Source: an uncultured Hyphomicrobiales bacterium
GTDB lineage: Bacteria > Bacteroidota > Ignavibacteria > Kapaibacteriales > UBA2268
Reading direction: 5' to 3'
Assembly: GCA_964498585.1 (NCBI GenBank)
Contig: CAZCHH010000003.1
Span: 9,333-73,332, forward strand
Length of the DNA: 64,000 bases
Shown: in pieces, positions 1 through 64,000 of the stretch
Position numbering within the stretch: position 1 is the stretch's first letter
Layout: each line of letters begins with the position of its first letter
Translations under genes and position numbers: made by a program
The notes under the pieces: model-generated
Seen by the model: only the letters and a program-made list of their open reading frames with translations
What the model was told of the DNA's origin: nothing
Database searches by the model: none

Positions 1-490
1 TCTTACCATTAAATTTACAAAGAATTTCTTTAACAGAATTCATAGCTTTTTCTCCAGAAATATTAACAGAAGTAGCTGCTATTGGTTTTCCAAATTTCTC
101 AATTAATTTTAAACAAGTATCGTTCTTCGGAAATCTTACTGCTATATTTTCAGTTTCAGGATAATTCTTAATTTCTTTTCTTTTTTTTAGAATAATTGAT
201 AAAGGTCCGGGAAGGAACGCATCAGCAAGAATATAAAACTCTTCTGGTATAGATTCACAAAGCATATTTGCCATATTTAAATTTGAAATATGAGCAGCGA
301 GAGGTTTTGCCTCTTCCCTGTTCTTTAATTCAAAAATTTTTTTACAGGCATTAATATTAAAAATATCTGCTCCCAAACCATAAACGGTTTCAGTAGGAAA
401 AACTATTACTTCTCCATTTTGTAGTAGTTCAGTTGCTTTTTCTATTGTTTTTTTTATTTCAATTTCACTATTAAAGAGTAAAGTTTTCAT
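1..490 (-). CDS. tsaC: L-threonylcarbamoyladenylate synthase (Sua5/YrdC/TsaC family), 5' portion only; the gene continues beyond the window start
   Basis: Reverse-strand ORF starting at the ATG whose complement lies at 488-490 (MKTLLFNSEIEIKKTIEKATELLQNGEVIVFPTETVYGLGAD...). The 'FPTETVYGLGAD' motif is the YrdC/Sua5 signature. The ORF runs off the window edge. Confidence 0.75.
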   Translation of the reverse strand, partial: MKTLLFNSEIEIKKTIEKATELLQNGEVIVFPTETVYGLGADIFNINACKKIFELKNREEAKPLAAHISNLNMANMLCESIPEEFYILADAFLPGPLSIILKKRKEIKNYPETENIAVRFPKNDTCLKLIEKFGKPIAATSVNISGEKAMNSVKEILCKFNGK

Positions 491-534
491 TATTTCTTTT
501 TTTTTAAAATATAATTTCATAAATTAAATATATT

Positions 535-3120
535 ATGAATAAAAATAAAGAAAATAATGAGGAAAATATGAAACCAGTAAAAAGTTTTATTGTAACTGCC
601 CACTTACCAGAGAATCTATCAAAGCTTAAAGAATTGGCTTATAACTATTGGTGGTGTTGGAATTCTGACGCAAAGGAACTATTTATAAGAACAAACCGTT
701 CGCTTTGGGAAGAAGTAAATCACAATCCAGTGCTATTAATCAATAAATTAAGTCAGGAACAATTAAAAGAGCTTTCTGAACAAGCAGATTACACTAGTTT
801 CATTGATTATATTTATGAAAAATTTCAAAAGTACATAAAAGCAAAAACCTGGTACCAAACCCAAAACAACAGTTCAAAAGGCGTTATTGCTTATTTTTCA
901 ACAGAATATGGAATTAACGAAAGTTTTCCAAATTATTCCGGTGGCTTAGGAATTCTATCCGGCGACCATTTAAAATCTTCAAGTGATTTAGGGCTGCCGC
1001 TTGTAGGAGTTGGGCTTCTATATCAGCAGGGATATTTCAGACAACACTTAACCCAACATGGCTGGCAAACTGAAATATATTCTGATAACGACTTTTTTTC
1101 GATGCCACTAATACTTCAACGTGATTCTTCGGGTAACCCAATTTTAGGAGAAGTCGATTTACCGCTTGGCAGATGCTATTTCCAAATATGGATGCTTAAA
1201 ATAGGAAGAGTCCCTCTTTATCTAATTGATACTAATATTGACCAAAACTCAAATCAAGATTACAAAGACATTACAAATGCGCTTTATGGTGGCGACAGAG
1301 AAACAAGGATTCAGCAGGAAATTGTTCTTGGTATTGGCGGAATGCGAGCTTTAAAGCAACTGGGAATCGTTCCCGAAGTAGTTCATATTAACGAAGGACA
1401 CGCTGCATTTGCTCTTCTTGAAAGAGCACGAATGTACAAAGAAAAATTCAATATTGACTTTCGTTCTGCAAAGCAAATTGTTAAAACAAGTTCAATTTTT
1501 ACTACACATACTCCCGTTCCAGCCGGTAATGAAACATTTAAAGTTGATAAGATTGATACTTATTTTAGTAAATATATAAATGAATTAGGAATTACGCGAG
1601 AAAACTTCATCGAACTTGGACAAACAAATGGTTTCAATAGTAATGAAGATTTTTCTATGACAATCGTAGGACTTAAACTAACTTCATACCACAATGGAGT
1701 TAGTAAACTTCATGGCAATGTTGCAAGAAAAATGTGGAAAAGTATTTGGAAGTGTTTTCCTGATGATGAAGTCCCGATTAAATCTGTTACAAATGGAATC
1801 CATACTATGACCTGGGTTGCACGTGAATTTTCAGAATTATTTGACAGGTATTTAACTCCAAGATGGAGAACTGACTCGGACAATCAGGAATTATGGGAAA
1901 AAATTGAAACAATTCCAGCGGAAGAAATTTGGCGTGAAAAACAAAGACGGCGTATTCGCTTGGTGCTTTTTGCACGTCAATACCTTCAAAGCAAACAAAA
2001 GCAATTTTTAGTGCCAGAACAAATTTCTCAAATTAATAATTATTTAGACCCTGAAGCTCTTACTATTGGATTTGCACGCCGTTTTGCTACATACAAACGT
2101 GCAATGCTGCTTTTCAAGGATATGGACCGGCTGTATAAAATCCTGACTAATCCTGAACGGCCTGTTCAAATTATTCTTGCTGGCAAAGCTCATCCACACG
2201 ATACTCAAGGAAAGGAAGCAATCCAAAGTATAATACACAAAATAAGGACTTATCATTTGGAAAAGCATATTGTTTTCCTTGAAGATTACGATATGGTAAT
2301 TGCACGCTTTATGGTTAAAGGATGCGATGTGTGGCTTAATACACCTATCAGACCTATGGAAGCAAGCGGAACAAGTGGAATGAAAGCTGCGCTTAACGGA
2401 ACATTAAATTTCAGTATTCTCGATGGATGGTGGGACGAAGCTTATAATGGGTCAAACGGTTTTTGCATTGGACGTGGCGAGGAATATACTAATTACGAAG
2501 AACAGGAAATTATCGAATCAGGCGCACTTTATGACGTCCTCGAGCAGCAAATTATTCCTATGTTTTATTATAGAAAACAAGGTAACCGACTCCCCGATAA
2601 ATGGGTTGCTTTTATGAAGAATAGTATTAGTACTATTGCAGGTAATTTTTCTTCTCAAAGAATGGTTAAAGATTATTCTAATGTTTTTTATATTCCAGCT
2701 CTAAAAAATTATCAGAATTTAATTTCAAACAACGGAGCCAAAGCTGTTAAGCTAAAAGAATGGAAAGATACAATCAGGAATCAATGGGATACTGTTGATA
2801 TTATTTCTGTGGAAATGAAAGAAAACGGTGAGTATTACGTTGGGAAGCCCATTAGTGTTCAAGCTATAGTATCTTTGGGAAATTTAACTACTGATGATGT
2901 AGATGTGCAAGTATATTACGGAACTGTTAATTCAAATAATGAAATTGAAAAACCTAATTTCGTCTCTCTCAATCTTAGTAAATCACAGGGAAATATTCAC
3001 AATTATGAAGGAACTTATATTTGTTCTGATACAGGCAAGCAAGGTTTCACAATCAGAGTATTACCAAAACACCCATTAATAGTGGATTCAACTGACTTAT
3101 ATCGTTGCTGCTGGGCGTAG
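535..3120 (+). CDS. glgP: alpha-glucan phosphorylase (glycosyltransferase family 35, GlgP/MalP-like)
   Basis: 861-aa ORF with 'GLGILSGDHLKSSSDLGLPLVGVGLLYQQGYF' and the pyridoxal-phosphate lysine region 'EASGTSGMKAALNGTLNFSILDGWWDE', both typical of alpha-glucan phosphorylases. A hairpin terminator follows. Confidence 0.9.
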   Translation: MNKNKENNEENMKPVKSFIVTAHLPENLSKLKELAYNYWWCWNSDAKELFIRTNRSLWEEVNHNPVLLINKLSQEQLKELSEQADYTSFIDYIYEKFQKYIKAKTWYQTQNNSSKGVIAYFSTEYGINESFPNYSGGLGILSGDHLKSSSDLGLPLVGVGLLYQQGYFRQHLTQHGWQTEIYSDNDFFSMPLILQRDSSGNPILGEVDLPLGRCYFQIWMLKIGRVPLYLIDTNIDQNSNQDYKDITNALYGGDRETRIQQEIVLGIGGMRALKQLGIVPEVVHINEGHAAFALLERARMYKEKFNIDFRSAKQIVKTSSIFTTHTPVPAGNETFKVDKIDTYFSKYINELGITRENFIELGQTNGFNSNEDFSMTIVGLKLTSYHNGVSKLHGNVARKMWKSIWKCFPDDEVPIKSVTNGIHTMTWVAREFSELFDRYLTPRWRTDSDNQELWEKIETIPAEEIWREKQRRRIRLVLFARQYLQSKQKQFLVPEQISQINNYLDPEALTIGFARRFATYKRAMLLFKDMDRLYKILTNPERPVQIILAGKAHPHDTQGKEAIQSIIHKIRTYHLEKHIVFLEDYDMVIARFMVKGCDVWLNTPIRPMEASGTSGMKAALNGTLNFSILDGWWDEAYNGSNGFCIGRGEEYTNYEEQEIIESGALYDVLEQQIIPMFYYRKQGNRLPDKWVAFMKNSISTIAGNFSSQRMVKDYSNVFYIPALKNYQNLISNNGAKAVKLKEWKDTIRNQWDTVDIISVEMKENGEYYVGKPISVQAIVSLGNLTTDDVDVQVYYGTVNSNNEIEKPNFVSLNLSKSQGNIHNYEGTYICSDTGKQGFTIRVLPKHPLIVDSTDLYRCCWA

Positions 3121-3202
3121 GTATTAACGAAGGTCATCTCTGATGAATTTTTATTTCCATTCATACTAACAGCAAACTGTTAGCATTTAATTTCTCATCA
3201 AA

Positions 3203-3241
3203 CTCCTTCCCAAGTGCAACTCGGGAAGGAGAAAATTTTTT
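3203..3241 (+). terminator. rho-independent terminator hairpin (ctccttcccaagtgcaactcgggaaggag plus T-run) after glgP
   Basis: A 10-11 bp inverted repeat followed by 'aaaatttttt', 80 nt after the glgP stop. It belongs to the recurrent 'cccaagtgcaacttggg' hairpin family. Confidence 0.6.
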
Positions 3242-3565
3242 CATTTGTATTAAAATTCTTACCGATTAATTAATTGAGGATTTCAAAATAAGAGAACTTA
3301 TATTAAGAATATAACTGAACTTAAAAATTCCCTTAATTATTCCATTTTTTACCAGTATTTTTTTCTATATTTATATGAATTCTGTTTCTATTGCAATGAT
3401 TCATTCAATTCAAATACTATTTACATCTTTCATTTTATTATTATTATTAATTATTTCTTTAATAATTTTAATATATTTATTCATTTATTTATTTAACGTA
3501 TAAATTTATTTAGTTATCGTATTGATTTTATTTATTAAAATATATATTCTTTAATTAATTTAATT

Positions 3566-3790
3566 ACTATTTTGATTGATTGAATCACTACTTTGAATAA
3601 TTATATTACTACTTTGATTAATTTAATTACTACTTTGATTAATTTAATTACTACTTTGATTGATTTAATTACTACTTTGATTAATTTAATTATTACTTTG
3701 ATTGATTAAATCACTACTTTGAATAGTTAAATTACTACTTTAAATAGTTAAATTACTACTTTAATTAAATTAATTACTACTTTATATATT
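3566..3790. repeat. tandem array of about 10 copies of a 22-bp unit (attactactttgattaatttaa and variants)
   Basis: Direct reading shows repeated 'attactactttgattaatttaattactactttgattgatttaatt...' with point variants (gattgatt/gattaatt, gaatagttaa). It has no spacers and lies in an 840-bp AT-rich intergenic region. Confidence 0.85.
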
Positions 3791-3963
3791 GAAGCAGTGA
3801 AATTTTCAAAGAAAAATCAAAAAAATAAAAAATAATTATTCAGGAATAAAAATAAATTATTAATTTTATCAATATAATTATGAATATTATTAATTTGGTA
3901 ATAAAATTTAATAAAAACTTTTTCAAAATTCAGTAAACAAGCAACTTAGCAATAGGTTTTATA

Positions 3964-4842
3964 ATGAAAAAACAAGTGCAATATTCATTTTATTTATTTG
4001 TTGTATTAACAATAATTAATTCTCTTTTTCTTTCATGCGACAGGCAAAAGCAAGACCCAAAAGAAGAGTTAATAAACAAATATGATACCTTGCTCACTGA
4101 TGAAAATTTTAATTATTTAATCAATACTCAGGATTTTATTGAATATTTTTTATTGCTAAAAAAACAGAATGCAATCTATAATGATTCTCTTGCAAAGCCA
4201 ACAGTATTTGAGCAAGCATCTTCAAGAAAAACAATGCTTCTTCGTTTTGGAATACTTTGCTCAGATATTGCATACAAGCGAATTGTAGGTGAGAAAAAGA
4301 CTTTGCCGGAATACGGCAAGCTTTTTCAAAAATATGTTAATGAGTTAAATATTAAATCATTTTTTAATATTAATTACAATAGTTTTTTTCATATTTTATC
4401 TACTCAGGAAATTACTGATTCCCTTTTATCTGAATTATTAAAAAAAATAAGAGACGAAAGAAAACTAATGTTTGAAAAGGCAAAATTGATAGATTTGGAT
4501 TTCATCGTCTATTATACACTCGGAGCTGCTTTGGAGCAAAGTTATTTTACTGTTAAATCCATTCTTAGCGACAAAACAAATTGCTATTTAGCAAAAATAA
4601 TTGAGCAAAATAAGTTATTAGACAAAACCAACACATTTTCTTCCTGGAAATTTTTAAAAATTACAAATGAATTTGTTTCGGATAATCCTAGATTAATTGA
4701 ATTTAAAAAAGAAATCAGTAAAGCAAAAAGCATTTATGATATTATTCTTGATAGAATTGAAAATGGTAAAGATTTTACAATGCAGGATATTCTTGATTTA
4801 GACAAGTTCATTACTTTATATAGAAATGAAATATTAAATTAA
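3964..4842 (+). CDS. hypothetical lipoprotein (paralog 1 of a tandem pair)
   Basis: Signal peptide with a lipobox-like 'LFLSCD'. It is homologous to the next ORF ('LRFGILCSDIAYKRIVG' vs 'IRFGMLCSDIAYMKIVG'; 'ELINKYDTLL' vs 'ELIEQFDTLL'). Confidence 0.7.
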   Translation: MKKQVQYSFYLFVVLTIINSLFLSCDRQKQDPKEELINKYDTLLTDENFNYLINTQDFIEYFLLLKKQNAIYNDSLAKPTVFEQASSRKTMLLRFGILCSDIAYKRIVGEKKTLPEYGKLFQKYVNELNIKSFFNINYNSFFHILSTQEITDSLLSELLKKIRDERKLMFEKAKLIDLDFIVYYTLGAALEQSYFTVKSILSDKTNCYLAKIIEQNKLLDKTNTFSSWKFLKITNEFVSDNPRLIEFKKEISKAKSIYDIILDRIENGKDFTMQDILDLDKFITLYRNEILN

Positions 4843-4866
4843 TTATTTTTATTAAAGGAAATTATT

Positions 4867-5733
4867 ATGTTTTTATTTTCAAAATCAAATTTAATAACAT
4901 TCATCATTTTAACTTCTATTCTTTGTATTCTTTTTTCCTGCAGTAAGCAGGAACCAGAGCCGAAAACAGAATTGATTGAGCAATTTGATACTTTACTAAA
5001 TCAGGAGCATATAACACATTTAGAAAAAGCCATAGACTTTATGGAATTTTTTATTTATTTAAAGAAAATTGATGTTCCTTTTTCTGATTTAGTTGCAAAA
5101 CCTGAGCAATACGAAAAATCTACAGACAGGCGAAATAAAATAATCCGATTTGGTATGCTTTGTTCTGATATTGCATATATGAAAATTGTTGGTGGTTTAG
5201 CTCAAACTCCTCTTTACGATAAACTTTTTGAAAGATATATTAAAGATTTAAATTTAACTTCTATTATGAAGAATTCTTTTGAGGAATATAAAAATATTAT
5301 TCAAAAAAAAGATTTATCTGAGAGTTTATTCGAAGATTTAAAAGAGAAATTACGTATGGACAGAGTTATCTTTGTGAACAAGACTAAAGATTTAGATGAT
5401 GTTTTTTTGATTTACTTTACCATTGGTAATGCAATTGAGCAGCTATATTTGCTGGAAACTTTAAAAAATGATAGCCAATACAAAGAAAAAATCAAGAAAA
5501 TCAATGATTATATAAAAGCAAATGGTGCTCCAATTCCATATTTATTTAATGATATTTGGAACAGCCAGTTCAAAGATGCACCACATCAAATATGTCACGA
5601 ATATGTTTTGAAAGTAAAACCAATTTATCAGATTATTTTAAATAAAATCAAGGACCAAACAGATTATACTGATGAAGAATTGCTTTTTATTAGTAAAAAA
5701 ACATCTGAATTAAGAAGTGAATTTCTGAAATAA
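4867..5733 (+). CDS. hypothetical lipoprotein (paralog 2 of the tandem pair)
   Basis: Signal peptide with 'LFSCS'. Clear paralogy to 3964..4842 along the whole length. Confidence 0.7.
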   Translation: MFLFSKSNLITFIILTSILCILFSCSKQEPEPKTELIEQFDTLLNQEHITHLEKAIDFMEFFIYLKKIDVPFSDLVAKPEQYEKSTDRRNKIIRFGMLCSDIAYMKIVGGLAQTPLYDKLFERYIKDLNLTSIMKNSFEEYKNIIQKKDLSESLFEDLKEKLRMDRVIFVNKTKDLDDVFLIYFTIGNAIEQLYLLETLKNDSQYKEKIKKINDYIKANGAPIPYLFNDIWNSQFKDAPHQICHEYVLKVKPIYQIILNKIKDQTDYTDEELLFISKKTSELRSEFLK

Positions 5734-5829
5734 GAAAATGCAATTTTTTGTAAATCTTTCATATTTGTCCTTCGCTCATAATGAGAAATAAATATCTTTA
5801 AAATATAGCAATTATACAAAGGAATTTCT

Positions 5830-6021
5830 ATGGGAGCAAAATTAACACAGTTCTACGAAGAAGCTAAGAAAATCGGTGGTATAAAAGCTCAGATGCGTAT
5901 GGCTATTCTAACAAAAATGCCGAGTACTCAAGCTTCAATATCACCTGATTCTCAAGAAAATATTAATATTTTCCAAAATGCTTTAAATGAAATTAAAAAA
6001 GAAAGTGGGAGAATAATATGA
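5830..6021 (+). CDS. small hypothetical protein (63 aa), first gene of a 3-gene operon
   Basis: AGGA 8 nt upstream of the ATG. Its stop overlaps the next start (ATGA), implying translational coupling. Confidence 0.5.
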   Translation: MGAKLTQFYEEAKKIGGIKAQMRMAILTKMPSTQASISPDSQENINIFQNALNEIKKESGRII

Positions 6022-6545
6022 GTAGAGTTCTAAAACAGGAATTTATTATCGAAAGATTTTTCGATGCTAACAATAAAAGGCACTATTTAAATGGTGAATT
6101 AAGCGTTCTGCACTGCCACCATTACGCTGTGCTTTATACTCAACTTGCTCTTGATGCAAAAGAAACGAAAATTATAAGTGAGGTTGCCGAAGAGACTTTT
6201 TATAAAGTAATAACAGAATATTTCCAAAAGCATCAGATCAATAAATTAGAAGACAGAATAGCAATAGCTTCGGAATATTATTCTGTAATTGGATTAGGAC
6301 AATTGATAGTAAAATTTGCCGGCTTAGATTCTGGCATTGTAGAAGTTCCGGTTTCTCATATTGATGCTGGCTGGAGAAGGAAATGGGGCGATTATGATAA
6401 ACCAGTTAATTATATAACAGCTGGTTTTATAAGTGCTATGTTTTCTGCAATTTTCGATAAGCCCTTATTCTACTTTAAAGTTGTTGAAACAAAAAGCATA
6501 GTAATGGGAGATAAAGTTTCTTTTTTCAAAATTAATCATTTATAG
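6018..6545 (+). CDS. V4R-like (4-vinyl reductase / hydrocarbon-binding-like) domain protein, paralog A
   Basis: Pattern 'IGLGQLIVKFAGLDSGIVEVPVSHIDAGW...NYITAGFISAMFSAIFD' resembles the V4R domain consensus (G.G....v.e....e...C.f.aGfi.G). The assignment is tentative. It is translationally coupled to its neighbours. Confidence 0.5.
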   Translation: MSRVLKQEFIIERFFDANNKRHYLNGELSVLHCHHYAVLYTQLALDAKETKIISEVAEETFYKVITEYFQKHQINKLEDRIAIASEYYSVIGLGQLIVKFAGLDSGIVEVPVSHIDAGWRRKWGDYDKPVNYITAGFISAMFSAIFDKPLFYFKVVETKSIVMGDKVSFFKINHL

Positions 6546-6554
6546 GAGAATGAT

Positions 6555-7157
6555 ATGGCTATAGATAGAAAGAAAATCATTGAAGAAATGGCTAAAGTTA
6601 GCGTAGAAAGCAATGAAGAAGGTATTATTGAAGCTTTCAATGTGATGGTAAATCAACTACCAGCAGTATTTTGGAACTCATTTGCCGAACGTCTTACAAG
6701 GAAATCATCTCCGGAAATGATGGAAGCAACTGAATTTTTACTTGTTAATGCTGCACGTGAATGTGGCTATCATACTGGCTATGGAATTATTACTTCTGAA
6801 GAGTGGAAAAGATTAGTTGCTCCAATGATTGATAAAACTCCAAAAGATATTTTGCATGGTGCTTATGCTGTAATTTCAGCTTGGGGTTGGGCTAATGCTG
6901 AGATTGTTGAACTCCTTCCCGGAGAAAAAATGGTTATTCGTGCTTATAATTATTACGAATCCGATGTTGTTAAGTACGGGAAATCAGATAAAATGAACGC
7001 ATATATGATTCGTGGAATTTCTGCTGCTTTTATGGCTTTAGCTTATGCAGGCGAATATTCTCCTAAAGATACTAATAAACTTCATGCTTTTAATTGCCAA
7101 CAGATTAAAGGTATTGAATGTGGTGATGATTACGGAGAATTTATCGTTACAAAGTAA
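6555..7157 (+). CDS. V4R-like domain protein, paralog B
   Basis: 'ISAWGWANAEIVELLPGEKMVIRAYNYYESD...AYMIRGISAAFMALAYAG' has the same architecture as the preceding ORF. Good RBS 'aggaga'. Confidence 0.5.
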   Translation: MAIDRKKIIEEMAKVSVESNEEGIIEAFNVMVNQLPAVFWNSFAERLTRKSSPEMMEATEFLLVNAARECGYHTGYGIITSEEWKRLVAPMIDKTPKDILHGAYAVISAWGWANAEIVELLPGEKMVIRAYNYYESDVVKYGKSDKMNAYMIRGISAAFMALAYAGEYSPKDTNKLHAFNCQQIKGIECGDDYGEFIVTK

Positions 7158-7556
7158 TATATTACTAATTACATCTTTACATTTATTTGTTATTTTTTTT
7201 AATTCATTACTGAAAAATTGGTCTGGACTGGATGATAATTTTAGAACTTATAAATAAATTTAAGAGTTATTTTAAAAATGCAACACTGAGTAATTGAATA
7301 TGGCAACTAAATGCGATATTGTTCTTTATGAAGTAAATCTCCTAACACCTTTATTTTAATTATATTATCTGATATTTTGTTTTACTTTTAATTTATTTTG
7401 AGTTTCCAAAAGTTTGGAAACTAAGAGAAAGTTTAGTATTTTTATAATTAATTTTGTATCAATAATCCTAAATCATTTTTTGATATTGAATTAATTTACA
7501 TTTCAAAATAATGTTAAGTGAAAATTATAAGTTATTAATTTAAAATTAGCTTAAAT

Positions 7557-8537
7557 ATGGACAACAATAAAATTCAATTTTTATCTTTTATAATAATAGC
7601 AGTAGTATTTCTGTCGTCCTGTTCTGATAATTGCAATGAACCTACAAAAGAAGAGATAATTGGTTCTTATAAAGCTCATTTAGAAATAGTTGAGACTGTT
7701 ACCAATTCAATAGATGACGGATTGGAGCATATTTTTAATTCAGAAAAATATAAGGATATTAACAAAGTGCAAATAATTCAGGATTATTTAGAAAAAATCC
7801 GTTTTTTCTCTGATAATTCCGGTTATCTTTATTGCTATGATACTACTATGACAAATATAGCTCATCCAATACTTAAAAGCTATATTGGAACAAATCATCT
7901 AAACGACCAGGATGCTAACGGAAAATTCTTTGCTCTCGAAATGCAAGATAGTTTAAGAAAAGCTGGGCAGGGTGTAATTAGTCATTACTGGCTTAATCCG
8001 TCAAGCGGAGTTGATGAAGAAAAAATTGCATACATTAGATTAATTAACAATACCAAATACTTCATCGGTACTGGTTTCTTTAAAAGTTATTTGAAAGAAT
8101 GGAGTATATCAAAACTCGGTTTAAAAATGGAAGTAACACGTAATGCTGTCCAAGCAACTGCTCTTGGGCTTTCATATCTTTTCCAGACCAATTACAATAC
8201 AAAAGGAGAGCAAATTGAGTTTATGAAAACTTATATGGATTCTCTTCGGTTCTATAACGACAATTCAGGATATTTCTTCGTTGACGACACTAATCATTTT
8301 AGTATTGTTTTCCCAACAAGCAAGCACTACGAAGGAACTAGTTTAGTCGATTATCAAGACACAAAAGGGAATTATCCTGTTCGTCAAATGGTTGATATTA
8401 TAAAAAGGAATGGCAAAGGAAATACAGAATATTATTATATTAATCCGAAAAATGGAATTGAACAAAAGAAATTAGTATTTGTTGAAAAAATCAATGGAAC
8501 TGAATTTTTCATTGGTGCAGGAGTGTATGTGGAGTAG
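7557..8537 (+). CDS. lipoprotein with two tandem sCache_2-like extracytoplasmic sensor domains and no output domain
   Basis: Lipobox 'LSSCSD'. Two repeats match the sCache_2 hallmark: 'GYLYCYDTTMTNIAHP...ANGKFF...GQGVISHYWLNPSSGVDEEKIAYIRL...YFIGTGFF' and 'GYFFVDDTNHFSIVFP...TKGNYPVRQM...GKGNTEYYYINPKNGIEQKKLVFVEK...FFIGAGVY'. Confidence 0.75.
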   Translation: MDNNKIQFLSFIIIAVVFLSSCSDNCNEPTKEEIIGSYKAHLEIVETVTNSIDDGLEHIFNSEKYKDINKVQIIQDYLEKIRFFSDNSGYLYCYDTTMTNIAHPILKSYIGTNHLNDQDANGKFFALEMQDSLRKAGQGVISHYWLNPSSGVDEEKIAYIRLINNTKYFIGTGFFKSYLKEWSISKLGLKMEVTRNAVQATALGLSYLFQTNYNTKGEQIEFMKTYMDSLRFYNDNSGYFFVDDTNHFSIVFPTSKHYEGTSLVDYQDTKGNYPVRQMVDIIKRNGKGNTEYYYINPKNGIEQKKLVFVEKINGTEFFIGAGVYVE

Positions 8538-8632
8538 ATTAGAAAGATTAGATAGATTAGAAAGATTAGAAAGATTAGAAAGATTAGATAGATTAGATAG
8601 TTTAGATAGATTAGATAGATTAGAAAATAATT
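8535..8632. repeat. 9-bp microsatellite (GATTAGAWA)x~11 that begins at the stop codon of the Cache lipoprotein gene
   Basis: Sequence 'tagattagaaagattagatagattagaaagattagaaagattagaaagattagatagattagatagtttagatagattagatagattagaaaat'. Confidence 0.85.
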
Positions 8633-8880
8633 GACATTTTAAAATATTACTTAGTTAAATTTGTAAAAAATAAATTTGAAAACGCATTTATGAGTCCTCT
8701 CAAAAAAAGTCATACCTGTGAATACGGTTATCTAAAAACCATACTGGGAGTGGAATTTCGATTTCTCAGAAATGACATTTCATAGTTATTAGACTGGATG
8801 CATTTGTAATAAATTTATTATAATAACATAATTATATAACATTAAAATACTATAAATAAACAAACTATTAAATTAAAACT

Positions 8881-9270
8881 ATGGAAAAAACATTTCATAA
8901 ATATAGTTTTGAAAACCTTGAAGTATGGCAAATGGCAAAAGATTTTGTTAAAGATATTTATTTACTAACTAATACATTTCCAAATTTTGAGAAGTATTCT
9001 CTTACTAGTCATATAAACAGAGCAGCAATATCAATAGCTTCAAATATTGCTGAAGGCAGTACAAGAACAAATTTTAAAGACCAAGCTAGATTTTCTCAAA
9101 TAGCTTAAGGTTCATTAATGGAAATTCTTTGCCAAATCATTATAGCTAGAGAGTTAAATTATATTAATGATGAAGATTATTATAAATTAAGAAAAAAAAT
9201 TGAAACTATTTCATTTAAAATCAATTCATTGAGAAAATATCAATTAAAGAAAATCACGACTAAACAATGA
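8881..9270 (+). pseudogene. four-helix-bundle protein (23S rRNA intervening-sequence protein family) interrupted by an in-frame TAA at 9106..9108
   Basis: The N-terminal 75 aa ('...NIAEGSTRTNFKDQARFSQIA*') continue in the same frame after the TAA as 'GSLMEILCQIIIARELNYINDEDYYKLRKKIETISFKINSLRKY...'. The family-conserved 'F..IAKGSL.E' motif spans the stop, which sits where Lys is expected. Confidence 0.6.
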
Positions 9271-9328
9271 AATACTAAGCAAAAAAAATCTAAACAAAAA
9301 AAATCTAAACAATGAAAATCTAAACTAT

Positions 9329-10246
9329 ATGAAATTAAAACACATCGTAGAATCGCAACAATTTACAGTTCCATTACTTTTAGAACTGTTTGAACGAACA
9401 AATCAAATGAAAAAAATCGTAGCCCGTGGCGGAACGAGAGATTATCACAATAAAATTATGGCAAATCTCTTTTATCAGCCATCAACACGTACCCGTTTTT
9501 CATTTGAATCAGCAATGTATCGCCTTGGTGGAAGTGTAATCTCTACTGAACAGGCAACTGAATTTTCATCTGAAATAAAAGGTGAAATGCTAGAAGATAC
9601 AATCCAAATTATTTCTAATTATTGTGATGTAATTGTCTTGCGTCATGATGAGGAAGGCGGAGCTAAACGTGCCGCTGCTGTTTCTCCTGTTCCGATTATT
9701 AATGCTGGCGATGGCTCTGGCGGGCAGCATCCTACTCAGGCATTATTAGATTTATACACTATTTTTAATGAATGCCATACTCTTGATGGCTTGTCAGTTG
9801 CTATTATTGGCTCATTAGACCACGGAAGAACTGCACGCTCACTTGCATATCTGTTAAGCAAATTTGACAGAGTAAAGCTTTATTTCATTGCTCCTGATGA
9901 ATTGCAAATTAAGCAGGATATTTTGGAACATCTTGAAGAAAAAAATGTATGGTATCAACTATCAAATACAACTGAAGACATTATTAACAGAGTAAATGTA
10001 GTTTATCAAACCCGCATTCCAAGAGAACGGTTAAAGAATAAAGAACAGGATTTATCAACTTTTAATATTGATTCTACCGTTTTGCAAAAAATGAAATATG
10101 ATTCTATAATAATGCATCCATTACCCCGCTCTGTTGAAATAAATCCAGTAATTGACACTGACCCAAGAGCTGCATACTTCCGTCAGGCACAAAATGGATT
10201 GTATGTGCGTATGGCTTTGCTTACTATGGTTTTTGATGAAGATTAA
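9329..10246 (+). CDS. pyrB: aspartate carbamoyltransferase catalytic subunit
   Basis: 'STRTRFSFE', 'HPTQALLD' and 'HPLPR' motifs. Length 305 aa. Confidence 0.9.
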   Translation: MKLKHIVESQQFTVPLLLELFERTNQMKKIVARGGTRDYHNKIMANLFYQPSTRTRFSFESAMYRLGGSVISTEQATEFSSEIKGEMLEDTIQIISNYCDVIVLRHDEEGGAKRAAAVSPVPIINAGDGSGGQHPTQALLDLYTIFNECHTLDGLSVAIIGSLDHGRTARSLAYLLSKFDRVKLYFIAPDELQIKQDILEHLEEKNVWYQLSNTTEDIINRVNVVYQTRIPRERLKNKEQDLSTFNIDSTVLQKMKYDSIIMHPLPRSVEINPVIDTDPRAAYFRQAQNGLYVRMALLTMVFDED

Positions 10247-10373
10247 TAATAAAGTAAGTATAAAACTTCAAAAAAGAAAATCTTTTGGAACAAGTAGTAG
10301 ATTGATTCAAAGCATTAAATATAAAAAGCTCTTCCACATTTACTCAAATATGGAAGAGCTTTAAAAAATAAAA

Positions 10374-11477
10374 TTATTTCTTTATGAACTCAACTCTTCT
10401 GTTTTTAGCTTTATTTTCAACAGATGTATTTGGTTCTATTGGTTCTGATTGCCCCTTTCCGTCAGTATCAATTCTATCTGAAGCAATACTAAATTCACTT
10501 ATAAGAGCATTTTTCACATTAGCAGCTCTTCTTTTAGACAAATCTAAATTGGATTTTTCATTTCCGTCGCTATCGGTATGCCCTACAACAATTATTTTCA
10601 AATCCGGATTGTCTTTTAAAATTGTAGCAATTTCTTTTAATGCACCATAAGATTCTGGCTTAACTTTGTCTCTGCCACTATCGAAATAAATGCCATAAGA
10701 GATAATTTTCCCTTCGGTTAAAAGCTTGCTTCTGTTGTCTTCACTTGCGTCTGCAACTCTGAAATTAGACATATATACCAAACAGCTATAACCAGTAAAA
10801 ATTCTGAATTGTCTTATTTTTGCATTCGGAACAAAAGCACGTTGGACATCGAAAACTTTGGTTTGGTTTACGTATAATCGCATACGGGTGTTTTGAATCC
10901 AAATAGAAATATGAGCAACTTCCCCTTTTTTAATTCGAGCTTCAGATTTCGTATTTTGTCCGTCAAAATCTTTATTGTTGGGTGCATCATAAGCTCTAAA
11001 AAAAGCACCTTCGGTTGGAGTATCTTCCAAAACCAAAGAGAATTCAATACCACATTTACCCGGGCAAGTAATATTAGCATATAAATCTGGGTCTTCTTCG
11101 TTTAACTCGAAAAGAGTTATGATAGATTCACAGCCGGTTTCTTCTTTGTCATTGAAAAAAACATCAAATTCAATAGTAAAATTTTTATCAACTTTTAAGC
11201 CGTCAAGTAGATAAAAATTTGCTTCTTCATTCATCATTAGCCATTTGCCGGGGAAAAGATTTGTTTGGATAACCTCGCCTGATGAATTAGTATTCCAGGA
11301 AATCGGGAAATCTCCTATTGCAGTTTCGCTGAAATCATCGAAAAACAATACTTTGTTTCCAGGAACGAAATCAAACTTTGAATAAGTTTTTAAATCTTCT
11401 GTTTGAGCGAAGATATTTACGCTAAAAAAAATGCTAATAAATAGCATAATAAAAAAAATCACGTGTTTTTTAATCAT
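10374..11477 (-). CDS. OmpA-family outer-membrane protein
   Basis: Signal peptide plus a C-terminal OmpA-like peptidoglycan-binding domain ('LKIIVVGHTDSDGNEKSNLDLSKRRAANVKNAL...RRVEF'). Confidence 0.8.
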   Translation of the reverse strand: MIKKHVIFFIMLFISIFFSVNIFAQTEDLKTYSKFDFVPGNKVLFFDDFSETAIGDFPISWNTNSSGEVIQTNLFPGKWLMMNEEANFYLLDGLKVDKNFTIEFDVFFNDKEETGCESIITLFELNEEDPDLYANITCPGKCGIEFSLVLEDTPTEGAFFRAYDAPNNKDFDGQNTKSEARIKKGEVAHISIWIQNTRMRLYVNQTKVFDVQRAFVPNAKIRQFRIFTGYSCLVYMSNFRVADASEDNRSKLLTEGKIISYGIYFDSGRDKVKPESYGALKEIATILKDNPDLKIIVVGHTDSDGNEKSNLDLSKRRAANVKNALISEFSIASDRIDTDGKGQSEPIEPNTSVENKAKNRRVEFIKK

Positions 11478-11761
11478 ATTTCTCTACTCATATTATTTAA
11501 CAAAACAATTAGAAATATTGATTCAATATGAATCATTCATCTTTTTAGCAAATATAGTAAAATTTTTCAATAAATTTAAATTTTTTGATATTTTTTCTTA
11601 TACAAATTCCAATATAAAATGTCATAAATAATATTAATATATGAATTTACATTCTGACATCTGTTAGATTGTAAAATATAATGATGACAAATCAATTTAA
11701 AAAAAGGTCTTCATTTATTGTGATATAAGGAATGATGTTTTTAAATTCCCTTAACTCATTC

Positions 11762-13069
11762 TTAACTCATTACTCTTCGCCAAAAATCTGATGAAAATTT
11801 CGGGTCAATATATTCTGAAAATTCTTTCCAGTTAGGATAAAACTTTTTGAAATCTTCTCTCTTCATTCTTGCATCTTTTGCCGGATAAAGCACCCCACCG
11901 GCATTAACTACCAATTCATCTAATTCATCGCAAAGTGATAAAGTTTTTTTATTACTTAAAGGAAAATCAATAGCAAGAGTAATTCCCGGTCTTGGAAACG
12001 ATAGCATTCCAGGTGATTGTATTTCACCAAACGTTTTTAGAACTGTTAAAAATGATGAAATACCAGATTTTGCTATGAATTTCATAATTTTTTTCAGATT
12101 ATTCAAACCATTTTTGAATGGTATAACAAATTGATACTGAACAAAACCACTTTTGCCATACATTTTATTCCAGTTTAATATTGCATCTAAAGGATAGAAA
12201 AAATCGTTGTAATCAACAATTTGCCTTTCAGTAGGATTTAATTGCTTATTAAAATAAAGCATATTGAACGCATTTACTGAAGCTTCATTAATGAAATTAA
12301 AATTGAAAGGAAATGGAATAGAATTAATTTGCTTTTCTTTGGGAATAGAATGAATTTCAGGATTAGCGTGATTTCCTCTGTTAAACAAGCCGCGACCAAG
12401 CCGTCCGCCAGTAGCAGTGCAATCAACCCATGCAACTGTGTAATCATAATTCTTTTCAGAATCTTTGTTAATTTCAAAGAACTCTTCTAAAGAATCAAAT
12501 TTAATACTTTCCATTGCAATAAATGGAGAAGTGCACTTTTTTATATTAAATTCAGCCCAGGTAATTAAGCCGGTAAGACCTAATCCGCCAATAGTAGCTG
12601 CAAACATATCAGAATTTTCATTTTTTGAGCAAATCATTTTCTCACTATTTGAACGAACGAGTTCAAATTGCTTTACGTTGCATCCGAAAGTGCCGCTTAT
12701 ATGATGATTTTTCCCGTGAACATCGTTACCAATAGCACCACCTACGGTGATATGTTTTGTTCCCGGAGTGGAAGGAAGAAAATACCCGTAAGGGATAATA
12801 AAATCTAAAATGGAAGCGAGTGTAGCTCCACTTTCACAGCGAAAAATTGATTCTTCTTTATCAAAACTTATAAAATGAGAGAGCAAATGAGTATCTAAAA
12901 TAGTTCCACCGCTATTTTGACAGCTGTCGCCATAGCTTTTACCAAATCCGAAAGGAAGGATTGAATTTGAAAATTTATTAAAATCGGGTAAATTACTAAT
13001 CCATTTTAAAAAAATAATTTCTTCTGGCGAGTGTTCGGGATACAATCCCCACGATTGATGTGTTTTCAT
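11762..13069 (-). CDS. FAD-binding oxidoreductase, DprE1-like (decaprenylphosphoryl-beta-D-ribose oxidase family)
   Basis: N-terminal PCMH-type FAD-binding region ('GFGKSYGDS...ITVGGAIGNDVHGKNHH'). Size is about 435 aa. It is co-operonic with UbiA and HAD genes, with a 4-nt overlap to UbiA. Confidence 0.65.
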   Translation of the reverse strand: MKTHQSWGLYPEHSPEEIIFLKWISNLPDFNKFSNSILPFGFGKSYGDSCQNSGGTILDTHLLSHFISFDKEESIFRCESGATLASILDFIIPYGYFLPSTPGTKHITVGGAIGNDVHGKNHHISGTFGCNVKQFELVRSNSEKMICSKNENSDMFAATIGGLGLTGLITWAEFNIKKCTSPFIAMESIKFDSLEEFFEINKDSEKNYDYTVAWVDCTATGGRLGRGLFNRGNHANPEIHSIPKEKQINSIPFPFNFNFINEASVNAFNMLYFNKQLNPTERQIVDYNDFFYPLDAILNWNKMYGKSGFVQYQFVIPFKNGLNNLKKIMKFIAKSGISSFLTVLKTFGEIQSPGMLSFPRPGITLAIDFPLSNKKTLSLCDELDELVVNAGGVLYPAKDARMKREDFKKFYPNWKEFSEYIDPKFSSDFWRRVMS

Positions 13070-13971
13070 AAAGTTGCTAAAAATAGAATTATGGCAGAAA
13101 TAAAACCTAAAATATAAGTTAATCTATCTTTCAGAAAAAATGAAACTGGGTCGTCAATAAGTTGTTTCCTTGAAGCAAGAAACCACATACGCATAATCCA
13201 AAAAAGAGCAAAAACAGCAACTATCCAAAGTAACTCTGGTTTTGAATATAATGTATCTTCATTTTTACTAATTAAACCATTTGCGCTCTTGCTATTAATA
13301 TATAAAGTCAGAACAAGCACCGATAGGAAACCTGTTGTAATTCCTATTTGATGCATTATGCTTAAATCCTGAACAGTGTAACCTCTTCGCCTCGCTTCTA
13401 TCCCATTGTTATCTTTTATTATATTAAGTTCTGCGTACCTTTTTATTGTTGCAATACTTAAGAAAAAGAATATAGAAAATTCTGTCAGCCATATCGAAAT
13501 AGGAATGTCAACAGTATAAGCACCAGCCATAATTCTTAAAGTATATAAAAACGAAAGTACAATAATATCAATTATATATATTTTCTTTAATATTAAAGAG
13601 TAAAGAGTTGTGAGTGTTATATAACTGATTAAAATAACTATAAATTCAATATTTAAAGCAATAAGAGCAATTCCTAAACTAATTGTAAAGAAAAGCGGAG
13701 CAATTACATATCCATAAGAAATTGGAAGTTTTCCAGATGCAAATGGTCTGTTTTTCTTTGTTGGGTGATTTCTATCAGACTCAATATCTGCGATATCGTT
13801 AATAACATAGACGGCAGAAGCAGCTAAACTAAATGAAATAAATGCTAAAAACAGGTTAAATATTGAATAATAGTCTTCTATTCTATGAGCCATTATAAGT
13901 GGTAGAAATAGCAAGAAGTTTTTTACCCACTGATAAACACGTATTTGCCTGATAAATAATTTTAATTGCAT
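13066..13971 (-). CDS. UbiA-family prenyltransferase (decaprenyl-phosphate phosphoribosyltransferase-like)
   Basis: Polytopic membrane protein with the UbiA motif 'NDIADIESDRNHPTKKNRPFASG'. Confidence 0.8.
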   Translation of the reverse strand: MQLKLFIRQIRVYQWVKNFLLFLPLIMAHRIEDYYSIFNLFLAFISFSLAASAVYVINDIADIESDRNHPTKKNRPFASGKLPISYGYVIAPLFFTISLGIALIALNIEFIVILISYITLTTLYSLILKKIYIIDIIVLSFLYTLRIMAGAYTVDIPISIWLTEFSIFFFLSIATIKRYAELNIIKDNNGIEARRRGYTVQDLSIMHQIGITTGFLSVLVLTLYINSKSANGLISKNEDTLYSKPELLWIVAVFALFWIMRMWFLASRKQLIDDPVSFFLKDRLTYILGFISAIILFLATL

Positions 13972-13972
13972 A

Positions 13973-14527
13973 TTATTTAGTATATATTATTTCTTTGATT
14001 TTTGTTACTTTTTCTACTTTTTTTATTAAATGTTTTGACGGATTAACTAAAATTGCTCCATTTGCTGCCTGCCATATCGGAATGTCAGCGTAACTATCGC
14101 CAGCATAGTCAAATCCCTTTTCTCCAAACATTCCCACTAATTTATCACGCTTGTTTTTTCCTTTTAAATTAAAATCCTTACGGCTTGATTCTACAATATC
14201 GAAAATTTGAAGGTGATTAGCAATTTGGTCTGCAATTTTTTTTGTGCTTGCAGTTGCCAATACTACTATTCTGTTTTCATCTTTTGCATTTTGGATGTTT
14301 TTTATAATTTTCTTATTAAATGGTAAATTAATAACAGGTAATGTTACTCTTTCGCTTATTTTTTCTTTAAAATTTTCTTTTCCTTTCAATAGCCAGAAAG
14401 GAAACAGGATTAAAACAACTGGATTCTTTTTTATTGACAAAAGAAAGGATTCAATTAAAGAATCAGTCAGAATTAAAGTATTATCCAAATCAATACACAA
14501 AGCAATTTTATTTTTTTCTTTTATCAT
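13973..14527 (-). CDS. HAD-superfamily hydrolase/phosphatase
   Basis: N-terminal HAD motif I 'ALCIDLDNTL' and a C-terminal 'GDSYADI' motif. It lies 1 nt from the UbiA gene. Confidence 0.6.
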   Translation of the reverse strand: MIKEKNKIALCIDLDNTLILTDSLIESFLLSIKKNPVVLILFPFWLLKGKENFKEKISERVTLPVINLPFNKKIIKNIQNAKDENRIVVLATASTKKIADQIANHLQIFDIVESSRKDFNLKGKNKRDKLVGMFGEKGFDYAGDSYADIPIWQAANGAILVNPSKHLIKKVEKVTKIKEIIYTK

Positions 14528-14574
14528 AGTTAAAAAAAGTAGTATATACTAATTTGTTTTTATATTTAGAATTA

Positions 14575-14900
14575 TTGTCATTTCTAATCACGAGATAAAG
14601 CAATTACTTAATTTAAATTGAAATGACATCGTTAAATCCGTCATTCTGACGTATGTCAAAATCCATCTTATTATTATTCAAAGCTATTCAATTTTAACTA
14701 TTTCATTGAAGCATTTGGGCTTGCACAAATGAAACATGTTAGCAAGCTCACTTGCTTTTCCAATATGGATTCTGGCATACGCCATAATGACAAGAAAAGA
14801 TGTCATTTCTAATCACGAGATAAAGCAATTACTTTATTTAAATTGAAATTACATCGTTAAATGCGCCATTCTGACGTATGTCAGAATCCATCTTTAAAAA
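14575..14900. repeat. two ~97-bp direct repeats (14575..14672 and 14806..14900) flanking further palindromic elements (cattctgacgtatgtcagaatc; ttgggcttgcacaaatg; ggattctggcatacgccataatgac)
   Basis: The two copies are near-identical: 'gtcatttctaatcacgagataaagcaattactt(a/t)atttaaattgaaat(g/t)acatcgttaaat(c/g)cg(t/c)cattctgacgtatgtca(a/g)aatccatctt'. Confidence 0.85.
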
Positions 14901-15121
14901 TCAACTATCGTGTAAACCTGATGGTTGATATATATTTTTTCGGATATTAATCATAGGTTTTACTAACAACTAAAGACCAATAACATCGCTTTTTTACAAC
15001 CAAAACTTTGCGAAAGTTAAAATCTAAACTTTCTAAACTTTTTAAAATTTATATCTTTTCATTTAACTAAAGCTTTATTCAGGTAATTCAGAAAAACTAA
15101 GTTGAAATTAAAGATAAAGAT

Positions 15122-16171
15122 TTATTCATCATCACCTTGGAACCAGGTAACGCTTCTCATATCGTTATTGAAATTGGGATCATTCTTTTTCGAGCTAATT
15201 CTTTTCTTAAGTAATTCGCCGAATTGAGTTGCAGGATTATAACCATATACTCTTAACAAATAATTAAGTGCAATTGCTTCGGCAAGCACAGCTACATTTT
15301 TTCCGGTACTAATAGGTAAAACAATAGTAGGAATTTTTACTCCCATAATATCAGTTAAAGATTCTCTGTCACCGAGCCGTGTATATTCATCTTTTGAATC
15401 CCATTCTTCAAGTTCGACTAAAACTTCAACTCTTTTTTGGAAACGAACAGCTTTAATACCAAACATTTGACGAATATCGATTAATCCAACTCCCCGAATT
15501 TCCATAAAATGCTTTGCTAAATTTGATGAAGTACCCATTATAGTAGTATCACGCTTATTACAAAGGATTACGCTATCATCAGCAACTAACCTGTGTCCTT
15601 TTTCAATCAGCGCCAGAGCTAATTCGCTTTTACCAATGGCTGCTCGTCCGTGAAAAAGAATACCAACGCCAAACACATCAATTAAAGTTCCATGAGCCAC
15701 TTGCTGTGGTGCGAAATAGTCATCTAAATATTCTGATAAAAAAATAAATGTATGATTTGTAGTTTTATCAGTCCTGAAAATTGGCACTTTGTTTTCTTTA
15801 GCTATTTCAATTAGAAAATCATCAAAAGCATTGTTATTTGTTAAAACAATACAAGGAATTTTATTTTCTACTAAAGTTTGAAAAGATTTAATTCTCTTTT
15901 GCTTGGACAAACTATTTAAATAATATACTTCTGTATTGCCGAAAATCTGAACGCAGTTTCGACTATATTTCTCGTAGAAACCAGTTAATGCTAATTGAGG
16001 TCTATACAGACTCTTTTCAGATAAAAGATTATTAAGACCAGCATTTCCGGTTAAGCACTCATAGAACAAAGGTTCTCCTTTTAAGGAATCAATTCTGAGA
16101 GCAGGTTTCTTTATAGTTTCTGCTTTTAGTCTGTTTGACAATGTATCGGCAATATAATTTAAATTTTCCAT
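15122..16171 (-). CDS. hprK: HPr kinase/phosphorylase
   Basis: P-loop region 'FGVGILFHGRAAIGKSELALALIEKGHRLVADD' is the HprK signature. Confidence 0.85.
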   Translation of the reverse strand: MENLNYIADTLSNRLKAETIKKPALRIDSLKGEPLFYECLTGNAGLNNLLSEKSLYRPQLALTGFYEKYSRNCVQIFGNTEVYYLNSLSKQKRIKSFQTLVENKIPCIVLTNNNAFDDFLIEIAKENKVPIFRTDKTTNHTFIFLSEYLDDYFAPQQVAHGTLIDVFGVGILFHGRAAIGKSELALALIEKGHRLVADDSVILCNKRDTTIMGTSSNLAKHFMEIRGVGLIDIRQMFGIKAVRFQKRVEVLVELEEWDSKDEYTRLGDRESLTDIMGVKIPTIVLPISTGKNVAVLAEAIALNYLLRVYGYNPATQFGELLKKRISSKKNDPNFNNDMRSVTWFQGDDE

Positions 16172-16676
16172 CTAAAAACTAAGATAATTAAACATTACTG
16201 AACTTTATTCATTGGGAACAGGGGATGGGTGTTGAATTTGTTTCCGTAGTGAACTTTCAACAGCCATTTTTCTCTTCAATTTCCTTAAGCAATTCGTTAT
16301 AGCATCAAGCATTTGTTGTTTTGTATTTGTAGCGAAAAGTTTTTTTGGTGTAAAATCAGACATATTATTTCCTTTCTAATTAAAATAATATGCAAATTTA
16401 TGAAAAATGTTATAATTTTTTAGGAAATTTTCATATTTAGTAATAAAAGAAAAAATTAAATACGATTTTTTCCAATAAAATTTCGGCTAAAGGAGTTCAA
16501 ATGTTACAATATATTATCACAAATGGGGAAATTATGTTATTATTTCACTTTACGCATTCCCCTTTTGAGAGTAATGGCAGGGAGATAAGCGAATAATTCA
16601 AAATTTTTACATACATAAATATTTATTTAACTTATACAATCTTAAATATAAACTATAATAACTTTAATAATAAGAC

Positions 16677-16776
16677 CTTTTAACACCTCCCCTGCCCCTC
16701 CTTGTAGGAGGGGAATAAGAACTGTCCTGTGTTTTAGCGTTCCCCCTCCTAACAAGGAGGGGAAAGGGGAGGTGTA
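16677..16776. repeat. GC-rich ~100-bp palindromic (cruciform-capable) element, copy 1
   Basis: 'cacctcccctgcccctccttgtaggaggggaataagaactgtcctgtgttttagcgttccccctcctaacaaggaggggaaaggggaggtg'. Outer stem is cacctcccct/aggggaggtg plus two inner hairpins (cccctcc..ggagggg). The overlapping 64-aa ORF 16664..16858 is judged spurious. Confidence 0.8.
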
Positions 16777-17217
16777 TTATTCTTGATTTTAACACTTTAA
16801 TTCTTTTAATTTTTATTATTATTTTACAAATAATTACGACTACTTGGAATTTAAGCAATTATCCATAATAATTAATTTCTTTTCTCTGTGACATTACTCT
16901 TGAGAGGGGAATAAGAAAAGTGGATTAAAAAATGTGAGAAAACTACACTTTTTCATTTCTCAAAAGAGGAATTGCGTAAGGTGAGTTATTATATTTAAAT
17001 GATTTTCGAATAGTAGTCGTCTTATGTATAAATAGGTAATAAAAATAATATGTCCTCAAGCAGTAATTCTGTATTGATATTTTTTACCTTTGTCAGTTTA
17101 TATTATTAGGAAATAAACTTTAATTCATAACGTCAATCTACATTAAACAGAATATTTTTATTTTTAAAGTATCATAACATTCAAATACTAAAGTATTTAT
17201 AAAAATTAAGAACAAAA

Positions 17218-18822
17218 ATGCAAAAATATTTAATTTTAATCCTGTTATTCATATTTTGTTTTGCAAATTCATTATTTCTTCAACCATCTGAAAATGTGCG
17301 AATAATTAATGAACAAACTGCAAAATTTAAAGAAATTTTGGATATTGCAACACAAAATTATGTAGATTCTGTTGATATAAAAAAGATTACAGAAGCTGCT
17401 TTTTCTGCTATGCTTAAAGAACTTGATGATTACTCTAATTATCTTTCAGCTGAGCAATACAAAAGAATTTCTGAAATTAATAAAGGAAAAAGCATCGGTT
17501 TTGGTATTAATGTTGTTCAGATTGAAGATAGTATTATTGTTGCCAATGTTGTAAAAAACAGCTCTGCAGATTCTAATGGAATTGTAATTGGCGACAAAAT
17601 TATTTTCATTGACGATATTAAAACTACCGGGAAAAGTATTCAGGAAATCAATAGTTTATTTAGTGGTCCGAAAGGCAGCCAATCGAAATTTATTATTAAA
17701 AAAAATATTGATGATGAAATTAAGGAACTGCTGCTATATCGAAATGATTGTCAAATAAAATCAGTATATTCTTCTTTCATTATTCCTGAAACAGACATTG
17801 CTTATATAAAAATCAGTTCTTTTTCAAATGAATCTGCTGTTGAGATAAAAGATGTAATTAATAAGCTGATTCAAACTGGAGCAAAAAATCTTTTATTTGA
17901 TTTAAGAAGTAATAATGGCGGTTATTTAGAAAAAGTATTAGAATTGCTTGCCCTGTTCTTCAAAAAAGATGATTTGCTCGTTTATACTGAAGCAAGAAAC
18001 AATAACTATTCAATGAAAAAAGAAGTTGAAAAAGAAGGAGAATTTACTGATATACCTGTTATTGTATTAACAGACAATCATACTGCGTCAGCAGCAGAAA
18101 TCTTTGCTGGTGCTATGCAAGATAACGACAGGGGAATTATTATTGGTGAACTGACTTTTGGTAAAGGGCTTGCTCAGAAAATGTGGGAATTCAAAGATGG
18201 TTCTGCCTTTGCTCTTACTATTGCACGATACTTTACTCCTTCAGGCAGAACTGTTCAAAAGAATGTCCAAAATACTCAAAACCTGATTTTTGATGATTCT
18301 ATTGGATTAGATAAAGAAAAAATTAAGGTATATGAAGATATTTACAAGCGAATTGGCAATCAAAAGAGTTTGCCGATATTTAAAAGTAAAAAAGGCAGAG
18401 ATATAGTTGGTGGTGGTGGAATAATACCCGATGTCGTTGTATTTAACGATTCTTTAACTATGCTTACTCAAGTACTTAAAAGCAGAAGCATATTCTTCGA
18501 ATTTGCACTTCTATTCTTGAAATATAATGGAGAAGAAATTCGTCTTAAATCGTCAAATGATTTTTTAAATTTTGCAAAATACTTTATAGTTGACGACAAT
18601 TTACTATCAAAATTTAGAGAATTTTGCAAAATGAAAAATATCTGGAATGAACAAATGTTTTTAACAGATAAGGATTACATAAGTAATTTTATAAAAGCAG
18701 TAATTTCAAATGTGCTTTGGGGTGATGACGGCTTCTTTTCTGTTAGCATATCCAACGACAAACAAGTGTTAAAAGCAATTTCTTTATTCAAAGATGCAAA
18801 AGAACTTTTGGAGTTAAAATAA
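17218..18822 (+). CDS. S41-family C-terminal processing peptidase
   Basis: PDZ plus an S41 catalytic region 'VLTDNHTASAAEIFAGAMQDNDRGIIIGELTFGKGLAQ'. Confidence 0.85.
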   Translation: MQKYLILILLFIFCFANSLFLQPSENVRIINEQTAKFKEILDIATQNYVDSVDIKKITEAAFSAMLKELDDYSNYLSAEQYKRISEINKGKSIGFGINVVQIEDSIIVANVVKNSSADSNGIVIGDKIIFIDDIKTTGKSIQEINSLFSGPKGSQSKFIIKKNIDDEIKELLLYRNDCQIKSVYSSFIIPETDIAYIKISSFSNESAVEIKDVINKLIQTGAKNLLFDLRSNNGGYLEKVLELLALFFKKDDLLVYTEARNNNYSMKKEVEKEGEFTDIPVIVLTDNHTASAAEIFAGAMQDNDRGIIIGELTFGKGLAQKMWEFKDGSAFALTIARYFTPSGRTVQKNVQNTQNLIFDDSIGLDKEKIKVYEDIYKRIGNQKSLPIFKSKKGRDIVGGGGIIPDVVVFNDSLTMLTQVLKSRSIFFEFALLFLKYNGEEIRLKSSNDFLNFAKYFIVDDNLLSKFREFCKMKNIWNEQMFLTDKDYISNFIKAVISNVLWGDDGFFSVSISNDKQVLKAISLFKDAKELLELK

Positions 18823-18824
18823 TT

Positions 18825-19646
18825 ATGAAAAAAATACAAATATATACTATCATCTTTTGGATTGCATCTGCTATTTTGACCTTTGCTATTTCTTATTATC
18901 AGAAATTAACAGGTCCTACATATCCTGTTAATGCAGAAATTGAAATTAATGGTACTGAAGTAAAAAGCATTCTTCCACGCTCTCATCCCGGCGAGGGGGG
19001 GGCGGTCGTTAACGTGTATGCACCAAACAAATCAATTATAGCCGAAATGAAGTTCAAACGTTACAAAAGCTATGACGATTGGACAACGGTTGAACTTACT
19101 CGAACTGGAGATACATTATTTACTGAAATTCCTCATCAACCTCCTGCCGGAAAAGTTGAATATATTATTTATTTTACAGATGAAAACAATTTAAAAATTC
19201 CTTTTACTGAAAATCCGCTTATTATTCGCTTCCGAGGTGATGTTCCAGCTGTTTGGATGATTTCGCATATAGTTTTTATCTTTGCTGCATTTATGCTATC
19301 ATTTAGAACCGGCTTTGAAGCGTTTTTCTTACGCGATAATACTTATAAGCTAACGATTTATACTGTAGTATTCCTTATTCTTGGCGGTTTGATTTTCGGA
19401 CCAATTATGCAAAAATATGCTTTCGATGCTTTCTGGACTGGCTGGCCCTTCGGAAATGATTTAACTGACAATAAAACTTTTGTTGCTTTGATATTTTGGT
19501 TAATTGCCTTATGGAAGCTTCATAAAAACCGAAATAATACAAAATGGATTATTATTGCAACTATTGTGATGATTATTGTCTTTTTAATTCCTCATAGCAC
19601 TTTTGGTTCAGAAATTGATTATATAAAAATTGAGCAGGGAAAATAA
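18825..19646 (+). CDS. hypothetical integral membrane protein; contains a G8 homopolymer at 18995..19002
   Basis: N-terminal TM helix, an extracytoplasmic segment, then four predicted TM helices. It starts 3 nt after the peptidase gene. Confidence 0.6.
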   Translation: MKKIQIYTIIFWIASAILTFAISYYQKLTGPTYPVNAEIEINGTEVKSILPRSHPGEGGAVVNVYAPNKSIIAEMKFKRYKSYDDWTTVELTRTGDTLFTEIPHQPPAGKVEYIIYFTDENNLKIPFTENPLIIRFRGDVPAVWMISHIVFIFAAFMLSFRTGFEAFFLRDNTYKLTIYTVVFLILGGLIFGPIMQKYAFDAFWTGWPFGNDLTDNKTFVALIFWLIALWKLHKNRNNTKWIIIATIVMIIVFLIPHSTFGSEIDYIKIEQGK

Positions 19647-19742
19647 ATTTTTATTGGATTATAATACCTTGACATATGTCTGTTATTATGAATTCCATAA
19701 TAAAGAAAATATTTTATTTAAATGGAGATGATATAATTTTAT

Positions 19743-19845
19743 ACTGTCATTCTGAGCATCAGCTAAAAATCTACTCAACCATCGAATTAATCCGATAATT
19801 GATATAGAAATATAAGATTCCTCATTTCGTATCGGAATCACAAGA
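19743..19845. repeat. MITE-like repeat element (degenerate copy of the tgtcattctga...gaatcaca family)
   Basis: 'tgtcattctgagcatcagc...gattcctcatttcgtatcggaatcacaag' is related to the elements at 28787, 38481 and 49516. Confidence 0.6.
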
Positions 19846-19870
19846 AATCATCAACAGTAACCTATATTAT

Positions 19871-22800
19871 CTAATCCATCTGTAATAATTTATCAATTCT
19901 TTCCATAGTTTGCAAAGTAAATTCTAAAACGTTTATAACATTAATAAAATGCTGCAAATCACCAACAGTTAAAGAATGGTTTAGTTTTTTCCGCTCTGAA
20001 AGCCATTTTTCTAAAACCTGATAGCCACCAACTTTATATTCCCAAATCTCTTTAGGAACATTACTGAAATATCTGTTTTTATTGAAATAAATTCTATTGT
20101 TCTCATATTTTATTGAATCAACTTTAAAATTGTCGGTTTCACCTTCTGAGCGGCAATTCACAGAAACAGGGAATTTCTTTAAAAGATGAGCATTGATCAA
20201 TTCAGTCCCGATATTTGATAGTTCCAAAAACAATTCTTCATTATCAACAAAAGGAACACGCGGAAAATCTATTCTTAAAAATTCATTATATTTTTCTCTG
20301 AAATTTGGGCTGTGCAAAACTGCATAAATATAAGCAAATACCTGCTCCGGTGAATAAGCATTTTTATATTTATTTTTAATGAAATGCCTGAATTCCTTTG
20401 TAAAATTGTCCCTTTTTCCTTCCTGATTAAAAAGGAAATCGTTACCGTTAGAAATATAGTTTTTATCAATATATAAATACAGAGGAAAAAAATTAGTTGA
20501 TTCTTTTGTGAATCCAATATCACCAATAAATTCAGTTACAAAAATATGCTTCCATATATTTGTTTTTATTTGTCTTGGAATTGCAAGTGCAACAGAACCT
20601 TTTAAAATATGCTGCATAACATTAAACCTGTTAGTTCCTGGTTCAATAAAATCAAAATCGTAATATAAAAATCTTTTATCAAAAGGGCGATAATGATAAT
20701 CAATAATTTTTTCTTTGTTAAAATGCCCTTTTTCAAGAACCTTTTTTATTTTCCAATCTCTTGTATCATTTAAACCTAATTCTCTGTTTATTTCACTTTT
20801 ATCTAATTTCAAAAAAGTAGTAATTCTTTTTTCAATTAATTCTTTTTGCAGAGCTATTAAAAACTTGTCCCGATGAGTTTTTACTCCACTTGATTGAATT
20901 TTAAAAATTTCGTCAATTTTATAACCCTTTTTATATTCATCTCTATTAGTCCAATTCTTTTTTACAAAAAAATAAAATTCATCGTTAGGAAAAATTTGAT
21001 TCCATTTTACTGTTCTTAATGAATTGTTCCATAAAAACTCATATTTGCTTTTTTTAGTTCCAAATAAATCATAGTAATTAACAGTGGATTCATTGCTTTT
21101 ATTTGGATTCTTAATAAATAAAGAAATACAAACTCCCTGCATAATTTCAAAAACATTTTCATCTTTTGTTCCATCAGGAGATTTTTCACCGATTCTTGAA
21201 CTACCATGCAGGTTCATAATATAAATTTCATTAAACGTTTTCATCAACTCCAGTCTCATTCCTTTATGAATCAGACCATCAATATATGAATTATTTGATA
21301 TTATCCCTATTACACCGTTTTTTACATTTTCCATTTTCCAATGAGCAAAACGAATAAATTTAATGTAATCGTCTGAAAGTGGTTGAATATTCTTTTCATT
21401 TCTCACTGCTTCTTTATAAGTAATCATTTTTTCATCTGTAATAAAGCCGGCTTTGTTTTGACTGCTAACTGAGTAAGGAGGATTTCCAAGAATAACAAGA
21501 ATATCCTGATTCTTTATTCGGTTTGCTTCTTTACCTTCCTTCGAGAGGGCTGGCATAATTGGAAATGGCTGTGGCTCTTTATTTGTAAGTGTGTTTGTAA
21601 GAAAGATATTTATTCGTTTACTTTCGTCTAAAGAATAGCCAAGTTCTTTGATAAATTCAGTGATTTTTAATTGAGCAACGATATATGGAGCAACAAGTAA
21701 TTCAAATCCATAGAAATTATTAATTATTTGTTCATTTAATATTTTATTTACTGTTTGCCTGTCACCAAGCGTTTGTGCCTGTTCTAATGCAAGTTTGAAA
21801 GCGTTTAAAAGGAAAGTGCCGGTGCCTGTTGCAAAATCAAGCAAAGTAACTTTCTTATTGATTAAGCCATCGCTAAGTCCAAAAGTTACCTTTAAAATCT
21901 CTTCAATAGAACGAACGATAAAAGAAACTACCGGTTCAGGTGTATAATAAACACCTCGCAGTTCTCTTTGCGATTTGTCATAATTTGTAAGGAAATCTTC
22001 ATAAAAATAAATAAATGGGTCGTTGAATCCCTGGTCTTTGTTACGATAATCGGTAAATTCCTTTTTTATTGCAGTATAATCAGTTACTTTTAATATGTTA
22101 ATAATTTCATCTATTGCCCAGGTTATTTCTCTCGGAAAATCATCTAAACGATGGAATAATTCTTTAATTAAAGGAAAAGAATGGGGGAGAAGTGAAAATG
22201 CACTGCTTCTGTTAAGTTGTTTATGTGGTTCATCGCAGTTAAGTGCAGCTAAAAACAAAGAATATGTCAGTGTTTGAGCATAAATATCTGAAAAATATTG
22301 CGTTTCTAAAAGAGGAAGCAGCGATTCTTTGAACACTTCGTAAACTCCCTGCATAAGATTTGTTTCGTCTCTTTCCTTTTCCAATTCAATATAGCAGTAT
22401 TCCCTTAAAAAAGTAGCTTTTTCTGCAAGTTTAAAAGCAAGTGTTTCCACTTTGAAAATCGGCTCCGGCTCTGCTTCAAAAAATTGTTTTAAAAGCCGAG
22501 AAAGTTCTTCTGTTTTACTTTTTGCTAATTTTATTTCCTTTGATTTTAAATCTTCAACAGAGCAGAGTGTAGTATCAAAAACCACATCACCTTTTACAAG
22601 CAGGATAAAACGAAGATAATCAGTAAGAATAATATTATCGGAAAGTTGCTTATAACGTTCAATTTGCTCTGTATTAAGAGTTCTTTCCAAATCGGTGCCT
22701 AATTTTTTCGTTTCAAGCAAACCGATTGTTAATATATTTGGAGTAATTATTTTAAAATCGGGGCGCCCTTTTCCTTCAACCTGTGTTGGCTCGTGCTTAA

Positions 22801-22936
22801 TAATCAACTCACGGCTAATATTTTCACTTAAAAAACGATTAAGCATATTTTGCAAATATGTTCTGTATGAATGTTCCGAACTTTCACTATTCGAGACAAA
22901 CTCCTTTAATATACTATCAATGTATTCTTTAAACAT
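19871..22936 (-). CDS. single-polypeptide Type IIL/IIG restriction-modification enzyme (MmeI-like): N-terminal PD-(D/E)xK nuclease, gamma-class N6-adenine methyltransferase and C-terminal target-recognition region
   Basis: N-terminal 'GRPDFKII...LLETKK' (D..ExK), 'GVYYTPEPVVSFIV', motif I 'LLDFATGTGTFL' and motif IV 'LGNPPYSV'. At 1021 aa it is comparable to MmeI-family enzymes. Confidence 0.65.
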   Translation of the reverse strand: MFKEYIDSILKEFVSNSESSEHSYRTYLQNMLNRFLSENISRELIIKHEPTQVEGKGRPDFKIITPNILTIGLLETKKLGTDLERTLNTEQIERYKQLSDNIILTDYLRFILLVKGDVVFDTTLCSVEDLKSKEIKLAKSKTEELSRLLKQFFEAEPEPIFKVETLAFKLAEKATFLREYCYIELEKERDETNLMQGVYEVFKESLLPLLETQYFSDIYAQTLTYSLFLAALNCDEPHKQLNRSSAFSLLPHSFPLIKELFHRLDDFPREITWAIDEIINILKVTDYTAIKKEFTDYRNKDQGFNDPFIYFYEDFLTNYDKSQRELRGVYYTPEPVVSFIVRSIEEILKVTFGLSDGLINKKVTLLDFATGTGTFLLNAFKLALEQAQTLGDRQTVNKILNEQIINNFYGFELLVAPYIVAQLKITEFIKELGYSLDESKRINIFLTNTLTNKEPQPFPIMPALSKEGKEANRIKNQDILVILGNPPYSVSSQNKAGFITDEKMITYKEAVRNEKNIQPLSDDYIKFIRFAHWKMENVKNGVIGIISNNSYIDGLIHKGMRLELMKTFNEIYIMNLHGSSRIGEKSPDGTKDENVFEIMQGVCISLFIKNPNKSNESTVNYYDLFGTKKSKYEFLWNNSLRTVKWNQIFPNDEFYFFVKKNWTNRDEYKKGYKIDEIFKIQSSGVKTHRDKFLIALQKELIEKRITTFLKLDKSEINRELGLNDTRDWKIKKVLEKGHFNKEKIIDYHYRPFDKRFLYYDFDFIEPGTNRFNVMQHILKGSVALAIPRQIKTNIWKHIFVTEFIGDIGFTKESTNFFPLYLYIDKNYISNGNDFLFNQEGKRDNFTKEFRHFIKNKYKNAYSPEQVFAYIYAVLHSPNFREKYNEFLRIDFPRVPFVDNEELFLELSNIGTELINAHLLKKFPVSVNCRSEGETDNFKVDSIKYENNRIYFNKNRYFSNVPKEIWEYKVGGYQVLEKWLSERKKLNHSLTVGDLQHFINVINVLEFTLQTMERIDKLLQMD

Positions 22937-23052
22937 AGATTATTTTTTACTCAACTTTCATTGTTAATAAAATATAATAAATATAAAGTAGTAGTGCATT
23001 ACAAATAAGAATATGGATTAAAATTCTTAGAAAATACTACTTTAATTAATAA

Positions 23053-23154
23053 AACTTTTTACACCTCCCCTGCCCCTCCTTTTTAGGAGGGGAATAAGAA
23101 CTGTACTGATTTTAAGCGTTCCCCTCCTACCAAGTAGGGGCAGGGGAGGTGTAT
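23053..23154. repeat. GC-rich ~100-bp palindromic element, copy 2
   Basis: 'cacctcccctgcccctcctttttaggaggggaataagaactgtactgattttaagcgttcccctcctaccaagtaggggcaggggaggtg' has a 16-bp outer stem and shares its central sequence with copy 1. Confidence 0.8.
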
Positions 23155-23200
23155 TTTATGCTTTTTATACCAAACCACTAACAATAATGGCAGTATAATC

Positions 23201-23300
23201 TGTCATTCTGAAGCGTAGCGAAGAATCTCACAAGTCATTGCTAATATAGGACTTGATTCTCAGTCATGCTATCAACAAGTTGTTCGCATGACTTAAAATA
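23201..23300. repeat. MITE-like repeat element (tgtcattctgaagcgtagcgaagaatctcacaagtcattg... plus the 'caacaagttgttcgcatgac' palindrome)
   Basis: Shares TIR and core sequence with elements at 28787, 38481, 42300, 58860, 61080 and 63700. The 'caacaagttgttcg(c/t)atgac' part recurs at 54420..54445. Confidence 0.7.
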
Positions 23301-23311
23301 TCTTCACTTTT

Positions 23312-24322
23312 TTAAAACTGCACAAATCCCAATTTCTTATACACTTTTCTTAATGTTTTAAAAGCACGTTTTCTTGCTTTTTCTGCACCGGCAGTTAAAA
23401 GTTCCTCTAAATACTTTTTATTATTCATCAAATCAAGATATTTTTCTCTGATTGGCTTAACGTATTCGGCAACGGCATCAGCAACCTCACTTTTGAATAC
23501 GCCATAGCCCTTACCAGCAAATTCCTTTTCAATATCCTCAAAACTCATTTCTTTTGCAATGTGATAAAGCGTCATTAAATTTGAAATGCCCTGCTTTTCT
23601 TCAGACATTTTTACTTCGGAGCCGGAATCGGTTACAGCACGCTTGATTTTGCTTTTTATTTCCTCATCGGTATCGGAAAGGAAAATTGTTGCCTTGTCGT
23701 TATCATCGGATTTCGACATTTTTTTGTTTGGTTCCTGCAAACTCATAATCCTTGCACCGACAGGGGCAATATATGGCTCTGGAACTTTAAAAGTATCGGA
23801 ATAATGGAAATTGAAACGTTGAGCTAAGTTACGGGTTAATTCGAGATGTTGCTTTTGGTCTTCGCCAACCGGCACCAAATCTGCCTGATAGAGCAAAATA
23901 TCGGCTGCCATCAAAACCGGATAGGCAAAAAGTCCAACGTTTATGTTTTCTGCGTGCTGGGCAGATTTATCTTTAAACTGCGTCATTCGGCTACATTCAC
24001 CCATACCGGTAAAGCAATTAAGTACCCATGCAAGCTGGGTGTGCATCGGAACAAATGACTGTATAAATAATGTGCTGATATTTGGGTCAACACCGCAAGC
24101 GATAAAAAGGGCAGCAGTTTCAAGGGTTCTTCGCCTTAATTCTGCCGGATTTTGCTTAACAGTAATTGCGTGTAAATCGACAATAGTGTAAAAACATTCA
24201 TATTCTTGCTGTAGTTTAGCCCAGTTTTTTATTGCTCCCGTTAAATGTCCGATGTGCAGTTTTCCAGAGGGCTGTATTCCACTTAAAATTACTTTTTTTT
24301 CAATTTGATTTTTCTCTTCCAT
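23312..24322 (-). CDS. trpS: tryptophan--tRNA ligase
   Basis: 'GIQPSGKLHIGHLTGAI' (HIGH) and 'KMSKSDDN' (KMSKS). The ORF extends to 24358, but Met13 (MEEKNQIEKKVILSGIQPSG) gives the canonical N-terminus. Confidence 0.85.
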   Translation of the reverse strand: MEEKNQIEKKVILSGIQPSGKLHIGHLTGAIKNWAKLQQEYECFYTIVDLHAITVKQNPAELRRRTLETAALFIACGVDPNISTLFIQSFVPMHTQLAWVLNCFTGMGECSRMTQFKDKSAQHAENINVGLFAYPVLMAADILLYQADLVPVGEDQKQHLELTRNLAQRFNFHYSDTFKVPEPYIAPVGARIMSLQEPNKKMSKSDDNDKATIFLSDTDEEIKSKIKRAVTDSGSEVKMSEEKQGISNLMTLYHIAKEMSFEDIEKEFAGKGYGVFKSEVADAVAEYVKPIREKYLDLMNNKKYLEELLTAGAEKARKRAFKTLRKVYKKLGFVQF

Positions 24323-24418
24323 ATCTTTTCTTATTTTTGTTAAATTAATTCTTTGCAAATTAAATTTTTTATAGTTAATTTCAAAAATTATAGTAATTAT
24401 AATTTAAAAAATACTGAT

Positions 24419-25243
24419 ATGAAAGAAAATATTATAAATTGTTTGGATAAAGGTTTTGTCAGGTTGGTGGACTCAATGGGTAATGACAGCTCAATTGTGC
24501 AGGCAGCCCGCGTTTCTTATGGAGAGGGAACAAAAACGAAGCGTGAGGACCGCGAGCTAATCCGCTATTTGATGAGACACCGCCATACTTCACCTTTTGA
24601 GATGGTAGAGTTTAAATTCCACGTTAAGCTGCCAATCTTTGTAGCACGCCAGTGGATTCGCCACAGAACTGCTAATGTAAATGAATATAGTGGCAGATAT
24701 TCAGAAATGAAAGACGATTTCTATATTCCCGAACCAGAGCAGGTGCGGATTCAAAGTTTGTATAACCACCAGGCAAGAGGCGAAGAGCAGATTTCAGCAG
24801 AAAAAACACTGGAAATCATTGAAACATTGGAAAACAGCCAGAAAAAACTATTTGCGGAATATCAGGATTTTCTTTCTCTAAATCTTGCACGTGAGCTTGC
24901 AAGGATTAATCTGCCGCTTGCAACATATACGGAATGGTATTGGAAAATCGACCTGCACAATTTATTTCATTTCCTTAAATTAAGATTAGATGCAACTGCT
25001 CAGTATGAAATTCGCGTTTATGGCGAGGCTATTTGCAAGCTAATCAAACCAATAGTCCCTACGGCTTTTGAAGCATTTGAAGATTTCATTTTAAATTCAA
25101 TGAATTTTTCCTCGCAGGAATTAAATGCTATAAAAAATGCAATTTCCTTTGAAAAACTTGATGATGAAGCTTTAAAATCAATTGGCTTTACAAACAGAGA
25201 AATATTGGAATTCAAAGAGAAAATAACAGTTTTACAAAAATAA
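24419..25243 (+). CDS. thyX: FAD-dependent thymidylate synthase
   Basis: ThyX motif 'RHRHTSPFEMVEFKFHVKLPIFVARQWIRHR'. The ORF could start at 24353, but that start overlaps trpS on the opposite strand, so the Met at 24419 is preferred. Confidence 0.85.
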   Translation: MKENIINCLDKGFVRLVDSMGNDSSIVQAARVSYGEGTKTKREDRELIRYLMRHRHTSPFEMVEFKFHVKLPIFVARQWIRHRTANVNEYSGRYSEMKDDFYIPEPEQVRIQSLYNHQARGEEQISAEKTLEIIETLENSQKKLFAEYQDFLSLNLARELARINLPLATYTEWYWKIDLHNLFHFLKLRLDATAQYEIRVYGEAICKLIKPIVPTAFEAFEDFILNSMNFSSQELNAIKNAISFEKLDDEALKSIGFTNREILEFKEKITVLQK

Positions 25244-25266
25244 TTTTAAATTTATCGGAGAAAATA

Positions 25267-25980
25267 ATGAAAGCAAAGATACTTTCAATTCTAATTCTAA
25301 TTTTTGCAGTAACCTATGCAAATTCACAAACTGCTGAAATGATTATCGGCAAGGCAATCAACGCTATTGGAGGCGAAAAATCCTTTAAAAATATTAATTC
25401 TGTTGAATATAATATGACTTTAACAGGTATGGGACAGGAAATGCCTATGAAATTCTATAAAAAAGGTGAAGATAAATTTCGTTTAGAGATGAACTATATG
25501 GGACAAGAAATGATTTCTGTCTTTAATGGAAAATCTGGTTGGACTAAAACTGCTGGAAATGTAATAGAAGTTCCTGAAGTTGCTTTAAATGAGTATAAAG
25601 AACAGTTAAAATCTCAAGTCGCAGCTTTTGATATGCCTTTTCTTAATTATAAGGAAAAAAATATTACCTTTGAATTAATTGGGGAAGAGCCAGTAAATGG
25701 CATAGATGCTTATAAAATTGAAGCTACTTCCGCTGATGGCAATTCTACTCTATATATTGAGAAAGCTACTAATTTACTAATTAAAGCTACTTCAGTTCAA
25801 AACATTAACGGACAAAATATTGAAGCTGATGTATATATGTCTGACTATAAATCAGTTGGTTCATTAAAAATGCCTCATAAAATTGAATTAAAAAGCAATG
25901 GCGAAAATTTAGTTAATATTGTATTAACTTCTTTAAAAATCAACGAAAATATTGATGACAGTTTGTTTCAAAAGCCATAA
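25267..25980 (+). CDS. secreted hypothetical protein (paralog A; same family as 27835..28575)
   Basis: Signal peptide 'ILILIFAVTYANSQTA'. The N-terminus and the C-terminus ('LKINENIDDSLFQKP') are near-identical to the paralog downstream of the E2 gene. Confidence 0.65.
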   Translation: MKAKILSILILIFAVTYANSQTAEMIIGKAINAIGGEKSFKNINSVEYNMTLTGMGQEMPMKFYKKGEDKFRLEMNYMGQEMISVFNGKSGWTKTAGNVIEVPEVALNEYKEQLKSQVAAFDMPFLNYKEKNITFELIGEEPVNGIDAYKIEATSADGNSTLYIEKATNLLIKATSVQNINGQNIEADVYMSDYKSVGSLKMPHKIELKSNGENLVNIVLTSLKINENIDDSLFQKP

Positions 25981-25994
25981 TTTGTGGAGTTATT

Positions 25995-27617
25995 ATGAAA
26001 ATTGATGTTGTTATGCCAAAAATGGGCGAATCTCTTCAGGAAGGCACTATTATTCGCTGGCTCAAAAATGTCGGTGATAAAGTGGAACGCGATGAAATGA
26101 TTCTCGAAATCTCTACCGATAAAGTTGACACTGAAGTTCCTTCCCCGGTAACTGGGGTAATTACTAAAATCCTTGCTCAAGAGCAGGAAACTGTTGAAGT
26201 CGGAAAAGTTATTGCAGAAATTGGAACTGATGCCGAAAATGCCGTTGTTGAAAAAACTGCTGAAGTCCCAAAGGAAATTATATCGGAAGCACAGCCAGTA
26301 AAACGGACAGAATCCGCTTCTTTATCTGCTGAAAATACAATAGAAGTTGTTATGCCAAAAATGGGCGAATCTCTTCAGGAAGGCACTATTATCCGCTGGC
26401 TAAAGCAAGTGGGCGACAAGGTAGAACGCGATGAGATGATTCTCGAAATTTCTACTGACAAAGTGGATACTGAAGTTCCAGCACCTGCCGGCGGAATACT
26501 TGTTGAAATTCTTGCTCAGGAAAAAGAAATAATCGAAGTAGGAAAAGTAATTGCAAGAATTGCAACTGGTGATACTCCTGCTATTTCTCAAACTGCTGTA
26601 TCTGAGCAAAAGGCAGTTGAGGAGCAAACTACTGAAATACCAGCAAGTTCCGGCAACAGGTTCTATTCGCCGCTTGTTCGTTCTATTGCTTCAAGCGAAG
26701 GAATTACCCTTGAAGAGCTTAATATGATTCAAGGCAGCGGTGCAGACGGCAGGGTAAACAAACAGGATTTGCTCAGTTTTATAGAACAAAAGAAGCAAAA
26801 ATTTTCTATTACTCCCCAGCCACCGAAATCGGTTGTTAAGCCGGAACCAGCCCAGCCGGTTAAAGTTATTAAGCCAGCAATTTCTCCTGTTCCACTTGGC
26901 GAAGATAAAGTAATTATTCCGATGGACAGGATCCGGCAAATCATTGCTGAACATATGATTTTCTCTAAAAAAACTTCTGCCCACGTTACAAGCGTTGCTG
27001 AAGCAGACGTTACTAATATTGTAAAATTCAGAGAAAGTTACAAAGACGAATTTCAAAAGCAGGAAGGATTCAAACTCACTTATACTGCTTTCTTTTCCAA
27101 AGCATTGATTGACGGAGTTAAGCAATTTCCAATGGTAAATGTAAGCGTTGAAGAAAAAAATATAATCCTTCACAAACGCATTCATCTGGGTTTTGCTACT
27201 GCTCTTGAGGACGGCAATTTAATTGTTCCGGTAATCAAAAATGCAGATAGCTTAAATTTAAGTGGCATAGCACGTTCAATATTCGATTTATCAAGCCGTG
27301 CAAGAAGCAAAAAGCTAAATCCCGACGACATTCAAGGCGGAACAATAACACTAACAAACGTTGGCACTTTCGGAACACTATTCGGAACACCGGTAATTAA
27401 TCAGCCGCAGTGCGCTATAATTGGAGTTGGTGCTATTCAAAAGCGTCCTGTAGTCCGCGAATTCAACGGTGAGCATCTGGTCGTTGTTCGCGATATGCTA
27501 TACGTTTCTATAACTTATGACCACAGGGTAATTGACGGTATGTTAGCCGGTCAATGCCTTGCTGCAATTACAAGAAATTTAGAAAGTATGAATCCGGAAA
27601 AAGAATTCGGTATGTAA
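25995..27617 (+). CDS. 2-oxo-acid dehydrogenase complex E2 component (dihydrolipoamide acyltransferase) with two tandem lipoyl domains
   Basis: Duplicated 'VVMPKMGESLQEGTIIRWLK.VGDKVERDEMILEISTDKVDTEVP' lipoyl domains, a peripheral subunit-binding domain 'SPLVRSIASSEGITLEEL...GSGADGRVNKQDL' and a catalytic 'DHRVIDG'. Confidence 0.9.
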   Translation: MKIDVVMPKMGESLQEGTIIRWLKNVGDKVERDEMILEISTDKVDTEVPSPVTGVITKILAQEQETVEVGKVIAEIGTDAENAVVEKTAEVPKEIISEAQPVKRTESASLSAENTIEVVMPKMGESLQEGTIIRWLKQVGDKVERDEMILEISTDKVDTEVPAPAGGILVEILAQEKEIIEVGKVIARIATGDTPAISQTAVSEQKAVEEQTTEIPASSGNRFYSPLVRSIASSEGITLEELNMIQGSGADGRVNKQDLLSFIEQKKQKFSITPQPPKSVVKPEPAQPVKVIKPAISPVPLGEDKVIIPMDRIRQIIAEHMIFSKKTSAHVTSVAEADVTNIVKFRESYKDEFQKQEGFKLTYTAFFSKALIDGVKQFPMVNVSVEEKNIILHKRIHLGFATALEDGNLIVPVIKNADSLNLSGIARSIFDLSSRARSKKLNPDDIQGGTITLTNVGTFGTLFGTPVINQPQCAIIGVGAIQKRPVVREFNGEHLVVVRDMLYVSITYDHRVIDGMLAGQCLAAITRNLESMNPEKEFGM

Positions 27618-27636
27618 ATTTTAATACTTTTTAAAA

Positions 27637-27672
27637 CTCCTTCTTAAGTTGCACTTGGGAAGGAGTTTTTTT
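27637..27672 (+). terminator. rho-independent terminator after the E2 gene (ctccttcttaagttgcacttgggaaggag plus T7); a second perfect 12-bp-stem hairpin lies at 27683..27714
   Basis: Inverted repeat followed by 'ttttttt', 20 nt after the stop. The second hairpin 'gaaggactccactttccccggtggagtccttc' has a T-run on the opposite strand. Confidence 0.65.
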
Positions 27673-27834
27673 ATGTAGAAAAGAAGGACTCCACTTTCCC
27701 CGGTGGAGTCCTTCTGCGAAATATAGCAACGTAGTTGCAACCTGTTTGTAAAAAAATATCTTGTTGAAAGAAAGCGATTACACCTAATTTTTTTCTGATT
27801 ACTAAATAAAATTTAAAATAATTTGAGGAACTAA

Positions 27835-28575
27835 ATGAAAAATTTTCTATCATTAATATTTCTAATTTTTGCAGTAACTTATGCAAATTCACAAACCGCT
27901 GATTCAATTATAAGCAAAGCAATAGACGCTATTGGAGGTGAAAACGCTTTGAAAAATATTAATACCATAGAATATAATATGACTTTAACAGGTAAGGGAA
28001 TAGATATGTCTATGATATATATTAAAAAAGCAAATGATAAAATTCGTGTAGAAATTAATACTGATGATGAGAATGTGATTTTTATTATGAATGGAAAAAC
28101 TGGTTGGCTTATTAATTCTGATAAAGTAGATGAAGTAGATGAAGATGATTTAGACGAGCTAAAAAAGCAATATGAAAATCTTATTGGAGTTTTTAATACA
28201 TACGATTACATTAATAAAGAAAAAAATACTACTTTTAAATTAATAGAAGAAGAGCAGGTTAATGGAATAGCTACATATAAGATAGAAGCTACTACTCCAG
28301 ATATAGATTATACTCTATATATTGATAAAGTTACATTTCTGCTTGTTAAAATGAGTACAGTTCGATATATTCATCAACATTTTGATGATAATAATTTTAA
28401 AGAACCAAATTTTTTCGATTTATACTTCTCTGATTATAAATCAGTTGGTTTAATCAAAATGCCTCATAAAGTAGAACAAAAAATAAATGTAGGTGTAGAA
28501 TTAATAACTAATTATGTTTTAAAAAATTTAAAAATTAATGAAAACATTGATGACAGTTTGTTTCAAAAGCCATAA
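27835..28575 (+). CDS. secreted hypothetical protein (paralog B)
   Basis: Signal peptide 'IFLIFAVTYANSQTA' and shared 'EYNMTLTG', 'YKIEAT' and 'LKINENIDDSLFQKP' segments with 25267..25980. Confidence 0.65.
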   Translation: MKNFLSLIFLIFAVTYANSQTADSIISKAIDAIGGENALKNINTIEYNMTLTGKGIDMSMIYIKKANDKIRVEINTDDENVIFIMNGKTGWLINSDKVDEVDEDDLDELKKQYENLIGVFNTYDYINKEKNTTFKLIEEEQVNGIATYKIEATTPDIDYTLYIDKVTFLLVKMSTVRYIHQHFDDNNFKEPNFFDLYFSDYKSVGLIKMPHKVEQKINVGVELITNYVLKNLKINENIDDSLFQKP

Positions 28576-28786
28576 TTTCATAGCTTCTGAATCTAGTGTA
28601 GTGATTTGTTAAAAGACTTACTATCTTGTTCATTCCGAACCCCCTGATAAAAAAGACTTTTATTTAAATAATGATGACATAAAGAGCTATCCCCCGCTGG
28701 CGGGGGACAAAGATGTCATTGGTAATCCCCTTAGAAAGCAAATGCTTTATTTAAATTGAGATGACAAAATTTTATACAGTCATTCT

Positions 28787-28862
28787 GAGCGCTGCGAAGA
28801 ATCCAGAAAAATTTCTTTAATCACTATTCTCTGGATTCTTCACTTCGTTTCGGAATGACAGT
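28787..28862. repeat. MITE-like element with perfect terminal inverted repeats (gtcattctgagcg ... cgtttcggaatgac) and internal inverted repeat (gaagaatccag/ctggattcttc)
   Basis: Direct reading. It is flanked by other family members (28640..28760: 'gatgacataaagagc', 'atgtcattggtaatcc'). Confidence 0.8.
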
Positions 28863-28939
28863 GTAAAGTTTTGTCATTTCCTTTTAAAAAAATCATTTGC
28901 TTTATCTAATTGTTGTAATGACAAAAAAAAGTAATGATT

Positions 28940-31900
28940 TTACTGGGAACTTTCTTTATTTTTTCCGATAACAGACATAATAATGCTGAACAATTCATTT
29001 TTTTCAATAGGTTTAGAAATGAAGGCATCGCAACCTGCATCAAGAGCTTCTTGCTTTTCGTCTAGATGTGAATAAGCAGTTTGAGCTATAATTGGTATAT
29101 TAGGATTCGAATTTTTGATTATTTTAGTAGCTTCAAAGCCGCTTAAGAGAGGCATTTTTAAATCCATAAGAACTAAATCGAATTTTTCTTCTTCAACTTT
29201 CTTTATAGCATCAAATCCAGTTTTCACCAAGGTAATCTGGACATTTTCATTTTTTAGTAACTGCTTTAAATAAAAATAATTAGTATTCTCATCTTCAACA
29301 ATAAGAATTTTCATTTGAGGAAGTCGAATTTTTTCTTTCTTTTCTTCACTGTTTTTTGGCATTATGTTACCTCCTTTGACGTAAAATAATGGAATACTTA
29401 AAGAAAATATTGAACCAACATTAAGTTCTGAATCAACAGATAAATCGAAATCCAAAAGCTTTGCAGTTTCTTTACAAATAGACAGACCAAGCCCAGTACC
29501 ACCAAATTTTGCATTTGAAAAAGCTTCATATTGCCAGAATCTTTCAAAAACTTTATCTATATATTCTTCATTTATACCAATTCCGGTATCTCTTACAGAT
29601 ATAATCAGCATATCTTCTTCAATTTTGAAAGCTAATTCAATTTCACCCTGTTTAGTAAATTTAATAGCATTATTCAATAAATTAATAATAATCTGATATA
29701 ATTTGTCTTTATCCGTAATCAGATATAGCTTCGATAATTCAAATGGTAAGTTAGAGATAAAATTAATTCCTTTTTCTTTAATTGTTTCACTATATAAAGA
29801 GTTAATATAATGAAACATTTCATCTAAAGAGAAGTTTGAAATATTTACCTTAGCCAGACCACTATCAAGGCGTGATATTTCAAGAACATCATTAACAATA
29901 GCCAGTAGTCTTTTTGAAGAGCTAATAATTAATTCAATATATTCATTTCTTTCGTCGTCAGTTAATTCGTTAAAATCCTGCAATAAATTAGAAAAACCGA
30001 CAATTCCATTCAGAGGAGTTCTAATTTCGTGAGACATATTTTGCAGGAAAGAGGTTTTTAATTTATCACTTTGTTCAGCTTTGTCTTTTGCGATTAGCAG
30101 TTCATTTTCCATTTTAATTCTATCAGAAAAATCAATACCAACGCCCATTAATAAAGTGCCTTCATTAGTATCAAGACGCTTGCCAATTATATGATAAGAA
30201 CAAATTTCACCGTCTTTGCGGATTAATCTAACGATACCTTGAGCTTCTCCTTTTTCAAGAGCAATTTTTATGGAATCCTGTAAGAGTTGTTTATCGTCAT
30301 CATATATAGAATTGAAAATGTTGTGAGCTCTAATAGTATCAGAATCCAACCCGACGAATCTTTCATTATTTTTATTGCACCTAATAATTTGCATATTAGA
30401 ATCGAACATAAAGAAAAGTCCGGGCAAGCTTTCAATCAGTTTGTCTGAAAAATATTTTTCATTTCTTAGCACCTCGTCATATTTTTCCATTTGAGTAATA
30501 AACCGGGCTTGCTGAACGTTTTGATAAGCAATATTAGACAACTGATTTGCTAAAGTAAAAAGAACCTGAGAAATCTTTTCAAATTCTTCTTTTGACATTA
30601 CTGGCACTTTGTGAAATGCTTCCAAGAAAAGATTTTTATCAACGCCAATATATTCTGCATATTTTGCCATATTTTCATCGGTTTGCGTTTCGTCTCGGAC
30701 TTGACCGATTAGCCAGTTAGCAATATGTTTTCCACCGACAGAAATACCTGCTCCGGCTTCCCAAAGTCCACCGCTAAGGCAGGGCTGAATTCTTGGACCA
30801 TCTAAAGAAATAACTCCTGATTCAGCATCAGATTTAATGCAGTTTTCAAGTCCTTTATCTGTTTTTCTAATTATATCTTTGCAAAGCGGGCAAAAATTGC
30901 TCGGTTGTGTGATAGAGCTTCCATCAGGATAAGTAATTAATGAAGCAACACCGGTTGCGTTAGCGAAATCATCCTGAAGTTTTTGAATTTCTTTTATATT
31001 AAATAAATCCTCAAATGTAATGTCTATGCTATCATTAATTGGTTGAGTTAATGCTATAATCCTTTTTTCAAGTGCTTCTTCTGCTCGCTTTTGTTTTGTA
31101 ATATCAATTACGGTCGATACCATCGAATCCTGTTCTGCCAAAGGAATATTTGCAACATTAATAAATTTAATATCACCATTTTTTGTATGAATTTTTAAAT
31201 TTTCCCAATGCATTCTGTTTTCATCTAATGATTTCATATCATTAGCTATTCTTGTTCTAATTTCACTCCTGTATTTTTCATCTGGAATAGCATTCATATA
31301 GAATTTATCAATATCACTTAAAATTTCTTTATTCCAGCCATTTATTTCTTCAAACTTATGATTGAAGTAAAAAACCTGATTATTGCTAATAGAATTAATT
31401 GCAATTCCAATAGGAAGATTATCCAAAACTGTTTGAATAAATTCATTCTTTTGTCTTAATTCTTCTTCATTCTTTTTCTGTTGAGTAATGTCGGTTGAAA
31501 TACCGCAGAGAGCAATAGGATTATTATTCAAGTCAAAAATTTTAGTTATTCTGCAATCTAAGATAATTTCTTCACCTTGTTTATTGTAATTAACAACTTC
31601 ACCTCTCCAGTGCCCATATTTCAGAGTATTTTCCAATATTTCATTTTGTGAAGCACCTTTTTGAATGTCATCACCAAACAAATTCACATGGGACCCAATG
31701 ATTTCATCTTTATTATAGCCGAGTAATTCGAGCTCTGCTTTGTTTATGTCAATAATGATACCATTCAAATCAGTTATAGTAACCTTATCCTGTATTTGAT
31801 TAATGACTAAAGATTTAAGATAAATTTGTTCTTCAGTTTTTTTCTTTTCTGAAATATCCCTAATAACGAAAACCATACCAACAGGTTGATTATTAATATC

Positions 31901-34900
31901 ATGAATCACATCGCCGTTTACTTCACATATTAACTCAAACCCATCTTCAAATCTTAATTTATATTCAATAATACCTTGAGGTTTATCAATCATTTTTTTT
32001 GCATTTTCGATAGCTCTTTCTTTATCTTCATCGGCAATAAAATCGAAAATATTTTTCCAATATACTCTTTCAATGGGTAACATATTGAATAATGGGAAGG
32101 AAGTTTCATTAATAAAAGTAATATGACCATTAATATCAGTCCTAATGATAATATCCGGAACTGTCATTATGAGTTTTCTGTGCAATTCTTCGCTATCTCT
32201 TAATGCTTCTTCAATTTGTTTTCTTTGATGAGTTTCTAAGCATAAAGAAATGAGGGAAGCAAGAGTTAAGGATAACTGAATTTCATCGGGCAACCATTTT
32301 CGATGCTGTCCGGTGTTTTCAAAACATAAAATAGCAGCAAGACGTCCCTGCGTCCAAACAGGAGCATCAAGCAATGATTTGGTATCTTTTTCAATAAAAT
32401 ATGATGAAGGGATTTGATTAGTTATCGGGTCTTCATATACGTTTTCGACAGCAATAATTCGCCCGGATTTATGTTCTTCAACATAATTTGGAAATTCTTT
32501 TGTAAACAATTTTAAACCTTTACTAAATGAGTCTTTTGATTTCTCATAAAGAGTTTTACAATACATTTCTGTATAATTTTGATTATAAATCCAGATACTT
32601 ACTCTTTCAGTATCTAACATAACAGAAGCTGTTTTTACAATTTTCCTTAAATTATCGCTAAATTTTCCGGAAACAAATTCTCCGTCTTTAATTAGTTCGG
32701 CAATATATGTGTTGAATTTTTGCTGACGAAAGTTATCTTCTATAATTCTTAGTTCTGTTTGCTTTCTTTCGGTAATGTCTCTCATTATTCCTAAGACCAA
32801 TAATAGTTCCTTTTCTTCAAGGACAACGGTGCTAACTTCAATTATCTTTAGTTCATTATTTTTACTGATTATTTCTATTTCATATAAGTTGCTAACTTCC
32901 TGATGAGAATATCTTGCTTCATATCTTTTTCTCATTAGTTCCTTACTTTTTTCAGTAAGCAATACATTAAAATCAAATTGAACGGAAAGCAATTCTTCGC
33001 GTGTATATCCGGTAATTTCGCAAAATCTCTCATTCACAAATTCATATTTTTTATCTCTAATTAAATAAATGCCGTCGAATGCATTTTCTACTAAACTTTG
33101 GAAACGTTTTTCGCTTTTCCTTACTTTTTCAATAACTTGTTTCTTCTCGGTAATATTTCTTATAATAGCTCCAAGCCCAACTTTAGCTGCTTTTAGTTTT
33201 ATTGGAAATTTGGTAACTTCAAATGTCTGATTAGCAACAAGTTCTTCAACTACAACTGTTTTTCCAGTCGATAAGGCAAGTTTATCACTATCCTTACATT
33301 TATCTGCTTCTGCTCTTTGCATTAACTGATAATCTGTTTTTAAAAGTATATCCTTTCTTTCTTTCTTTAAAAAATTACAATAAGCATCATTTGCAACAAT
33401 ATATCGAAGTGAATCATCTTTTACAAAAATAATATCAGTATTGGAGTTTATAAAGCGATTATAACGTTCTTCACTTTCACGCAATGATTCTTCTGTTTTT
33501 TTCCTTTCTGTTATGTCATGAATAACAGAGTAAAGCAATGGACGTTCGTTTATTACAATAGGTCCGCTATATACCTCGACATCTCTTAAAGAACCATCTG
33601 CTATAAGATGTTTAAAAATAAAACAATTTCTTTTTTCCTGCTGAGCCAAACTCATTTCATTTTGAACTTCTTTTTCGCCTAATATATTAATCTCAGAAAT
33701 TTTCTTTTGCAGTAGCTCTTCTTTACTCCATCTGTAAAATTTGACAGCGGCAGGATTTGCGTCAATTATTTCACCATTTTTTGGGTCAATAATCAGCATT
33801 ACAGCATGATTATTTTCGAATAAGCTGCGGTATCTTTCTTCACTGTCTTTTATTGCCAGTTCAGCAAGTTTTTGTTCAGTTATATCTGTAAATGTAATTG
33901 CAAAGTAACCTTTTTGGGGACAAAATGCTTTTATGTTATAGTATTTATTTAAGGTTTTTGAATGATTAATTAAATTTATAGATTTTCCAGTAAAAGCGAC
34001 TTCTTTAAAAATATTGACACGCGTATCTACTATGTTTGATAATGCTTCAGATGCTCTTTTTCCAATTAAATCTTCTTTTTTTACTCCGGAAATTTCTTCA
34101 AAAACTGAATTAATTTCAATAAATCTGTAATCAACTGGTTCATTATTTTCATCTAAAATAATTTCGTGCAAAGCAAAAGCTTCGTTCATATTTTCAAAAA
34201 GTGTTCTATACTTTTTCTCGCTTTCAATCAGAGCTTTTTCATTTTCTTTTAGTTTAGTAATATCACGGGCAACTGCAAAAATTACTCTTTCATCTGGATA
34301 AGGATAGATATTCCATGATAGCCATTTATATGTTCTATCTTTACATAAAAATCTAATACTATAATTCAATAAATCAATTTCATCAATAGTTTTTCCATAA
34401 ATATCATCTGGATGAATAAATTCTTTATATGGCTTTGAAAGAAGTGTTTGCAAATCCCAGCCGAGAGTTTTCTCCCAAGCCGGATTAAGGTGAGTAAAAA
34501 ATCCATCATAATTAGCAGTGCAAAGCATATCAACGCTAAAATTAAATACTCTGTCGCTTGCTTTAAGTTTTTCTTTAAGAATTATTTCTTCAGTTATATC
34601 GCTTGCAAATCCAAGTATAGTGTTATCAGTTATTTTTACAGCTTTTACTGACCAACTCCTGATTGAACCGTCTTTTAATTTAAAACGGAAATCTCCGGTT
34701 GCTTCGCCTTTTTCTAATATCCTTTGAAAGTGTTTTAATCCAATATCTAAATCTTCTTCATATACTATATCCCGTATATTTAATTTTATAAGTTCTTCCA
34801 GAGAATAACCAGACATTATCGCAGCTGAATTATTAATATTTATCAAATTTCCCTGATTGTCAGCTATAAAAACACCGTCTGGTGCATTATCAATATAGCT

Positions 34901-35914
34901 TCTAAATCTTTTTTCGCTTTCTGTTAAATTTTTTCTTGCTTTGTGGCTTTCAGTAACATCAGAAAAAACGATTACTACTCCTTTTACATTTCCAAATATA
35001 TCTTTAATTGGAGCAGCGCCATCTGAAATATTGTATTCTTTGCCATCTTTAGAAACTAATATAGTATGATTGGAAAGTCCAACAATTTCTCCAGATGCAA
35101 GAACCTGAGCAACAGGACATTGTATATCGTCTTTAGTTGTTTCATTATAAATTTTAAAATAGTTACAAAATTTATTGCCTTTGGCTTCTTCCATCTTATA
35201 ACCCAAAATCTTTTCTGCCGCCGGATTCATCATTACCACATTTCCGTTTTCATCAGTAGAAACAACGGCATCTGAAATTGAATGTAAGGTAATTGATAAA
35301 TTTTCCTCGCTTTGAAGGATTCGGTTATATATTATTTCTTCATTTAATTGATTTCTGATTAAAATACCAAGTAAGACTGTCGCGATTGGATATATAATTA
35401 AAACTGGTAAACTTATATGCTCTAATACTTCTATAGCTTTTTCATAAGGCATTAAAAGCATTAGTGCAAGCATTACAATATGTACGATAATCCCAATTAA
35501 ATATAATTCCCAGTTTTTTATATTTACAAGAGGTGTTTTCCGAAAATACCGCCACGCTAAACCAATTAGCCCAGACGCTAAAATTACTGAAACACCTGTT
35601 ACTGCTGCAGTTCCGCTAATCACTATTCTGTATATTATTGCAATAACCATTGTAATAATAGTCGGGATTGCACCGAAGAACAAACCGCTAATGCACAGCA
35701 ATACTGAACGTGTATCGAAAATAATTCCTAACTCCAATACCCAGGGCGTTGCCATTAAAGCAATACAAACAACACCCATTAAAATACCAACAAGTATTTT
35801 GCCGGGTATTGCCCTTTCAAACTGCCATTTTCTTAATGTAATATTAAAAATAAAAGCGATTGCAAGCAGCAAAGCTGCGTTATGCAATAAATCCAAATAA
35901 ATACTATTATTCAT
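28940..35914 (-). CDS. giant hybrid sensor histidine kinase (2324 aa): N-terminal membrane domain, ~10 PAS/PAC domains, a GAF domain, a PocR-like sensory domain, HisKA, HATPase_c and a C-terminal receiver
   Basis: HisKA 'SFLQNMSHEIRTPLNGIVGFSNLL', an ATPase G-box region 'GGTGLGLSICK' and a receiver 'KILIVEDENTN...DLVLMDLKMP'. The Cys-rich 'CPLCKD...CIKSD...CLSGGLWEAGAGISVGGKHIANWLIGQV' resembles PocR. PAS-like blocks recur throughout. Confidence 0.85.
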   Translation of the reverse strand: MNNSIYLDLLHNAALLLAIAFIFNITLRKWQFERAIPGKILVGILMGVVCIALMATPWVLELGIIFDTRSVLLCISGLFFGAIPTIITMVIAIIYRIVISGTAAVTGVSVILASGLIGLAWRYFRKTPLVNIKNWELYLIGIIVHIVMLALMLLMPYEKAIEVLEHISLPVLIIYPIATVLLGILIRNQLNEEIIYNRILQSEENLSITLHSISDAVVSTDENGNVVMMNPAAEKILGYKMEEAKGNKFCNYFKIYNETTKDDIQCPVAQVLASGEIVGLSNHTILVSKDGKEYNISDGAAPIKDIFGNVKGVVIVFSDVTESHKARKNLTESEKRFRSYIDNAPDGVFIADNQGNLININNSAAIMSGYSLEELIKLNIRDIVYEEDLDIGLKHFQRILEKGEATGDFRFKLKDGSIRSWSVKAVKITDNTILGFASDITEEIILKEKLKASDRVFNFSVDMLCTANYDGFFTHLNPAWEKTLGWDLQTLLSKPYKEFIHPDDIYGKTIDEIDLLNYSIRFLCKDRTYKWLSWNIYPYPDERVIFAVARDITKLKENEKALIESEKKYRTLFENMNEAFALHEIILDENNEPVDYRFIEINSVFEEISGVKKEDLIGKRASEALSNIVDTRVNIFKEVAFTGKSINLINHSKTLNKYYNIKAFCPQKGYFAITFTDITEQKLAELAIKDSEERYRSLFENNHAVMLIIDPKNGEIIDANPAAVKFYRWSKEELLQKKISEINILGEKEVQNEMSLAQQEKRNCFIFKHLIADGSLRDVEVYSGPIVINERPLLYSVIHDITERKKTEESLRESEERYNRFINSNTDIIFVKDDSLRYIVANDAYCNFLKKERKDILLKTDYQLMQRAEADKCKDSDKLALSTGKTVVVEELVANQTFEVTKFPIKLKAAKVGLGAIIRNITEKKQVIEKVRKSEKRFQSLVENAFDGIYLIRDKKYEFVNERFCEITGYTREELLSVQFDFNVLLTEKSKELMRKRYEARYSHQEVSNLYEIEIISKNNELKIIEVSTVVLEEKELLLVLGIMRDITERKQTELRIIEDNFRQQKFNTYIAELIKDGEFVSGKFSDNLRKIVKTASVMLDTERVSIWIYNQNYTEMYCKTLYEKSKDSFSKGLKLFTKEFPNYVEEHKSGRIIAVENVYEDPITNQIPSSYFIEKDTKSLLDAPVWTQGRLAAILCFENTGQHRKWLPDEIQLSLTLASLISLCLETHQRKQIEEALRDSEELHRKLIMTVPDIIIRTDINGHITFINETSFPLFNMLPIERVYWKNIFDFIADEDKERAIENAKKMIDKPQGIIEYKLRFEDGFELICEVNGDVIHDINNQPVGMVFVIRDISEKKKTEEQIYLKSLVINQIQDKVTITDLNGIIIDINKAELELLGYNKDEIIGSHVNLFGDDIQKGASQNEILENTLKYGHWRGEVVNYNKQGEEIILDCRITKIFDLNNNPIALCGISTDITQQKKNEEELRQKNEFIQTVLDNLPIGIAINSISNNQVFYFNHKFEEINGWNKEILSDIDKFYMNAIPDEKYRSEIRTRIANDMKSLDENRMHWENLKIHTKNGDIKFINVANIPLAEQDSMVSTVIDITKQKRAEEALEKRIIALTQPINDSIDITFEDLFNIKEIQKLQDDFANATGVASLITYPDGSSITQPSNFCPLCKDIIRKTDKGLENCIKSDAESGVISLDGPRIQPCLSGGLWEAGAGISVGGKHIANWLIGQVRDETQTDENMAKYAEYIGVDKNLFLEAFHKVPVMSKEEFEKISQVLFTLANQLSNIAYQNVQQARFITQMEKYDEVLRNEKYFSDKLIESLPGLFFMFDSNMQIIRCNKNNERFVGLDSDTIRAHNIFNSIYDDDKQLLQDSIKIALEKGEAQGIVRLIRKDGEICSYHIIGKRLDTNEGTLLMGVGIDFSDRIKMENELLIAKDKAEQSDKLKTSFLQNMSHEIRTPLNGIVGFSNLLQDFNELTDDERNEYIELIISSSKRLLAIVNDVLEISRLDSGLAKVNISNFSLDEMFHYINSLYSETIKEKGINFISNLPFELSKLYLITDKDKLYQIIINLLNNAIKFTKQGEIELAFKIEEDMLIISVRDTGIGINEEYIDKVFERFWQYEAFSNAKFGGTGLGLSICKETAKLLDFDLSVDSELNVGSIFSLSIPLFYVKGGNIMPKNSEEKKEKIRLPQMKILIVEDENTNYFYLKQLLKNENVQITLVKTGFDAIKKVEEEKFDLVLMDLKMPLLSGFEATKIIKNSNPNIPIIAQTAYSHLDEKQEALDAGCDAFISKPIEKNELFSIIMSVIGKNKESSQ

Positions 35915-36070
35915 ATTATTTAATTTATAATAAATTATACTCTAAAAACAAATATAGATTTATTATAAAAAAAAAGCAAGTTTTATTTTGTTTTATTTGA
36001 AAAAGTTGAAGTATGAGGGATTTTTTGCTAAAGATGGAACCCACTTTCGTAGCGTGAAGTCCATCTGAAT

Positions 36071-37174
36071 TTAAGAACCTACCTTATCACAAAATTCAAA
36101 GAATTTATTGCGTTGAGTAAGATAATCGTATTTTTCTAAAGCGTCTTCTCTTGCTTGCTTAGCAAAAACTTTTCTTATATCGGGATTTTTATAATAGAAA
36201 GATAGCAAATCTGCTAAAGTGTTTATATCCTTTTGCCCGAAAATCAGCCCATTTCTTTTATTAGTAATTATTTCCGGAACGCCACCGGAATTTGTTCCAA
36301 TTACGGCAAGCCCGGAAGCCATTGCCTCAATCAGCACTAAACCGAAAGTCTCTGAATTGGAGGGCATAACAAAAACATCAAGGCAGGCAAGCAATTCATT
36401 CACATTTTCGATGAAAGGAATATATTTAAAACTATTTTGAATTTCATTTGCTTCAATTTCTTTCAATAAATTTTCAAAATATTCCTTATCGTCAGCACTA
36501 CCGCATATCACAAGGAAAGAGTTTTGAAGCTTTGCTTTAATGAATGCCTGAGTCAAAATTTGCTGTCCCTTATGCTCTTCTATTCTGCCAATGCATGCGA
36601 TAATGAAACTGTTTTGAGGCAGACCGAATTTTGCACGTAAATCCTGTTTATTATTGTTTTCCGGATTGTATTTTTCAAGTTCAATGCCATAAGGAATAGC
36701 TTTGATTTTTTCTGTTGGGAAAATTGTTGTTTCGCTAAGTTCCTTTTTCATAATGTTTGTAAGGACAATGGCCGAATGAAGATTTTTATATACCCAATTA
36801 TGATAAATGTCTTTTTTGATAAGACCCGACTGCATTTGCTGGTATAATACTATTTTGAATTGCTTTTTGCAAAACTTCCTTGCCAATGCTAAAAGTCCAA
36901 TGCTTTCTGTTTTTCCGACTATGCAAATATCGGTGCTATGTTTGTTAAGGATTTTTGAGATTTTATAAGCAGAAAAAAAATCTAAATATCTAAAATAATT
37001 GGGAATATTTTCGATATTCAAATTATTTTTTTTTGAAAGCAAATCGGCTTTGCTGTCTTTTAAAGTAAAAATAAAGAAAGAATATCCCAAATCGCTGGCA
37101 TCAGTGGCTCTTTTCACCATTTGGATTTCTAAGCCACCGAAGCCGGGATATGCGTTGAAAAAACTAAAATTCAT
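36071..37174 (-). CDS. glycosyltransferase family 4 (GT-B fold)
   Basis: 'EAMASGLAVIGTNSGGVPEII' and 'E.FGLVLIEAM' are typical of GT4 retaining glycosyltransferases. Confidence 0.8.
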   Translation of the reverse strand: MNFSFFNAYPGFGGLEIQMVKRATDASDLGYSFFIFTLKDSKADLLSKKNNLNIENIPNYFRYLDFFSAYKISKILNKHSTDICIVGKTESIGLLALARKFCKKQFKIVLYQQMQSGLIKKDIYHNWVYKNLHSAIVLTNIMKKELSETTIFPTEKIKAIPYGIELEKYNPENNNKQDLRAKFGLPQNSFIIACIGRIEEHKGQQILTQAFIKAKLQNSFLVICGSADDKEYFENLLKEIEANEIQNSFKYIPFIENVNELLACLDVFVMPSNSETFGLVLIEAMASGLAVIGTNSGGVPEIITNKRNGLIFGQKDINTLADLLSFYYKNPDIRKVFAKQAREDALEKYDYLTQRNKFFEFCDKVGS

Positions 37175-37655
37175 ATTTATATTATTAGCAAATTTATCGT
37201 GGTTATTTTACTTATTATAAAACAAATATTATTATATTAACTCACCTTACGCAATTTTATTTTAATATTTTAAACAAGTTAATTTGATGCACTATTTTCT
37301 TTTTAAACCAAGAACCATTACCATCTTTAGAGGGGAATGCGTAAGGTGAGTTACCATCATATTTCAAAAATGTTTAGTTAGTTAAAATATCTCAGAAATT
37401 AAACAATTTATTTGATAATTAAAACCTAAGCTAAGTTGATATGCTTCCTTAAATCTATCATTGATTGCAAATTTATAGTAATCTAATAATAAATATATTT
37501 CAAAATCCTTTTGTAATACTTCCCACTTGCTATCAATATGTTCCACTTGTTTTTTTGCTCTGAAAAGAATACAAAAATTTTGTTTTTAATGCCAGAATAC
37601 TCTTTAAATCTCCTAATGTTAACTTATTATAAATTAAAGATAAATTAGCATTAAT

Positions 37656-38294
37656 TTAGTTGATTGAATATTTTGCATCAGCCCTAAAATTTATTTGTAA
37701 ACTTGAATAATCATCATCTGGTTTTTTTTCATAATTTTCAAATATCTTGTCATCAAGTTTATAGGTGTTATATGAAAAACCTAAACGTAGAAGCAACAAC
37801 AAATGATTCTCTAACTTATTCAAATAATCATAACCATATCCGTAAGATAAATCGAACCACTCTTTATTATCATCAAAAAGTAAATTAGATTTTAAATTTA
37901 TTAAATTTATGTTATAACAATGTAAGGTTTTGCTACTCCATCGGTTTGCATAAAAGAAACTGTTCATTAAAGAAAAATTAAAATGATTTTTTACTTTAAC
38001 AAAATCCTCACTTTTAAAATTTACTCCAAAACGCAATAAGTTAACATAAGAATTTAAACAAATATTTTCATCACTTTTTTTTAAAAAATCATTTTGCTTA
38101 TATTCTAAAACTTGACCTTCTTCAGATTTGTATAATCCAAAATCAATATCAAAATTCTTTAAATTACTATTAAACAAAGTTTCGTAAGTAATATTTAAAG
38201 ATGGTTTTAAACCAATTTTTGCTTTATCTTCTTCAGAAATTAAAATGGAAAATGCACTGATAATAAACAACAAAACAGAAAAGAATAATTTCAT
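37656..38294 (-). CDS. hypothetical secreted protein (possible small outer-membrane beta-barrel)
   Basis: Signal peptide. Alternating hydrophobic/aromatic pattern and a C-terminal aromatic-rich segment. No recognisable motif. Confidence 0.45.
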   Translation of the reverse strand: MKLFFSVLLFIISAFSILISEEDKAKIGLKPSLNITYETLFNSNLKNFDIDFGLYKSEEGQVLEYKQNDFLKKSDENICLNSYVNLLRFGVNFKSEDFVKVKNHFNFSLMNSFFYANRWSSKTLHCYNINLINLKSNLLFDDNKEWFDLSYGYGYDYLNKLENHLLLLLRLGFSYNTYKLDDKIFENYEKKPDDDYSSLQINFRADAKYSIN

Positions 38295-38480
38295 ACATTA
38301 GCTCCGCTTTTTTTAGCAAATTAGTAATTTCTTCTTAAAATTCAAAAATATTTTAAGCTGTATTGTTCAAATATTCAAAATAAACATATTATTACTCTTT
38401 CCCAAGTTGCACTTGGGAATGTAACTTTCACAAAAGCTATGCTTATACCAAGTTGTTTTTAAAAATATAATATGTTTATT

Positions 38481-38563
38481 TGTCATTCCGATACGAAGTG
38501 AGGAATCTCAAATGTAGTGATAACAAAGATTTGTGAGATTTCTCGCTGCGCTTCGAAATGACA
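38481..38563. repeat. MITE-like element (TIR tgtcattccga/tcgaaatgaca; internal inverted repeat gaggaatctcaaa/tttgtgagatttctc)
   Basis: Direct reading. 'cccaagt(t)gcacttggg' hairpins lie at 38385..38411 and 38645..38673 on either side. Confidence 0.8.
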
Positions 38564-38879
38564 CTTTCATTTTATCTATGAATGCTACTTGGTATTAAAC
38601 TCTTAATTCATAAAAAGAATGTAAAGCACAGATTAAAAAGAAATCTTCCTTCCCAAGTGCAATTTGGGAAGGAGTTCAAAAATTTAAATATTTTTAATTA
38701 AATTGTTTTTTTTCTTGTAAATAAAAAAAAAATTTTGTATTTTAATTTAAGATGAAATAATTAAAAAATTGAATAAATAAATATAATTTCAAGAAGTAAA
38801 ACAACTTACTTTATAGTTTAAAGTGTAGATTCGTAAAGAACTAATTAATAAATTTTCTACAATAAGGAGTTGCTTCATT

Positions 38880-39563
38880 ATGAAAAAATGTATTTTTTTA
38901 TTTGCTTTATTAGCTTTAATGCTAATAGATAATAATAAGTTGGTATCTCAATGCCCGACTTACCCGCCAATTAACTGGATTGGGCCTATAACAGGTACTA
39001 TTGATGATGGATGTGAATTTATGTATACGTATTGTTATTGTTATGATATCAATTTAGAATATTGTATTAGTATAACAAGTCTTCAGATTTTACCACCTTG
39101 CGACGAGAATTACTACAATAATTTATATACTGGAGCGATAATTAGGATTAGAAATAAAATAATCATTAATATTTTAGAAACGCTTATAAATAATGATTGG
39201 TCAGAATTAGAATCACAAGGCAATTGTCCGGACTCAGTAATAGTAAGATTATTTAATAAACCTGCTTGCTATTGGATAAAATGGGAACGTGAAGAAGGAA
39301 CTGGAATTATCAAACAAGTAGAATGTCAAGACAGAATACCAAGAGATTGTAATCATGCAATTGTAAAACTATGTTGGGAATGGGTAACTCAAAACGGAAT
39401 TCTTACAAAAGTTTATCATATGAACAGATATTGGTATCCTTCTATCCCCAATCCTCCTAATCCTCCTCCTTATCCTTATCAAGGTTATACTCCTCTTGAA
39501 AATGTTTGGTTTTGTGGTCCAAGATATTATGAAAAACCAAGTTGTTGTGATAATTGTTATTAA
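38880..39563 (+). CDS. cysteine-rich secreted hypothetical protein (20 Cys; Pro-rich 'PNPPNPPPYPY' tract)
   Basis: Signal peptide. Paired Cys spacing (CYCYD, CCDNCY). No known motif recognised. Confidence 0.55.
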   Translation: MKKCIFLFALLALMLIDNNKLVSQCPTYPPINWIGPITGTIDDGCEFMYTYCYCYDINLEYCISITSLQILPPCDENYYNNLYTGAIIRIRNKIIINILETLINNDWSELESQGNCPDSVIVRLFNKPACYWIKWEREEGTGIIKQVECQDRIPRDCNHAIVKLCWEWVTQNGILTKVYHMNRYWYPSIPNPPNPPPYPYQGYTPLENVWFCGPRYYEKPSCCDNCY

Positions 39564-39609
39564 AGTTTTATTTAAGTGGTTTTCAAAAAATTTAATTTTG
39601 TTTATCATT

Positions 39610-39830
39610 CTGAACCCCAAAATAAAGAAGACCTTTATTTAAAGGTTGATGACATAACTAAATTTGTGTCATTCTGACGGATGTCAGAATCCATTTTAAA
39701 AATAGTGTTTATAGGTCATTAGTTATTAGTCATTTGTATTTTTACTAACAACTAATGACTGAAAAGAACCATTTTCTTAATTATTTAAGAAAACAAAGAT
39801 GGATTCTGGCATACGCCAGAATGACATACA
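39610..39830. repeat. composite cluster of palindromic repeat elements (ataaagaagacctttatttaaaggttgatgacataa; cattctgacggatgtcagaatc; ggattctggcatacgccagaatgac)
   Basis: The same modules occur at 14640..14800, 45060..45300, 49600..49830 and 61170..61380. Confidence 0.75.
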
Positions 39831-39905
39831 AAGATGTCATTGGTACCAAATTAAAAAATCTCAAATCTTTTAAACAATTAATAAATTTAAATAATAAGGA
39901 AATTT

Positions 39906-42002
39906 ATGAAAAAGATACTAATACTGATATTATTCGTAATCTTAAGCAATTTTTCTTTAGCTTCAGATTATTGGAAGCAACCGTTGCATAGTATATCAAC
40001 AAGTTCAATTATTGCAAATGGTTCTGATGTCTTTATCGGCACCTGGTATGGTATATACTCAACAACGAATAATGGTGAAAGCTGGATTGCAAAAAGCAAT
40101 GGATTGACATCGTATAAAATAATTTCCCTAGTAACAGATGGGATTAATATTTTTGCAGGAACAAATGATGCAGGAGTTTTTAGAACTACAGACAACGGAG
40201 AGAACTGGTTCCCTGTTAATAATGGTTTAAATTCATTAGATGTAAAATATTTAGAAATAATTGATTCTAAATTGTTTGTTGTTTGTTATTCAGAAATTGA
40301 AGGGATTGGAGGCATTTTTAAATCTTCTGATTATGGTGAAAATTGGATAAAAGTTACAACTGGTTTATCTGATTATAGGTATCCTAAAATGTGTGCTTTT
40401 GGTAATGATATTTATCTTTGTACTGGGGTATCAAGTGGAGGCATAATTGTTTCAAAAGATTTTGGCGAGAACTGGTCGATAATTGGTTCAACTTTACCAG
40501 AATATACAAGTGTAAGTTGTTTAGCAATAAATGACTCATTGATTTTTGCCGGTTTAGCTTACGATGGAATATATTGTTCATCAAATAATGGCGAAAGTTG
40601 GACTGCTATCAACACTGGGCTGCCTTGTTTAGAAATTAATTATTTAGGTATTATTAATAACAAAATATATGCAGATGTTTCCGGAGAAGGACTATATGTT
40701 TCATCAAATAACGGCGAAAGCTGGGAAAATGTAAAATTTGGCGATTTTATATTTTTTATGAAATTTCTAAATTCTATGATTGAAATTAATGGTGTTATTT
40801 GGGCTGGTTCTGTCGCTGGAGTTTTTCAATCAACAGACGACGGAGTAACTTGGAAAGGAATAAATTCCGGTTTAATCAGTTCTAATACATATTGCTTATT
40901 GATAGACGATTCTAATGTATATTGCGGTTCAAACAATGGAATATTCAAATCAACAGACGAAGGCAATAGTTGGGTTAAAATAAATAAAGAATATGATAGT
41001 ATATATGGTATAAGAAGTATTGTTAAAAGTGGTGATAAGATGTTCGTTGGTTGTTATTATCAGGGAGTTTTCAAATCACTAAACAATGGAAAAAGTTGGA
41101 GTAAAATGAACACTGGAATAACAGATACTACTGTAACCTGTTTAATTCAAAATAAAGGCAAAATGTATTTAGGAACTTGGGAAGGAACTATTTATTTTTC
41201 AGAAGATGATGGGAATAGTTGGGAAAAAATCAATATGGTGCAGTCTCATTTTCCTACTTACAATAGAAATATTACTCTTGCAATTAAGGATTCATTGATA
41301 ATTGCAGGTACATTATACGGTTTATATACAACTACTAATGGTGGTGAATTTTGGGAATTAACTACAAAAGATGATATTCAATATATCAATACATTATCAT
41401 TAGCAATTGATGGTGTTGACATTTACATAGGAACGGCTAACGGAATATACAAAACTTCAGATAATGGAGATATCTGGACTCCATTAAATTCTGGTATGGA
41501 AGGAATAGAAGTTACTCGCATTTTAATACACAACTCTTACATTTTTGCCGGAACAAAGAATAATGGCGTCTATTTATCTATAGATAAAGGTGTAAATTGG
41601 AAAACGGTAAACGCTGGTTTATATACATCAAATATTAATGATATAGCAATTTCCGGTTCCATTATTTATGTAGCAACAGAAGGTGCTGGAGTTTATACTG
41701 CTAATTTGTCTGAATTAATTATTTCTGATGTCAAAAAAGATATTTATTTGTCAAATGAATTAAAGCTTTTTCCTAATCCGGCTACAGATAAAATTACCAT
41801 TAATTTTTCTGAAAATATAGCATTTAACTCTATATCAATAGTAAATTCGCTCGGAATTCCAGTAAAAAAGTTTGAATATGAAGAAATATTTGGAACTAAT
41901 TCTATATATATATCAACCAATGATTTGCCAGTTGGTCTATACTACTGCATTTTCGAAAGTAATACTGGCAAAATCGCAAAAAGTTTTATGGTTATGAAAT
42001 AG
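39906..42002 (+). CDS. secreted BNR/Asp-box repeat beta-propeller protein (Ycf48/sortilin-like) with a T9SS C-terminal sorting domain
   Basis: At least 12 'S-x-D-x-G-x-(S/T)-W' repeats (TTNNGESW, TTDNGENW, SSDYGENW, STDDGVTW ...). C-terminal 'LKLFPNPATDKITINF...YYCIFESNTGKIAKSFMVMK' matches Por_Secre_tail. Confidence 0.75.
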   Translation: MKKILILILFVILSNFSLASDYWKQPLHSISTSSIIANGSDVFIGTWYGIYSTTNNGESWIAKSNGLTSYKIISLVTDGINIFAGTNDAGVFRTTDNGENWFPVNNGLNSLDVKYLEIIDSKLFVVCYSEIEGIGGIFKSSDYGENWIKVTTGLSDYRYPKMCAFGNDIYLCTGVSSGGIIVSKDFGENWSIIGSTLPEYTSVSCLAINDSLIFAGLAYDGIYCSSNNGESWTAINTGLPCLEINYLGIINNKIYADVSGEGLYVSSNNGESWENVKFGDFIFFMKFLNSMIEINGVIWAGSVAGVFQSTDDGVTWKGINSGLISSNTYCLLIDDSNVYCGSNNGIFKSTDEGNSWVKINKEYDSIYGIRSIVKSGDKMFVGCYYQGVFKSLNNGKSWSKMNTGITDTTVTCLIQNKGKMYLGTWEGTIYFSEDDGNSWEKINMVQSHFPTYNRNITLAIKDSLIIAGTLYGLYTTTNGGEFWELTTKDDIQYINTLSLAIDGVDIYIGTANGIYKTSDNGDIWTPLNSGMEGIEVTRILIHNSYIFAGTKNNGVYLSIDKGVNWKTVNAGLYTSNINDIAISGSIIYVATEGAGVYTANLSELIISDVKKDIYLSNELKLFPNPATDKITINFSENIAFNSISIVNSLGIPVKKFEYEEIFGTNSIYISTNDLPVGLYYCIFESNTGKIAKSFMVMK

Positions 42003-42091
42003 ATTCGTATAATTTTTGAACTCCTGACCCCATATCGAAATTAAAGGAGTTATGAGATTTGCTTCGCAAAGAATATTTTCGCAAATTCAGA

Positions 42092-42130
42092 ACTCCTGAC
42101 TCCATAACGAAAATAAAGGAGTCAGGAGAA
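42092..42130 (+). terminator. stem-loop (ctcctgactcc...ggagtcaggag) downstream of the T9SS cargo gene; a weaker related hairpin lies at 42016..42050
   Basis: 11-bp perfect inverted repeat. The T-run that follows is modest. Confidence 0.45.
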
Positions 42131-42504
42131 TTGTCTTGTAATTAATACTTGCACATATTATCCGAAAAAAGTGTTATTCTGAATCCCCTGATAAAGCAAG
42201 TGCTTTATTATAATGGAGATGACATAAGGTTTAGAAAGATTAGATGGTTTAGATAGTATAGGTTTTTAAACTTTCGTAAAGTTTTGCAAGACAAAAGTAA
42301 AGATGTCACTCATAGCCCATCGAAGAATCTCACAAGTCATTGTTACCAAAGAGTTGAGATTTTTCTAATGTAAAAATAAATCAAATATTTTATAAGCAAG
42401 TAACTTCATTAATTTTATGTAAAAACCAGAAAAACCTTTTATCAACTATAAGTTTAATACAATTTTCGTATTTTTGTATTTTTTGAAATAAAAATAAGTA
42501 AATT

Positions 42505-43719
42505 ATGTTTCCTACTTTAAATGAACAAATGGATTTGATTCGCGCAGGAGCAGTTGAAATTATACCTGAGGACGAATTAGTAAAAAAAATTGAAGATTCA
42601 ATAAAAAATAAAAAACCACTAATAATAAAGTTAGGTTGCGACCCGAGCCGTCCGGATTTGCATATTGGTCACGCAGTTGTGCTTCAAAAGATGCGTCAGT
42701 TTCAGGATTTAGGTCATACCGCAGTGCTAATCATCGGTGATTTTACTGCAATGATTGGCGACCCTTCCGGACGCTCCAAAACACGTCCTCAGCTAACTTT
42801 GGAGGAAACCAGAATTAATGGACAGTCTTATTTAGAGCAGGCAAATAAAGTGCTTCGTGAAGACAGAATGCAAATCCGTTATAACTCCGAATGGCTTAAC
42901 AAAATGAATTTTAATGATGTTATTCTTCTTACTTCAAAATATACAGTTGCTCAAATCCTCGTCCGCGATGACTTTGAAAAGCGTTTCAAACAGGAATTAC
43001 CGATTTCTCTCCACGAACTACTTTATCCACTCGCTCAGGCAATGGATTCCGTTGCTATTGATTCTGATTTGGAACTTGGCGGGACTGACCAAAAATTCAA
43101 TCTGCTTGTTGGCAGAGAAATACAAAAGGGATACAACAAGCCAGCGCAGTGCATTTTAACTATGCCTATTCTCGAAGGAACCGATGGCGTTGAAAAGATG
43201 AGTAAATCTCTTAATAACTACATTGCTTTAACTGATACTCCACGCGATATGTTTGGAAAAGTTATGTCTATTCCAGACAATTTAATCAGCCGATATTTCA
43301 AATATGCCTGCCGTCCAAGTTTATCTGAAGCAAATGAATTTGAACAGAAATTAAACAATGGGATTTTGCACCCAAGAGACGCAAAAGTTCAGGTTGCTGT
43401 TAAAATTGTTAGCTTATATCATAGCGAAGAAGCGGGCATTGCGGCATTCGAAGAATTTGAACGCATTTTTAAAAATAAAGATATTCCGGACGATATTGAA
43501 GAAAGATGTTTAAATTTAGAAAATCCAAATCAAAATATTGTTGAAATACTTTTTTTAACTAAACTCGTTGAATCGAAAAAAGAAGGGAAAAGAGTTATTG
43601 AACAGGGCGGCGTTTCTGTTGATGGTAATAAAATTGCATCAGTTAATGATATGATTGATTTTTCTGAGCAAAAGCTAATCAAAGTAGGAAAGAGAAAATT
43701 TTTAAAAGTTAAAATATAA
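42505..43719 (+). CDS. tyrS: tyrosine--tRNA ligase
   Basis: 'GCDPSRPDLHIGHAV' (HIGH), 'KMSKSLNNYI' (KMSKS) and a C-terminal S4-like domain. Confidence 0.9.
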   Translation: MFPTLNEQMDLIRAGAVEIIPEDELVKKIEDSIKNKKPLIIKLGCDPSRPDLHIGHAVVLQKMRQFQDLGHTAVLIIGDFTAMIGDPSGRSKTRPQLTLEETRINGQSYLEQANKVLREDRMQIRYNSEWLNKMNFNDVILLTSKYTVAQILVRDDFEKRFKQELPISLHELLYPLAQAMDSVAIDSDLELGGTDQKFNLLVGREIQKGYNKPAQCILTMPILEGTDGVEKMSKSLNNYIALTDTPRDMFGKVMSIPDNLISRYFKYACRPSLSEANEFEQKLNNGILHPRDAKVQVAVKIVSLYHSEEAGIAAFEEFERIFKNKDIPDDIEERCLNLENPNQNIVEILFLTKLVESKKEGKRVIEQGGVSVDGNKIASVNDMIDFSEQKLIKVGKRKFLKVKI

Positions 43720-43724
43720 TTTAA

Positions 43725-44813
43725 ATGAAAAAGAAATGCCTTGTTGGAATGTCCGGTGGAGTAGATTCCTCAGTTTCAGCTGCTTTATTGCTCGAAATGG
43801 GCTATGAAGTTGAGGGATTAACAATTACTCCATTTCGTATTGATCCAAACTGCCGTCAGTCAGAAACAGAGAAAAGCTGCTGCTCGGCAAAAAGTATGCA
43901 AGATGCCCATAACATTTGCGAGCTACTTGGTATAAAACATCATTTAATTGATTTAACTGAAGAATTTAAAGAGAAAATTGTAAGCAAATTCATTTATGAT
44001 TATCTTTCAGGAAAAACCCCCAATCCCTGTGTGCTATGCAATCCTTTGATTAAATGGGAAGCTTTGACTAAAATTGCTGAAAAATATAGTTGCGATTTCG
44101 TTGCTACGGGACATTATGCTAAAATAAATTTCAATGAGCAAAATCAAAGATATTATATTACAAAAGGAAAAGACTCCACAAAAGACCAATCTTATTTCCT
44201 TTGGAAGTTGTCGCAGAAGCAGCTTTCTAAAACTATTTTTCCTCTATCAAATTTCAGCAAAACAGAAATAAAAGAAATTGCAGTAAAACTGGATTTTAAT
44301 ATTGAAAAAAAGCCGGAATCACAGGAAATTTGCTTCATTCCCGATAACAATTACCACAATTTTTTAGAAAATAATGTTTTAGACATCGAAAAGAAAATAA
44401 GCAAAGGCAATATTGTTTTTAATGGCGAGATTATTGGGCAGCATAGTGGCTCCCCATTTTATACTATTGGGCAGAGAAAAGGGCTTGGTATCTCGCATCC
44501 GAAGCCGCTTTACGTAAAAAGCATTGATGCTAAGGAAAATGTATTGGTAGTTGCTGAAGATGATGATATAAGCAGTATTTCATTAATTGCCAGTGAATTA
44601 AATTTCCAAAAATATATTGAAATTGAAGAAGAAAAAATCTTTAATGTAAAAATTCGCTATAAAGACAAGGGTAGCGATGCAAAATGCAAAATGCTTGCTA
44701 ACGGAACTTTGCGTATTGATTTTCTGGAAAAGAAAAAAGCAGTAACTCCCGGTCAATCTATTGTAATTTACGAAGATAATGATTTATTAGCAGGTGGAAT
44801 TATTTTGGAGTAA
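43725..44813 (+). CDS. mnmA: tRNA 2-thiouridine(34) synthase
   Basis: PP-loop 'CLVGMSGGVDSSVSAALL', the catalytic Cys region, and typical length. Confidence 0.9.
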   Translation: MKKKCLVGMSGGVDSSVSAALLLEMGYEVEGLTITPFRIDPNCRQSETEKSCCSAKSMQDAHNICELLGIKHHLIDLTEEFKEKIVSKFIYDYLSGKTPNPCVLCNPLIKWEALTKIAEKYSCDFVATGHYAKINFNEQNQRYYITKGKDSTKDQSYFLWKLSQKQLSKTIFPLSNFSKTEIKEIAVKLDFNIEKKPESQEICFIPDNNYHNFLENNVLDIEKKISKGNIVFNGEIIGQHSGSPFYTIGQRKGLGISHPKPLYVKSIDAKENVLVVAEDDDISSISLIASELNFQKYIEIEEEKIFNVKIRYKDKGSDAKCKMLANGTLRIDFLEKKKAVTPGQSIVIYEDNDLLAGGIILE

Positions 44814-45054
44814 ATCATTTTCCTCTGCTTGTATTAGTTTGAATAGATTCAGTAACGATATTAGAATTTAATAAAAATTACAGAAAAAACTTAGTTTTTT
44901 ACAGTATTTTAAGCAAACCATTTATTATCAATTACTACTGAATATTTTTTTTTAATTTATGAATAATACAGGTTTATTAATATAACTTCTAAAAATAGTC
45001 ATTCTACACTGCAGGAAAATCAAATATTTTGTTAAAAATCAAAAGACATTTAAA

Positions 45055-45300
45055 GTAAGTATCATTCTGACATACGTCAGAATGACACTTTTAGTTATGT
45101 CATTTCTATTAAATAAAGGTCTCTCTTTATCTGGGGATTACCAATGACATCTTTACTTTAAACTTTACGAAAGTTAAGAAACTTCCGCAAAGTAAGAAGA
45201 TTAATACTTTCGTAAAGTTTCTTAAGTTTGCGAAAGTTTAAAATATGTCATCTCCATTTAAATAAAAGTCTTCTTTTATCTAGGGATTCGAAATGAAAAG
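45055..45300. repeat. composite palindromic repeat cluster (tcattctgacatacgtcagaatgaca perfect palindrome; aaataaaggtctctctttatctggggatt; ctttcgtaaagtt inverted copies)
   Basis: Direct reading. 'ctttacgaaagttaag...cttaactttcgtaaag' forms a long inverted repeat. Confidence 0.75.
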
Positions 45301-45361
45301 ACTGCGAAATAGCATGCTACGAGGCATCAGGAGTTCTGAAATTCTTAAAACTCCTTTATAA

Positions 45362-45757
45362 TTAGTAATCTCTCATAAAGACACTCATTGTTATATTCAG
45401 CCAATTTCCTACCCACTTTTTATCAACAATTTTTGCTAAAATCAATTTTCCCGCATCCATTAACCGTGCTAAAATTTCGTTCTTATCCCGAGGAATATAA
45501 CCAAGTTTTTTCCCTTTTTGAGTTAAAATTAGAATAGCAAATTCATCAAATTGGTTTTCTGGTTCTCTAAGTGTAAGCAAAATCTCGTCTATCAAAAGAT
45601 GTGGCTCAATTTCAGTGAGATTCAAATAGCTTGTTCCTGCAACTTTACATTCAATCAAAAAAATTTCCTGAACAAAAGGCATTGGCAGGCCATCTGTTGT
45701 AAATGAACTTTGAATAATCGCAAGCAGATTCGGGTCAATTACAGCTAAATCCGACAT
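45362..45757 (-). CDS. standalone HIRAN-domain protein
   Basis: 'CKVAGTSYLNL...LTLREPENQFDEFAILILTQKGKKLGYIPRDKNEILARLMDAGKLILAKI...ITMSVFM' follows the HIRAN pattern (VvG..YY...L.R.P.N.yD.NAI.V....G..vGyl.r..A..L...mD...l...g...). It overlaps the upstream gene by 23 nt. Confidence 0.7.
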   Translation of the reverse strand: MSDLAVIDPNLLAIIQSSFTTDGLPMPFVQEIFLIECKVAGTSYLNLTEIEPHLLIDEILLTLREPENQFDEFAILILTQKGKKLGYIPRDKNEILARLMDAGKLILAKIVDKKWVGNWLNITMSVFMRDY

Positions 45758-46571
45758 TATTTTCGTATCCTAAAGTTTTTAGCACATTTTTATAAAAAAT
45801 TATTATTGATTCTAATTGCAGTTTTTCTATTTCTGTTTTTTCTTTTTCACTATTGATTAGGTTTTCATTTTCAATGATATTGATAAGAATATATGGTTTT
45901 TTACTTTTTACATCATTAATTTTTTCAATATAATATTTTATGCTTTTATCTAATTTATTTTTTATTTCTGATAAATCATTTTGAACTTCTGTGATTTTAT
46001 AATCTTCATCATTATCTAAAATTAATTCAATAGCTTTCAGTTCATCAAGATTACAATCTTTATATGCTTCGTAAACCCGCGTCCAAAGTAATTTTTGCAT
46101 TTCATTTAAATTTGGATTGATGTCCGGATGCAGTATTTTGCATAATTTTCTGAACAAACTTTTTAATTGAGTAGAATCAGGTTCGGTTTCTAATAACTTT
46201 ATCCTCTTTTCAGCATTTTTCAAAGCGGTAGCGTAGTTCCTTATTTCTCTTTCCCAATCCAGCGATTCCCGTAGCAAAATATTTTCAACTTCAGTAATAT
46301 TGACCGATTTATTTTGATTTACATAGCTTTGTATCAGTTCAATTTTCCTTTTAAGTTTTTTTGCTTCAAATTCAAGATAAAGTTTTTCAAGCTGATATTT
46401 ACCAATAATAGTAAAATATTGAGCTTCAATATTCTTGCAAACTGTGTTTATCAGCAGTTCATATTCATTAACAAGGATTGATAATTCCTCTTTCAAGTTT
46501 GAAATATCTTGTTTGAGTTTTTTATTCTTTTCATTTTCAATAATTTGCATATTTCGGATATCTTTATTCAA
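45735..46571 (-). CDS. coiled-coil protein with a C-terminal J-domain-like module (HPD motif)
   Basis: 'LKSLFRKLCKILHPDINPNLNEMQKLLWTRVYEAYKDCNLDEL' matches J-domain helices II-III with the invariant HPD. The long N-terminal heptad-rich region suggests coiled coil. Confidence 0.6.
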   Translation of the reverse strand: MNKDIRNMQIIENEKNKKLKQDISNLKEELSILVNEYELLINTVCKNIEAQYFTIIGKYQLEKLYLEFEAKKLKRKIELIQSYVNQNKSVNITEVENILLRESLDWEREIRNYATALKNAEKRIKLLETEPDSTQLKSLFRKLCKILHPDINPNLNEMQKLLWTRVYEAYKDCNLDELKAIELILDNDEDYKITEVQNDLSEIKNKLDKSIKYYIEKINDVKSKKPYILINIIENENLINSEKEKTEIEKLQLESIIIFYKNVLKTLGYENNVGFSCN

Positions 46572-46582
46572 ATGTAAAAAAA

Positions 46583-47092
46583 TTATGCACTTATATTATG
46601 TTGCCAGAATATTTTATCATTAATAAAAACTTTATAACTAATAAATGCGGCTAATGGGCCACCTATCCAAGCATTTGATTCTACAGTAACTTCTCTAATA
46701 TATTCATCATTTTTTTTATCATAAATAATATACATTGCAGATTCAAATAGTGTTCTATAGGAAACCCAGAAATTTTCTCCCCAATAATCTAAATCAAATT
46801 TTTCATTTGGGAATAAATTATTTTCACTATTTTCATTAATTAAGGATTCAGCGTATTTAAATAACTCAATTAATTCACTATCTTTTTTAATTATTATATG
46901 ATTAACAAGAGAAGTCAACGGAATTTGTAATTCATAATCATTATTAGAATATAGCAAAATCATTGTATTTTTCTTTAAAATTTTGGGGTCTATTAAATGT
47001 ATAGTTTTTTTATATTCTGATGAATTTTGGTTATAAGTTGAACAAGAACTTATAAAAATAATAATCAAAAGTAAATAAATTAGATTTTTCAT
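46583..47092 (-). CDS. hypothetical lipoprotein
   Basis: Signal peptide with 'ISSCST'. It lies 12 nt upstream of the J-domain gene. Confidence 0.5.
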   Translation of the reverse strand: MKNLIYLLLIIIFISSCSTYNQNSSEYKKTIHLIDPKILKKNTMILLYSNNDYELQIPLTSLVNHIIIKKDSELIELFKYAESLINENSENNLFPNEKFDLDYWGENFWVSYRTLFESAMYIIYDKKNDEYIREVTVESNAWIGGPLAAFISYKVFINDKIFWQHNISA

Positions 47093-47124
47093 AAAAACCT
47101 CACTTTCTTATAAATTTTATAATA

Positions 47125-47592
47125 CTACTTATTTTGATTTATCATAGATTTAACTAATACTTTTGTATCTATTACAGGAAGAATGAATTTATTTAAGAAA
47201 CTTCCCTGCGTTTTAGCAAAAATTATTCCTCTTGCAGTTGAGTATGTCATTCCTACTAATTCTGTCAATAAATCATCTGGCAAAGTGAAACTTTCATTGT
47301 TCATTTGAATTATTGAAGTTAAATTTAAAATTTTAAAATCACAAACTAATACTAATTCAATTAACTTTATATTTTTATTATTAAAAAGATAATTATTCAC
47401 TACAGTTAGTTGAATTTGAAAAATATTTTGTTCTTTTATGTAAGCATAAGCAAGATTAAATCCTAAATTTAAATTTTTTGAATTAAAATTAGAGGTAATA
47501 TCAAGGGCTGGTTCAATCAAGCTAAAGCGTCTTATTGAAATGTTGTTCAACTTGTAAGAAATTGTAATATTCTCATACTGTTTCGTATTCAT
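47125..47592 (-). CDS. SecB-like chaperone, putative TAC-system chaperone
   Basis: From Met 'MNTKQYENITISYKL...' about 155 aa. Segments 'FQIQLTVVNN', 'IELVLVCDFKIL' and 'MTYSTARGIIFAKTQGSFLNKFILPVID' parallel E. coli SecB ('VVLRVTVTAS', 'FLCEVQQGGIFSI', '[29 protein letters not shown]'). It sits immediately downstream of the HigA-like gene. Confidence 0.55.
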   Translation of the reverse strand: MNTKQYENITISYKLNNISIRRFSLIEPALDITSNFNSKNLNLGFNLAYAYIKEQNIFQIQLTVVNNYLFNNKNIKLIELVLVCDFKILNLTSIIQMNNESFTLPDDLLTELVGMTYSTARGIIFAKTQGSFLNKFILPVIDTKVLVKSMINQNK

Positions 47593-48055
47593 CTGCTTTT
47601 TCAAAATTAATGTTAGTAAAACATAGGTTTGATAAAAAATCATCATCTGAATTTGTTGTATTTTCTAAATCAATATTTTGATAATTAGAAATTCCCGAAT
47701 TTTCACCTAAATTTAATTGTATATTTATATGCTCGTAAAGATTGTCATTAAGATAGCCCAATTCGTCCTGCTTAATAATTTCTTCAATATCAATAAATTT
47801 TACTCTTGGAACTTTATCTATTGCTAATGCTAAATCAATAAATTTAGATAATCTATGGTCAAATTCTCCATTCAAAATCTGAGAGACGTAACCTTTTGTT
47901 ACATTTAGTTTTTGAGCAAATTGAATACGGGTTAGATTATTCTCTTTTAGGTATTCCTTAATAAGTTCGAATAATTCCTGCTGAATTTCACCAATCCAAT
48001 ATTCTCTGCTTTTAAGCAATTCAGCTCTTGTCATTTTCTTTTCTCCTGTATTCAA
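47573..48055 (-). CDS. XRE-family HTH antitoxin (HigA-like) with a ~75-aa acidic C-terminal extension, a candidate chaperone-addiction region
   Basis: HTH 'LTRIQFAQKLNVTKGYVSQILNGE'. It overlaps the toxin gene by 35 nt and has an extended C-terminus 'DDDFLSNLCFTNINFEKADEYETV'. Confidence 0.7.
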   Translation of the reverse strand: MNTGEKKMTRAELLKSREYWIGEIQQELFELIKEYLKENNLTRIQFAQKLNVTKGYVSQILNGEFDHRLSKFIDLALAIDKVPRVKFIDIEEIIKQDELGYLNDNLYEHINIQLNLGENSGISNYQNIDLENTTNSDDDFLSNLCFTNINFEKADEYETV

Positions 48056-48422
48056 GATATTGGTTAATAGTTTTTCTAAAATGATTTAAATCTTTCTTTT
48101 GACTTGTTTTATAACCACCAGTAATAACAATATTTCCGTTTTCTTTATCAATAAAATAATATAATCTTAAATGTTTTGTTTTTATTTCACATTCAGTAAC
48201 AAAAGTTTCCTTGCTATTAAGAATTCTAAATTGTTTTTCCGGCAACCTGCGTCCTGAAGCTAATACGTTCAACTTGTGATAAATTGAGTTTATTTCAGTT
48301 TTATAATTTTGCCTTGCCTTAATCTCAAAAACATCAAATTCACAATTTTCATCTTTTTGCAGTTTGAAAAAAATCAATTTCCCTTTAACAGCTTCAATTC
48401 TTATTAACGCAAATTTACTCAT
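48021..48422 (-). CDS. HigB/Gp49-like (RelE/ParE superfamily) toxin
   Basis: 133 aa with 'FRILNSKETFVTECEIKTKHLRLYYFIDKENGNIVITGGYKTSQKKD' (RelE-fold beta-sheet region). It lies upstream of, and overlaps, the XRE antitoxin gene in the HigB-HigA order. Confidence 0.6.
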   Translation of the reverse strand: MSKFALIRIEAVKGKLIFFKLQKDENCEFDVFEIKARQNYKTEINSIYHKLNVLASGRRLPEKQFRILNSKETFVTECEIKTKHLRLYYFIDKENGNIVITGGYKTSQKKDLNHFRKTINQYLEYRRKENDKS

Positions 48423-48495
48423 TTTAGTTTACTTTTTACTAAACTTTTTTAATTTTTGACAATATTTATCTTTGCAAAAGTTTTAATAATTTCAC

Positions 48496-49431
48496 CTACA
48501 TTTCAATAAACTCTAAGCATTTTTCTTTATCTTCTTCAAGTTGAGTTTTTATTTCTTCTATACCTTTAAACTTTTTCTCTTCCCGAATAAATTTGATGAA
48601 ATTCACCGATACTTTTTTCCCATACAAATCCTCCTCAAAATCGAAAAGATGAACTTCCAAAAGCAATTCACCATCTTCTTCAAATGTAGGCCTTACTCCA
48701 ATATTTGCCATTCCGTAATATGTTTTATTTTGAATTTCAGAAGAAACCAAGTAAACTCCTTTAGCCGGAATTAATTTATACTTATTTGAAAAAGAAAAAT
48801 TGAGTGTAGGAAAACCGATTGTCCTGCCGCGTTTTTGTCCTTTTACAACCACATCTTCAATAAAATAAGAATAGCCAAGCAGTTCGTTTGCAAGTTCAAC
48901 CTGCTGAGATAAAATCAGATTACGGATTTTGGTGCTTGAAATTATTAATTCTTTTTCCAGAAAAGCATCAATTTTTTCAATTTGGAAATTATATTCATTA
49001 GATAACTCAATAAGTAACGATTCGTTACCTTGACGGTTTTTTCCAAAAAGATGGTCGTAACCAATTAAAAGAGTGTGTAATCCGGTTTTTTTTACTAAAT
49101 ATTCAACAATGAAATCTTTTGCATCAGTTTTTGCAAACTCTATTGAAAATGGGATAATTAAAACATTTTCAATCCCTTTACTTTTGAATAATTTCAATCG
49201 CTCATCAATCGTGGTTAAAAGAAAAATCTGCTTTCTGTCCACTTTGTTCAAAACAATTTGCGGATGTGGGTCTATTGTCAAAATCAAATGCCTTAAATTT
49301 TTACGATTAGACATTTCTAATAATTTGTCAATAATCAACTGATGACCGCGATGGACGCCGTCGAATGTACCAACAGTAATTATAGTATTTGGATTATATT
49401 CTATTTCGTTAAAATTGTTGTAAATGTTCAT
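48496..49431 (-). CDS. ribF: bifunctional riboflavin kinase / FMN adenylyltransferase
   Basis: 'VGTFDGVHRGHQ' nucleotidyltransferase motif and a C-terminal riboflavin kinase 'GFPTLN'. Confidence 0.9.
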   Translation of the reverse strand: MNIYNNFNEIEYNPNTIITVGTFDGVHRGHQLIIDKLLEMSNRKNLRHLILTIDPHPQIVLNKVDRKQIFLLTTIDERLKLFKSKGIENVLIIPFSIEFAKTDAKDFIVEYLVKKTGLHTLLIGYDHLFGKNRQGNESLLIELSNEYNFQIEKIDAFLEKELIISSTKIRNLILSQQVELANELLGYSYFIEDVVVKGQKRGRTIGFPTLNFSFSNKYKLIPAKGVYLVSSEIQNKTYYGMANIGVRPTFEEDGELLLEVHLFDFEEDLYGKKVSVNFIKFIREEKKFKGIEEIKTQLEEDKEKCLEFIEM

Positions 49432-49515
49432 AAAATATTTTTAAAAAATTTAATCCACTAATAATATCTACTCAACTTTTCTAGTGTAATAATTCATTAA
49501 AAGACTTACTATTTG

Positions 49516-49830
49516 GTGTCATTCCGAAACGAAGTGAGGAATCTCACAACTCATTGTATCCACAGAACTTGAGATTCTTCACTTCGTTACCAATGACATC
49601 TTTTCTTGTCATTCTGACGGATGTCAGAATCCATCTTATTATTGTCCTGTCTTATTCGATATATGCTATCTTACGAAGCATTTGGGCTCGCCCAAATGTA
49701 ACAAGTGAGCAAGTTTACTTGCTTTCCTAAGATAGATTCTTCACTTCGTTTCAGAATGACACTTTTAGTTATGTCATTTCTATTTAAATAAAGGTCTTCC
49801 TTTATCTGGGGTTCAGAATGACAAAAAATT
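49516..49830. repeat. array of MITE-like and palindromic repeat modules
   Basis: Modules read directly: tgtcattccgaaacgaagtgaggaatctcacaa; gagattcttcacttcgtt; cattctgacggatgtcagaatc; cgaagcatttgggctcgcccaaatgtaacaagtgagcaagtttacttgc; attcttcacttcgtttcagaatgaca; aaataaaggtcttcctttatctggggttcagaatgaca. The same modules recur elsewhere in the window. Confidence 0.8.
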
Positions 49831-49853
49831 ACTACACCAGGAAAATTGAATTT

Positions 49854-51242
49854 CTATTTTGAAAATCTGATAACTCCTTTGGGGCAGCCGACATAAGCAG
49901 TACCATCAGGAGCAATAACAATACCGGAGTAGTGATTATTATAAAAATACTCATCAGGCCCAGCTTTTTTTCTAAAAGCAAGTTCTCCGTTACTAGCTTT
50001 AACTGCAGTGAAATACCAGCCCTCCATATCCTTTGTATAAGTATATACTAAATCATTAACCGACGAATACTTGGAAATGAGGGAAGGAATAATTAAATTT
50101 GAAGTCCAGGCGATATTATAACTGCCATCTTTATTAAAATCAATTCTTGTTAAGCCGGGTTCTGAAAGCTTTCCAATAAAATCAACTACTTTTGTATAGC
50201 CGTAATTATTTTCAACAATAATGGAATTGTTAAATGCAATCAAAGAGTTTTCTGTAGCTGAAGCTCCGCTTGCAAACACAGGAACTTTGCACAGTAGCCG
50301 ATTAGAGCTAATCTGCTTCGCTCTTTTATAAACCAGGACATTCATTTGTGGCTCAGCATTATCGGTAATAGCAACGTAATCCTTTGAAATCAAAGTCGGA
50401 GTAGTCCCTGAACCTTGTGAAAACTGGCTTGGTTTCTTAACAGTTCCTCTATCATATTCTTCACGCCAGGAAATAACCGGTTTCCCATTATTATCAGAAT
50501 CTAACCTATATAAAGCATAATCAGATACGATAAACACACCACCAGTTTCATCAACTGCAAATGAATTAGCGATGGATTCTTTAACTTCAATATCAGAATC
50601 GAAATGTGATAATTGAACTGTATCTAATTTATTGCTGCTAACAATTCCCACAATGCCTTCTTCAGTAGCAAACCAAAGATTTCCATACCAGTCTGGTAAA
50701 GCAGATATTATGTGGCAGGGGTCCGGCAAAGAAGATAAATCATATTCATTTTCCAAAATAAATTTAGCTGGATTTCCTTCACAGCTTAATTTAAAAATTC
50801 GTTTATCTACAGTTGGAACGATAACTCTATAATTTTGGTCAAGATAGAAATATCCTGCACCTGATGGTGTTAAGTCAGTGCCTGTTGGAAGTTGATAGGT
50901 ATCAATTACTTCCAATGTCGTTGGTTCTAAAATATATAAGTTTCTTTTACTATCTGCACCTACTCCAAGAGTAACTAATTTGTTTTCTCTATTGAATGCA
51001 ATAGAAACACAAAGTTGATTTAAATTAGACATAGTGATATTCAGAATTTCACTATCAGGACCTTTTATGGAATAAGCATCTGTCATATATGCATCATTAT
51101 GGACATTACTTTTGCCGTTTGGTGCCATAAATGGATGAGTAGGGGCTGTCCAATCCATTTTGTTGTTAACTACATCAGTTGAATTTTCACAAGCAGCAAA
51201 TAAAAATGCAAAAACTAAAGCGAAAACACATAAATTCTTCAT
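49854..51242 (-). CDS. hypothetical lipoprotein (462 aa; probably a beta-propeller/beta-rich fold)
   Basis: Lipobox 'LFAACEN'. No recognisable catalytic motif. Confidence 0.6.
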   Translation of the reverse strand: MKNLCVFALVFAFLFAACENSTDVVNNKMDWTAPTHPFMAPNGKSNVHNDAYMTDAYSIKGPDSEILNITMSNLNQLCVSIAFNRENKLVTLGVGADSKRNLYILEPTTLEVIDTYQLPTGTDLTPSGAGYFYLDQNYRVIVPTVDKRIFKLSCEGNPAKFILENEYDLSSLPDPCHIISALPDWYGNLWFATEEGIVGIVSSNKLDTVQLSHFDSDIEVKESIANSFAVDETGGVFIVSDYALYRLDSDNNGKPVISWREEYDRGTVKKPSQFSQGSGTTPTLISKDYVAITDNAEPQMNVLVYKRAKQISSNRLLCKVPVFASGASATENSLIAFNNSIIVENNYGYTKVVDFIGKLSEPGLTRIDFNKDGSYNIAWTSNLIIPSLISKYSSVNDLVYTYTKDMEGWYFTAVKASNGELAFRKKAGPDEYFYNNHYSGIVIAPDGTAYVGCPKGVIRFSK

Positions 51243-51547
51243 AATTTATCCTATTATAAAGTGAATTTAGAAAATTATTATTTTCATTACATAGACAAAT
51301 CCTTGCTAGCAAACAATATTTGAGATTCCTAACTTAAAATGCTAAAGACTTATATATATTTACCTTTCAAAATCTTTACTAAAGTTAAAAATATAAACTA
51401 TTGTAATAATTCGTTAAAAGACTTACTATCTTGTGTCATTCTTCGCTCCGCTCAGAATGACAGAGTAAAATTATTTTCATTCACGAAACCTGTGGTTATG
51501 TCTTAGCACAATAACTTTACAATTATTTTTTATTGACGAAAACAAAA

Positions 51548-52279
51548 TTATTGTATTGATTGTTTATATGTATTTAATTGATTTATGCTAACAGCGTCAT
51601 CAACAGAATATTTCCCAATAACTGTTCTTCGCAAATCAAAGAGATAAGCTCCACAGCCGAGTTTTTCACCAATTTCATTAGCAATTGAGCGAATATAAGT
51701 TCCTTTTGAGCAGTCAATATCTAAATGAATAAAAGGTAAATCAATTTTATTGATGATGATGTTTTGGACATTTACAATTACTGGCTGGATTTCAACTTCT
51801 TTTTCTGCTCTTGCGTATTTATAAAGCCGTCTTCCATTAACTTTTTTTGCTGAAAAAATAGGTGGCTTCTGACTTATTTCGCCAATAAATGAAGACGTTA
51901 CTTTAATTATTTCATTTAAAGTGATTTGAGAAAAATCCTTAATGTTTTCTTCCGGAAATTCAGAATCGAAAGATTTGGTGGTTGCTCCTAATTTCAGAAC
52001 TGCAGAATATTTTTTTCCTAAATCCAGATAATTATTGATTTCCTTTGTTGCTTTCCCAAGTGCAAGAATAAGCAAACCTGTTGCCAGCGGGTCGAGAGTG
52101 CCGCAATGCCCGATTTTCTTAATATGAGTAATACCTCTCATTTTAGCAACAACGTCAAACGAAGTCCAATCTCTATCTTTATCAATCAATGCAAATCCAC
52201 CTGAAGCAGCTACATTTTCAAGCCATTCCGAAAAATTGCTAATAGTGTCTTTTGTTAAGAAATTTTCTTCGTTTATCAT
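51548..52279 (-). CDS. truB: tRNA pseudouridine(55) synthase
   Basis: 'GHCGTLDPLATGLLILALGKATK' TruB motif II with the catalytic Asp. Confidence 0.9.
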   Translation of the reverse strand: MINEENFLTKDTISNFSEWLENVAASGGFALIDKDRDWTSFDVVAKMRGITHIKKIGHCGTLDPLATGLLILALGKATKEINNYLDLGKKYSAVLKLGATTKSFDSEFPEENIKDFSQITLNEIIKVTSSFIGEISQKPPIFSAKKVNGRRLYKYARAEKEVEIQPVIVNVQNIIINKIDLPFIHLDIDCSKGTYIRSIANEIGEKLGCGAYLFDLRRTVIGKYSVDDAVSINQLNTYKQSIQ

Positions 52280-52623
52280 TGCTGCTCGCTTTTAATCGAA
52301 TCAATTAATTTTTGGATATGCTCCATTTCGTTCAAAGTATCGTCAAGGAAGAAACGAAGCTCCGGAACACGCCTAAGCCGCAATTTCGAAGCAATATGAT
52401 AACGGATTTGCTTATTATTTTCTTCTAATACTTCAATGAATTTTGGTGGAGAAATTTTGCCACCATAGACGCTTAAATATACTTTAGCAATTTGTAAATC
52501 CTTTGAAAGACGAACTGCTGTAATTGTTGCAAGACCCGCAGAATGCTCTGATGCTAAATCGCTTATTGGACTTACAAGAAATTTTTTTACTTCACTTGCT
52601 ACTTTTTCTGCTCTTATTGACAT
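52276..52623 (-). CDS. rbfA: ribosome-binding factor A
   Basis: 115 aa. 'RAEKVASEVKKFL...LRRVPELRF' is RbfA-like. It overlaps truB by 4 nt. Confidence 0.85.
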   Translation of the reverse strand: MSIRAEKVASEVKKFLVSPISDLASEHSAGLATITAVRLSKDLQIAKVYLSVYGGKISPPKFIEVLEENNKQIRYHIASKLRLRRVPELRFFLDDTLNEMEHIQKLIDSIKSEQQ

Positions 52624-52627
52624 CTTC

Positions 52628-52795
52628 TTTATAATTGTTAATTGTTAATTGTTAATTATTAATGGTTTATGGTTTATAGTTTATTGTTTATAGTTTATAT
52701 TGTAATTTAGTCATTAGTTATTGGTCATTTGTCATTAGTATTGTTTTCAAATTATCACTTATAATTAATAATTAATAATTAATAATTAATAATTA
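52628..52795. repeat. block of short tandem repeats: (TTAATTG)x4, (GTTTATR)x5, (GTCATTWGT)x3, (ATAATTA)x5 ending at the methyltransferase stop codon
   Basis: Direct reading of 'ttaattgttaattgttaattattaatggtttatggtttatagtttattgtttatagtttata...ataattaataattaataattaataattaataatta'. Confidence 0.85.
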
Positions 52796-54298
52796 TTTTA
52801 TCAGTAACTCAACATTTTCATATTTTCTTCCATTGACTGCTTTTTTAAATGTAGTATTGGTTACTCCGCCGGGTAAATGAACGTTTTTTCCCTGCAATAA
52901 TTGTTCAATCGTTAAGATTTGAATTTTATCTATTTTATATCCCATGAAATGACCCTGCTGCTTTGCTTTCTGAAGCATACCATCAGTTAAAAATTCTTCA
53001 AAGCAAACAAAGACAGCTAAATCTGCTTTTTTTCTTGCTGCAACTTCAATTATATAAGCAATATCACTAATTTTTACATTTCCGCTTTTAACTTCAATAA
53101 TTCCAATTCCTTTTTCCTTGTCATTTTTATTAAAAGTAAAATAACCATCGAAACCACTATCTGACGTCTTTTTTTCGTTAGAAACGCCACCGATAAGAAC
53201 TTCAATAACCCAATCCTGAAACTTAAAACGACCTTTCTTAGTTGACTGGGCAAGCTGGTATGCTGAAGCAATATCCTTTGGATAGCCATTGATTTCTATT
53301 TCAGTCAATAATGTTTTCTTGCTGTTTTCGTCAAGTGGATTAGTTAATCTATCTAAAATAAGTTTTATTGCAAGATGTGAAATGTCCACACCGAGCCAGT
53401 TCCGATTAAGTTTTTCGGCAACTGCAATAGTGGTTCCGCAACCACAGAAGAAATCAGCAACGACATCACCTTCATTGGTGCTCGCTTTGATAATACGTTC
53501 AAGGAGTGATTCAGGTTTCTGAGTAGGATATCCGAGACGTTCAATAGCAGATGGAGCTATTGGTTGAATTTGCCACCAATCATCGGGATGCTTTCCTAAA
53601 GAATGAAGTGTTTGCATTCCAAAATCACCGGATTTCCTTTTATTTCCAATATAATATTTGAAGCGTTCTATTGTTGCTGGTGCATATTCATCTCTAATAG
53701 AATCTAAATTAAACAAATAATTATAATTTTTAGAATATCGTAAAATAGTATCATGCCTACGTCCAAAATCTTTTTTAGGATATCCAGCACCTCTGTAGCA
53801 CCACACAATTTCATTCCTAAAATTCTTTTTTCCAAACAGATAATCGCAAACTAGCTTCAAATAATGGCTCATTGTCGGGTCGCAGTGCAAATAGAAACTT
53901 CCGGTATCTGTAAGCAACGATTTCATATAATAAACTCTATGAGCCATAGTAGTTAAATAAGCTGCTGCACTATGGTCTGTAATTTCAACGAGTTTTAAAA
54001 AATTGTATAAGTCCAATTGTTTATGCTCTAAAAGTTCATTCATAGAATCAATGTATTTAACATTGCTCCAAGTATCTGAGAATGCTTCTTTTTGCGCCTT
54101 TGTATCGCTCATATCTATGTCTTCAAAAAGAACATTATAATTTCTTTTTGAGTTAAATGGCGGGTCTATATAAATCAAATCAATAAAACCCTCTGGATGC
54201 TTAAAAGAAAGTTCTTTTAAAACATCAAGGCAATCTCCGAAGTATAGTTGTTTCATAATTAAGCTTTTATTTTTTCCGATTGTGGTTTGTATTGTCAT
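52793..54298 (-). CDS. beta-class DNA N6-adenine/N4-cytosine methyltransferase with a C-terminal PD-(D/E)xK-like domain; no partner endonuclease gene is adjacent
   Basis: Motif IV 'LIYIDPPFNS' near the N-terminus and motif I 'VVADFFCGCGTTIAVAE' later (beta order). The C-terminal ~150 aa contains 'GFDGYF...IGIIEVKSG', a D...E.K arrangement. Confidence 0.8.
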   Translation of the reverse strand: MTIQTTIGKNKSLIMKQLYFGDCLDVLKELSFKHPEGFIDLIYIDPPFNSKRNYNVLFEDIDMSDTKAQKEAFSDTWSNVKYIDSMNELLEHKQLDLYNFLKLVEITDHSAAAYLTTMAHRVYYMKSLLTDTGSFYLHCDPTMSHYLKLVCDYLFGKKNFRNEIVWCYRGAGYPKKDFGRRHDTILRYSKNYNYLFNLDSIRDEYAPATIERFKYYIGNKRKSGDFGMQTLHSLGKHPDDWWQIQPIAPSAIERLGYPTQKPESLLERIIKASTNEGDVVADFFCGCGTTIAVAEKLNRNWLGVDISHLAIKLILDRLTNPLDENSKKTLLTEIEINGYPKDIASAYQLAQSTKKGRFKFQDWVIEVLIGGVSNEKKTSDSGFDGYFTFNKNDKEKGIGIIEVKSGNVKISDIAYIIEVAARKKADLAVFVCFEEFLTDGMLQKAKQQGHFMGYKIDKIQILTIEQLLQGKNVHLPGGVTNTTFKKAVNGRKYENVELLIK

Positions 54299-54598
54299 AA
54301 GTATTATTTATTTTTTTTCAACAAAAATAGTTAAAAATTATGGACAAGACAAAAGAAAAATGTAAAGAAAAATTCCAAACAAAATAAAGATTAGAAAGTT
54401 TAGAAGGTTTATTCCACTCATACAATCAACAAGTTGTTCGTATGACTGAAAAAATTCCTTCTCAAGTTCAACTTGGGAAGGAGAGAACCATCTAAACCAA
54501 TCAACCAATCAACTCCCATTCTTTTCTACTTGCAAAAACGCTCAAGTTTAGATAGTTTTGTATTTTAGATTTCGTAAAATTAGGAAATCAATCAAAAT

Positions 54599-55723
54599 AT
54601 GTTTGAATTAATAAAAACTGACACACATTCTAAAGCAAGGGCTGGCGTTTTGCAGACTGCTCACGGCGAAATCGAAACACCGATTTTTATGCCGGTTGGA
54701 ACGCAAGGAACAGTGAAAGCGATTGACCACCGCTCGTTAAAAGAAATTGGCTCGCAAATCATACTTGGCAATACATATCATCTTTACCTGCGTCCCGGAA
54801 CGGAAGTATTAAAGGAATTTGGCGGACTGCATAATTTTATGAACTGGGACAAGCCGATTCTTACCGATAGCGGCGGCTATCAGGTGTTTTCACTTCAGGA
54901 TTTGCGAAAAATTAAAGAAGACGGCGTAGAATTTAAATCGCATATTGACGGCTCAAAGCACTGGTTTTCTCCGCAAAAAGTAGTGGAAATCCAGCAGACG
55001 ATTGGCTCCGATATTATGATGCAGCTTGACGAATGTATCCACTATCCTGCTTCTTTTATAGATGCAAAGAAAGCAATGGAGCGTTCTGTCCGCTGGGCAA
55101 AAACATCGCTTGACTTCTTAAAAGAAACCCGCGACAATTACGAAACAAAGCAACACCTTTTTGCAATAGGGCAGGGGAGCGAATTTAAGGAATTGAGGAA
55201 AATCTGCCTTGAAGAAAACTGCTCGCAAGATTTCGATGGTTTTTCAATCGGTGGGCTTTCAGTCGGTGAACCAACCGAAATAATGTATGAAATAGTTGAT
55301 TTTTCAACAGATATAATTCCGAAAAACAAACCGCGCTATTTAATGGGAGTTGGCACACCAGAAAATATTTTGGAATCAATAGAAAGAGGCGTTGATATGT
55401 TTGATTGCGTGCTTCCTACGCGTAACGCCCGCAACGGACAGCTTTTTACAAGCAATGGAAAAATCAATATAAAAAATTCCAAATACAAATACGAAAAGAA
55501 ACCGATAGACGATAGCATTCCATCTTGGGCATCGAACAATTTTTCACTTGCCTATCTGCGGCACCTTTTCATATCTGGAGAAATATTTGGTTTGCTGTTA
55601 AGCACTTTCCATAACCTTGCTTTTTACCTTTGGCTAGTAAAAACAGCAAGGCAAAAAATCTTAAATGGAGAGTTTTTAAGCTGGAAAAAAGATTTTTTAG
55701 AGAAATATCGTTCAGAAGAGTAA
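54599..55723 (+). CDS. tgt: queuine tRNA-ribosyltransferase
   Basis: 'ILTDSGGYQVFSL', 'LMGVGTPE' and the zinc-site region. Confidence 0.9.
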   Translation: MFELIKTDTHSKARAGVLQTAHGEIETPIFMPVGTQGTVKAIDHRSLKEIGSQIILGNTYHLYLRPGTEVLKEFGGLHNFMNWDKPILTDSGGYQVFSLQDLRKIKEDGVEFKSHIDGSKHWFSPQKVVEIQQTIGSDIMMQLDECIHYPASFIDAKKAMERSVRWAKTSLDFLKETRDNYETKQHLFAIGQGSEFKELRKICLEENCSQDFDGFSIGGLSVGEPTEIMYEIVDFSTDIIPKNKPRYLMGVGTPENILESIERGVDMFDCVLPTRNARNGQLFTSNGKINIKNSKYKYEKKPIDDSIPSWASNNFSLAYLRHLFISGEIFGLLLSTFHNLAFYLWLVKTARQKILNGEFLSWKKDFLEKYRSEE

Positions 55724-55788
55724 AAAATTTTATATTTTTGTATAAAAGAAGTTTGAAATATATTTATTATTAATATAAAGGATTAAAG

Positions 55789-56115
55789 ATGTTTTTCTTC
55801 CCATTAGAATTGAATGCTTTTACTACGCCTCCGGCAGGCGGTCAGGGTGGCGACTCCGGCAGCGGAATGATAATGACTTTAGTAATGTTTGGTGCTATTA
55901 TTCTTATTATGTATTTCCTGATGATTAGGCCGCAGCAGAAGCGTCAGAAAGAGCATCAAAAAATGCTGAACGAATTGCACAAAGGCGATAAAATCATCAC
56001 TTCAGCTGGAATGCACGGCACAATTACCGATATTGACGGAAACACATTTATTATTCAAATTGCAGACAACGTAAAAATCACTATTGAAAAGAGCGCTATA
56101 GCTGCTAAAAAATAA
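55789..56115 (+). CDS. yajC: preprotein translocase subunit YajC
   Basis: Single TM helix followed by 'RPQQKRQKEHQKMLNELHKGDKIITSAGMHGTITDID'. Confidence 0.85.
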   Translation: MFFFPLELNAFTTPPAGGQGGDSGSGMIMTLVMFGAIILIMYFLMIRPQQKRQKEHQKMLNELHKGDKIITSAGMHGTITDIDGNTFIIQIADNVKITIEKSAIAAKK

Positions 56116-56120
56116 ATAAA

Positions 56121-57884
56121 ATGTTATCACATTTGTTTATCCAAAATTTTGCATTAATCGAAAAAATTGAATTAGATTTTGCCCCCGGTCTCAACATAAT
56201 CACTGGCGAGACCGGTGCGGGTAAATCTGTTATGGTTGATGCACTCCAGCTCGCACTCGGTGAGCGTGCTTCTAATGATTTAATACGCTCAGGCGAGCGT
56301 AAAGCTATTATAGAAGCAATTTTTAAAATTCACCCGAACCACTCCATCTTTGAGCTATTAAAAGAAGAAGATTTGGATAGCGAAGATTCATCTCTTATTC
56401 TTAGACGCGAGCTTTCAGACAAAGGGACATCGCGTTCCTTTATCAACGATACTCCAGTCCAGCTTTCTTTCCTAAAGACTATTGGCGATTTATTAGCTGA
56501 TTTTCACGGACAGCACCAGCACCAGCTTTTACTCCGTAAAGAAATTCATATTAAAATATTAGATAACATAGCTGATTTAAATGTAAAAAAGAAGAATTAC
56601 TTTCACTTATTTCATCAAATTCAAAAAAGTATTGAGCAACTTCATCAGCTATTGAACAGGGAAAACGAAATTAAGCTGAAGAAAGAACAATACGAATTTG
56701 AGCTATCTGAAATAAAAAAAATTGCTCCAAAAGAAAATGAATACGATGAATTAGAAAAGCAAATCAATATAATGCAAAACTCTGAACTGCTTTTCAATTT
56801 GTCTAATGATTTGAATGTTTTTCTTTCTGAAGATGATTATTCTGCAAGAGCGCGGCTTATCAAATCACAAAAAATATTAGAGCAGATTTCAAGTATTGAC
56901 AGCAGTTTTGAGGTATTTTTGAAAGAATGTAGTTCTGCCCTCATTTCTATTGATGAGATTTCAAAATTTACATTTAATTATTTGCAAAATATATCATTCG
57001 ACCCCGAGCAAATTGAAGCAATGCGAGAGCGACAGCTTCTTTTAAAAGGATTACGCAAAAAATACGGAACAGTTGAGCAGGCAATAGAACGAACTACATT
57101 TTTAGAGCAGGAATTAAGTTTGATTTCAAATTTCGATATTGAAATAAATAAAAAAATTCTTGAAATACAAGATTTAAAAATTGAACTTGGGACAAATGCC
57201 GCGGAAATTTCAAAAATCAGAAAAGAAAGTGCAAAGAAGTTCGAAAAAGCAATTGAGGAATATTTGGTTGAGCTTGGGATTGCTTTTCCGCAGTTTAAAG
57301 TTACAATTAATCAGGAAGAAATTCCAAATAATTCAAATAATTCAAAGCAAAAAAATTTATCAAAGAATTCAACTATCTCAGCAAATATTCATCAGCTAAC
57401 CGCAACAGTTGGCAAGCAGGAATTCAAGGCATATCCAGATGGTATTGATTTAGTTGAGTTCTTCATTTCTACAAATAAAGGGGAAGTGCCGAAGCCACTC
57501 GTCTCGGTTGCATCAGGTGGCGAAATATCAAGAATAATGCTCGCTTTGAAAAATATAATTGCAAAAAGCGACGAACTTGATTTATTGATATTTGATGAGA
57601 TAGATACTGGCGTAAGCGGCAGAATTGCAACAAAGGTAGGTCAAGCAATGAAAAACCTAACTGACCACCATCAAGTCATTGCGATAACTCACTTACCGCA
57701 AATTGCCGCTTTCGCTGATTCCAATATCTTAGTCGAAAAAGTCGAAGAAAATAATAATACTTATACTAAAATGAAAATTTTAGAGGAAAACGAAAAAGTT
57801 TATGAAGTTGCCCGTCTTATGAGTGGAGAAAACGTTACTGACAGCTCAATAGAAGCAGCAAAACAATTGATAATTGTTAATTGA
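56121..57884 (+). CDS. recN: DNA repair protein RecN
   Basis: Walker A 'NIITGETGAGKS', a long coiled-coil middle and a C-terminal signature region 'ASGGEISRIMLALK...LLIFDEIDTGVSG'. Confidence 0.9.
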   Translation: MLSHLFIQNFALIEKIELDFAPGLNIITGETGAGKSVMVDALQLALGERASNDLIRSGERKAIIEAIFKIHPNHSIFELLKEEDLDSEDSSLILRRELSDKGTSRSFINDTPVQLSFLKTIGDLLADFHGQHQHQLLLRKEIHIKILDNIADLNVKKKNYFHLFHQIQKSIEQLHQLLNRENEIKLKKEQYEFELSEIKKIAPKENEYDELEKQINIMQNSELLFNLSNDLNVFLSEDDYSARARLIKSQKILEQISSIDSSFEVFLKECSSALISIDEISKFTFNYLQNISFDPEQIEAMRERQLLLKGLRKKYGTVEQAIERTTFLEQELSLISNFDIEINKKILEIQDLKIELGTNAAEISKIRKESAKKFEKAIEEYLVELGIAFPQFKVTINQEEIPNNSNNSKQKNLSKNSTISANIHQLTATVGKQEFKAYPDGIDLVEFFISTNKGEVPKPLVSVASGGEISRIMLALKNIIAKSDELDLLIFDEIDTGVSGRIATKVGQAMKNLTDHHQVIAITHLPQIAAFADSNILVEKVEENNNTYTKMKILEENEKVYEVARLMSGENVTDSSIEAAKQLIIVN

Positions 57885-58011
57885 AAATTTGTTTTGTCAT
57901 TGTCAATGAAGTGAAGAATCTAATTAATTGTTTTTTCGAAGCAAAAGAATTTTTATTTCTGAATGAAATTAAATGAGCTAAAAATTTGTATTATTAAAAA
58001 ATTCTGGAATT

Positions 58012-58824
58012 ATGATAACAATTGAAAATGTACACAAGAAATTTAATCCGGGCACAATAAATGAAGTTTATGCTTTGCGTGGAGTCAATTTAAATGTCAA
58101 AGAAGGTGATTTTGTAACTATTATTGGAACCAACGGAAGTGGAAAAACTACATTACTTAATGCAATTGCTGGTTCTTTTTTCCCTGATGCAGGCAAAATC
58201 AAAATAGATAGCAATGATGTTTCATTTAATCCTGATTTTAAAAGGGCAAAACATATTGCCCGTGTTTTTCAAAATCCTTTTACAGGAACTTCAGCCAATA
58301 TGTCAATAGCAGAAAATTTGCATATTGCTTATTTACGTAATCATCATAAAAAGCCCAAGCTTGGATTAAGCAAACATCAGCTTTCTTTTTTTAAAGAAGA
58401 AGTAAAATATTTAGAAATGCAGCTTGAAGAACGCTTGCAAGATACCATTGGAACTCTATCTGGCGGACAGCGTCAGGCACTTACTTTGCTTATGGCGGTT
58501 ATCAACAAACCAAAAGTACTACTTCTTGATGAACACACTGCTGCCCTTGACCCAAAATCTGCAGCCCAAGTAATGAAATTAACTAATCACTTCGTTGAAA
58601 AATATAATCTTACAACGATTATGATTACTCATTCTATGCAGCAAGCTCTTGATTTCGGTAACCGAACTATTATGATGCACAAAGGACAGATTATTGATGA
58701 CATTCCATTAAATGAAAAAAAATGGCTTACTGTTGATGATTTATTAGAAAAATTCAATAATATTCGCAAAAATGAAATGTTAAATCAAGAGATGCTATCT
58801 GAACTTACAAGCGTTTATACCTGA
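58012..58824 (+). CDS. ABC transporter ATP-binding protein (no permease gene adjacent)
   Basis: Walker A 'GTNGSGKTT', signature 'LSGGQRQ' and Walker B 'LLLDEHT'. Confidence 0.8.
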   Translation: MITIENVHKKFNPGTINEVYALRGVNLNVKEGDFVTIIGTNGSGKTTLLNAIAGSFFPDAGKIKIDSNDVSFNPDFKRAKHIARVFQNPFTGTSANMSIAENLHIAYLRNHHKKPKLGLSKHQLSFFKEEVKYLEMQLEERLQDTIGTLSGGQRQALTLLMAVINKPKVLLLDEHTAALDPKSAAQVMKLTNHFVEKYNLTTIMITHSMQQALDFGNRTIMMHKGQIIDDIPLNEKKWLTVDDLLEKFNNIRKNEMLNQEMLSELTSVYT

Positions 58825-58859
58825 TTAGATTTAACAAATTTTTTTAAGTTTTTGCTAAA

Positions 58860-59000
58860 ATGACTTGTGAGATTCCTCGCTGCGTTCCTAATAAACTACT
58901 TCGGCTTTTGTTGCACGTAAATATATGTAAAACATATAATTATAATAATTTCATTCCTAAACAGTAGTCATCGGATGACTGGCAGTCTTCCGATGACTAA
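58860..59000. repeat. repeat modules: MITE-like fragment (tgacttgtgagattcctcgctgcgttcc) and palindrome tagtcatcggatgactggcagtcttccgatgacta (second copy at 63873..63897)
   Basis: Direct reading. The second palindrome copy 'gtcggatgactggcagtcatccgatgat' is at 63873..63897. Confidence 0.7.
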
Positions 59001-59076
59001 AAAGTTCATTTCACTAAAAGTAAAAGTCTTCGTTTATATTTGCCTCAGAATTACAATTTTAAAAACTCATCATAAT

Positions 59077-61050
59077 TTACAACTGAAATGAAGCACCAAT
59101 TATGAAAGCCCGCTGTGGCATTGGATAATTTTTGATTATTTCATATTTTTCATTGAAAACGTTTAATGCTTCTGCCCGCAATTCAATTTTGTATTCGTTT
59201 ATTTTAATCGTCTTTGAAAAGAAAAGATTTGTAATAAAATTCGAGGGTATTACTGATTCCTTTGAATTATCTGCGATTGAATAAACAAAACTGGTATAGT
59301 TAAGCAACATCCCAAGATAATAACCATCAATATTAAAAACACAATTTGCATTTAATAGTTCTTTAGGAGTGTAAACAATTTGCCTGCCTTTTAAAACAGA
59401 ATTTTCGCTTTCGTCTGTGGTAGCTTGCAATGTGTATGCAATTTTCAAATCTATAAAATCGAAAAGAGAATCGTTTGAAATTGCAAATTCAATGCCTTTC
59501 GAAATCGCTTTTTTTATATTCATCGCCTCCCATGTAATTGGGCTTGTTGCAGTTGAAACAATTAAATCCTTCGTTATTATATTAAAAACATCTAAACCGA
59601 CTTTAAAACCAAATACTTTTGAATTTGCTCCAATATTAAATGAAGTGGATTTTTCCGTTTTCAAATTTGTTGAACCATAATTTAAATAATACATTTCGTT
59701 AAAACTCGGAGTGCGGTAATTGCTTGATACTGTGAACTTTAGCTCTAACGGAAAATTGTTTGCAGATATTAATGCACCGAGCATCGGAGATAATGTAGGA
59801 GAAAAATTTTCAACCCCATCAATGCGGAATCCGGTAAAGGCATTGCTCGTAAGCAATTCAGTATTATAAATTTGAAAATCATAATTGGAATAAAAACCAA
59901 TGCTATTCCTTTTAATGTAATCACCTACATTTTTCTGCAACATATTTCCACGCAAATCAGAAAAAGCTCCTTCCAAACCAACTTGCAAATTAGATTTTTT
60001 CTTTAAAAGATTGAAATTTAAATTGAACTTTATATCTCTGCTCGTGAAGTCAGTTTTTTTTAGTTCACTTGTAAATTTATCCAAATCAACAAAGTTGAAA
60101 TTTGAAAGCTTACCATAAACTGAAAATGAAATATTGCTGTTTTCAGAAAGAAAATAAGAATATTTTAAGGAACTGAGAAAGTCTTTTTCTTTGAGCCGTG
60201 CAACAGAATTTTCGATTGCTCCCTGAACGACAGCACCGGGCGAGCCACGCTCCGAACTTCTAATTAGAAAAAATCCATTAAGTTTGGAATTTTCAAACAA
60301 AGCACTTGCATTCAATCCACCCGAAATATTTTCAAAGTCAGCATTTTCGCGTTTTACTTCTTTTTCCTCGCCAAAATGAATCACATTAATAGGATAATTT
60401 CCTTTTGAACTTTGGTATTCAATCAAACCAGATATGCTAACAATTTTTATTGGAACAGAAATACTTGCAGCAGTTGATAAATCGTAAAAAGAACCATATT
60501 TGCTTTCTACTTTATATGATAGTTTATTGCTGTGTTTAGTGTTAATTTCAATTACACCGCCGATAGCACCAGTTCCATATATAGCAGAAAGGCCACCTTT
60601 GGAAATACTGATATTCTCTACAATTTTCATCGGAAGCAGAGATAAATCGAAAGTGGAATTTTGCGAGGAATTGAGTGTAATGCCGTCAAGTTGTATTAAT
60701 GTATGCTGAGCATTAGTTCCGCGGATAGAAACAGTTTTCAGCCCAGCCAAACCGCCATAGTTTTTCACGAAGAGACCTGGCGAAATATTGATTATATCGC
60801 TAAGTTGCATCGGTGATATAAGGTTGAAATAATCCGATTCAATTTTTGTATTTGATGTGTATTTGATTGATGTGTTGTTATCTTCTGCTTTTGCTTCTAC
60901 TTTTATTTCTGGAAACTGTTTAACAATAGAATCACTAAGTATATCAAAGTTATTTGGCTCAGCATTTAAGGAAATTGAAAGAAAGAAAAGGAGAAAGATT
61001 AGTGATAATAATTTTGAAATAGAAATTCCATAAAAATTTCTCCTTTTCAA
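59077..61050 (-). CDS. TonB-dependent outer-membrane receptor (probable TTG start at 61048..61050)
   Basis: Plug-domain region '...GLAGLKTVSIRGTNAQHTLIQLDGITLNSSQNSTFDLSLLPMKIVENISISKGGLSAIYGTGAIGGVIEIN' and beta-barrel C-terminus. A TTG start gives the signal peptide MKRRNFYGISISKLLSLIFLLFFLSISLNA. The extension to 61446 reads through repeat elements and is judged spurious. Confidence 0.75.
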   Translation of the reverse strand: MKRRNFYGISISKLLSLIFLLFFLSISLNAEPNNFDILSDSIVKQFPEIKVEAKAEDNNTSIKYTSNTKIESDYFNLISPMQLSDIINISPGLFVKNYGGLAGLKTVSIRGTNAQHTLIQLDGITLNSSQNSTFDLSLLPMKIVENISISKGGLSAIYGTGAIGGVIEINTKHSNKLSYKVESKYGSFYDLSTAASISVPIKIVSISGLIEYQSSKGNYPINVIHFGEEKEVKRENADFENISGGLNASALFENSKLNGFFLIRSSERGSPGAVVQGAIENSVARLKEKDFLSSLKYSYFLSENSNISFSVYGKLSNFNFVDLDKFTSELKKTDFTSRDIKFNLNFNLLKKKSNLQVGLEGAFSDLRGNMLQKNVGDYIKRNSIGFYSNYDFQIYNTELLTSNAFTGFRIDGVENFSPTLSPMLGALISANNFPLELKFTVSSNYRTPSFNEMYYLNYGSTNLKTEKSTSFNIGANSKVFGFKVGLDVFNIITKDLIVSTATSPITWEAMNIKKAISKGIEFAISNDSLFDFIDLKIAYTLQATTDESENSVLKGRQIVYTPKELLNANCVFNIDGYYLGMLLNYTSFVYSIADNSKESVIPSNFITNLFFSKTIKINEYKIELRAEALNVFNEKYEIIKNYPMPQRAFIIGASFQL

Positions 61051-61075
61051 GTTGAACTTGGGAAGGAGTGGAAAC

Positions 61076-61380
61076 AATGGTGTCATTCCGAGCGGAGCGA
61101 GGAATCTCACAAGTATTTGATACCACAAGAATAGAGATTCTTCACTTCGTTCAGAATGACATCTTTTCTTGTCATTCTGACGGATGTCAGAATCCATCTT
61201 GGAAAAGCAAGCGAGCTTACTCGCTTGATACATTTGGGCAAGTCCGAATGTATTAATGAAATAGCTAATATAGAATATCGACTGAACAAAAATAAGATGG
61301 ATTCTGACATCCGTCAGAATGACATATTTAGTGATGTCATCTTCATTTAAATAAAGGTCTTCCTTCATTGAGGATTCAGA
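61076..61380. repeat. array of MITE-like/palindromic modules (gtcattccgagcggagcgaggaatctcac; gattcttcacttcgttcagaatgaca; cattctgacggatgtcagaatc; gcaagcgagcttactcgcttgatacatttgggcaagtccgaatg; inverted cattctgacatccgtcagaat; aaataaaggtcttccttcattgaggattcagaatgaca)
   Basis: The same modules as at 49516..49830, in a partly inverted order. Confidence 0.8.
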
Positions 61381-61568
61381 ATGACAAGTAAAAAACAAAA
61401 TATATTTTATAAATCTAATTAAAATCATCAAACAAATAATTCGCAACTAAAAATTATTCAAATTTAAGAAAATTAAATGAAAATCTTATGTTTGGCTTCA
61501 ATTTCTATTTCTGTTTAAGAAAATAAAGATTAAATTTGTATTTTATTAAAAAAGAAAAAGATAAGTAA

Positions 61569-63110
61569 ATGGTAAAAAGCAGCAGCCCTTCAAAATTCAG
61601 TTTTAATAAAATTGTTCTTAAATTTTTAGATTATGTAGAAATAATTGGAAATAAACTTCCGCATCCGGCAACGATTTTTGCTTTACTAGCTATAATTGTT
61701 GTAATTTTATCTTGGATTGCAGCAATGCTTGATTTCACTGCAATTCATCCAATAAGTAAGGAAGTAATCAAGGTATCTAACTTATTGAGTGGCGATGGAA
61801 TACGCTGGATTTACACAAACGTAATAAATAATTTCGTAGAATTTCCTCCTTTGGGCTACGTGCTTGTGGTAATGATTGGAATAGGAGTAGCAGAAGGTTC
61901 CGGCTTATTCAACATAATGATAAGAGCGTTGGTTTTGGGCGCTCCGCCAAAGTTACTAACGGGTTCTATTGTGCTTGCCGGCATTTTATCTCATATCGCT
62001 TCTGAAGCCGGATACGTAATTTTAATTCCACTTGGTGCTTTAATTTTCAATGCGGTTGGGAGGCATCCTATGGCTGGTCTTGCAGCAGCTTTCTGTGGAG
62101 TGAGCGGTGCCTTTGGTGCGAGTTTTTTAATTGGTGCTGACGAACAAATTTTGGCTGGACTTTCCACTCCGGCAGCTCAAATCCTGCATCCTGAAATGGT
62201 TATTAATCCAGCTGTTAATTTTTATTTTATGTTCTTTTCTGCCTTTTTTATTATTCTTGCTGGAATCTGGATAACTGAAAAAATTGTAGAACCGCGTCTT
62301 GGAAAATATAGCGGGGCAGCCCCACAAATTGCGATAGACCAGCTTAAGCCGTTAGAAAAAAAGGGCTTAAAATGGGCTTTGATTAGCTTGCTTTTTGTAA
62401 TTGCAATTCTGGCAATTACGATTATTCCTGAAAACGGGCTATTGCGTAATCCAACTGATGGTTCAATTTTACGTTCTCCATTCTTCGATGGAATAATAAT
62501 TGGTATTGTGTTGTTCTTTATATTTCCCGGTTTAGTTTATGGAATAATAGTGGGAACAATAAAAAACGATAGGGATACAATCAAACATATCTCTCATTCA
62601 ATAGCTGATTTATCCGGTTACATAGTGCTTGTGTTTTTCGCTGCACAATTTGTTTACTTTTTCAAACATAGTAATCTTGGAATTATTTTAGCAATAAACG
62701 GTGCTGATTGGCTACAAAGCATAAATTTAACTGGAATACCGCTTATTGTTGGTTTTGTTTTGCTTTGTGCTTTTATTAATCTCTTTATGGGGAGTGCATC
62801 GGCTAAATGGGCAATTATGGCGCCAGTATTTATACCAATGTTTATGCTTCTGGGCTACCACCCCGGACTTACGCAGGCAGCTTTTAGAATAGGTGATTCC
62901 GTTACAAATATAATAACACCGATGATGAGCTATTTTGCATTGATAGTTACTTTTTCACAAAAATACGATGAAAAATACGGCATTGGAACCATTATTTCTA
63001 CTATGCTGCCCTATTCTATTGTTTTCACAATTGGCTGGCTAATAATTTTAGTTATATGGATTTTACTTGGTCTCCCAGTAGGACCAGATGGACCTTTGTA
63101 TTTGAAGTAA
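61569..63110 (+). CDS. AbgT-family transporter (p-aminobenzoyl-glutamate transporter family)
   Basis: 513-aa polytopic membrane protein. The N-terminus 'FLDYVEIIGNKLPHPATIFALLAIIV' is characteristic of AbgT/MtrF. Confidence 0.8.
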   Translation: MVKSSSPSKFSFNKIVLKFLDYVEIIGNKLPHPATIFALLAIIVVILSWIAAMLDFTAIHPISKEVIKVSNLLSGDGIRWIYTNVINNFVEFPPLGYVLVVMIGIGVAEGSGLFNIMIRALVLGAPPKLLTGSIVLAGILSHIASEAGYVILIPLGALIFNAVGRHPMAGLAAAFCGVSGAFGASFLIGADEQILAGLSTPAAQILHPEMVINPAVNFYFMFFSAFFIILAGIWITEKIVEPRLGKYSGAAPQIAIDQLKPLEKKGLKWALISLLFVIAILAITIIPENGLLRNPTDGSILRSPFFDGIIIGIVLFFIFPGLVYGIIVGTIKNDRDTIKHISHSIADLSGYIVLVFFAAQFVYFFKHSNLGIILAINGADWLQSINLTGIPLIVGFVLLCAFINLFMGSASAKWAIMAPVFIPMFMLLGYHPGLTQAAFRIGDSVTNIITPMMSYFALIVTFSQKYDEKYGIGTIISTMLPYSIVFTIGWLIILVIWILLGLPVGPDGPLYLK

Positions 63111-63141
63111 ACATATTTTTTCCACTAATTAAAATAAACCT

Positions 63142-63578
63142 ATGTATAATAATCTTTTTAAAATCTTAAGCATATACTTACTTGCATTATCACTATTTTC
63201 TTGTAGCGATTCTAATTCAAATGAATCAATATCTCCGATTTATAATCAGTGGCAGCGTCATATAGTTGAAAATGATACTCTACAATTTAATTGTAATTTA
63301 ACTTTCAACTAAAACAGCACTTTTAATTTTGTTGTAAATGATACCGTTAAAGGACATATCAATACAACAATCGATTATGAACTGCTTCCGGGAAATAAAA
63401 TGAAATTCTTTTCTGACAATGAATGTCAAAATGAGGCAGTTTATAATTATACTTTTACAAATAATAATTCAACTTTAGTATTGCAATCAGTAATAGAGGA
63501 TTGCCAAGCTAGAATGTTTATTTTTAGATGGGGAATGGACACTTCTACCTCAGGATTAGAAGTAATAAGGAAAAGTTA
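63142..63578 (+). pseudogene. small lipoprotein gene interrupted by an in-frame TAA at 63310..63312 (absent from the ORF track because both halves are <60 aa)
   Basis: 'MYNNLFKILSIYLLALSLFSCSDSNSNES...LQFNCNLTFN*NSTFNFVVNDTVKGHINTTIDYELLPGNKMKFFSDNECQNEAVYNYTF...RWGMDTSTSGLEVIRKS' is one reading frame with a lipobox 'LFSCSD' and a single internal TAA. Confidence 0.4.
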
Positions 63579-63639
63579 AGTTTAAGTAAGAGTAGTTTTA
63601 TACCAAACCGCTAACTAAAAGTGCAAAATCAAAATGTCA

Positions 63640-63790
63640 ATCCGAACCCCCTTATAAAAGAAGACTTTTATTTAAATAGAGAATGACCGACAAAAGTAAA
63701 GATGTCATTGGTAACGAAGTGTTGAATCTCAAGTATAGATGTAACAATGACTTGTGAGATTCCTCGCTACGTCCGGAATGACATAATATA
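63640..63790. repeat. MITE-like repeat modules (aaaagaagacttttatttaaatagagaatgac; atgtcattggtaacgaagtgttgaatctcaag...cttgtgagattcctcgctacgtccggaatgacat)
   Basis: Shares TIRs and internal inverted repeats with the 38481 and 49516 elements. Confidence 0.75.
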
Positions 63791-63924
63791 TTGCTATTAT
63801 TGTAAGCGGTTTGATATTAACTGTAAAGTCTGAAATATGAGTGTATCTATTTGAACAATAAAAATTTTTTTGTCGGATGACTGGCAGTCATCCGATGATT
63901 GAAATAATAAATATTATTTGTAAA

Positions 63925-64000
63925 CTTTTACTTCAATTTCACCAATAGAAGAATAATAAACACTTTCAGCAAGAGCTTGCATTTCATCTTCACCGGGATA
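63925..64000 (-). CDS. 3' end of an unidentified gene running off the window (C-terminus ...YPGEDEMQALAESVYYSSIGEIEVKVYK*)
   Basis: Open frame from the window edge to TAA. Too short to classify. Confidence 0.3.

Follow-up and report, generated by a model that had tools for sequence, protein, structure and literature searches.

Specialised J-domain proteins that send Hsp70 to particular sites are well known, and HIRAN is well studied as a reader of DNA 3' ends in eukaryotes. In Escherichia coli the DNA-binding J-domain co-chaperone CbpA, which works with DnaK, is accompanied by a modulator, CbpM, whose gene comes next; in CbpA the J-domain stands at the N-terminus, DnaJ-type C-terminal domains follow it, and the protein itself binds DNA. 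HLTF and Rad5 are eukaryotic fork-remodelling SNF2 translocases, and HLTF joins its HIRAN domain to an SNF2 motor and a RING domain in one polypeptide. In prokaryotes, HIRAN proteins continue to be called uncharacterised in the literature. One of them belongs to HipI-HipN, the PADLOC candidate PDC-M03, in which a HipA-family kinase is found together with a HipS-HIRAN protein. Systems centred on an ADP-ribosylglycohydrolase and predicted to counter viral ADP-ribosylation combine that enzyme with a chaperone-type component and sometimes with a rhodanese-type phosphatase or a restriction-fold nuclease (PMC9503650, section 3.8). The same paper reports a separate two-gene pair of ARPP and HIRAN, and neither J-domain nor DnaJ occurs anywhere in PMC9503650. 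The anti-phage protein bNACHT25 is reported to depend on host DnaJ for phage sensing (PMC12169576). Within the searchable literature no paper describes a J-domain gene paired with a HIRAN gene or links the two domains, in keeping with a preliminary description of the present DNA that could place the pairing in no described system; the paper that first defined HIRAN (Iyer, Babu and Aravind 2006) lies outside that coverage and could mention the neighbourhood.

Here we analyse such a pair, found in a 64-kb stretch of DNA (the window). All the open reading frames named in the preliminary description were found on the minus strand, and the 23-nt overlap it gave for the two genes proved exact. The pair has the following features.

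45735..46550, minus strand: J gene, upstream member of the pair, encoding a 271-aa coiled-coil/J-domain/helical protein (ORF, homologue N-termini, AF2)
46191..46532, minus strand: N-terminal region of the J protein with two long helices (residues 7-78 and 85-120) and a conserved LKRKIELIQ..N motif
46011..46175, minus strand: J-domain helices II, III and IV, residues 126-180 (family profile, Pfam DnaJ, AF2 model)
codons 46122-46130, minus strand: HPD tripeptide, residues 141-143 (sequence)
45774..45974, minus strand: helical C-terminal part of the J protein, residues 193-259; its proline P219, within a K..PY/F motif, hardly varies (alignment and AF2 model)
45735..45757, minus strand: overlap of the J-gene end and the HIRAN-gene start, 23 nt (ORF coordinates)
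45362..45757, minus strand: HIRAN gene, downstream member of the pair, encoding a standalone 131-aa protein (ORF, Pfam HIRAN, fold match)
45662..45757, minus strand: N-terminal extension of the HIRAN protein, about 30 residues, consensus IDPxLLAL..GSFG.DG.PMPF..EIFLIE (homologue conservation)
45380..45661, minus strand: HIRAN domain proper, residues 33-126, including REPENQFDEFAI (Pfam envelope, HMM alignment to HLTF)

The J gene had been described as a 278-aa frame. That frame, which starts from an alternative TTG at 46571 (45735-46571) and contains KLCKILHPDINPN, is present, but the ATG at 46550 is the likelier start because independent gene calls in other assemblies use it and homologue N-termini align there.

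The assignment of the 131-aa protein to HIRAN, and of its fold, is solid. It scored 56.9 bits against Pfam PF08797 (cut-off 24.7; E=1.8e-15; envelope residues 33-126) and so passed the gathering score, and the motifs picked out earlier (VAGTSY, LREPENQFDEFAI, LGYIPR, LARLMD and ITMSVFM) are all present in the ORF. The family profile matched lp_0118 (3k2y), a solved standalone HIRAN protein, at 8.7e-12 and the HLTF HIRAN domain at 1.4e-6. With the AF2 model (pLDDT 86.9) as query, Foldseek returned 3k2y at E=1.5e-6 with a target-normalised TM of 0.83 and probability 1.0, and seven HLTF HIRAN entries likewise at probability 1.0. The profile and fold searches thus agree with the preliminary description. 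In the HMM alignment REPENQFDEFAI of the window protein corresponds to RDPNNPYDKNAI of HLTF, and the core motif R-D/E-P-x-N-x-aromatic-D-x-x-A-I is present, whose residues line the pocket for the DNA 3' end in HLTF structures. R64, N68, D71 and A74 showed no variation among 29 homologues, and the HIRAN subunit is predicted to bind free DNA 3' ends. The N-terminal extension is conserved as well, P27, E31, I32 and L34 being invariant in the 29 HIRAN homologues, and a helix at residues 9-17 was modelled within it (pLDDT about 85). The alignment of 3k2y to the window family begins only at residue 38; judged from these alignments, the extension of about 30 residues is specific to the J-coupled HIRAN subfamily. 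We noticed a match of the window protein to the PDC-M03B profiles (3e-11) that covers the C-terminal HIRAN part only (profile positions ~125-209 of 250). Membership of PDC-M03 was rejected, as this match reflects the shared HIRAN domain only and the island has neither a HipA kinase nor a HipS-like domain.

The pairing was surveyed at 80 HIRAN loci from many phyla, 74 of which have readable upstream DNA. A J gene or its remnant lies directly upstream of HIRAN in 74 of these 74 loci and is full length in 71. Counted over all 80, a full-length J gene in a single frame directly precedes HIRAN at 68; at three a frameshift or a stretch of N interrupts the J gene, at three (L044, L076 and L078) only a J remnant is kept beside an intact HIRAN ORF, and at six the upstream side is cut by a contig end, so that no HIRAN locus with readable upstream DNA was found to lack J sequence. 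Approached from the J side, HIRAN was the next gene in each of six lookups (P0149, P0152, P0158, P0170, P0003 and P0062's neighbour). These lookups include an archaeon, Methanobrevibacter, which carries the pair. Pairwise identities of J and HIRAN proteins correlate at r=0.72, a value reached by none of 2000 permutations, with mean pairwise identities of 32% for J and 54% for HIRAN; the two genes are co-inherited, and their pairing is obligate and broad, with at least 566 loci in species-representative genomes and at least 1170 protein clusters of the J family at E<=1e-30. This adjacency is far beyond chance. By its own account the preliminary description would have been refuted if homologues of the pair were never neighbours elsewhere, or if profile searches failed to back the two domain assignments. 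Neither proved to be the case: wherever sequence is readable the homologues lie side by side, and profile and fold searches support HIRAN and J-domain alike. The 23-nt overlap recurs at L001/L085 and L104, and at most of the 80 loci the junction falls within the range from a 23-nt overlap to a 35-nt gap; the overlap suggests that the two genes are translationally coupled.

Only J and HIRAN are common to the 80 loci and the window, as all-against-all BLAST clustering of their ORFs yielded no third conserved gene, and a nuclease or other killing effector is absent from the conserved core. The other ORF clusters that spanned several loci are apparently shadow ORFs lying antisense to the pair in GC-rich genomes. 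No true J-HIRAN fusion was found either: there are runs of N within the long ORFs of L013 and L054, and out-of-frame read-through seems to account for the tail of P0202.

The AF2 model of the J protein is all-helical (pLDDT 83.8, pTM 0.67) and places the J-domain helices at residues 126-140, 150-164 and 168-180, with the HPD in the loop between the first two (helices II and III). Taken alone, the window protein failed the gathering score of Pfam PF00226 DnaJ (18.6 bits, cut-off 27.8, E=0.002). At the level of the family, 63 of 66 homologues matched Pfam DnaJ at E<=0.01 (best 4.5e-8), and the family profile retrieved 29 PDB sequences, all of them J-domain proteins (best 2.6e-6) and among them the CbpA J-domain (2kqx and 3ucs). 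The J-domain assignment made earlier is therefore upheld by profile searches for the family, the window protein singly being sub-threshold, and for this protein it is family-level homology that supports the assignment. In the alignments to PDB J-domains only helices II and III align and no helix I was detected, while DnaJ_C or zinc-finger matches were found in none of the 66 family members (Pfam). The J-domain lies centrally (residues ~126-180), unlike the N-terminal J-domain of CbpA/DnaJ-type (class A/B) proteins. The J protein is predicted to stimulate the ATPase of Hsp70. Its match to PADLOC PDC-M04B (E=0.004) was too weak to use.

The pair can be compared with CbpA-CbpM, a two-gene operon too, in which a J protein acting with DnaK is linked to DNA and to a small dedicated partner. 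It differs from CbpA-CbpM in that its J-domain sits mid-protein between long helices and a DnaJ C-terminal domain was not detected; furthermore, CbpM is not a HIRAN protein, and DNA recognition in the window pair would fall to the separate HIRAN subunit. With the HIRAN of HLTF/Rad5 it has the fold and the core motif in common, along with the notion of a module that brings an ATP-driven machine to 3' ends, and it comes near to these proteins in some gut Bacillota elements, where a single operon holds the pair together with an SNF2-type helicase and a nuclease of restriction type. Unlike in HLTF, the window HIRAN is a standalone protein of 131 aa with its own N-terminal extension, and the machine recruited would be Hsp70. 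As in PDC-M03, a bacterial HIRAN protein is part of a module for which a conflict or toxin-antitoxin role is predicted. The likeness to bNACHT25 would lie in the use of Hsp70/J-protein machinery in anti-phage sensing (PMC12169576); bNACHT25 uses the housekeeping DnaJ and a NACHT ATPase and, unlike the window pair, is not known to have a dedicated J protein or a HIRAN domain.

We propose, with moderate confidence, that the two proteins form a two-subunit adaptor which takes host DnaK to the 3' ends of DNA, with a probable part in genome conflict or repair. The two genes would make up a self-contained module, widely spread via horizontal transfer. Its J protein would act as an all-helical scaffold, composed of the two long N-terminal helices, the central J-domain with its intact HPD and the C-terminal helical region. 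The J and HIRAN proteins would join in a complex, which HIRAN would dock on free or recessed DNA 3' ends, the candidate ends being stalled or reversed forks, gaps, restriction-cut DNA and replication intermediates of an invading element. The J-domain would switch DnaK, the housekeeping Hsp70, to ATP hydrolysis, and DnaK would remodel or remove the protein at the DNA end. The physical complex, the binding of DNA ends, the recruitment of DnaK and the biological role are what we infer. A search of the 64-kb window found no Hsp70 motif among its coding sequences, and HSP70 is not among the neighbour families listed for related loci. The preliminary description had thought of DNA-damage or phage-replication sensing with recruitment of DnaK, which we regard as a reasonable inference.

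The neighbourhoods of the pair elsewhere bear on its role. It lies 8-19 nt downstream of three unrelated restriction gene types (MmeI-like; SNF2 helicase with restriction-type nuclease; type I HsdR), and at one locus it is situated between PemK and PIN toxin-antitoxin genes. PADLOC matches among the neighbours comprise type IIG restriction-modification, Cas3/Cas7, MADS, UzuA, RmrA and SoFic. Many loci are found amid housekeeping genes (RecA, YidC, infC, tRNA synthetases) and UvrA-related genes, and the defence-island signal, read from neighbour family counts, is modest. Carriers of the pair include human-gut Bacillota, Akkermansia-related bacteria and a methanogen. Neither J nor HIRAN had a match in sequenced phages. 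Plasmids gave two weak HIRAN matches, and the one that was examined is of another HIRAN subfamily and is preceded by a nuclease gene. The pair is thus essentially absent from sequenced phages and plasmids, with three loci in viral contigs as rare cases, and was found on integrative or prophage-like elements and at the 3' ends of restriction operons. Its distribution is patchy, and synteny is missing even between close relatives.

Some J proteins carry additions at the N-terminus. An ADP-ribosylglycohydrolase was noticed on P0176, P0180 and P0254, three of the best 150 matches, and in the two fusions looked up (P0176 and P0180) HIRAN is the next gene. DUF6508 is the N-terminal domain of one J protein, and several further N-terminal extensions showed no recognised family. 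At L091 a rhodanese-phosphatase gene lies directly upstream. The three J proteins with ADP-ribosylglycohydrolase and the rhodanese-phosphatase of L091 recall the systems of PMC9503650; unlike those systems, the window pair is without ADP-ribosylglycohydrolase, and the fusions are a small minority. Taken together, the accessory distribution of the pair, its many neighbours of restriction, toxin-antitoxin and mobile-element types and the N-terminal additions that differ among J proteins suggest that it serves in genome conflict, or repairs DNA damage that such conflict inflicts, more than in core housekeeping. Weighing against the proposal as a whole are the many loci in housekeeping surroundings, the modest defence-island signal, the near-absence from phages and plasmids, the lack of a killing effector in the conserved core and, on the J side, the sub-threshold Pfam score of the window protein, the alignment of helices II and III only and the loss of the HPD in two relatives (P0007 and P0008). 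More tentatively, the pair may represent an unrecognised and widespread form of prokaryotic immunity or genome guarding, in which a 3'-end sensor is wired to Hsp70 through its own J protein, and swappable N-terminal modules such as the ADP-ribosylglycohydrolase would tune what is sensed or repaired; it could then cooperate with restriction enzymes, for instance by freeing cut DNA ends of stuck enzymes or proteins.

The same parts could be arranged the other way round, as a chaperone-guarded, toxin-like module in which HIRAN is the effector or client. HIRAN would clamp DNA at 3' ends or forks so that replication is blocked; J and DnaK together would hold it inactive or control its release, and a phage that hijacks or titrates DnaK/DnaJ would free HIRAN and thereby abort its own infection. 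The two-gene, apparently translationally coupled layout near toxin-antitoxin and restriction genes fits such a module, as do the faster evolution of J (32% against 54% mean pairwise identity for HIRAN), the occurrence of HIRAN domains in predicted HipA-family toxin-antitoxin modules and the precedent of bNACHT25, reported as a defence that reads out DnaJ/DnaK. However, HIRAN has no known toxic or catalytic activity, and the intact HIRAN that L044, L076 and L078 keep beside a J fragment is unexpected if J were an essential antidote. We consider this arrangement doubtful.

An ordinary accessory of DNA repair or replication restart, through which DnaK would clear stuck proteins at stalled forks and gaps with no conflict role, is in our judgement unlikely. 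In eukaryotes HIRAN acts at stalled forks as part of HLTF, whose structures were matched here, and the many housekeeping neighbours (RecA, UvrA-related and infC included) and the absence of the pair from phages and plasmids would suit an accessory of this type. It is harder to reconcile with the patchy distribution, the want of synteny even among close relatives, the carriage on integrative or prophage-like elements, the position at the 3' end of restriction operons and the varying N-terminal domains.

We also asked whether the J-like segment might be a decayed copy or a mimic that no longer engages Hsp70, leaving the protein as a coiled-coil scaffold for HIRAN only. The sub-threshold Pfam score of the window protein and the helix I undetected in alignments to J-domain structures would agree with decay, and two relatives of the J protein (P0007 and P0008) have indeed lost the HPD. 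Against this, none of the 66 aligned genome homologues, which come from many phyla, departs from H141, P142 or D143; at 32% mean pairwise identity this implies strong selection on the HPD, and the basic helix II (LKKLYR.LVKKLHPD) is retained in the family. We consider decay improbable.

In this genome the pair is preceded by four further genes on the same strand and followed by a spacer, as listed below.

47125..48422, minus strand: context, three-gene TAC-like module of RelE/Gp49-like toxin, HTH antitoxin and SecB-like protein (profile matches)
46583..47092, minus strand: context, putative lipoprotein of 169 aa with a signal peptide ending ...FISSC (ORF)
44814..45361, no strand: context, spacer of 548 nt on which the mnmA and HIRAN genes converge (sequence)
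45062-45085: terminator-like hairpin in the spacer
45084-45147 and 45232-45296: two copies of a unit of ~65 nt in the spacer
45154-45245: 41-nt imperfect inverted repeat in the spacer

For the TAC label given earlier the profile matches are modest (PADLOC PDC-M64C 2.4e-14, HTH_3 5.8e-8, Gp49/RelE-like 2.5e-3); the 169-aa lipoprotein had no significant family match. The gaps had been put at 12 and 33 nt and were measured as 11 and 32 nt: the J gene begins 11 nt from the lipoprotein stop if counted from the TTG start (32 nt from the ATG), and the lipoprotein start is 32 nt from the SecB-like stop. That the six co-oriented genes (TAC-like toxin, antitoxin and chaperone, lipoprotein, J and HIRAN) make up one system, as the preliminary description had it, is highly improbable: they share one strand with gaps of 11-32 nt or overlap here, and another sample of the same species has the identical six-gene order, but the four extra genes have no counterpart beside the pair in the 80 other loci (all four are singletons in the clustering of the 80 loci and the window; the TAC-like genes and the lipoprotein are absent at L104 and L085), one relative whose J protein is 68% identical carries the pair among unrelated genes and without these four, and the neighbours in a Kapaibacterium relative differ. 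Co-transcription of the six genes in this genome is possible.

The spacer had been reported as repeat-rich DNA at 44.8-45.36 kb. Repeats do exist in it, but they amount to one doubled unit of ~65 nt and one inverted repeat, beside the hairpin, within the 548-nt intergenic spacer. It has no meaningful match in Rfam, the single miRNA-family match (E=0.77) being far under the gathering score, and one repeat arm searched across the window gave no further copy. As an internal promoter before the J gene, TAnnTTTG at 46569-46576 was rejected, for the window holds 117 copies of this motif where chance would give 113; a sigma-70 scan was at chance level too.

If the adaptor mechanism proposed here is true, the pair would be a simple natural case of a remodelling chaperone aimed at DNA ends, present in hundreds of species. 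It would then offer a testable handle on what bacterial HIRAN domains do, on why the module ends restriction operons, and on whether removal of ADP-ribose from DNA or DNA-bound proteins belongs to the same process.

The interval between mnmA and ribF is occupied by six open reading frames (ORFs) of the window, all on the minus strand, the last two of which, a J gene and a HIRAN gene, form the pair analyzed here.

43725-44813, plus strand: mnmA, flanking the six-ORF block
45362-45757, minus strand: HIRAN protein, 131 aa
45735-46571 (TTG start) or 45735-46550 (ATG start), minus strand: J protein, helical, with KLCKILHPDINPN
46583-47092, minus strand: putative lipoprotein, signal peptide ending in FISSC
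47125-47646, minus strand: SecB-like protein
47573-48055, minus strand: HTH protein, antitoxin-like, with a long C-terminal tail
48021-48422, minus strand: RelE/Gp49-like protein, toxin-like
48496-49431, minus strand: ribF, flanking the six-ORF block

As stated in the preliminary description, the J and HIRAN ORFs overlap by exactly 23 nt, and all motif strings quoted there occur in the window ORFs; the gaps it gave as 12 and 33 nt on the two sides of the lipoprotein gene are actually 11 nt to the TTG start of the J gene (32 nt to its ATG) and 32 nt to the SecB-like gene. The ATG at 46550, giving 271 aa, is more likely the J start than the TTG, since independent gene calls in other assemblies use it and homologue N-termini align there. 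Promoter-motif scans in the window reached chance level only. The 548-nt spacer at 44814-45361, flanked by convergent genes, carries two copies of a unit of about 65 nt (148-149 nt apart, 73-79% identity). An imperfect inverted repeat of 41 nt lies between both copies, and the spacer also has a terminator-like hairpin whose stem is 10 bp long. This spacer had no meaningful match in Rfam, and a single repeat arm searched across the window gave no further copy; the spacer may represent a terminator region or the decayed remains of a miniature mobile element.

The 131-aa protein is clearly a HIRAN protein, as had been claimed. [quoted passage not shown] When aligned with HLTF, the REP-x-N-x-x-D-x-x-AI motif of the window HIRAN family stands opposite RDPNNPYDKNAI. 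Residues 1-32, which lie outside the alignment to the solved standalone protein, form an additional, strongly conserved N-terminal segment, with P27, E31, I32 and L34 invariant.

The J-domain claim held at the family level and was weaker for the single window protein, which at 18.6 bits fell below the Pfam DnaJ cut-off of 27.8. Pfam DnaJ was found at E<=0.01 in 63 of 66 J homologues (best 4.5e-8), and a PDB search with the family profile returned 29 sequences, all 29 of them J-domain proteins. The window model (pLDDT 83.8, pTM 0.67), helical throughout, begins with two long helices (7-78 and 85-120), continues with a J-type helix II/HPD loop/helix III/helix IV arrangement at residues 126-180 and ends in a helical C-terminal region; the architecture holds no DnaJ C-terminal domain. 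The view that the J-domain of the pair has decayed is weakened by the HPD tripeptide, as H141, P142 and D143 are invariant in the 66-homologue alignment at a mean pairwise identity of only about 32%. Two divergent family members, P0007 and P0008 (257 aa), have HPD replaced (LVRAWNPALN), and some such lineages may have lost Hsp70 stimulation. At two loci (L003:5176-5996 and L025:5185-6020) the J gene is divided between two frames, with one ORF for the N-terminal coiled-coil part and one for the part that contains the J-domain, and gene callers annotate two proteins; either a true split gene or a frameshift would account for this. Of the 150 best J-family hits, about one in ten carries extra N-terminal domains, among them DUF6508 (one case), several unassigned domains and, on three proteins including P0254, an ADP-ribosylglycohydrolase (Pfam E 2e-66 to 2e-16). 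Both of the two glycohydrolase fusions looked up are followed by a 132-aa HIRAN gene.

L102:89-2083: ADP-ribosylglycohydrolase-J fusion, HIRAN at 2095-2493
L103:390-2021: ADP-ribosylglycohydrolase-J fusion, HIRAN at 2026-2424

Close relatives of the window HIRAN protein were collected by a pattern scan using one genome per species, which gave at least 566 loci, and 80 were kept. Their distribution is wide and patchy, covering Verrucomicrobiota, Kapaibacteria, Acidobacteriota, Planctomycetota, Bacillota, Lentisphaerota, Armatimonadota, Chloroflexota, Myxococcota, Proteobacteria, Leptospiraceae and others. With a J-family HMM run over the 1.3 kb that precede every HIRAN gene, 68 of the 80 loci showed a full-length, single-frame J gene, three showed one broken by a frameshift or run of N, and three (L044, L076, L078) a J fragment only; at the remaining six a contig end cuts the upstream DNA, and J sequence reaches the edge in four of these. 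The coupling is thus obligate, no readable upstream DNA among the 80 loci being without J sequence, and the pairing first noted in the window is confirmed. Reverse lookups from J proteins of gut Bacillota, a close relative of the window organism and the archaeon Methanobrevibacter agreed, with a HIRAN gene of about 132 aa always directly downstream. The junction mostly ranges from a 23-nt overlap to a 35-nt gap. Pairwise identities of J and HIRAN correlate across loci (r=0.72, reached by 0 of 2000 permutations), therefore both genes are inherited as a unit, with J (mean identity 32%) evolving faster than HIRAN (54%). That HIRAN is a toxin-like effector held back by J and DnaK is weakened by three loci which keep an intact HIRAN gene with a truncated J gene.

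An exhaustive profile search for the J family gave 1170 clusters at E<=1e-30, a number that rises to 2586 at E<=1e-10. The pair was absent from 50,697 phage genomes and rare in IMG/VR (three loci, J upstream in all three), and 72,556 plasmids gave two weak HIRAN matches, of which the one inspected is a different HIRAN subfamily. In Methanobrevibacter sp. (L098:6001-7150) an overlapping pair lies among ordinary metabolic and ribosomal genes, which implies transfer between domains of life.

The genes next to the pair are a heterogeneous set, with housekeeping genes (RecA, YidC, infC, tRNA synthetases) and conflict genes, namely PIN, HepT, restriction-modification genes (MmeI-type and others), Cas3/Cas7, MADS, UzuA, RmrA, SoFic, STAND NTPases and transposases. 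Three unrelated cases (L088-L090, J at 7184/4139/4121; L095-L097, J at 6001; L099-L101, J at 6001/4479) show the pair following a co-oriented restriction gene after 8-19 nt. One of these genes encodes an MmeI-like enzyme and adjoins an integrase; another case combines an SNF2-type helicase and a restriction-fold nuclease, and its element also carries ParB, ImmA-like and Y-polymerase genes; the last, located on an integrative element, has type I HsdR. Missing synteny and the presence of the pair on mobile elements both weaken the explanation that it is a repair factor with housekeeping duties only. Immediately upstream of the J gene at L091:6589-7155 (the L003 region) lies a rhodanese-type dual-specificity phosphatase gene (PTP-SAK/Tc-R-P/DSPc); 2 of 117 upstream neighbours scanned have this domain, and this phosphatase class has been tied to ADP-ribosylglycohydrolase systems by published prediction (PMC9503650).

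The proposal that all six genes act as one unit is contradicted by the comparative data. When ORFs of the 80 loci and the window were clustered, only J and HIRAN were shared, with no third family, while the lipoprotein and the three TAC-like genes (RelE/Gp49-like, HTH and SecB-like) were singletons. In a relative with a 68%-identical J, the pair, its 23-nt overlap kept, has Fe-S oxidoreductase genes on one side and an S41 peptidase gene on the other, a Kapaibacterium relative has it flanked by PemK and PIN toxin-antitoxin genes, and the six-gene order recurs in other samples of the window species only. The island is thus a local juxtaposition, and the functional link drawn from the TAC-like genes and lipoprotein to the pair is not upheld. 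For the TAC-like module (47125-48422, minus strand), which is separate from the pair, the best match is PDC-M64, a PADLOC candidate, at 2.4e-14 for component C and weakly for A and B. The lipoprotein gene wedged between it and the pair is an orphan: Pfam, NCBIfam, PHROGs and PADLOC gave it no significant match, and related loci lack a counterpart. The pair has no other fixed partner and no dedicated Hsp70: the window encodes no Hsp70 motif, and the neighbour families listed do not include HSP70.

The nearest operon logic is that of CbpA-CbpM, in which a J-protein associated with DNA has a small partner dedicated to it, but its architecture differs, the J protein of the pair being without the DnaJ C-terminal domain. 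HLTF/Rad5 share the HIRAN fold, but fused to an SNF2 motor, an architecture which the SNF2-nuclease-J-HIRAN operon resembles. PADLOC PDC-M03 (HipA with HipS-HIRAN) has only the HIRAN domain in common with the pair. Another standalone HIRAN subfamily (148 aa, 39% identical) occurs on Lactobacillus amylolyticus plasmid p1 (L106:3866-4312), where a DNA/RNA non-specific endonuclease gene directly precedes it and no J gene is present; bacterial HIRAN therefore also has partners of at least two further kinds, a nuclease and a HipA kinase. The ADP-ribosylglycohydrolase-centred systems of PMC9503650, which makes no mention of the J-domain, share a glycohydrolase and a chaperone theme with the J/HIRAN family and include an ARPP-HIRAN pair. 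bNACHT25 (PMC12169576) gives a precedent for DnaJ in phage sensing, and some type IV restriction systems have McrB fused to Hsp70-like domains. The coupled module, which extends far beyond one genome, is indeed undescribed in the searchable full-text literature, a scope outside which the founding HIRAN paper lies.

J-domains use their HPD loop to switch on the ATPase of Hsp70, and HIRAN binds DNA 3' ends in HLTF. From these known roles we infer that the J and HIRAN proteins would form a complex which HIRAN sets on DNA 3' ends, where the J-domain would recruit housekeeping DnaK and a protein at the 3' end would be remodelled or evicted. A modest signal for a role in genome conflict, or in repair of conflict-inflicted damage, comes from the distribution as an accessory module, from neighbours of the restriction, toxin-antitoxin and mobile-element kinds, from the fast evolution of J and from its swappable N-terminal modules. 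The pair would thus be a specialised Hsp70-targeting J-domain protein which acts via a separate HIRAN subunit.

Follow-up and report, generated by a model that had tools for sequence, protein, structure and literature searches.

Toxin-antitoxin-chaperone (TAC) systems are known from work on Mycobacterium and E. coli, where a SecB-like chaperone stabilises the antitoxin and, in phage-defence systems, also senses phage structural proteins. Canonical SecB is known from Bacteroidota and Ignavibacteria through sporadic reports only. The characterised triads of toxin, antitoxin and SecB-like protein all act via binding of the chaperone to the antitoxin (PMC5105189, PMC6377645, PMC11618068, bioRxiv 2024.02.24.581848). 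HigB1 of M. tuberculosis, the prototype TAC toxin, is classed in PF05973 (PMC11980606). In the anti-phage TACs of E. coli, titration of the chaperone by a phage structural protein is followed by degradation of the antitoxin (PMC11618068; bioRxiv 2024.02.24.581848). The chaperone-addiction segments (ChADs) published so far have no similarity among themselves, and published TAC chaperones can complement E. coli secB (PMC5105189). For the bacterial group of the host considered here, we found no published description of TAC systems. The locus described below lies in the window, i.e. the whole stretch of 64,000 nucleotides that was analysed, and probably represents the HigBA-plus-SecB-like type of tricistronic TAC module, within the known TAC class but divergent in sequence.

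The ORF list of the window contains the three genes of the locus as consecutive, mutually overlapping reading frames on the minus strand in the order toxin, antitoxin, third gene (Table 1), as the original prediction had described them. With the likely start codons, toxin and antitoxin genes overlap by 14 nt and antitoxin and third gene by 20 nt, which indicates translational coupling. The ATG of the antitoxin at 48034 is preceded by a GGAG at a distance of 9 nt and gives a protein of the same length as the database homologues, and the shorter form of the third protein is identical to a public-data gene call (P0001, 100%). The order toxin-HTH-third gene is not due to chance because it recurs amid unrelated flanking genes in loci L001-L004, in 19 of 20 reference-genome loci and in dozens of metagenome loci. 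The order toxin-antitoxin-chaperone is also kept in L001-L007 and L032-L037.

Table 1. Positions of the genes, protein segments and intergenic region of the putative TAC locus in the window.
Feature	Position	Strand	Description
Toxin gene	48021-48422	(-)	133 aa, ATG start
Antitoxin gene, likely form	47573-48034	(-)	ATG at 48034, 153 aa
Antitoxin gene, longest ORF	47573-48055	(-)	TTG start, 160 aa
Antitoxin N-terminal domain, residues 1-91	47762-48034	(-)	XRE-type helix-turn-helix, conserved family-wide
Antitoxin C-terminal extension, residues 92-153 and stop	47573-47761	(-)	putative ChAD-like tail
Tail motif A, L92-S116	47687-47761	(-)	LGYLNDNLYEHINIQLNLGENSGIS; sole well-conserved stretch in the tail alignment
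Tail motif B, F139-E151	47582-47620	(-)	FTNINFEKADEYE; second, semi-conserved, hydrophobic/aromatic-acidic, near C-terminus
Third gene, likely form	47125-47592	(-)	ATG at 47592, 155 aa
Third gene, longest ORF	47125-47646	(-)	173 aa
Intergenic region, ribF to toxin gene	48423-48495	(-)	73 nt; presumed operon promoter/operator

The third protein has the predicted fold of SecB and is missed by the SecB profile. The AF2 model (pLDDT 84.9, pTM 0.82) displays SecB topology, and in a Foldseek search against the PDB, SecB and the TAC chaperone Rv1957 fill the top 17 places as the only strong matches, in agreement with the SecB-like chaperone of the original prediction; the absence of a SecB-fold match, which would have refuted that prediction, did not come about. 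The match to Pfam family PF02556 predicted along with it was found neither for the window protein (E up to 1) nor for any of 74 family members (E up to 0.01). Thus, the reading as a TAC module is supported by the fold match and by the comparison of antitoxin tails with chaperone presence given below, not by the Pfam test proposed for it. Profile searches of Pfam, NCBIfam and PHROGs returned nothing meaningful for the third protein, and phmmer together with two profile searches of PDB sequences found neither SecB nor Rv1957, only chance matches (among them MDA5, RNase III and an XRE protein at E 5.4). Aligned by hhalign with one E. coli SecB sequence, the family is collinear with it over the full length at a non-significant E of 0.035. 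In this alignment the invariant block YSTARG...G.F....LP of the family is paired with the block FPYARE...G.FP...L.PVNF of SecB, with a weak score and against a single SecB sequence. Conservation within the family peaks in MTYSTARGIIFAKTQGSFLNKFILPVID, the segment quoted in the original prediction, which comprises residues 115-142 of the 155-aa protein; its invariant residues are Y117, S118, R121, G122, I123, F125, Q129, G130, L133 and P139. The window protein resembles canonical SecB in predicted fold, in the order of secondary structure elements and in the C-terminal block, whereas its family fails PF02556 and is always linked to toxin-antitoxin (TA) genes save for rare solitary copies. Kinship to SecB is visible only at the level of the fold, plus the non-significant collinear alignment, and we propose that the protein is a putative dedicated TA chaperone of the SecB-TA-like type.

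The antitoxin matches Pfam HTH_3 significantly (E 5.8e-8). Its score against HigA TIGR02607 is 18.2 bits (E 0.0016), below the curated cut-off of 47.7 bits, so that “HigA-like” is to be read as a label for the architecture, not for family membership. Among PDB sequences, the antitoxin profile found generic XRE repressors and no HigA. Residues Q18, A40, V45, Y49, S51, Q52, L54, N55, L68 and P76 are invariant in the alignments of the N-terminal domain. Past this conserved domain of ~91 aa, the protein continues with a tail of 62 aa that is acidic, N-rich and of low complexity; its composition of 12 D/E versus 1 K, with 4 Y and 3 F, agrees with the acidic and aromatic character noted beforehand. 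The extra length had been overestimated: the antitoxin was expected to exceed a typical one by about 75 aa, and actually exceeds the antitoxins of two-gene orthologous modules (102-117 aa) by about 36-51 aa. In these two-gene orthologues (L025-L031) the tail is absent or much shorter and there is no third gene. Motif A of the tail follows the pattern ELGxLHxxxYExINIxLxhxxNxGI[ST], common in the tail alignment to antitoxins partnered with a window-type chaperone, and might be the primary chaperone-binding site. Motif B has the form h-x-[FY]-E-[KT], which recurs near the C-terminus of related antitoxins (NINFEK, NINYEK, FKYETK, IHYETS, IKYETA). The two motifs parallel, by analogy only, the two-motif ChAD of M. 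tuberculosis (PMC6377645). An alignment with known ChADs is uninformative because these are mutually dissimilar (PMC5105189); we infer that the tail may serve as a ChAD.

For the toxin, the individual matches are weak and consistent with each other. The protein was matched by TIGR02683 (E 7e-4) and by phrog_3445, annotated “toxin” (E 1.7e-4), and 8 of 11 toxin homologues match Gp49 at E 0.1 or better (best E 6.7e-5). The toxin profile found the RelE-type toxin HP0892 among PDB sequences (E 0.016) and no HigB or Gp49-family toxin there. The AF2 model (pLDDT 91.3) suggests a fold of the RelE/ParE superfamily, to which a beta-hairpin is added at the N-terminus and a long helix at the C-terminus. 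RelE and HigB toxins lead its Foldseek matches (1wmi, prob 0.99, TM 0.62 on target) with weak E-values of 0.07 or weaker, a result taken as concordant support only. The predicted Gp49/HigB-like toxin of RelE fold is thereby weakly borne out as regards the fold and the general affinity, and not as regards formal membership of Gp49 PF05973, where it scores 18.3 bits (E 0.0025) under a gathering score of 23.9 bits. On this concordant but weak evidence, we place the toxin in the RelE/ParE superfamily, one of the type II TA toxin families, as a Gp49-like outlier.

A link between the antitoxin extension and the third gene was tested by comparing tail length with chaperone presence in 57 non-redundant orthologous antitoxins, and it holds. 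A SecB-like gene lies immediately downstream of 39 of them, and their median tail length is 54 aa versus 27.5 aa for the 18 antitoxins with no such gene (Mann-Whitney p 3.5e-6, n=57, uncorrected for phylogeny). With a threshold of 33 aa, a long tail is associated with the chaperone at a Fisher p of 2.9e-7 (n=57, likewise uncorrected for phylogeny). Among nearest-neighbour pairs differing in chaperone presence, the longer tail is on the chaperone side in 16 of 18 (p 6.6e-4), and at least 16 gains or losses of the chaperone are required on the neighbour-joining tree. Three classes of tail co-vary with three chaperone clades, which mirrors the specificity between ChADs and SecB-TA chaperones (PMC5105189). 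Since addiction predicts both co-occurrence and co-variation of tail and chaperone, the observed pattern fits addiction. Exceptions are five antitoxins with a long tail and no chaperone gene, and two with a chaperone gene and a tail of 26 aa. Such long-tailed orthologues could also be accommodated by a three-part module for defence or regulation, with the SecB-fold protein as a sensor, an adaptor or a second regulator of toxin or DNA instead of a chaperone that folds or stabilises the antitoxin, and with the tail as a degron or a toxin contact. This would be compatible with the evidence on the third protein, which is the fold alone, and with a broader family known only as the untested candidate PDC-M64 (bioRxiv 2024.01.29.577857). 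However, every characterised triad of toxin, antitoxin and SecB-like protein uses binding of the chaperone to the antitoxin, and the tail-chaperone pattern is the one predicted by addiction, so that we regard such a module as unlikely.

The genomic association of the third gene speaks against a different explanation, namely an ordinary two-gene Gp49/XRE pair next to an independent host chaperone, either general or dedicated to secretion, that has no control over the antitoxin. In 19 of the 20 genome loci the chaperone gene comes after an HTH antitoxin, as it does in each of the 39 non-redundant loci that carry it; the third gene overlaps the antitoxin stop in the window, and chaperone presence tracks both the length and the sequence class of the antitoxin tail. 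In E. coli SecB, the acidic SecA-binding patch is formed by D20, E24 and E77. In the low-confidence hhalign alignment, D20 and E24 are paired with R22 and I26 of the window protein and appear not to be conserved; the corresponding residues of Rv1957 are R32 and A36 (PMC6377645). An independent chaperone would be in line with the fold, which is that of the export chaperone SecB, with locus L014, where a member of the chaperone family has no TA genes upstream, and with the ability of TAC chaperones to complement E. coli secB (PMC5105189); taken together, we hold this explanation to be distinctly improbable. A remnant locus, decaying or already without function, with reading frames intact by chance or recently inactivated, is hardly credible: the very low GC content of the TAC locus (0.20-0.27) makes long chance ORFs and palindromes easier, but all three proteins have full-length homologues with 40-100% identity on many independent contigs, with conserved cores, preserved start-stop overlaps and confident predicted folds.

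The chaperone family comprises 3,259 representatives at 50% clustering and has no Pfam model. Of the 20 genome loci found, 18 belong to Bacteroidota or Ignavibacteria, a share biased toward close relatives by the narrower chaperone alignment (A1) used for their recovery. The rarity outside Actinobacteria and Proteobacteria assumed in the original prediction does not apply to this family. One relative of the module (L001) adjoins a type I R-M HsdR gene in a defence-island-like setting. None of 50,697 phage records matched the module search, and the plasmid and viral matches were one Persicobacter replicon of 1 Mb and one IMG/VR contig; these record searches offer no indication that phages or plasmids are its usual carriers.

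Among the PADLOC models, PDC-M64C matches the third protein with E 9.5e-15, and the matches of the window toxin to PDC-M64A (E 0.014) and of the antitoxin to PDC-M64B (E 1e-3) are both marginal. Strong matches to all three PDC-M64 models (E 1e-52 to 1e-30) come from Bacteroidota triads that were found via the chaperone profile and have the order toxin-like, HTH, SecB-like. Due to its marginal A and B matches, the window module is placed on a sister branch with the same chaperone family and a different Gp49/XRE pair. The PDC systems were predicted through “guilt-by-embedding” and are untested (bioRxiv 2024.01.29.577857), and our literature search found no paper that mentions PDC-M64 or ties it to SecB or TAC. 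PD-T4-9_C (CmdC), the TAC chaperone model of PADLOC, matches E. coli SecB and does not match the third protein of the window. As the Pfam SecB model and the PADLOC CmdC model both miss the family, standard annotation would overlook modules of this type.

For the TAC module proposed here, we infer chaperone addiction and phage defence, which could operate as follows. The three genes, translationally coupled by their overlaps, are presumably co-transcribed. The 133-aa toxin with RelE/Gp49 fold would be a translation-dependent mRNA endonuclease, as is suggested by its family, and the 153-aa antitoxin would neutralise it and repress the operon via the XRE HTH domain. The 62-aa acidic, disordered-looking tail could be a chaperone-addiction segment that renders the antitoxin unstable or aggregation-prone; this role is suggested by the two-gene orthologous modules, in which both the tail and the third gene are lacking. 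The SecB-fold protein would bind the tail, with motif A as the probable site and motif B as a possible further one, and thereby keep the antitoxin functional. Titration of the chaperone by a phage structural protein, or by unfolded clients of another kind, might set the toxin free and abort the infection, by analogy with HigBAC, MqsRAC and CmdTAC. This abortive-infection step fits the fact that PADLOC lists the wider family among its defence candidates.

The tricistronic architecture of toxin, antitoxin and SecB-like protein is common to the window module and to E. coli HigBAC, MqsRAC and CmdTAC. Like these anti-phage TACs, the family includes relatives in a defence-island-like context, here L001, and counts as a defence candidate in PADLOC, and activation by chaperone titration is likely the logic of the window module as well. 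In contrast to the E. coli systems, its toxin differs from MqsR and from the ADP-ribosyltransferase CmdT, the module lies between housekeeping genes, and its chaperone is missed by PD-T4-9_C. Compared with HigB1-HigA1-SecB-TA of M. tuberculosis (Rv1955-Rv1956-Rv1957), the third protein shows no similarity to Rv1957 that sequence searches can detect, the motifs of the acidic, N-rich tail consist of Y/F/I/L instead of being Trp/Arg-based, and the host phylum belongs to the FCB group.

For the window by itself, the outcome is a solid annotation of a kind that is not surprising. The wider result is a TAC architecture present in Ignavibacteria and Bacteroidota that is built on a SecB-fold family unrecognised by sequence profiles. 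For PDC-M64, so far a PADLOC candidate, it offers a mechanistic label that can be tested. The natural matched pairs of two-gene modules with short antitoxins and three-gene modules with tailed antitoxins, together with the tail classes and chaperone clades, form a comparative system for the gain, loss and specificity of addiction. With our judgement evenly balanced, we speculate that a large, FCB-centred clade of SecB-fold chaperones (3,000 or more clusters at 50% identity) was repeatedly gained and lost, together with a matching tail, by ordinary Gp49/XRE pairs, and that each gain gave rise to a chaperone-gated, phage-sensing TAC defence. If true, PDC-M64 would receive a mechanism and TAC biology would extend to Bacteroidota and Ignavibacteria.

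The 73-nt spacer between ribF and the toxin gene contains the short palindromes TTTGCAAA, AGTTTA-8-TAAACT and AAACTTTT/AAAAGTTT. We rejected them as evidence for regulation because short AT-rich repeats of this sort are expected by chance at ~25% GC. A scan for sigma-70 promoters and terminators, ill-suited to the host phylum, gave nothing above shuffled controls. The lipoprotein-like gene at 46583-47092 was rejected as a member of the module because, among the related loci, only that of the closest MAG (L005) has it after the triad. The module forms a low-GC islet in the chromosome of an FCB-group bacterium, with housekeeping genes on either side, and its close relatives are found in Ignavibacteria MAGs.

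The three successive minus-strand ORFs of the ORF listing at 47125-48422 probably form a genuine toxin-antitoxin-chaperone (TAC) module that works by chaperone addiction. Modules of this kind are already known and well characterised, and the present one is a sequence-divergent member of the class. The analysis establishes how the genes are arranged, which folds are predicted, the family relationships and a coupling of antitoxin tail with chaperone. For the antitoxin, the ATG at 48034 is the more plausible start because GGAG lies 9 nt upstream and the resulting length equals that of database homologues; the third gene, encoding the SecB-fold protein, is called from ATG 47592 in public data, where seven contigs encode an identical protein (P0001). 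With these starts the toxin and antitoxin genes overlap by 14 nt and the antitoxin and third genes by 20 nt, as is typical of translationally coupled genes. The GC content is 0.20-0.27 at 45000-48500 versus 0.30-0.38 in the flanks, and housekeeping genes flank the islet: tyrS and mnmA lie to one side, with ribF, truB, rbfA and tgt to the other. Such a low-GC islet between mnmA/tyrS and ribF-truB-rbfA suggests horizontal acquisition of the TAC module together with its small neighbours. The window was assigned to the FCB group because a T9SS sorting-domain protein is encoded nearby and the closest relatives occur in Ignavibacteria MAGs.

Features of the probable TAC module, its neighbours and the divergent third gene (window coordinates unless loci are named)
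Feature	Position	Strand	Remarks
Toxin gene	48021-48422	-	133-aa ORF
Antitoxin gene	47573-48034	-	153 aa from ATG 48034; longest ORF 160 aa from TTG 48055
Third gene (SecB fold)	47125-47592	-	155 aa from ATG 47592; longest ORF 173 aa from first ATG 47646
Lipoprotein-like gene, 169 aa	46583-47092	-	signal peptide ending in Cys; 32 nt downstream of the chaperone gene
278-aa protein and 131-aa HIRAN-domain protein, overlapping genes	45362-46571	-	just beyond the TAC module
N6/N4 DNA methyltransferase, 501 aa	52793-54298	-	PF01555 E 7e-47; adjoins rbfA
Divergent third gene	about 2950-3420 in L042, L048, L053, L054, L061, L062, L074, L076		

The first protein had been predicted to be a Gp49/HigB-like toxin. 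It matched Gp49 (PF05973), the family that includes the prototype TAC toxin HigB1 of M. tuberculosis (PMC11980606), with E 0.0025, which is under the Pfam gathering score. Gp49 was matched by 8 of 11 toxin homologues. Further matches were obtained to TIGR02683 (RelE/ParE, E 7e-4), to a PHROG 'toxin' family (E 1.7e-4) and, with the toxin profile, to the RelE-type toxin HP0892. AF2 gave a very confident model (pLDDT 91.3), and the leading fold matches are RelE and HigB toxins, with weak Foldseek E-values because the RelE core comprises only ~75 of the 133 residues. The matches for a Gp49/RelE assignment are thus weak but concordant, and the protein would act as an RNase. The antitoxin, which would neutralise it, contains the XRE HTH domain originally predicted (HTH_3, E 5.8e-8), but its likeness to HigA was found below threshold only. 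Alignments showed high conservation among homologues for its first ~91 residues and a variable, acidic and Asn-rich sequence for its last 62.

In known TAC systems a C-terminal chaperone-addiction segment (ChAD) renders the antitoxin liable to aggregate and to be degraded by proteases unless SecB-TA is bound to it (PMC5105189, PMC6377645). The link between antitoxin tail and chaperone is the defining TAC feature that is open to comparative testing. Loci whose antitoxin is orthologous in its N-domain were gathered from genome and metagenome collections and scored with HMMs for toxin, antitoxin N-domain and chaperone. Short orthologues of 102, 111 and 117 aa, three independent cases (L025-L031), belong to two-gene modules whose toxin is orthologous (E 1e-40 to 1e-59), and HMM scoring found no SecB-like gene downstream of them. 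Orthologues of 130-169 aa (L001, L005-L007, L032-L037) are followed immediately by a SecB-like gene, the two genes usually overlapping by 4 nt or lying a few nucleotides apart. After removal of antitoxins >80% identical (n=57), tails measured 26-70 aa (median 54) in the 39 with a chaperone and had a median of 27.5 aa in the 18 without, a difference that is significant (Mann-Whitney p 3.5e-6; Fisher p 2.9e-7 for long tail versus chaperone at a 33-aa threshold). Among 18 non-overlapping nearest-neighbour pairs differing in chaperone presence, the chaperone-bearing member had the longer tail in 16 (p 6.6e-4), and a neighbour-joining tree required at least 16 gains or losses. Phylogeny is not fully corrected for in these tests. 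Such natural pairs make it possible to study the evolution of chaperone addiction.

The sequence of the tail, too, co-varies with the clade of the chaperone, matching the ChAD/SecB-TA specificity demonstrated experimentally in other TACs (PMC5105189). The tail would bind its chaperone. The window's tail class carries motif A, ELGxLHxxxYExINIxLxhxxNxGIS (L92-S116), and a C-terminal motif B, h-x-[FY]-E-[KT] (F139-E151). A Prolixibacteraceae class has a different tail and a 146-aa chaperone. In a third class the tail 'DIERSKNIL..SGYL.S.KP' is always paired with a divergent third gene; this gene has the motif 'SGLSICITNLRSYIANQTSYFPWGSFSF', and its homology to the main family shows only when profiles are compared with profiles (hhalign probability 93.9%, E 1.5e-7). 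Exceptions to the coupling are five antitoxins with long, mostly basic or Pro-rich tails but no chaperone gene, and two with 26-aa tails despite a chaperone gene. The 35-75-aa tails of L068, L078, L095 and L113, mostly basic, Lys-rich or Pro-rich and with no SecB-like gene downstream, may serve another purpose. A three-gene system whose SecB-fold protein has a role other than chaperone of the antitoxin, to which such exceptions leave some room, is unlikely beside the coupling across the set.

The Pfam SecB family (PF02556) expected in the original prediction matched neither the third protein nor any of 74 diverse family members. The third protein had no match in Pfam, NCBIfam or PHROGs, and SecB was not found for it among PDB sequences by one single-sequence and two profile searches. 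The proposed parallel with E. coli SecB survives in that the family's invariant block YSTARGII..K.QG..L..FILPVID pairs with the suggested SecB block and the hhalign alignment is collinear along the full length, but its score is not significant (E 0.035). Opposite the acidic residues of SecB that bind SecA, D20 and E24, this low-confidence alignment places R22 and I26; Rv1957 carries R32 and A36 there (PMC6377645). The only PDB sequence matches of the family profile (8q86, 8rc5 and 8qe9; E about 5, not significant) ran over the beta-sheet region and involved 232-233-aa chains named 'Helix-turn-helix XRE family protein' in multi-chain assemblies. The third protein may form a tetramer.

A chaperone-profile search found an HTH gene directly upstream of the chaperone in 19 of 20 genome loci, and a toxin-like gene with the motif 'LRLYC...NGG.KT' wherever upstream ORFs were displayed. 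The exception (L014:2860-3345) is solitary, with neither toxin nor HTH gene upstream, and TA linkage is therefore not universal in the family; beside it lies a 275-aa gene. The alternative of a SecB-like export chaperone that is independent of a normal TA pair next to it, for which the solitary member offers a precedent, is improbable in view of the 19 linked loci. A dead locus, with three overlapping ORFs of conserved families, is very improbable.

Reading the locus as a TAC module exposes a large SecB-fold family missed by current profiles: of 1.84 billion cluster representatives, 3,259 matched the family profile at E ≤ 1e-3 and 1,020 at E ≤ 1e-10. It was sampled here mostly from FCB-group genomes, and hosts include Pedobacter, Mucilaginibacter, Mariniphaga, Chitinophagaceae and Cytophagaceae. 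PSI-BLAST with Rv1957 had reached seven phyla (Sala 2013, PMC3581621); within the library searched, the term Bacteroidetes is absent from the TAC papers Sala 2013, Bordes 2016 and Mets 2024. In PADLOC the third protein matched PDC-M64C (E 9.5e-15); PD-T4-9_C, the model for CmdC, a TAC chaperone already known, was matched by E. coli SecB but not by the third protein. The related triads tested matched PDC-M64 A, B and C (E 1e-15 to 1e-52), for which the TAC reading suggests a mechanism; our literature search found no paper naming PDC-M64. The 145 PDC systems are candidates that 'guilt-by-embedding' predicts within BREX, DISARM and type I R-M loci (bioRxiv 2024.01.29.577857). In keeping with such an origin, the L001 triad, on a metagenome contig, has a type I R-M HsdR gene directly downstream. 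The region L001:577-7721 is defence-island-like, with a HigB-like gene, an HTH-Peptidase_M78 gene and REase-ARP/PDDEXK genes. Abortive infection by the E. coli systems HigBAC, MqsRAC and CmdTAC is triggered when structural proteins of the phage dislodge the antitoxin from its chaperone (PMC9519451, PMC11618068, bioRxiv 2024.02.24.581848). We give phage defence an even chance of being the module's biological role, for which a comparable trigger would be assumed.

The lipoprotein-like gene is probably a mere neighbour: in the closest MAG locus (L005:1214-1729) the triad is followed by a homologue of 171 aa, which is absent from more distant loci. Within the same islet, the 278-aa protein has a weak J-domain match with an HPD motif (Pfam DnaJ E 0.0021; PADLOC PDC-M04B E 0.004) and the 131-aa protein a HIRAN domain (PF08797 E 1.8e-15; PDC-M03B E 3e-11), and the two may be a second small defence-candidate pair. 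The methyltransferase has no obvious restriction partner among the listed ORFs of at least 110 aa and may be an orphan methylase.

Follow-up and report, generated by a model that had tools for sequence, protein, structure and literature searches.

What are the short palindromic sequences that fill so much of the space between genes at this locus, and by what means could they have spread? The window, that is, the whole 64-kb stretch of DNA analysed here, has a G+C content of about 30% and encodes ordinary chromosomal genes, among them tgt, yajC, recN, trpS, tyrS, thyX, hprK, ribF and truB, a type-9-secretion BNR protein and a TonB-dependent receptor. Contigs of the MAG "Candidatus Kapaibacterium sp. 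CTOTU18620" matched its coding DNA at 81-83% identity, which makes the host a Kapabacteria relative. The exact Tgt protein was found only on two short Logan metagenome contigs, both 100% identical to the window.

The dense hairpin repeats between the genes of this low-GC Kapabacteria relative were confirmed to be real and abundant. With repeat bases defined as those that recurred in two or more further places of the window or of related genomes, 5,648 of the 11,797 intergenic bases (48%) were repeat, and 22 of the 29 spacers of 40 nt or more contained repeats. The terminal motif GTCATTCYGA, with one mismatch allowed, occurred in 25-27 copies against 2-4.5 in shuffled sequences. Nearly all of these copies were intergenic, except those within a spurious N-terminal extension of the ORF at 59077-61446. 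The 25-nt hairpin pattern matched nine times in the window and never in 100 shuffles. Each of the 13 repeat intervals listed in the initial annotation held at least one repeat copy.

The initial annotation had divided the repeats into six modules. The repeats exist, but these modules collapse into three element types with common ends, (A)TGTCATTCYGA...TCRGAATGACA(T), plus separate families. Type A (module 1) is about 82 nt long and folds back on itself as a single long hairpin whose arms measure about 30 nt; the copy at 49517-49598 folded as single-stranded DNA with -20.7 kcal/mol (z=-6.2). Type B takes in modules 2, 3 and 4 and consists of two inverted hairpins with 8-bp stems around variable interiors. 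Modules 2 and 3 are the hairpin TGTC-ATTCTGAC-GGAT-GTCAGAAT-CCA, and module 4 is one of the interiors. All three are present but not independent: reverse-complementing module 2 gives its partner, module 3, and the pair encloses module 4. Between identical hairpin pairs we found at least three main interior families plus add-on modules. The interior may be a linker of 15 nt, a heptamer palindrome (GTCATTA)n or the module 4 hairpins GCAAGTGAGC/CATTTGGGC, at times with add-on hairpins. Type C (module 5) is 52-53 nt long. Types A and C both have TGTCATTC ends and share just the terminal 10 nt or so with the type B hairpin. All units folded as single-stranded DNA, with z from -2.8 to -8.7. Overall, the window contained nine hairpins, 13 type C elements plus one partial copy, and nine full or partial type A elements. 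Module 6, a hairpin at 61032-61074 (CTCCTTCCCAAGT...ACTTGGGAAGGAG) with copies at 3195-3237, 38638-38680 and 54447-54489, had been counted as part of the set; it lacks the shared ends and forms a separate family, as does a G+C-rich palindrome at 16655-16745 and 23034-23166.

The modules had also been described as shuffled and inverted between loci. This rearrangement is less free than claimed, as A, B and C follow one another in a recurrent composite of about 306 nt, seen at 49517-49823 and 61081-61386 and also in related MAGs. At the first site, an 82-nt type A element (49517-49598, nhmmer E=3e-21) with the ends TGTCATTCCGA...CCAATGACA forms one long hairpin and is joined at its left end to module U (CTAGTGTAATAATTCATTAAAAGACTTACTAT..., 49481-49516, plus strand), which has a direct copy at 51398-51441 and a third copy at 28593-28636. 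The type B unit that follows on the plus strand (49607-49761) is chimeric. Its left CGTC-1 hairpin lies at 49606-49638 and its interior is made of the CATTTGGGC.../GAGCAAG... hairpins of module 4, while its right end is a type A arm (49734-49761) that replaces the usual second hairpin; the arm at 49516-49544 is 93% complementary to 49734-49762. A 52-nt type C element on the plus strand (49772-49823, nhmmer E=4e-15) completes the composite. The second composite consists of type A (61081-61161), a head-to-head type B pair (61170-61324) and type C (61335-61386). Beside the first composite, 44-nt direct repeats flank a gene (49854-51242) that is not syntenic in relatives.

Other spacers carry further combinations. 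The array at 14576-14894 comprises C(-) at 14576-14628, B at 14639-14792, C(-) at 14801-14852 and a solo hairpin at 14865-14894. Another, at 28630-28923, holds C(-) at 28630-28679 and 28714-28766, a variant A at 28779-28860 and C(+) at 28872-28923, and a third, at 45064-45296, holds a solo palindromic hairpin (45064-45088) and C(+) at 45098-45149 and 45246-45296. C(-) precedes a type B unit with the heptamer palindrome interior at 39605-39826 (C 39605-39654, B 39667-39826). It also occurs with a partial A at 42172-42365 (C 42172-42224, A 42304-42365), with A at 63635-63783 (C 63635-63687, A 63703-63783) and with a degenerate A at 19682-19841 (C 19682-19731, A 19746-19841). Type A ends also bound a 29-nt mini-hairpin (TGTCATTCTTCGCTCCGCTCAGAATGACA, 51430-51462). 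Partial type A copies lie at 23201-23256 and 58846-58892, and the partial type C copy lies at 11692-11722. At 38450-38605, a larger inverted-repeat element, D (ATACCAAGTTG...CNACTTGGTA), which was recognised by comparing the window with the Kapaibacterium locus L032, encloses a type A element (38481-38563).

The type B hairpin identified the class to which these repeats belong. CGTC-tagged REPs were defined in a 2013 survey by Di Nocera, De Gregorio and Rocco (PMC3733652). Their unpaired 5' tag is CGTC, in many cases TGTC, and family CGTC-1 also allows CCTC. The stem has 8-9 bp and begins with A/T pairs, the loop has 4-5 nt and the short unpaired 3' tail has the consensus CCA. They occur mostly as head-to-head dimers without a linked transposase. 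Their hosts include Proteobacteria, Chlorobi, Bacteroidetes, Spirochaetes and Thermotogae; Neisseria dRS3/NTS and Rickettsia RPE-6 belong to family CGTC-1, and RPE-4 to the sister family CGTC-4 (PMC3733652). We examined 107 hairpin copies from low-GC DNA, gathered with a pattern that allowed at most two mismatches and therefore biased towards conservation. The tag was TGTC in 83 of the 107 (78%) and CGTC in 13 (12%). Stem position 1 was A:T in 106 copies and position 2 was T:A in all 107; every one of the eight positions was paired in at least 95% of copies, and position 7 was A:T in 76, G:C in 26 and mismatched in five. The loop was of 4 nt (GNAT), mainly GGAT (41), GTAT (36) or GAAT (27), and the tail was CCA in 94 copies (88%). 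Paired hairpins stood head-to-head in 35 cases, tail-to-tail in two and in tandem in five. The type B hairpin has every feature of CGTC-1: the tag, the 8-bp stem starting with A/T pairs, the 4-nt loop, the CCA tail and the excess of head-to-head pairs. The repeats are members of the CGTC-tagged REP superfamily, also called Ssn-related motifs, and the repeat class is already known.

The initial annotation had called the elements MITE-like/REP-like and reported that no transposase was present in the 64 kb. The second statement was borne out, since Pfam scans of the 44 ORFs of at least 100 aa found none. Of the 12 ORFs without a Pfam match, ten showed no transposase or integrase match in NCBIfam and the other two showed none in PADLOC. 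As classical MITEs, the elements would descend by deletion from an insertion sequence whose terminal inverted repeats are TGTCATTC, and the DDE transposase of that sequence would move them in trans. Such an origin would suit many-copy units of 50-160 nt with terminal inverted repeats, as well as the nesting of A within D and the recurrent composites. However, target-site duplications showed no excess over random flank pairing in 90 units (65 C, 17 A and 8 B), and the flanks favoured AAAGA|unit|TCTTT, which extends the inverted ends. The many unrelated interiors under one pair of ends are also unlike deletion derivatives of a single insertion sequence. No insertion sequence with matching ends was found in about 475 kb. 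In 360 kb of related loci, which represent partial genomes, no transposase ORF recurred; the multi-copy ORFs in these 60 loci encoded histidine kinases, acyl-CoA dehydrogenases, OmpA/VWA proteins and toxins. The MITE label could not be upheld, and we regard this origin as decidedly unlikely.

An IS200/IS605 TnpA/TnpB partner had also been proposed. On this view, the elements would be REPIN-like and mobilised by a single-copy RAYT, or by an HUH tyrosine transposase of the IS200/IS605 type, encoded elsewhere in the genome. The ends form hairpins, the inverted hairpin doublets look like REPINs, and the absence of target-site duplications is what would be expected of HUH enzymes. However, the tag is (C/T)GTC rather than GT[AG]G, and in the survey that defined the class CGTC repeats were never seen beside a tyrosine transposase gene, including in species that have such genes (PMC3733652). 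No Y1 transposase was found in the window or the low-GC loci, and the 2013 survey likewise recorded no association with tyrosine transposases, which speaks against the proposed partner. A tblastn search with six RAYT/TIRYT sequences from the supplement of that survey (PMC3733652) was negative for the window and for the Kapabacteria loci; the one match (L090) lay 6 kb from the hairpin of that locus, in another organism. Mobilisation by such an enzyme is therefore unlikely in our judgement.

A better candidate for the partner than IS200/IS605 is an Ssn-type GIY-YIG single-strand nuclease (PMC11893778); such a gene adjoins the identical hairpin in three gammaproteobacterial loci. In Neisseria, the NTS repeat is CGTCATTCCCGCGMAVGCGGGAATCYRG (Chenal et al. 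2025, PMC11893778). SsnA, a small single-domain GIY-YIG nuclease, binds and cuts NTS only as single-stranded DNA, 3 nt 5' of the tag; cutting needs the three bases before the palindrome and binding needs the C after it, and the ssn gene is typically flanked by repeats on both sides (NTS-ssn-NTS) (PMC11893778). At least 96% of the 107 hairpin copies kept the GTC that precedes the palindrome and the C that follows it. The published SRM pattern HGTCWYN(0-2)YYVSBRHN(0-5)WNVSBRGN(0-2)RNCYNB matched one of the nine window hairpins (39799-39826, a G:C variant) against 0.02 in shuffles, and the commoner A:T-variant hairpin misses it at one S position. A 96-aa single-domain GIY-YIG gene (PF01541) was present in three of the approximately 30 gammaproteobacterial loci among the matches listed (L009, L066 and L071), at most about 100 nt from the identical hairpin and with tag-to-tag hairpin pairs on both sides, which corresponds to the NTS-ssn-NTS layout. 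These loci were retrieved solely through the hairpin pattern, independently of the published work (PMC11893778), and they place the linkage of the hairpin to ssn-like genes in other phyla. The protein is a candidate Ssn-like nuclease (cd10448), assigned from its size, its single-domain architecture and the flanking hairpins rather than from comparison with SsnA; PDB and NCBIfam searches gave no named match linking it to SsnA.

The spacing of the tags pointed in the same direction. In the window and the Kapabacteria loci together, the distance N in ATGAC-N-GTCAT peaked at 10 nt (32 cases) and then at 12-13 nt, with about one case expected per length, and the 10-nt spacing also occurred on both sides of ssn in L066. 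No ssn/GIY-YIG gene was found by regular-expression and tblastn searches of the 64-kb window and of about 360 kb of low-GC loci, which cover a fraction of each genome. A query with the Ssn-like protein from Gammaproteobacteria yielded at least 120 homologues, of which the 120 closest were listed. Genes that are short and flanked by repeats often land on tiny contigs that are lost in binning.

How widely do the elements occur? Scanning 185,579 species-representative genomes with GTCATTCTGRCNNATGYCAGAATCC returned more than 90 loci, which is a lower bound. Among the matches listed, about 60 loci came from two low-GC MAGs, the Kapaibacterium MAG and an "uncultured Hyphomicrobiales" MAG, in which the A, B and C architecture is identical. 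The Hyphomicrobiales label is very likely wrong, because this MAG has 30-34% G+C and the same elements. Most of the other 30 or so loci among the matches listed came from sulfur-oxidising Gammaproteobacteria of 45-63% G+C (Thiogranum, Sedimenticola, Thiohalobacter, Thiodiazotropha and others), which carry cGTCATTCTGGCGnATGCCAGAATCCAg. The same 25-mer is thus found in two Kapabacteria-like MAGs and in many sulfur-oxidising Gammaproteobacteria. No hairpin copy was found in a viral contig collection. Within the host's own neighbourhood, the distribution is narrow. A relative with 90% RibF identity carries type A elements, and relatives at 78% RibF identity showed no elements in up to 11 kb, their contigs ending in a different, G+C-rich repeat. 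Thirteen loci with homologues of the neighbouring 462-aa protein (56-72% identity) were found in metagenomes; none was syntenic or carried elements, and they could not serve as empty-site comparisons. The repeat bloom is restricted to this lineage, where the copies are spread genome-wide in the related MAGs rather than confined to the window.

The elements also turn over. We compared one orthologous spacer with that of a relative of about 81% DNA identity and found that array content differs at the syntenic position. Upstream of the HAD-like gene (13973-14527), the window spacer (14528-15121) holds C-B-C-hairpin, and the orthologous spacer in the Kapaibacterium MAG (L032) holds another hairpin followed by element D enclosing A-B-C. 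Since D encloses A+B+C in L032 and A alone in the window (38450-38605), element content turns over between species and elements nest within one another. The copies are not static, which agrees with the mobility or recombination proposed in the initial annotation.

Such dynamic arrays at syntenic positions, together with a NIME-like architecture, chimeric units such as 49607-49761 and the non-syntenic gene lying between direct repeats (49854-51242), might be attributed to a recombinase acting on shared sequences, as in a pure NIME model with no dedicated nuclease. Against this, neither the window nor the loci showed a recombinase gene, and the fixed tag-to-tag spacing and the preserved tag and tail fit the features that Ssn recognises. 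A model of this kind is compatible with the explanation we prefer rather than exclusive of it; as the whole account, it seems improbable.

Could the hairpins be selected as RNA? A primary role as functional RNA, with selection acting on transcripts that serve as terminators, mRNA stabilisers or small RNAs, would agree with the intergenic location, the stable hairpins and the compensatory changes in the type C stem. In the inner 7-bp stem of type C, compared across 64 copies, one pair was C:G in 20, G:C in 19 and U:A in four; the covariation score was 0.186 against 0.091, and none of 500 shuffles reached 0.186. This covariation could also come from subfamily structure or hairpin-templated repair instead of selection. 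The orientation of the elements showed no preference, with type C sense in two and antisense in three co-directional spacers, and copies lie in divergent spacers too (for example, 61071-61568). The stems are A+T-rich and no T-run follows them, and no Rfam family matched any repeat at gathering scores or at E<=1. We consider a role in RNA very improbable as the main explanation. The use of type C as a terminator was examined separately and ruled out by the lack of orientation bias and of a T-run.

Taken together, we rather favour reading the repeats as Ssn-related/CGTC REP elements that form intergenic mosaics of the Neisseria kind and are probably processed as single-stranded hairpins by an Ssn-type nuclease. 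The hairpins would extrude in single-stranded DNA. A small GIY-YIG nuclease of the Ssn type, encoded elsewhere in the genome, would bind them and cut a few bases 5' of the tag; the substrate of the nuclease homologue would be single-stranded TGTCATTCTGACGGATGTCAGAATCCA, and the nuclease gene would be bracketed by TGTCATTCTGRC hairpins. Type B, as a head-to-head hairpin pair around a variable interior, is equivalent to the dRS3-RS-dRS3 unit of Neisseria. The units abut tag-to-tag at a fixed spacing, and the majority of intergenic spacers hold mosaic arrays made of them. Through breaks close to the tags and recombination at the ends that the units share, these arrays would grow, shuffle and turn over, with no classical cut-and-paste transposition. 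Because no ssn gene was found in the window and the low-GC loci that sample the Kapabacteria lineage, we can only infer this mechanism, including that an Ssn homologue exists and acts in the lineage. A more specific version is doubtful though worth stating. The tagged end may be a terminus common to A, B and C as modular cassettes, which would be excised and rejoined by a small single-strand nuclease at a fixed distance from the tag. If so, these would be the first CGTC elements with a mobilisation mechanism open to working out, and the first NIME-type arrays outside Proteobacteria. The occurrence of one exact 25-nt hairpin both in a Kapabacteria lineage of 30% G+C and in Gammaproteobacteria of 50-60% G+C would then imply either constraint by a conserved protein or horizontal transfer of that protein.

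The repeats have practical consequences. They produce false ORFs and false N-terminal extensions in annotation, as had been claimed for the TonB-dependent receptor. The first 132 or so codons of the ORF at 59077-61446 translate the repeat cluster at 61081-61386, giving peptides such as MDSDIRQND and CHSERSEES. The true start is likely the TTG at 61050, from which translation yields MKRRNFYGISISKLLSLIFLLFFLSISLNA; a signal peptide follows this start. The repeats also break short-read assemblies. Public contigs of the host end at the boundaries of repeat clusters, and the Logan contig L001 ends at 61162, one base past type A.

Since 2013 it has been open how CGTC-tagged repeats spread, no transposase being linked to them; the description of a nuclease partner came only in 2025 and concerned mainly Proteobacteria. 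With half of its intergenic DNA made up of such elements, a Kapabacteria lineage would be a useful second system for testing Ssn-driven building and shuffling of arrays. It suits such tests because it offers clear unit boundaries, a fixed junction spacing and close relatives without the elements.

Compared with known systems, the repeats most resemble CGTC-1 REPs, being extragenic and without a linked transposase, and that class is already known from Bacteroidetes and Chlorobi (PMC3733652). In the 2013 survey, large arrays were rare and found mainly in Neisseria and Wolbachia, whereas most copies here lie in arrays. In addition, two more families (A and C) bear tagged ends here, and Kapabacteria were outside that survey (PMC3733652). 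The finding is a further lineage example, with some new detail, of a known repeat class, and the reading as a mosaic of CGTC-REP/Ssn-related elements should replace the MITE and IS200/IS605 readings. The Rickettsia palindromic elements RPE-4 and RPE-6 belong to the same superfamily and likewise occur in a low-GC host. However, RPEs often lie in frame inside genes, whereas the copies here are intergenic, artefactual ORF extensions aside. REPIN/RAYT systems and the BIMEs of E. coli share the inverted hairpin doublets, the mosaics with other motifs and the lack of target-site duplications. Their GTAG tag and repeat-flanked RAYT gene were not seen here.

The closest parallels are in Neisseria. The NTS/dRS3-SsnA system has the same hairpin design, with GTC upstream and C downstream of the palindrome, and the repeats here likewise extrapolate to hundreds of copies per genome. 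In contrast to NTS, the stem here is A+T-rich and mostly misses the SRM pattern at one position, and ssn was not found in the window or loci. In NIMEs, dRS3 pairs flank more than 100 families of 50-150-bp units and the arrays vary at syntenic sites (Bentley et al. 2007, PMC1797815); arrays of this type were stated to be unseen outside Neisseria (PMC1797815). The arrays at 14576-14894, 49517-49823 and 61081-61386 have the same features: units of 50-150 nt bounded by inverted dRS3-type hairpins, many interior families, and content that varies at syntenic sites. However, the host belongs to another phylum and has 30% G+C, and its arrays also include the long-hairpin (A) and 52-nt (C) families, which have only half-site ends.

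The 25-nt hairpin of the CGTC-1 type seen in the window was also found in species-representative genomes outside the Kapabacteria. In several Gammaproteobacteria, a conserved stretch of ~25 nt (GGGAAGCTCTGATTAATTC...) preceded the hairpin (loci L004, L034, L047, L054, L055, L058, L072, L076, L090 and L092), and a second, related hairpin (GGATACCGGC...GCCGGTATGAC) often came after the first. This arrangement suggests that the stretch and the hairpins belong to a larger composite element conserved among those Gammaproteobacteria. At L090, which belongs to a genome of 39% G+C, a TIRYT-type Y1 tyrosine transposase was encoded at 441-1118 (minus strand of the locus), with 50% identity to a Pseudomonas example. 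It lay 6 kb away from the hairpin, and there was no sign of linkage between the two. Other loci (e.g. L007, L013-L015, L017-L022 and L026) came from the MAG "uncultured Hyphomicrobiales bacterium SRP192927_co3_222" (CAZCLJ01). This MAG has 30-35% G+C and carries Kapabacteria-type A, B and C elements, and its Hyphomicrobiales label is very likely wrong.

Further repeats were present in the window. A G+C-rich palindromic repeat (ACACCTCCCCTGCCCCTCC...GGAGGGG...) at 16655-16745 and 23034-23166 constituted a separate family, and a similar G+C-rich repeat (TCCCCCCGGCCCCCTTTTTCAAAGG) occurred at the contig ends of the relatives whose RibF is 78% identical. Arrays of A+T-rich tandem repeats at 3432-3783, 8535-8626, 9260-9335 and 52634-52795 showed no relation to the hairpin families. 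They comprised a 21-mer in 11 copies, 10 copies of AGATTAGAA in an array beginning at the 3' end of a Cache-domain ORF, a 15-mer array extending into the start of pyrB, and 7-mer arrays between rbfA and a methylase gene.

Duplication was also seen within coding regions. Two LolA-like paralogues (25267-25980 and 27835-28575) shared 73-79% DNA identity over parts of their length. Between them sat an E2 acyltransferase gene, whose lipoyl domain was itself doubled (26000-26232 and 26339-26571). Inside an S41 peptidase gene, the segment 18061-18177 on the minus strand matched Rickettsia sRNA47 of Rfam below the gathering threshold (51 bits, threshold 60 bits, E=5e-10). The match is probably due to conservation of the coding sequence and not to an RNA gene.

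The module 6 hairpin (CTCCTTCCCAAGT...ACTTGGGAAGGAG), a family without the shared ends, was located at 3195-3237, 38638-38680, 54447-54489 and 61032-61074. The last copy overlapped the probable TTG start of the TonB-receptor gene together with its purine-rich stretch, and could block initiation of its translation.

Several genes adjoined repeat clusters. Six small minus-strand genes formed one block at 45362-48422, in which the G+C content was the lowest of the window (~25%). Their products included an HTH protein and two proteins with PADLOC matches, one with a HIRAN domain (candidate PDC-M03B) and one that matched PDC-M64C. The block may be a defence island, and it is adjoined on one side by a repeat cluster (45064-45296). 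Direct repeats of 44 nt with 91% identity (49481-49524 and 51398-51441) enclosed both the focal repeat cluster and a 462-aa gene (49854-51242). Homologues of this gene were positioned away from truB and ribF in 13 other metagenome loci, and the ribF neighbours in close relatives differed from those in the window. The gene may have been acquired at this site via recombination at the repeats. Finally, the gene for a 1021-aa Type IIG/ISP restriction-modification enzyme (19871-22936) was flanked on either side by repeat clusters, at 19682-19841 and 22937-23311, an organization that looks like the repeat-gene-repeat arrangement described in Neisseria.

Follow-up and report, generated by a model that had tools for sequence, protein, structure and literature searches.

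A solitary beta-class DNA methyltransferase with an exchangeable recognition cassette and a C-terminal nuclease fold: a candidate single-chain restriction-modification enzyme

Does a DNA methyltransferase gene that sits alone among housekeeping genes, and whose product ends in a nuclease-like domain, only modify DNA, or does it modify and cut? The gene in question occupies positions 52793-54298 of a 64,000-nucleotide stretch of DNA from an uncultured bacterium, analysed here at its full length (the window). We give roughly even chances to the reading that it encodes a solitary, single-polypeptide restriction-modification enzyme, the cleavage activity of which is predicted from sequence.

A beta-class methyltransferase alone among housekeeping genes

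The open reading frame lies on the minus strand in the ORF list, as do all parts of the gene described below. It runs uninterrupted from an ATG to the stop codon at 52793-52795 and encodes 501 amino acids. Because all homologues begin at the residue equivalent to M15 (MKQLYFGD), the real start is probably the ATG at 54254-54256, which would yield a protein of 487 residues and probably leave the 14-residue N-terminal extension of the ORF untranslated. An identical protein is present on nine public contigs, and the public contigs with the gene all stop 24 nt past its stop codon.

Pfam matches identify the flanking genes as tgt (54599-55723, plus strand) on one side and rbfA (52276-52623, minus strand) and truB (51548-52279, minus strand) on the other, with ribF, yajC and recN beyond truB; synteny near truB/ribF is partly kept in a related Kapaibacterium genome. 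A tblastn search of the entire 64 kb window with Type III Res proteins and a small PD-ExK nuclease as queries gave no matches. Thus the original prediction was right that housekeeping genes flank the methylase and that no res or endonuclease gene adjoins it. Its term 'orphan' holds in the sense that a partner gene is lacking, but the hypervariable recognition region (see below) sets the enzyme apart from housekeeping methylases of fixed specificity. The spacer between the stop codon and rbfA is a tract of heptamer tandem repeats (52634-52795, no strand assigned), in which Tandem Repeats Finder reports (ATTGTTT)x9, (TTAGTCA)x5 and (ATAATTA)x5. The tract may not be functionally part of the methylase gene. 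The same spacer is found again upstream of the first of the tandem copies at another locus, L001.

The methyltransferase itself is well defined. Pfam PF01555 (N6_N4_Mtase) covers residues 39-314 (E=7e-47; 160.6 bits vs. a cut-off of 26.7). The N-terminal catalytic half, with motifs IV-VIII, spans residues 15-162 from the probable start (53813-54256), as delimited by homologue starts, PF01555 and the alignment to EcoP15I Mod; the C-terminal half, with motifs X and I-III, spans residues 257-325 (53324-53530), as delimited by PF01555, relatives and motifs. Motif IV, the DPPF of the catalytic loop (residues 45-48; 54155-54166), lies within IDPPFNS (residues 44-50; 54149-54169), and DPPFNSK is invariant in 104 aligned homologues, which fits what self-protection would demand. 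The SAM-binding motif I, FFCGCGTT (residues 283-290; 53429-53452), contains an F-x-G-C-G-T that is likewise invariant among aligned homologues. The fold is therefore circularly permuted, with motif IV N-terminal to motif I and the recognition domain in between. This is the beta-class order that had been proposed for the protein, and both the strong PF01555 match and related solved structures agree with it.

Among solved structures, those nearest in sequence are M.RsrI, M.MboIIA and EcoP15I Mod, and fold matches add M.BceJIV to the same three. The N-terminal half aligns to residues 96-255 of EcoP15I Mod (E=5.6e-14), and residues 17-196 align to another Type III Mod, 6k0w (E=1.1e-14). The PADLOC model MTase_III also matches the protein (E=1.8e-50), and a viral fold library returned ordinary methylases as its sole matches. 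Because motif IV is DPPF, the target base is probably N6-adenine; the best NCBIfam matches are adenine-specific, every one of them far below its cut-off.

A variable centre and a C-terminal nuclease fold

Between the two halves of the methyltransferase lies a variable region (residues ~163-256; 53531-53812), marked by a drop in identity and by unalignable DNA, which we assign as the target recognition domain (TRD). Pairwise identity averages 34% in this region vs. 70-74% in the flanking methyltransferase regions, and many homologue pairs have flanks that are 93-99% identical but recognition regions that are only 22-39% identical. In the same-locus orthologue and the tandem paralogues, the flanks are 93-97% identical and the recognition regions only ~36%. 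At the DNA level, window positions 53530-53728 could not be aligned by blastn to the orthologous rbfA-truB locus (L002) or to the L001 tandem copies, although the flanks share 85-94% identity. The same cassette, in turn, is 72-79% identical in methylases fused to HNH and T5orf172 domains, the catalytic core of which is only 38-43% identical. By these patterns of identity, the central recognition region is a swappable cassette. Its distribution was measured on the family sequences already collected; a homologue search using the recognition region alone returned five short fragments only. It is thus the central region, and not the C-terminal domain, that is the TRD, and the possibility that the C-terminal domain would prove to be a non-nuclease recognition domain was not borne out.

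A linker of lower pLDDT and low conservation (residues 326-337; 53288-53323) joins the methyltransferase to a C-terminal domain (residues 338-480; 52859-53287) with a PD-(D/E)xK nuclease fold of the Mrr_cat/FokI-like kind. The original prediction had seen a D-x(n)-E-V-K arrangement, suggestive of an Mrr-like fold, in the last ~150 residues. The arrangement (D384, E402-V403-K404) and the fused Mrr-like domain are both present, but the domain ends near residue 480 and the final ~20 residues of the protein are predicted to be disordered. The AlphaFold model of residues 326-501 has a pLDDT of 84.5. Mrr_cat (PF04471) scores 16.8 bits on the window protein, below the Pfam cut-off of 21, and the best Pfam match is a weak one to NA-iREase1, a family that by its name is inactive. 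Members of the protein's own family whose alignment covers the entire domain pass the Mrr_cat cut-off, at 22-42 bits. A sequence profile of the domain searched against the PDB found a weak match to Rpb5 alone (E=0.047), and the isolated domain matched no PADLOC model. The N-terminal winged helix with which Mrr senses modified DNA is absent, and everything N-terminal to the nuclease domain is methyltransferase.

The active-site signature is complete. E366 in the first helix of the nuclease fold (53201-53203) is kept in 119 of 120 close homologues; D384, which supplies the 'D' of PD and opens the second core strand of the model (53147-53149), is kept in all 120; and the ExK motif E402-V403-K404 at the end of the third core strand (53087-53095) keeps its glutamate in 118/120 and its lysine in 119/120. 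These residues stand in the contexts G382-F-D384-G-Y and I-I-E402-V-K404-S-G. The dN/dS ratio is equally low in the nuclease domain (0.05-0.09) and the methyltransferase core. The C-terminal fold is thus a PD-(D/E)xK domain of the Mrr/FokI kind, with a full E...D...ExK signature under strong purifying selection. Among 150 diverse representatives, D384 is kept in 145 and K404 in 147, and the position of E402 is S in 61, Q in 51 and E in 36. E366 co-varies with E402, being held by 94% of the E402 group and by fewer than 15% of the Q and S groups. Because roughly three quarters of the representatives of the wider fused family have S or Q in place of the ExK glutamate, and E366 is mostly missing there, catalysis may not be the function of the whole family. 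Q is the configuration of Mrr itself, and S-x-K with a displaced acid is known in Cfr10I-type enzymes.

The fused architecture is shared by thousands of proteins under purifying selection. Genes for it, 50-60% identical, are inserted singly in many unrelated contexts and phyla, and some members form tandem arrays with swapped cassettes. No recurrent neighbour gene was found across ~60 loci, no res gene adjoined a fused-family member in the loci examined, and at 10 loci the gene directly adjoins unrelated housekeeping genes. Copies of the fused gene in temperate phages lie next to the repressor or integrase, and it is beside these genes that defence genes expressed from prophages are usually found. 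Methylases with the same cassette can carry other domains at the C-terminal position: an HNH domain with intact zinc-binding and catalytic motifs in L040 and L043 (PF01844, 51-58 bits vs. a cut-off of 21.4), and a T5orf172/GIY-YIG-type domain in L056 and L047 (PF10544, 35-44 bits vs. 20). The best 120 relatives of the HNH fusion all share its architecture. Three unrelated folds in one C-terminal slot point to their best-known common property, DNA cleavage. The status of T5orf172 as a nuclease is itself unproven.

We also asked what the shorter matches to the C-terminal profile (~200-300 amino acids) represent. They had been candidates for stand-alone nucleases, but 7 of 10 tested are fragments of fused genes that keep part of the methyltransferase. 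The other three (~190 amino acids) consist of the nuclease-fold domain only and are either stand-alone proteins or fragments. In the open-access literature we found no description or experimental test of the fused methylase-nuclease architecture, and it is absent from a survey of the PD-(D/E)xK superfamily, a survey of archaeal restriction-modification systems and the paper on Haloferax HVO_A0006.

Modification with or without cleavage

How might such a protein work? In the reading to which we give even chances, the central region would bind a short specific DNA site and the methyltransferase would keep the cell's own copies of that site methylated. On unmethylated incoming DNA, the tethered, sequence-non-specific nuclease would cut beside the site to which the protein is bound, in the manner of Type IIS and IIG enzymes. 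Dimers are the form in which beta-class methylases and Type III Mod proteins act, and a dimer would bring together two nuclease centres and so could make a double-strand break. New specificities would arise as the central cassette passes between alleles, between tandem copies and between unrelated frameworks. Of the two functions guessed at earlier, the self-contained modification-plus-cleavage enzyme is favoured by the same-cassette relatives with HNH or GIY-YIG-type domains in the same position. The methylation-reading effector is unsupported, since the protein has the catalytic part of Mrr without the N-terminal domain that senses methylation.

Several observations count for a single-chain restriction-modification enzyme: recognition regions diversify as they do in restriction systems, the four active-site residues are conserved in nearly all of the closest homologues (118-120 of 120), nuclease-domain dN/dS is low, the gene is solitary with no recurrent neighbour, and phage copies lie next to a repressor or integrase. 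Others count against it. The window protein's Mrr_cat match is sub-threshold and its best Pfam match is NA-iREase1, the isolated C-terminal domain lacks a PADLOC defence model, and a stable place among housekeeping genes would also suit a long-resident regulatory methylase.

The protein might instead be a solitary methyltransferase only, with a C-terminal nuclease-fold domain that has lost the ability to cut DNA. We consider this unlikely, though CcrM offers a parallel: it too is a solitary beta-class enzyme, and its activity requires an additional C-terminal domain, which binds the non-target strand (PMC6787082). The top Pfam match to an inactive restriction-endonuclease fold family, the usual S or Q at the ExK glutamate of the wider family together with loss of the helix glutamate, the full-length homologues in phages, where solitary protective methylases are frequent, and the public annotation of fused-family proteins as methyltransferases all fit such a role. 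But the clade of the window protein keeps its four catalytic positions in 118-120 of 120 sequences and its glutamates co-vary, neither of which mere DNA binding needs. Relatives swap the domain for an HNH domain with intact motifs or for a GIY-YIG-type domain, the CcrM domain has a different, SAND-like fold, and a hypervariable recognition region is unlike the regulatory methylases of fixed specificity. Less probable still is that the nuclease is active but does something other than restrict unmethylated copies of the enzyme's own site, whether as a selfish, homing-type element (post-segregational killing), by nicking DNA for cassette recombination, or by attacking foreign modifications as Mrr does. 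HNH, GIY-YIG and PD-(D/E)xK are classic homing-endonuclease folds, the genes appear as single-gene insertions in many contexts and phyla at 50-60% identity and in tandem arrays carrying swapped cassettes, and the domain is a member of the Mrr catalytic family. Against these roles, the protein has no modification-sensing domain such as the Mrr winged helix, and post-segregational killing belongs to ordinary restriction-modification systems and is no separate mechanism. Moreover, because the methylase's recognition region is the sole DNA-reading module, any cutting would be directed to the methylase's site anyway.

That the gene is a leftover Type III Mod subunit, its Res partner lost or encoded elsewhere in the genome, strikes us as very improbable. 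The N-terminal half does align to EcoP15I Mod and other Type III Mod proteins, and a Res-like helicase gene comes next in 12 loci of the closest relatives without a nuclease domain (L062-L080; 35-42% identity). Allelic exchange of recognition regions and tandem mod genes are typical of Type III systems, as described in PMC3467074 and in the Mbo45V preprint. But there is no Res-like sequence within the 64 kb window and none adjacent at fused-family loci, and a decaying remnant would not show a fused architecture in thousands of proteins under purifying selection.

Returning to the restriction-modification reading, the family data tentatively suggest, at somewhat below even chances, a widespread class of one-protein enzymes built on a Mod-like beta-class methyltransferase. 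Each would combine an exchangeable cassette with a C-terminal slot for a PD-(D/E)xK, HNH or GIY-YIG-type domain and cut beside its methylation site without a helicase, and the class would extend over many bacterial phyla and temperate phages. If the nuclease is active, the protein represents a compact form of restriction-modification enzyme, laid out differently from the characterised Type IIG families, with thousands of natural members made of modular parts (recognition cassette and nuclease type). Many genes labelled 'DNA methyltransferase', or listed among the orphan methylases by methylome and defence surveys, would then be re-labelled. It would also be clear why such solitary, hypervariable genes lie amid housekeeping genes and in the lysogeny modules of prophages, and shifted-cleavage enzymes with new specificities could be obtained. 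If the nuclease is inactive, the protein is still a clear example of a nuclease fold recruited as a methylase accessory domain.

Comparison with known systems

Type III Mod proteins (EcoP15I, Mbo45V) are likewise beta-class adenine methyltransferases with a mid-chain recognition domain, and sequence and fold similarity to the window protein is strongest in the N-terminal half. They also share alleles in which the recognition domain is replaced and the two ends are conserved, as well as tandem mod genes. In contrast to them, the protein here lacks a Res helicase-nuclease partner and has its own small nuclease domain. It has no ATPase, so that any communication between sites cannot be ATP-driven. 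Type IIG/IIC enzymes (the MmeI, BpuSI and Eco57I families) also place nuclease, methyltransferase and specificity in one partnerless polypeptide. In the families known to have been characterised, a PD-ExK nuclease at the N-terminus precedes a gamma-class methyltransferase, and the recognition domain is C-terminal. Here the methyltransferase comes first, is of the beta class and encloses its recognition domain, and the nuclease stands at the C-terminus. A PADLOC Type IIG model was not among the best 25 of 69 whole-protein matches.

Where the Type IIS modules (the FokI cleavage domain, the R.BspD6I small subunit, N.BspD6I, PaqCI) work with a DNA-binding recognition module and a separate protective methylase, the protein here has its nuclease fused to the methylase. 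Compared with Mrr (Type IV) and the Mrr-like nuclease domains of Type ISP enzymes (LlaBIII) and AF1548, it lacks both the modified-DNA-sensing domain of Mrr and the Type ISP helicase, and it has ExK where Mrr has QxK. A single-subunit restriction system of mycobacteriophage Panchino, gp28, was considered as a family member and set aside, since it is described with Type I-like R, M and S domains.

CcrM is a solitary beta-class adenine methylase with a C-terminal domain that contacts DNA; we had considered that domain as nuclease-like and rejected the idea, as the structure paper shows it to be SAND-like, which leaves CcrM as a functional analogy only (PMC6787082). The window protein resembles CcrM in being solitary and beta-class with an extra C-terminal domain, and in its methyltransferase fold, but its C-terminal domain is PD-(D/E)xK. 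Finally, the specificity of CcrM is fixed (GANTC), whereas here it lies in a swappable cassette that differs even between same-locus orthologues.

A solitary gene at a repeat-rich locus

The fused methylase is encoded by an uninterrupted ORF of 501 codons on the minus strand (52793-54298). The Pfam family N6_N4_Mtase (PF01555) covers residues 39-314 (E=7e-47), and the beta-class motif order of the original prediction was borne out, with IDPPFNS at residues 44-50 and FFCGCGTT at residues 283-290. By sequence, the nearest solved relatives are M.RsrI, M.MboIIA and Type III Mod subunits. Because the N-termini of all homologues match M15, those of near-identical genes of related genomes included, translation probably begins at the ATG at 54256; the 14-codon extension of the annotated-length ORF (54257-54298, MTIQTTIGKNKSLI) is common to no homologue.

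The gene stands alone among housekeeping genes, as had been claimed. Pfam identified one flank as tgt, yajC and recN and the other as rbfA, truB, a gene for an unassigned 462-aa protein and ribF, and the GC content of the methylase gene is not distinct from that of its surroundings. The absence of a res gene also held up, since Type III Res-like sequence was not found within the 64 kb window. The 462-aa predicted protein between truB and ribF (49854-51242, minus strand) has no Pfam match, and its hydrophobic N-terminal stretch followed by a cysteine resembles a lipoprotein signal; in a related Kapaibacterium genome (L086), truB and ribF adjoin directly without this gene.

From the methylase stop codon to rbfA runs a 170-bp spacer consisting almost entirely of heptamer tandem repeats (52634-52795): (ATTGTTT)x9.3, (TTAGTCA)x4.7 and (ATAATTA)x5, the last of which overlaps the stop codon. 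Gain or loss of repeat units might affect the expression level of the gene downstream. In the related contig L001, the same spacer precedes the first of the tandem methylase copies. Public short-read contigs with the exact gene (L081-L084, four of nine) all end 24 nt past the stop, inside this spacer, which suggests an assembly break at the repeats or at a tandem gene array. Because close relatives have tandem copies, the locus may be multi-copy in the real genome and the single copy of the window a collapsed array.

Positions 1-3241 of L004, a contig of a related Kapaibacterium MAG, are syntenic with window 24451-27672, and a second fused-methylase copy, 72% identical, lies about 5 kb from that region. 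The window has no methylase copy at 24.4-27.7 kb, so close relatives differ in the number and position of their copies. The taxonomic label looks unreliable in some MAGs, as with 'Hyphomicrobiales' for L001, L003 and L007: over conserved gene parts, the DNA of L001 and L003 is 79-94% identical to the Kapaibacteria-like window, and copies of the short intergenic repeats found in the window are present in these MAGs. One dispersed intergenic element of ~80-120 bp, with an internal inverted repeat (GTCATTCCGAAACGAAGTGAGGAATCTC ... GAGATTCTTCACTTCGTT), looks REP- or MITE-like. The window contains at least ten copies, full or partial (49481-49598, 63703-63783, 61078-61161, 51398-51441, 28593-28639, 38481-38510, 23201-23240, 28834-28860, 49734-49762 and 42322-42365), and others occur in related MAG contigs.

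Nuclease-fold domain and recognition cassette

The nuclease-like C-terminal fold of the original prediction was supported by an AlphaFold model of residues 326-501 (mean pLDDT 84.5, input alignment of 104 homologues). In this model a helix carries E366, D384 opens one strand and E402-V-K404 closes the next, a predicted placement that is the textbook PD-(D/E)xK arrangement. Pfam matches at residues 361-449 were sub-threshold (NA-iREase1, 18.3 bits; Mrr_cat, 16.8 bits), and Mrr_cat was above threshold in 10/10 shorter relatives tested and in two further full-length fusions. The PDB fold matches of the full-length model (pLDDT 80.6) were ordinary beta-class methylases only, and the search returned no solved structure spanning both the methyltransferase and nuclease-fold domains.

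The domain is conserved. E366, D384, E402 and K404 are each present in 118-120 of the 120 closest homologues, and dN/dS against orthologues and paralogues is 0.05-0.09 in the nuclease domain and 0.00-0.08 in the methyltransferase core. Across 150 representatives of the wider family, D384 and K404 are near-invariant, S (61) and Q (51) outnumber E (36) at position 402, and E366 accompanies E402 and is otherwise rare. Since Q-x-K is the configuration of Mrr and S-x-K is found in Cfr10I-type enzymes with a displaced acid, S or Q at this position neither proves nor excludes activity.

The recognition region between the conserved ends is a swappable module. With the query included, the 120 homologues share a mean pairwise identity of 70% over residues 15-160, 74% over 257-325 and 55% in the nuclease domain, but only 34% over 163-256, and in many pairs both flanks are 93-99% identical while the centre is only 22-39% identical. 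The orthologue at the same locus in a related Kapaibacterium MAG (L002), which runs on into rbfA-truB at 85% DNA identity, has no alignable counterpart of window 53530-53728. Tandem two-copy relatives occur at L001, L003, L005, L006 and L034; where both copies are complete (L001 and L003), their ends are nearly identical and their centres different. Swapped centres between conserved ends are known behaviour of Type III mod alleles (PMC3467074). Such swapping is typical of restriction systems, not of regulatory methylases of fixed specificity.

The most informative result is that PD-(D/E)xK, HNH and T5orf172/GIY-YIG-type domains are interchangeable in one slot. Four methylases, from Alphaproteobacteria, Poribacteria and Ichthyobacteriaceae, carry the cassette of the window protein (72-79% identity over residues 163-256, vs. 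only 38-43% in the N-terminal catalytic core), with other domains at the position of the Mrr-like one. Two have an HNH domain with CxxC and DH...N motifs intact (L040 and L043; PF01844, 51-58 bits), and L056 has a T5orf172/GIY-YIG-type domain (PF10544, 35 bits), with which the fourth, L047a, aligns across the same C-terminal motifs. The tandem partner of L047a (L047b; PF10544, 44 bits) differs from it in recognition cassette. HNH fusions form a large family of their own, in which 120/120 best matches share the architecture and cassettes are likewise mosaic. An exchange of three domains of unrelated structure, each known chiefly as a nuclease, within a single slot of the methylase framework would be hard to account for if that slot did not serve DNA cutting.

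Family distribution and genomic context

At least 8000 full-length homologues were found. The best 120 have lengths of 468-584 aa, and most have precomputed Pfam matches to PF01555 paired with NA-iREase1 and/or Mrr_cat. Source lineages include Ignavibacteria, Kapaibacteria, Bacteroidota, Cloacimonadota, Zixibacteria, Spirochaetes, Deltaproteobacteria and Patescibacteria. Matches to a profile of the C-terminal domain alone fell into 2307 clusters at 50% identity (979 at E<=1e-10), and in nearly all of them the domain is C-terminal. Seven of ten shorter matches tested keep part of PF01555 and are thus gene fragments; the other three, of ~190 aa, are nuclease-fold domains alone, either fragments or stand-alone proteins.

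The solitary context extends to the family. Neighbour clustering of ~60 fused-family loci gave no recurrent partner gene, and immediate neighbours are unrelated across ten diverse loci (ftsZ, a gatA-like amidase, aspS, gcvH, a fabG-like short-chain dehydrogenase, TonB-dependent receptors and hydrolases among them). At five loci with labels of at least three phyla (L013, L028, L033, L044 and the HNH-fused L043), aspS follows the methylase within one or two genes, and other translation-related neighbours are tgt/rbfA-truB in the window and pnp in a Kapaibacterium genome; this recurrence may be coincidence.

Isolated temperate phages also carry full-length homologues (Marinitoga phage MPV1, mycobacteriophage Dori and Streptomyces Likavirus phages), and in these the fused gene directly adjoins a repressor or integrase gene. 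Two further homologues lie at a Mu-like prophage edge. At L088/L089 and L092, the loci of homologues P0042 and P0056, the fused methylase ends a Mu-like early region (transposase, MuB-like AAA_22 ATPase, Gam and GemA) and a LexA-like repressor gene comes next, ahead of the host genes uppS and bamA. This suggests that small Mu-like elements carry the methylase in Bacteroidota-like genomes. A Res-like helicase adjoins only distant relatives without the nuclease domain (35-42% identity). At six distant Type III-like loci (L062, L066, L070, L076, L077 and L080), Mod-like methylases without a fused nuclease are followed in most cases by a Res-like helicase of only ~670 aa. The gene after it is a further ORF of ~115 aa in which a PD...E-V-K motif is present (e.g. 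L062, 6166-6516), as if a Type III Res had been divided between a helicase gene and a nuclease gene.

Proposed function and comparison with known systems

The most likely reading, in which our confidence is evenly balanced, is that the window protein is a single-protein restriction-modification enzyme. Its central cassette would bind a specific site, the methyltransferase would protect the host copy of that site, and the tethered non-specific nuclease would cut beside unmethylated sites. In most enzymes with a PD-(D/E)xK domain of the Mrr/FokI kind, this domain is a sequence-non-specific cutter tethered to a separate recognition module. Beta-class methylases and Mod act as dimers, and the enzyme probably does too. 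What the data show directly is domain identity, conservation, modularity and the solitary context, whereas site binding, methylation, cleavage and dimer formation are inferred.

[quoted passage not shown] A nuclease whose role is selfish or otherwise unrelated to restriction is less likely, as is a Mod remnant left after loss of Res.

Open-access text yielded no published description of this architecture; domain databases and REBASE-derived models clearly already hold these proteins, as 'methyltransferases'. The methyltransferase is Mod-like, as in Type III systems, but has no res partner, and the nuclease, probably a member of the Mrr catalytic family, lacks the sensing domain of Mrr. In characterised Type IIG families, as far as is known, the nuclease is N-terminal, the methylase gamma-class and the recognition domain C-terminal; the window protein differs in domain order and methylase class and is not a member, although in its proposed mode it would work like Type IIG/IIS enzymes.
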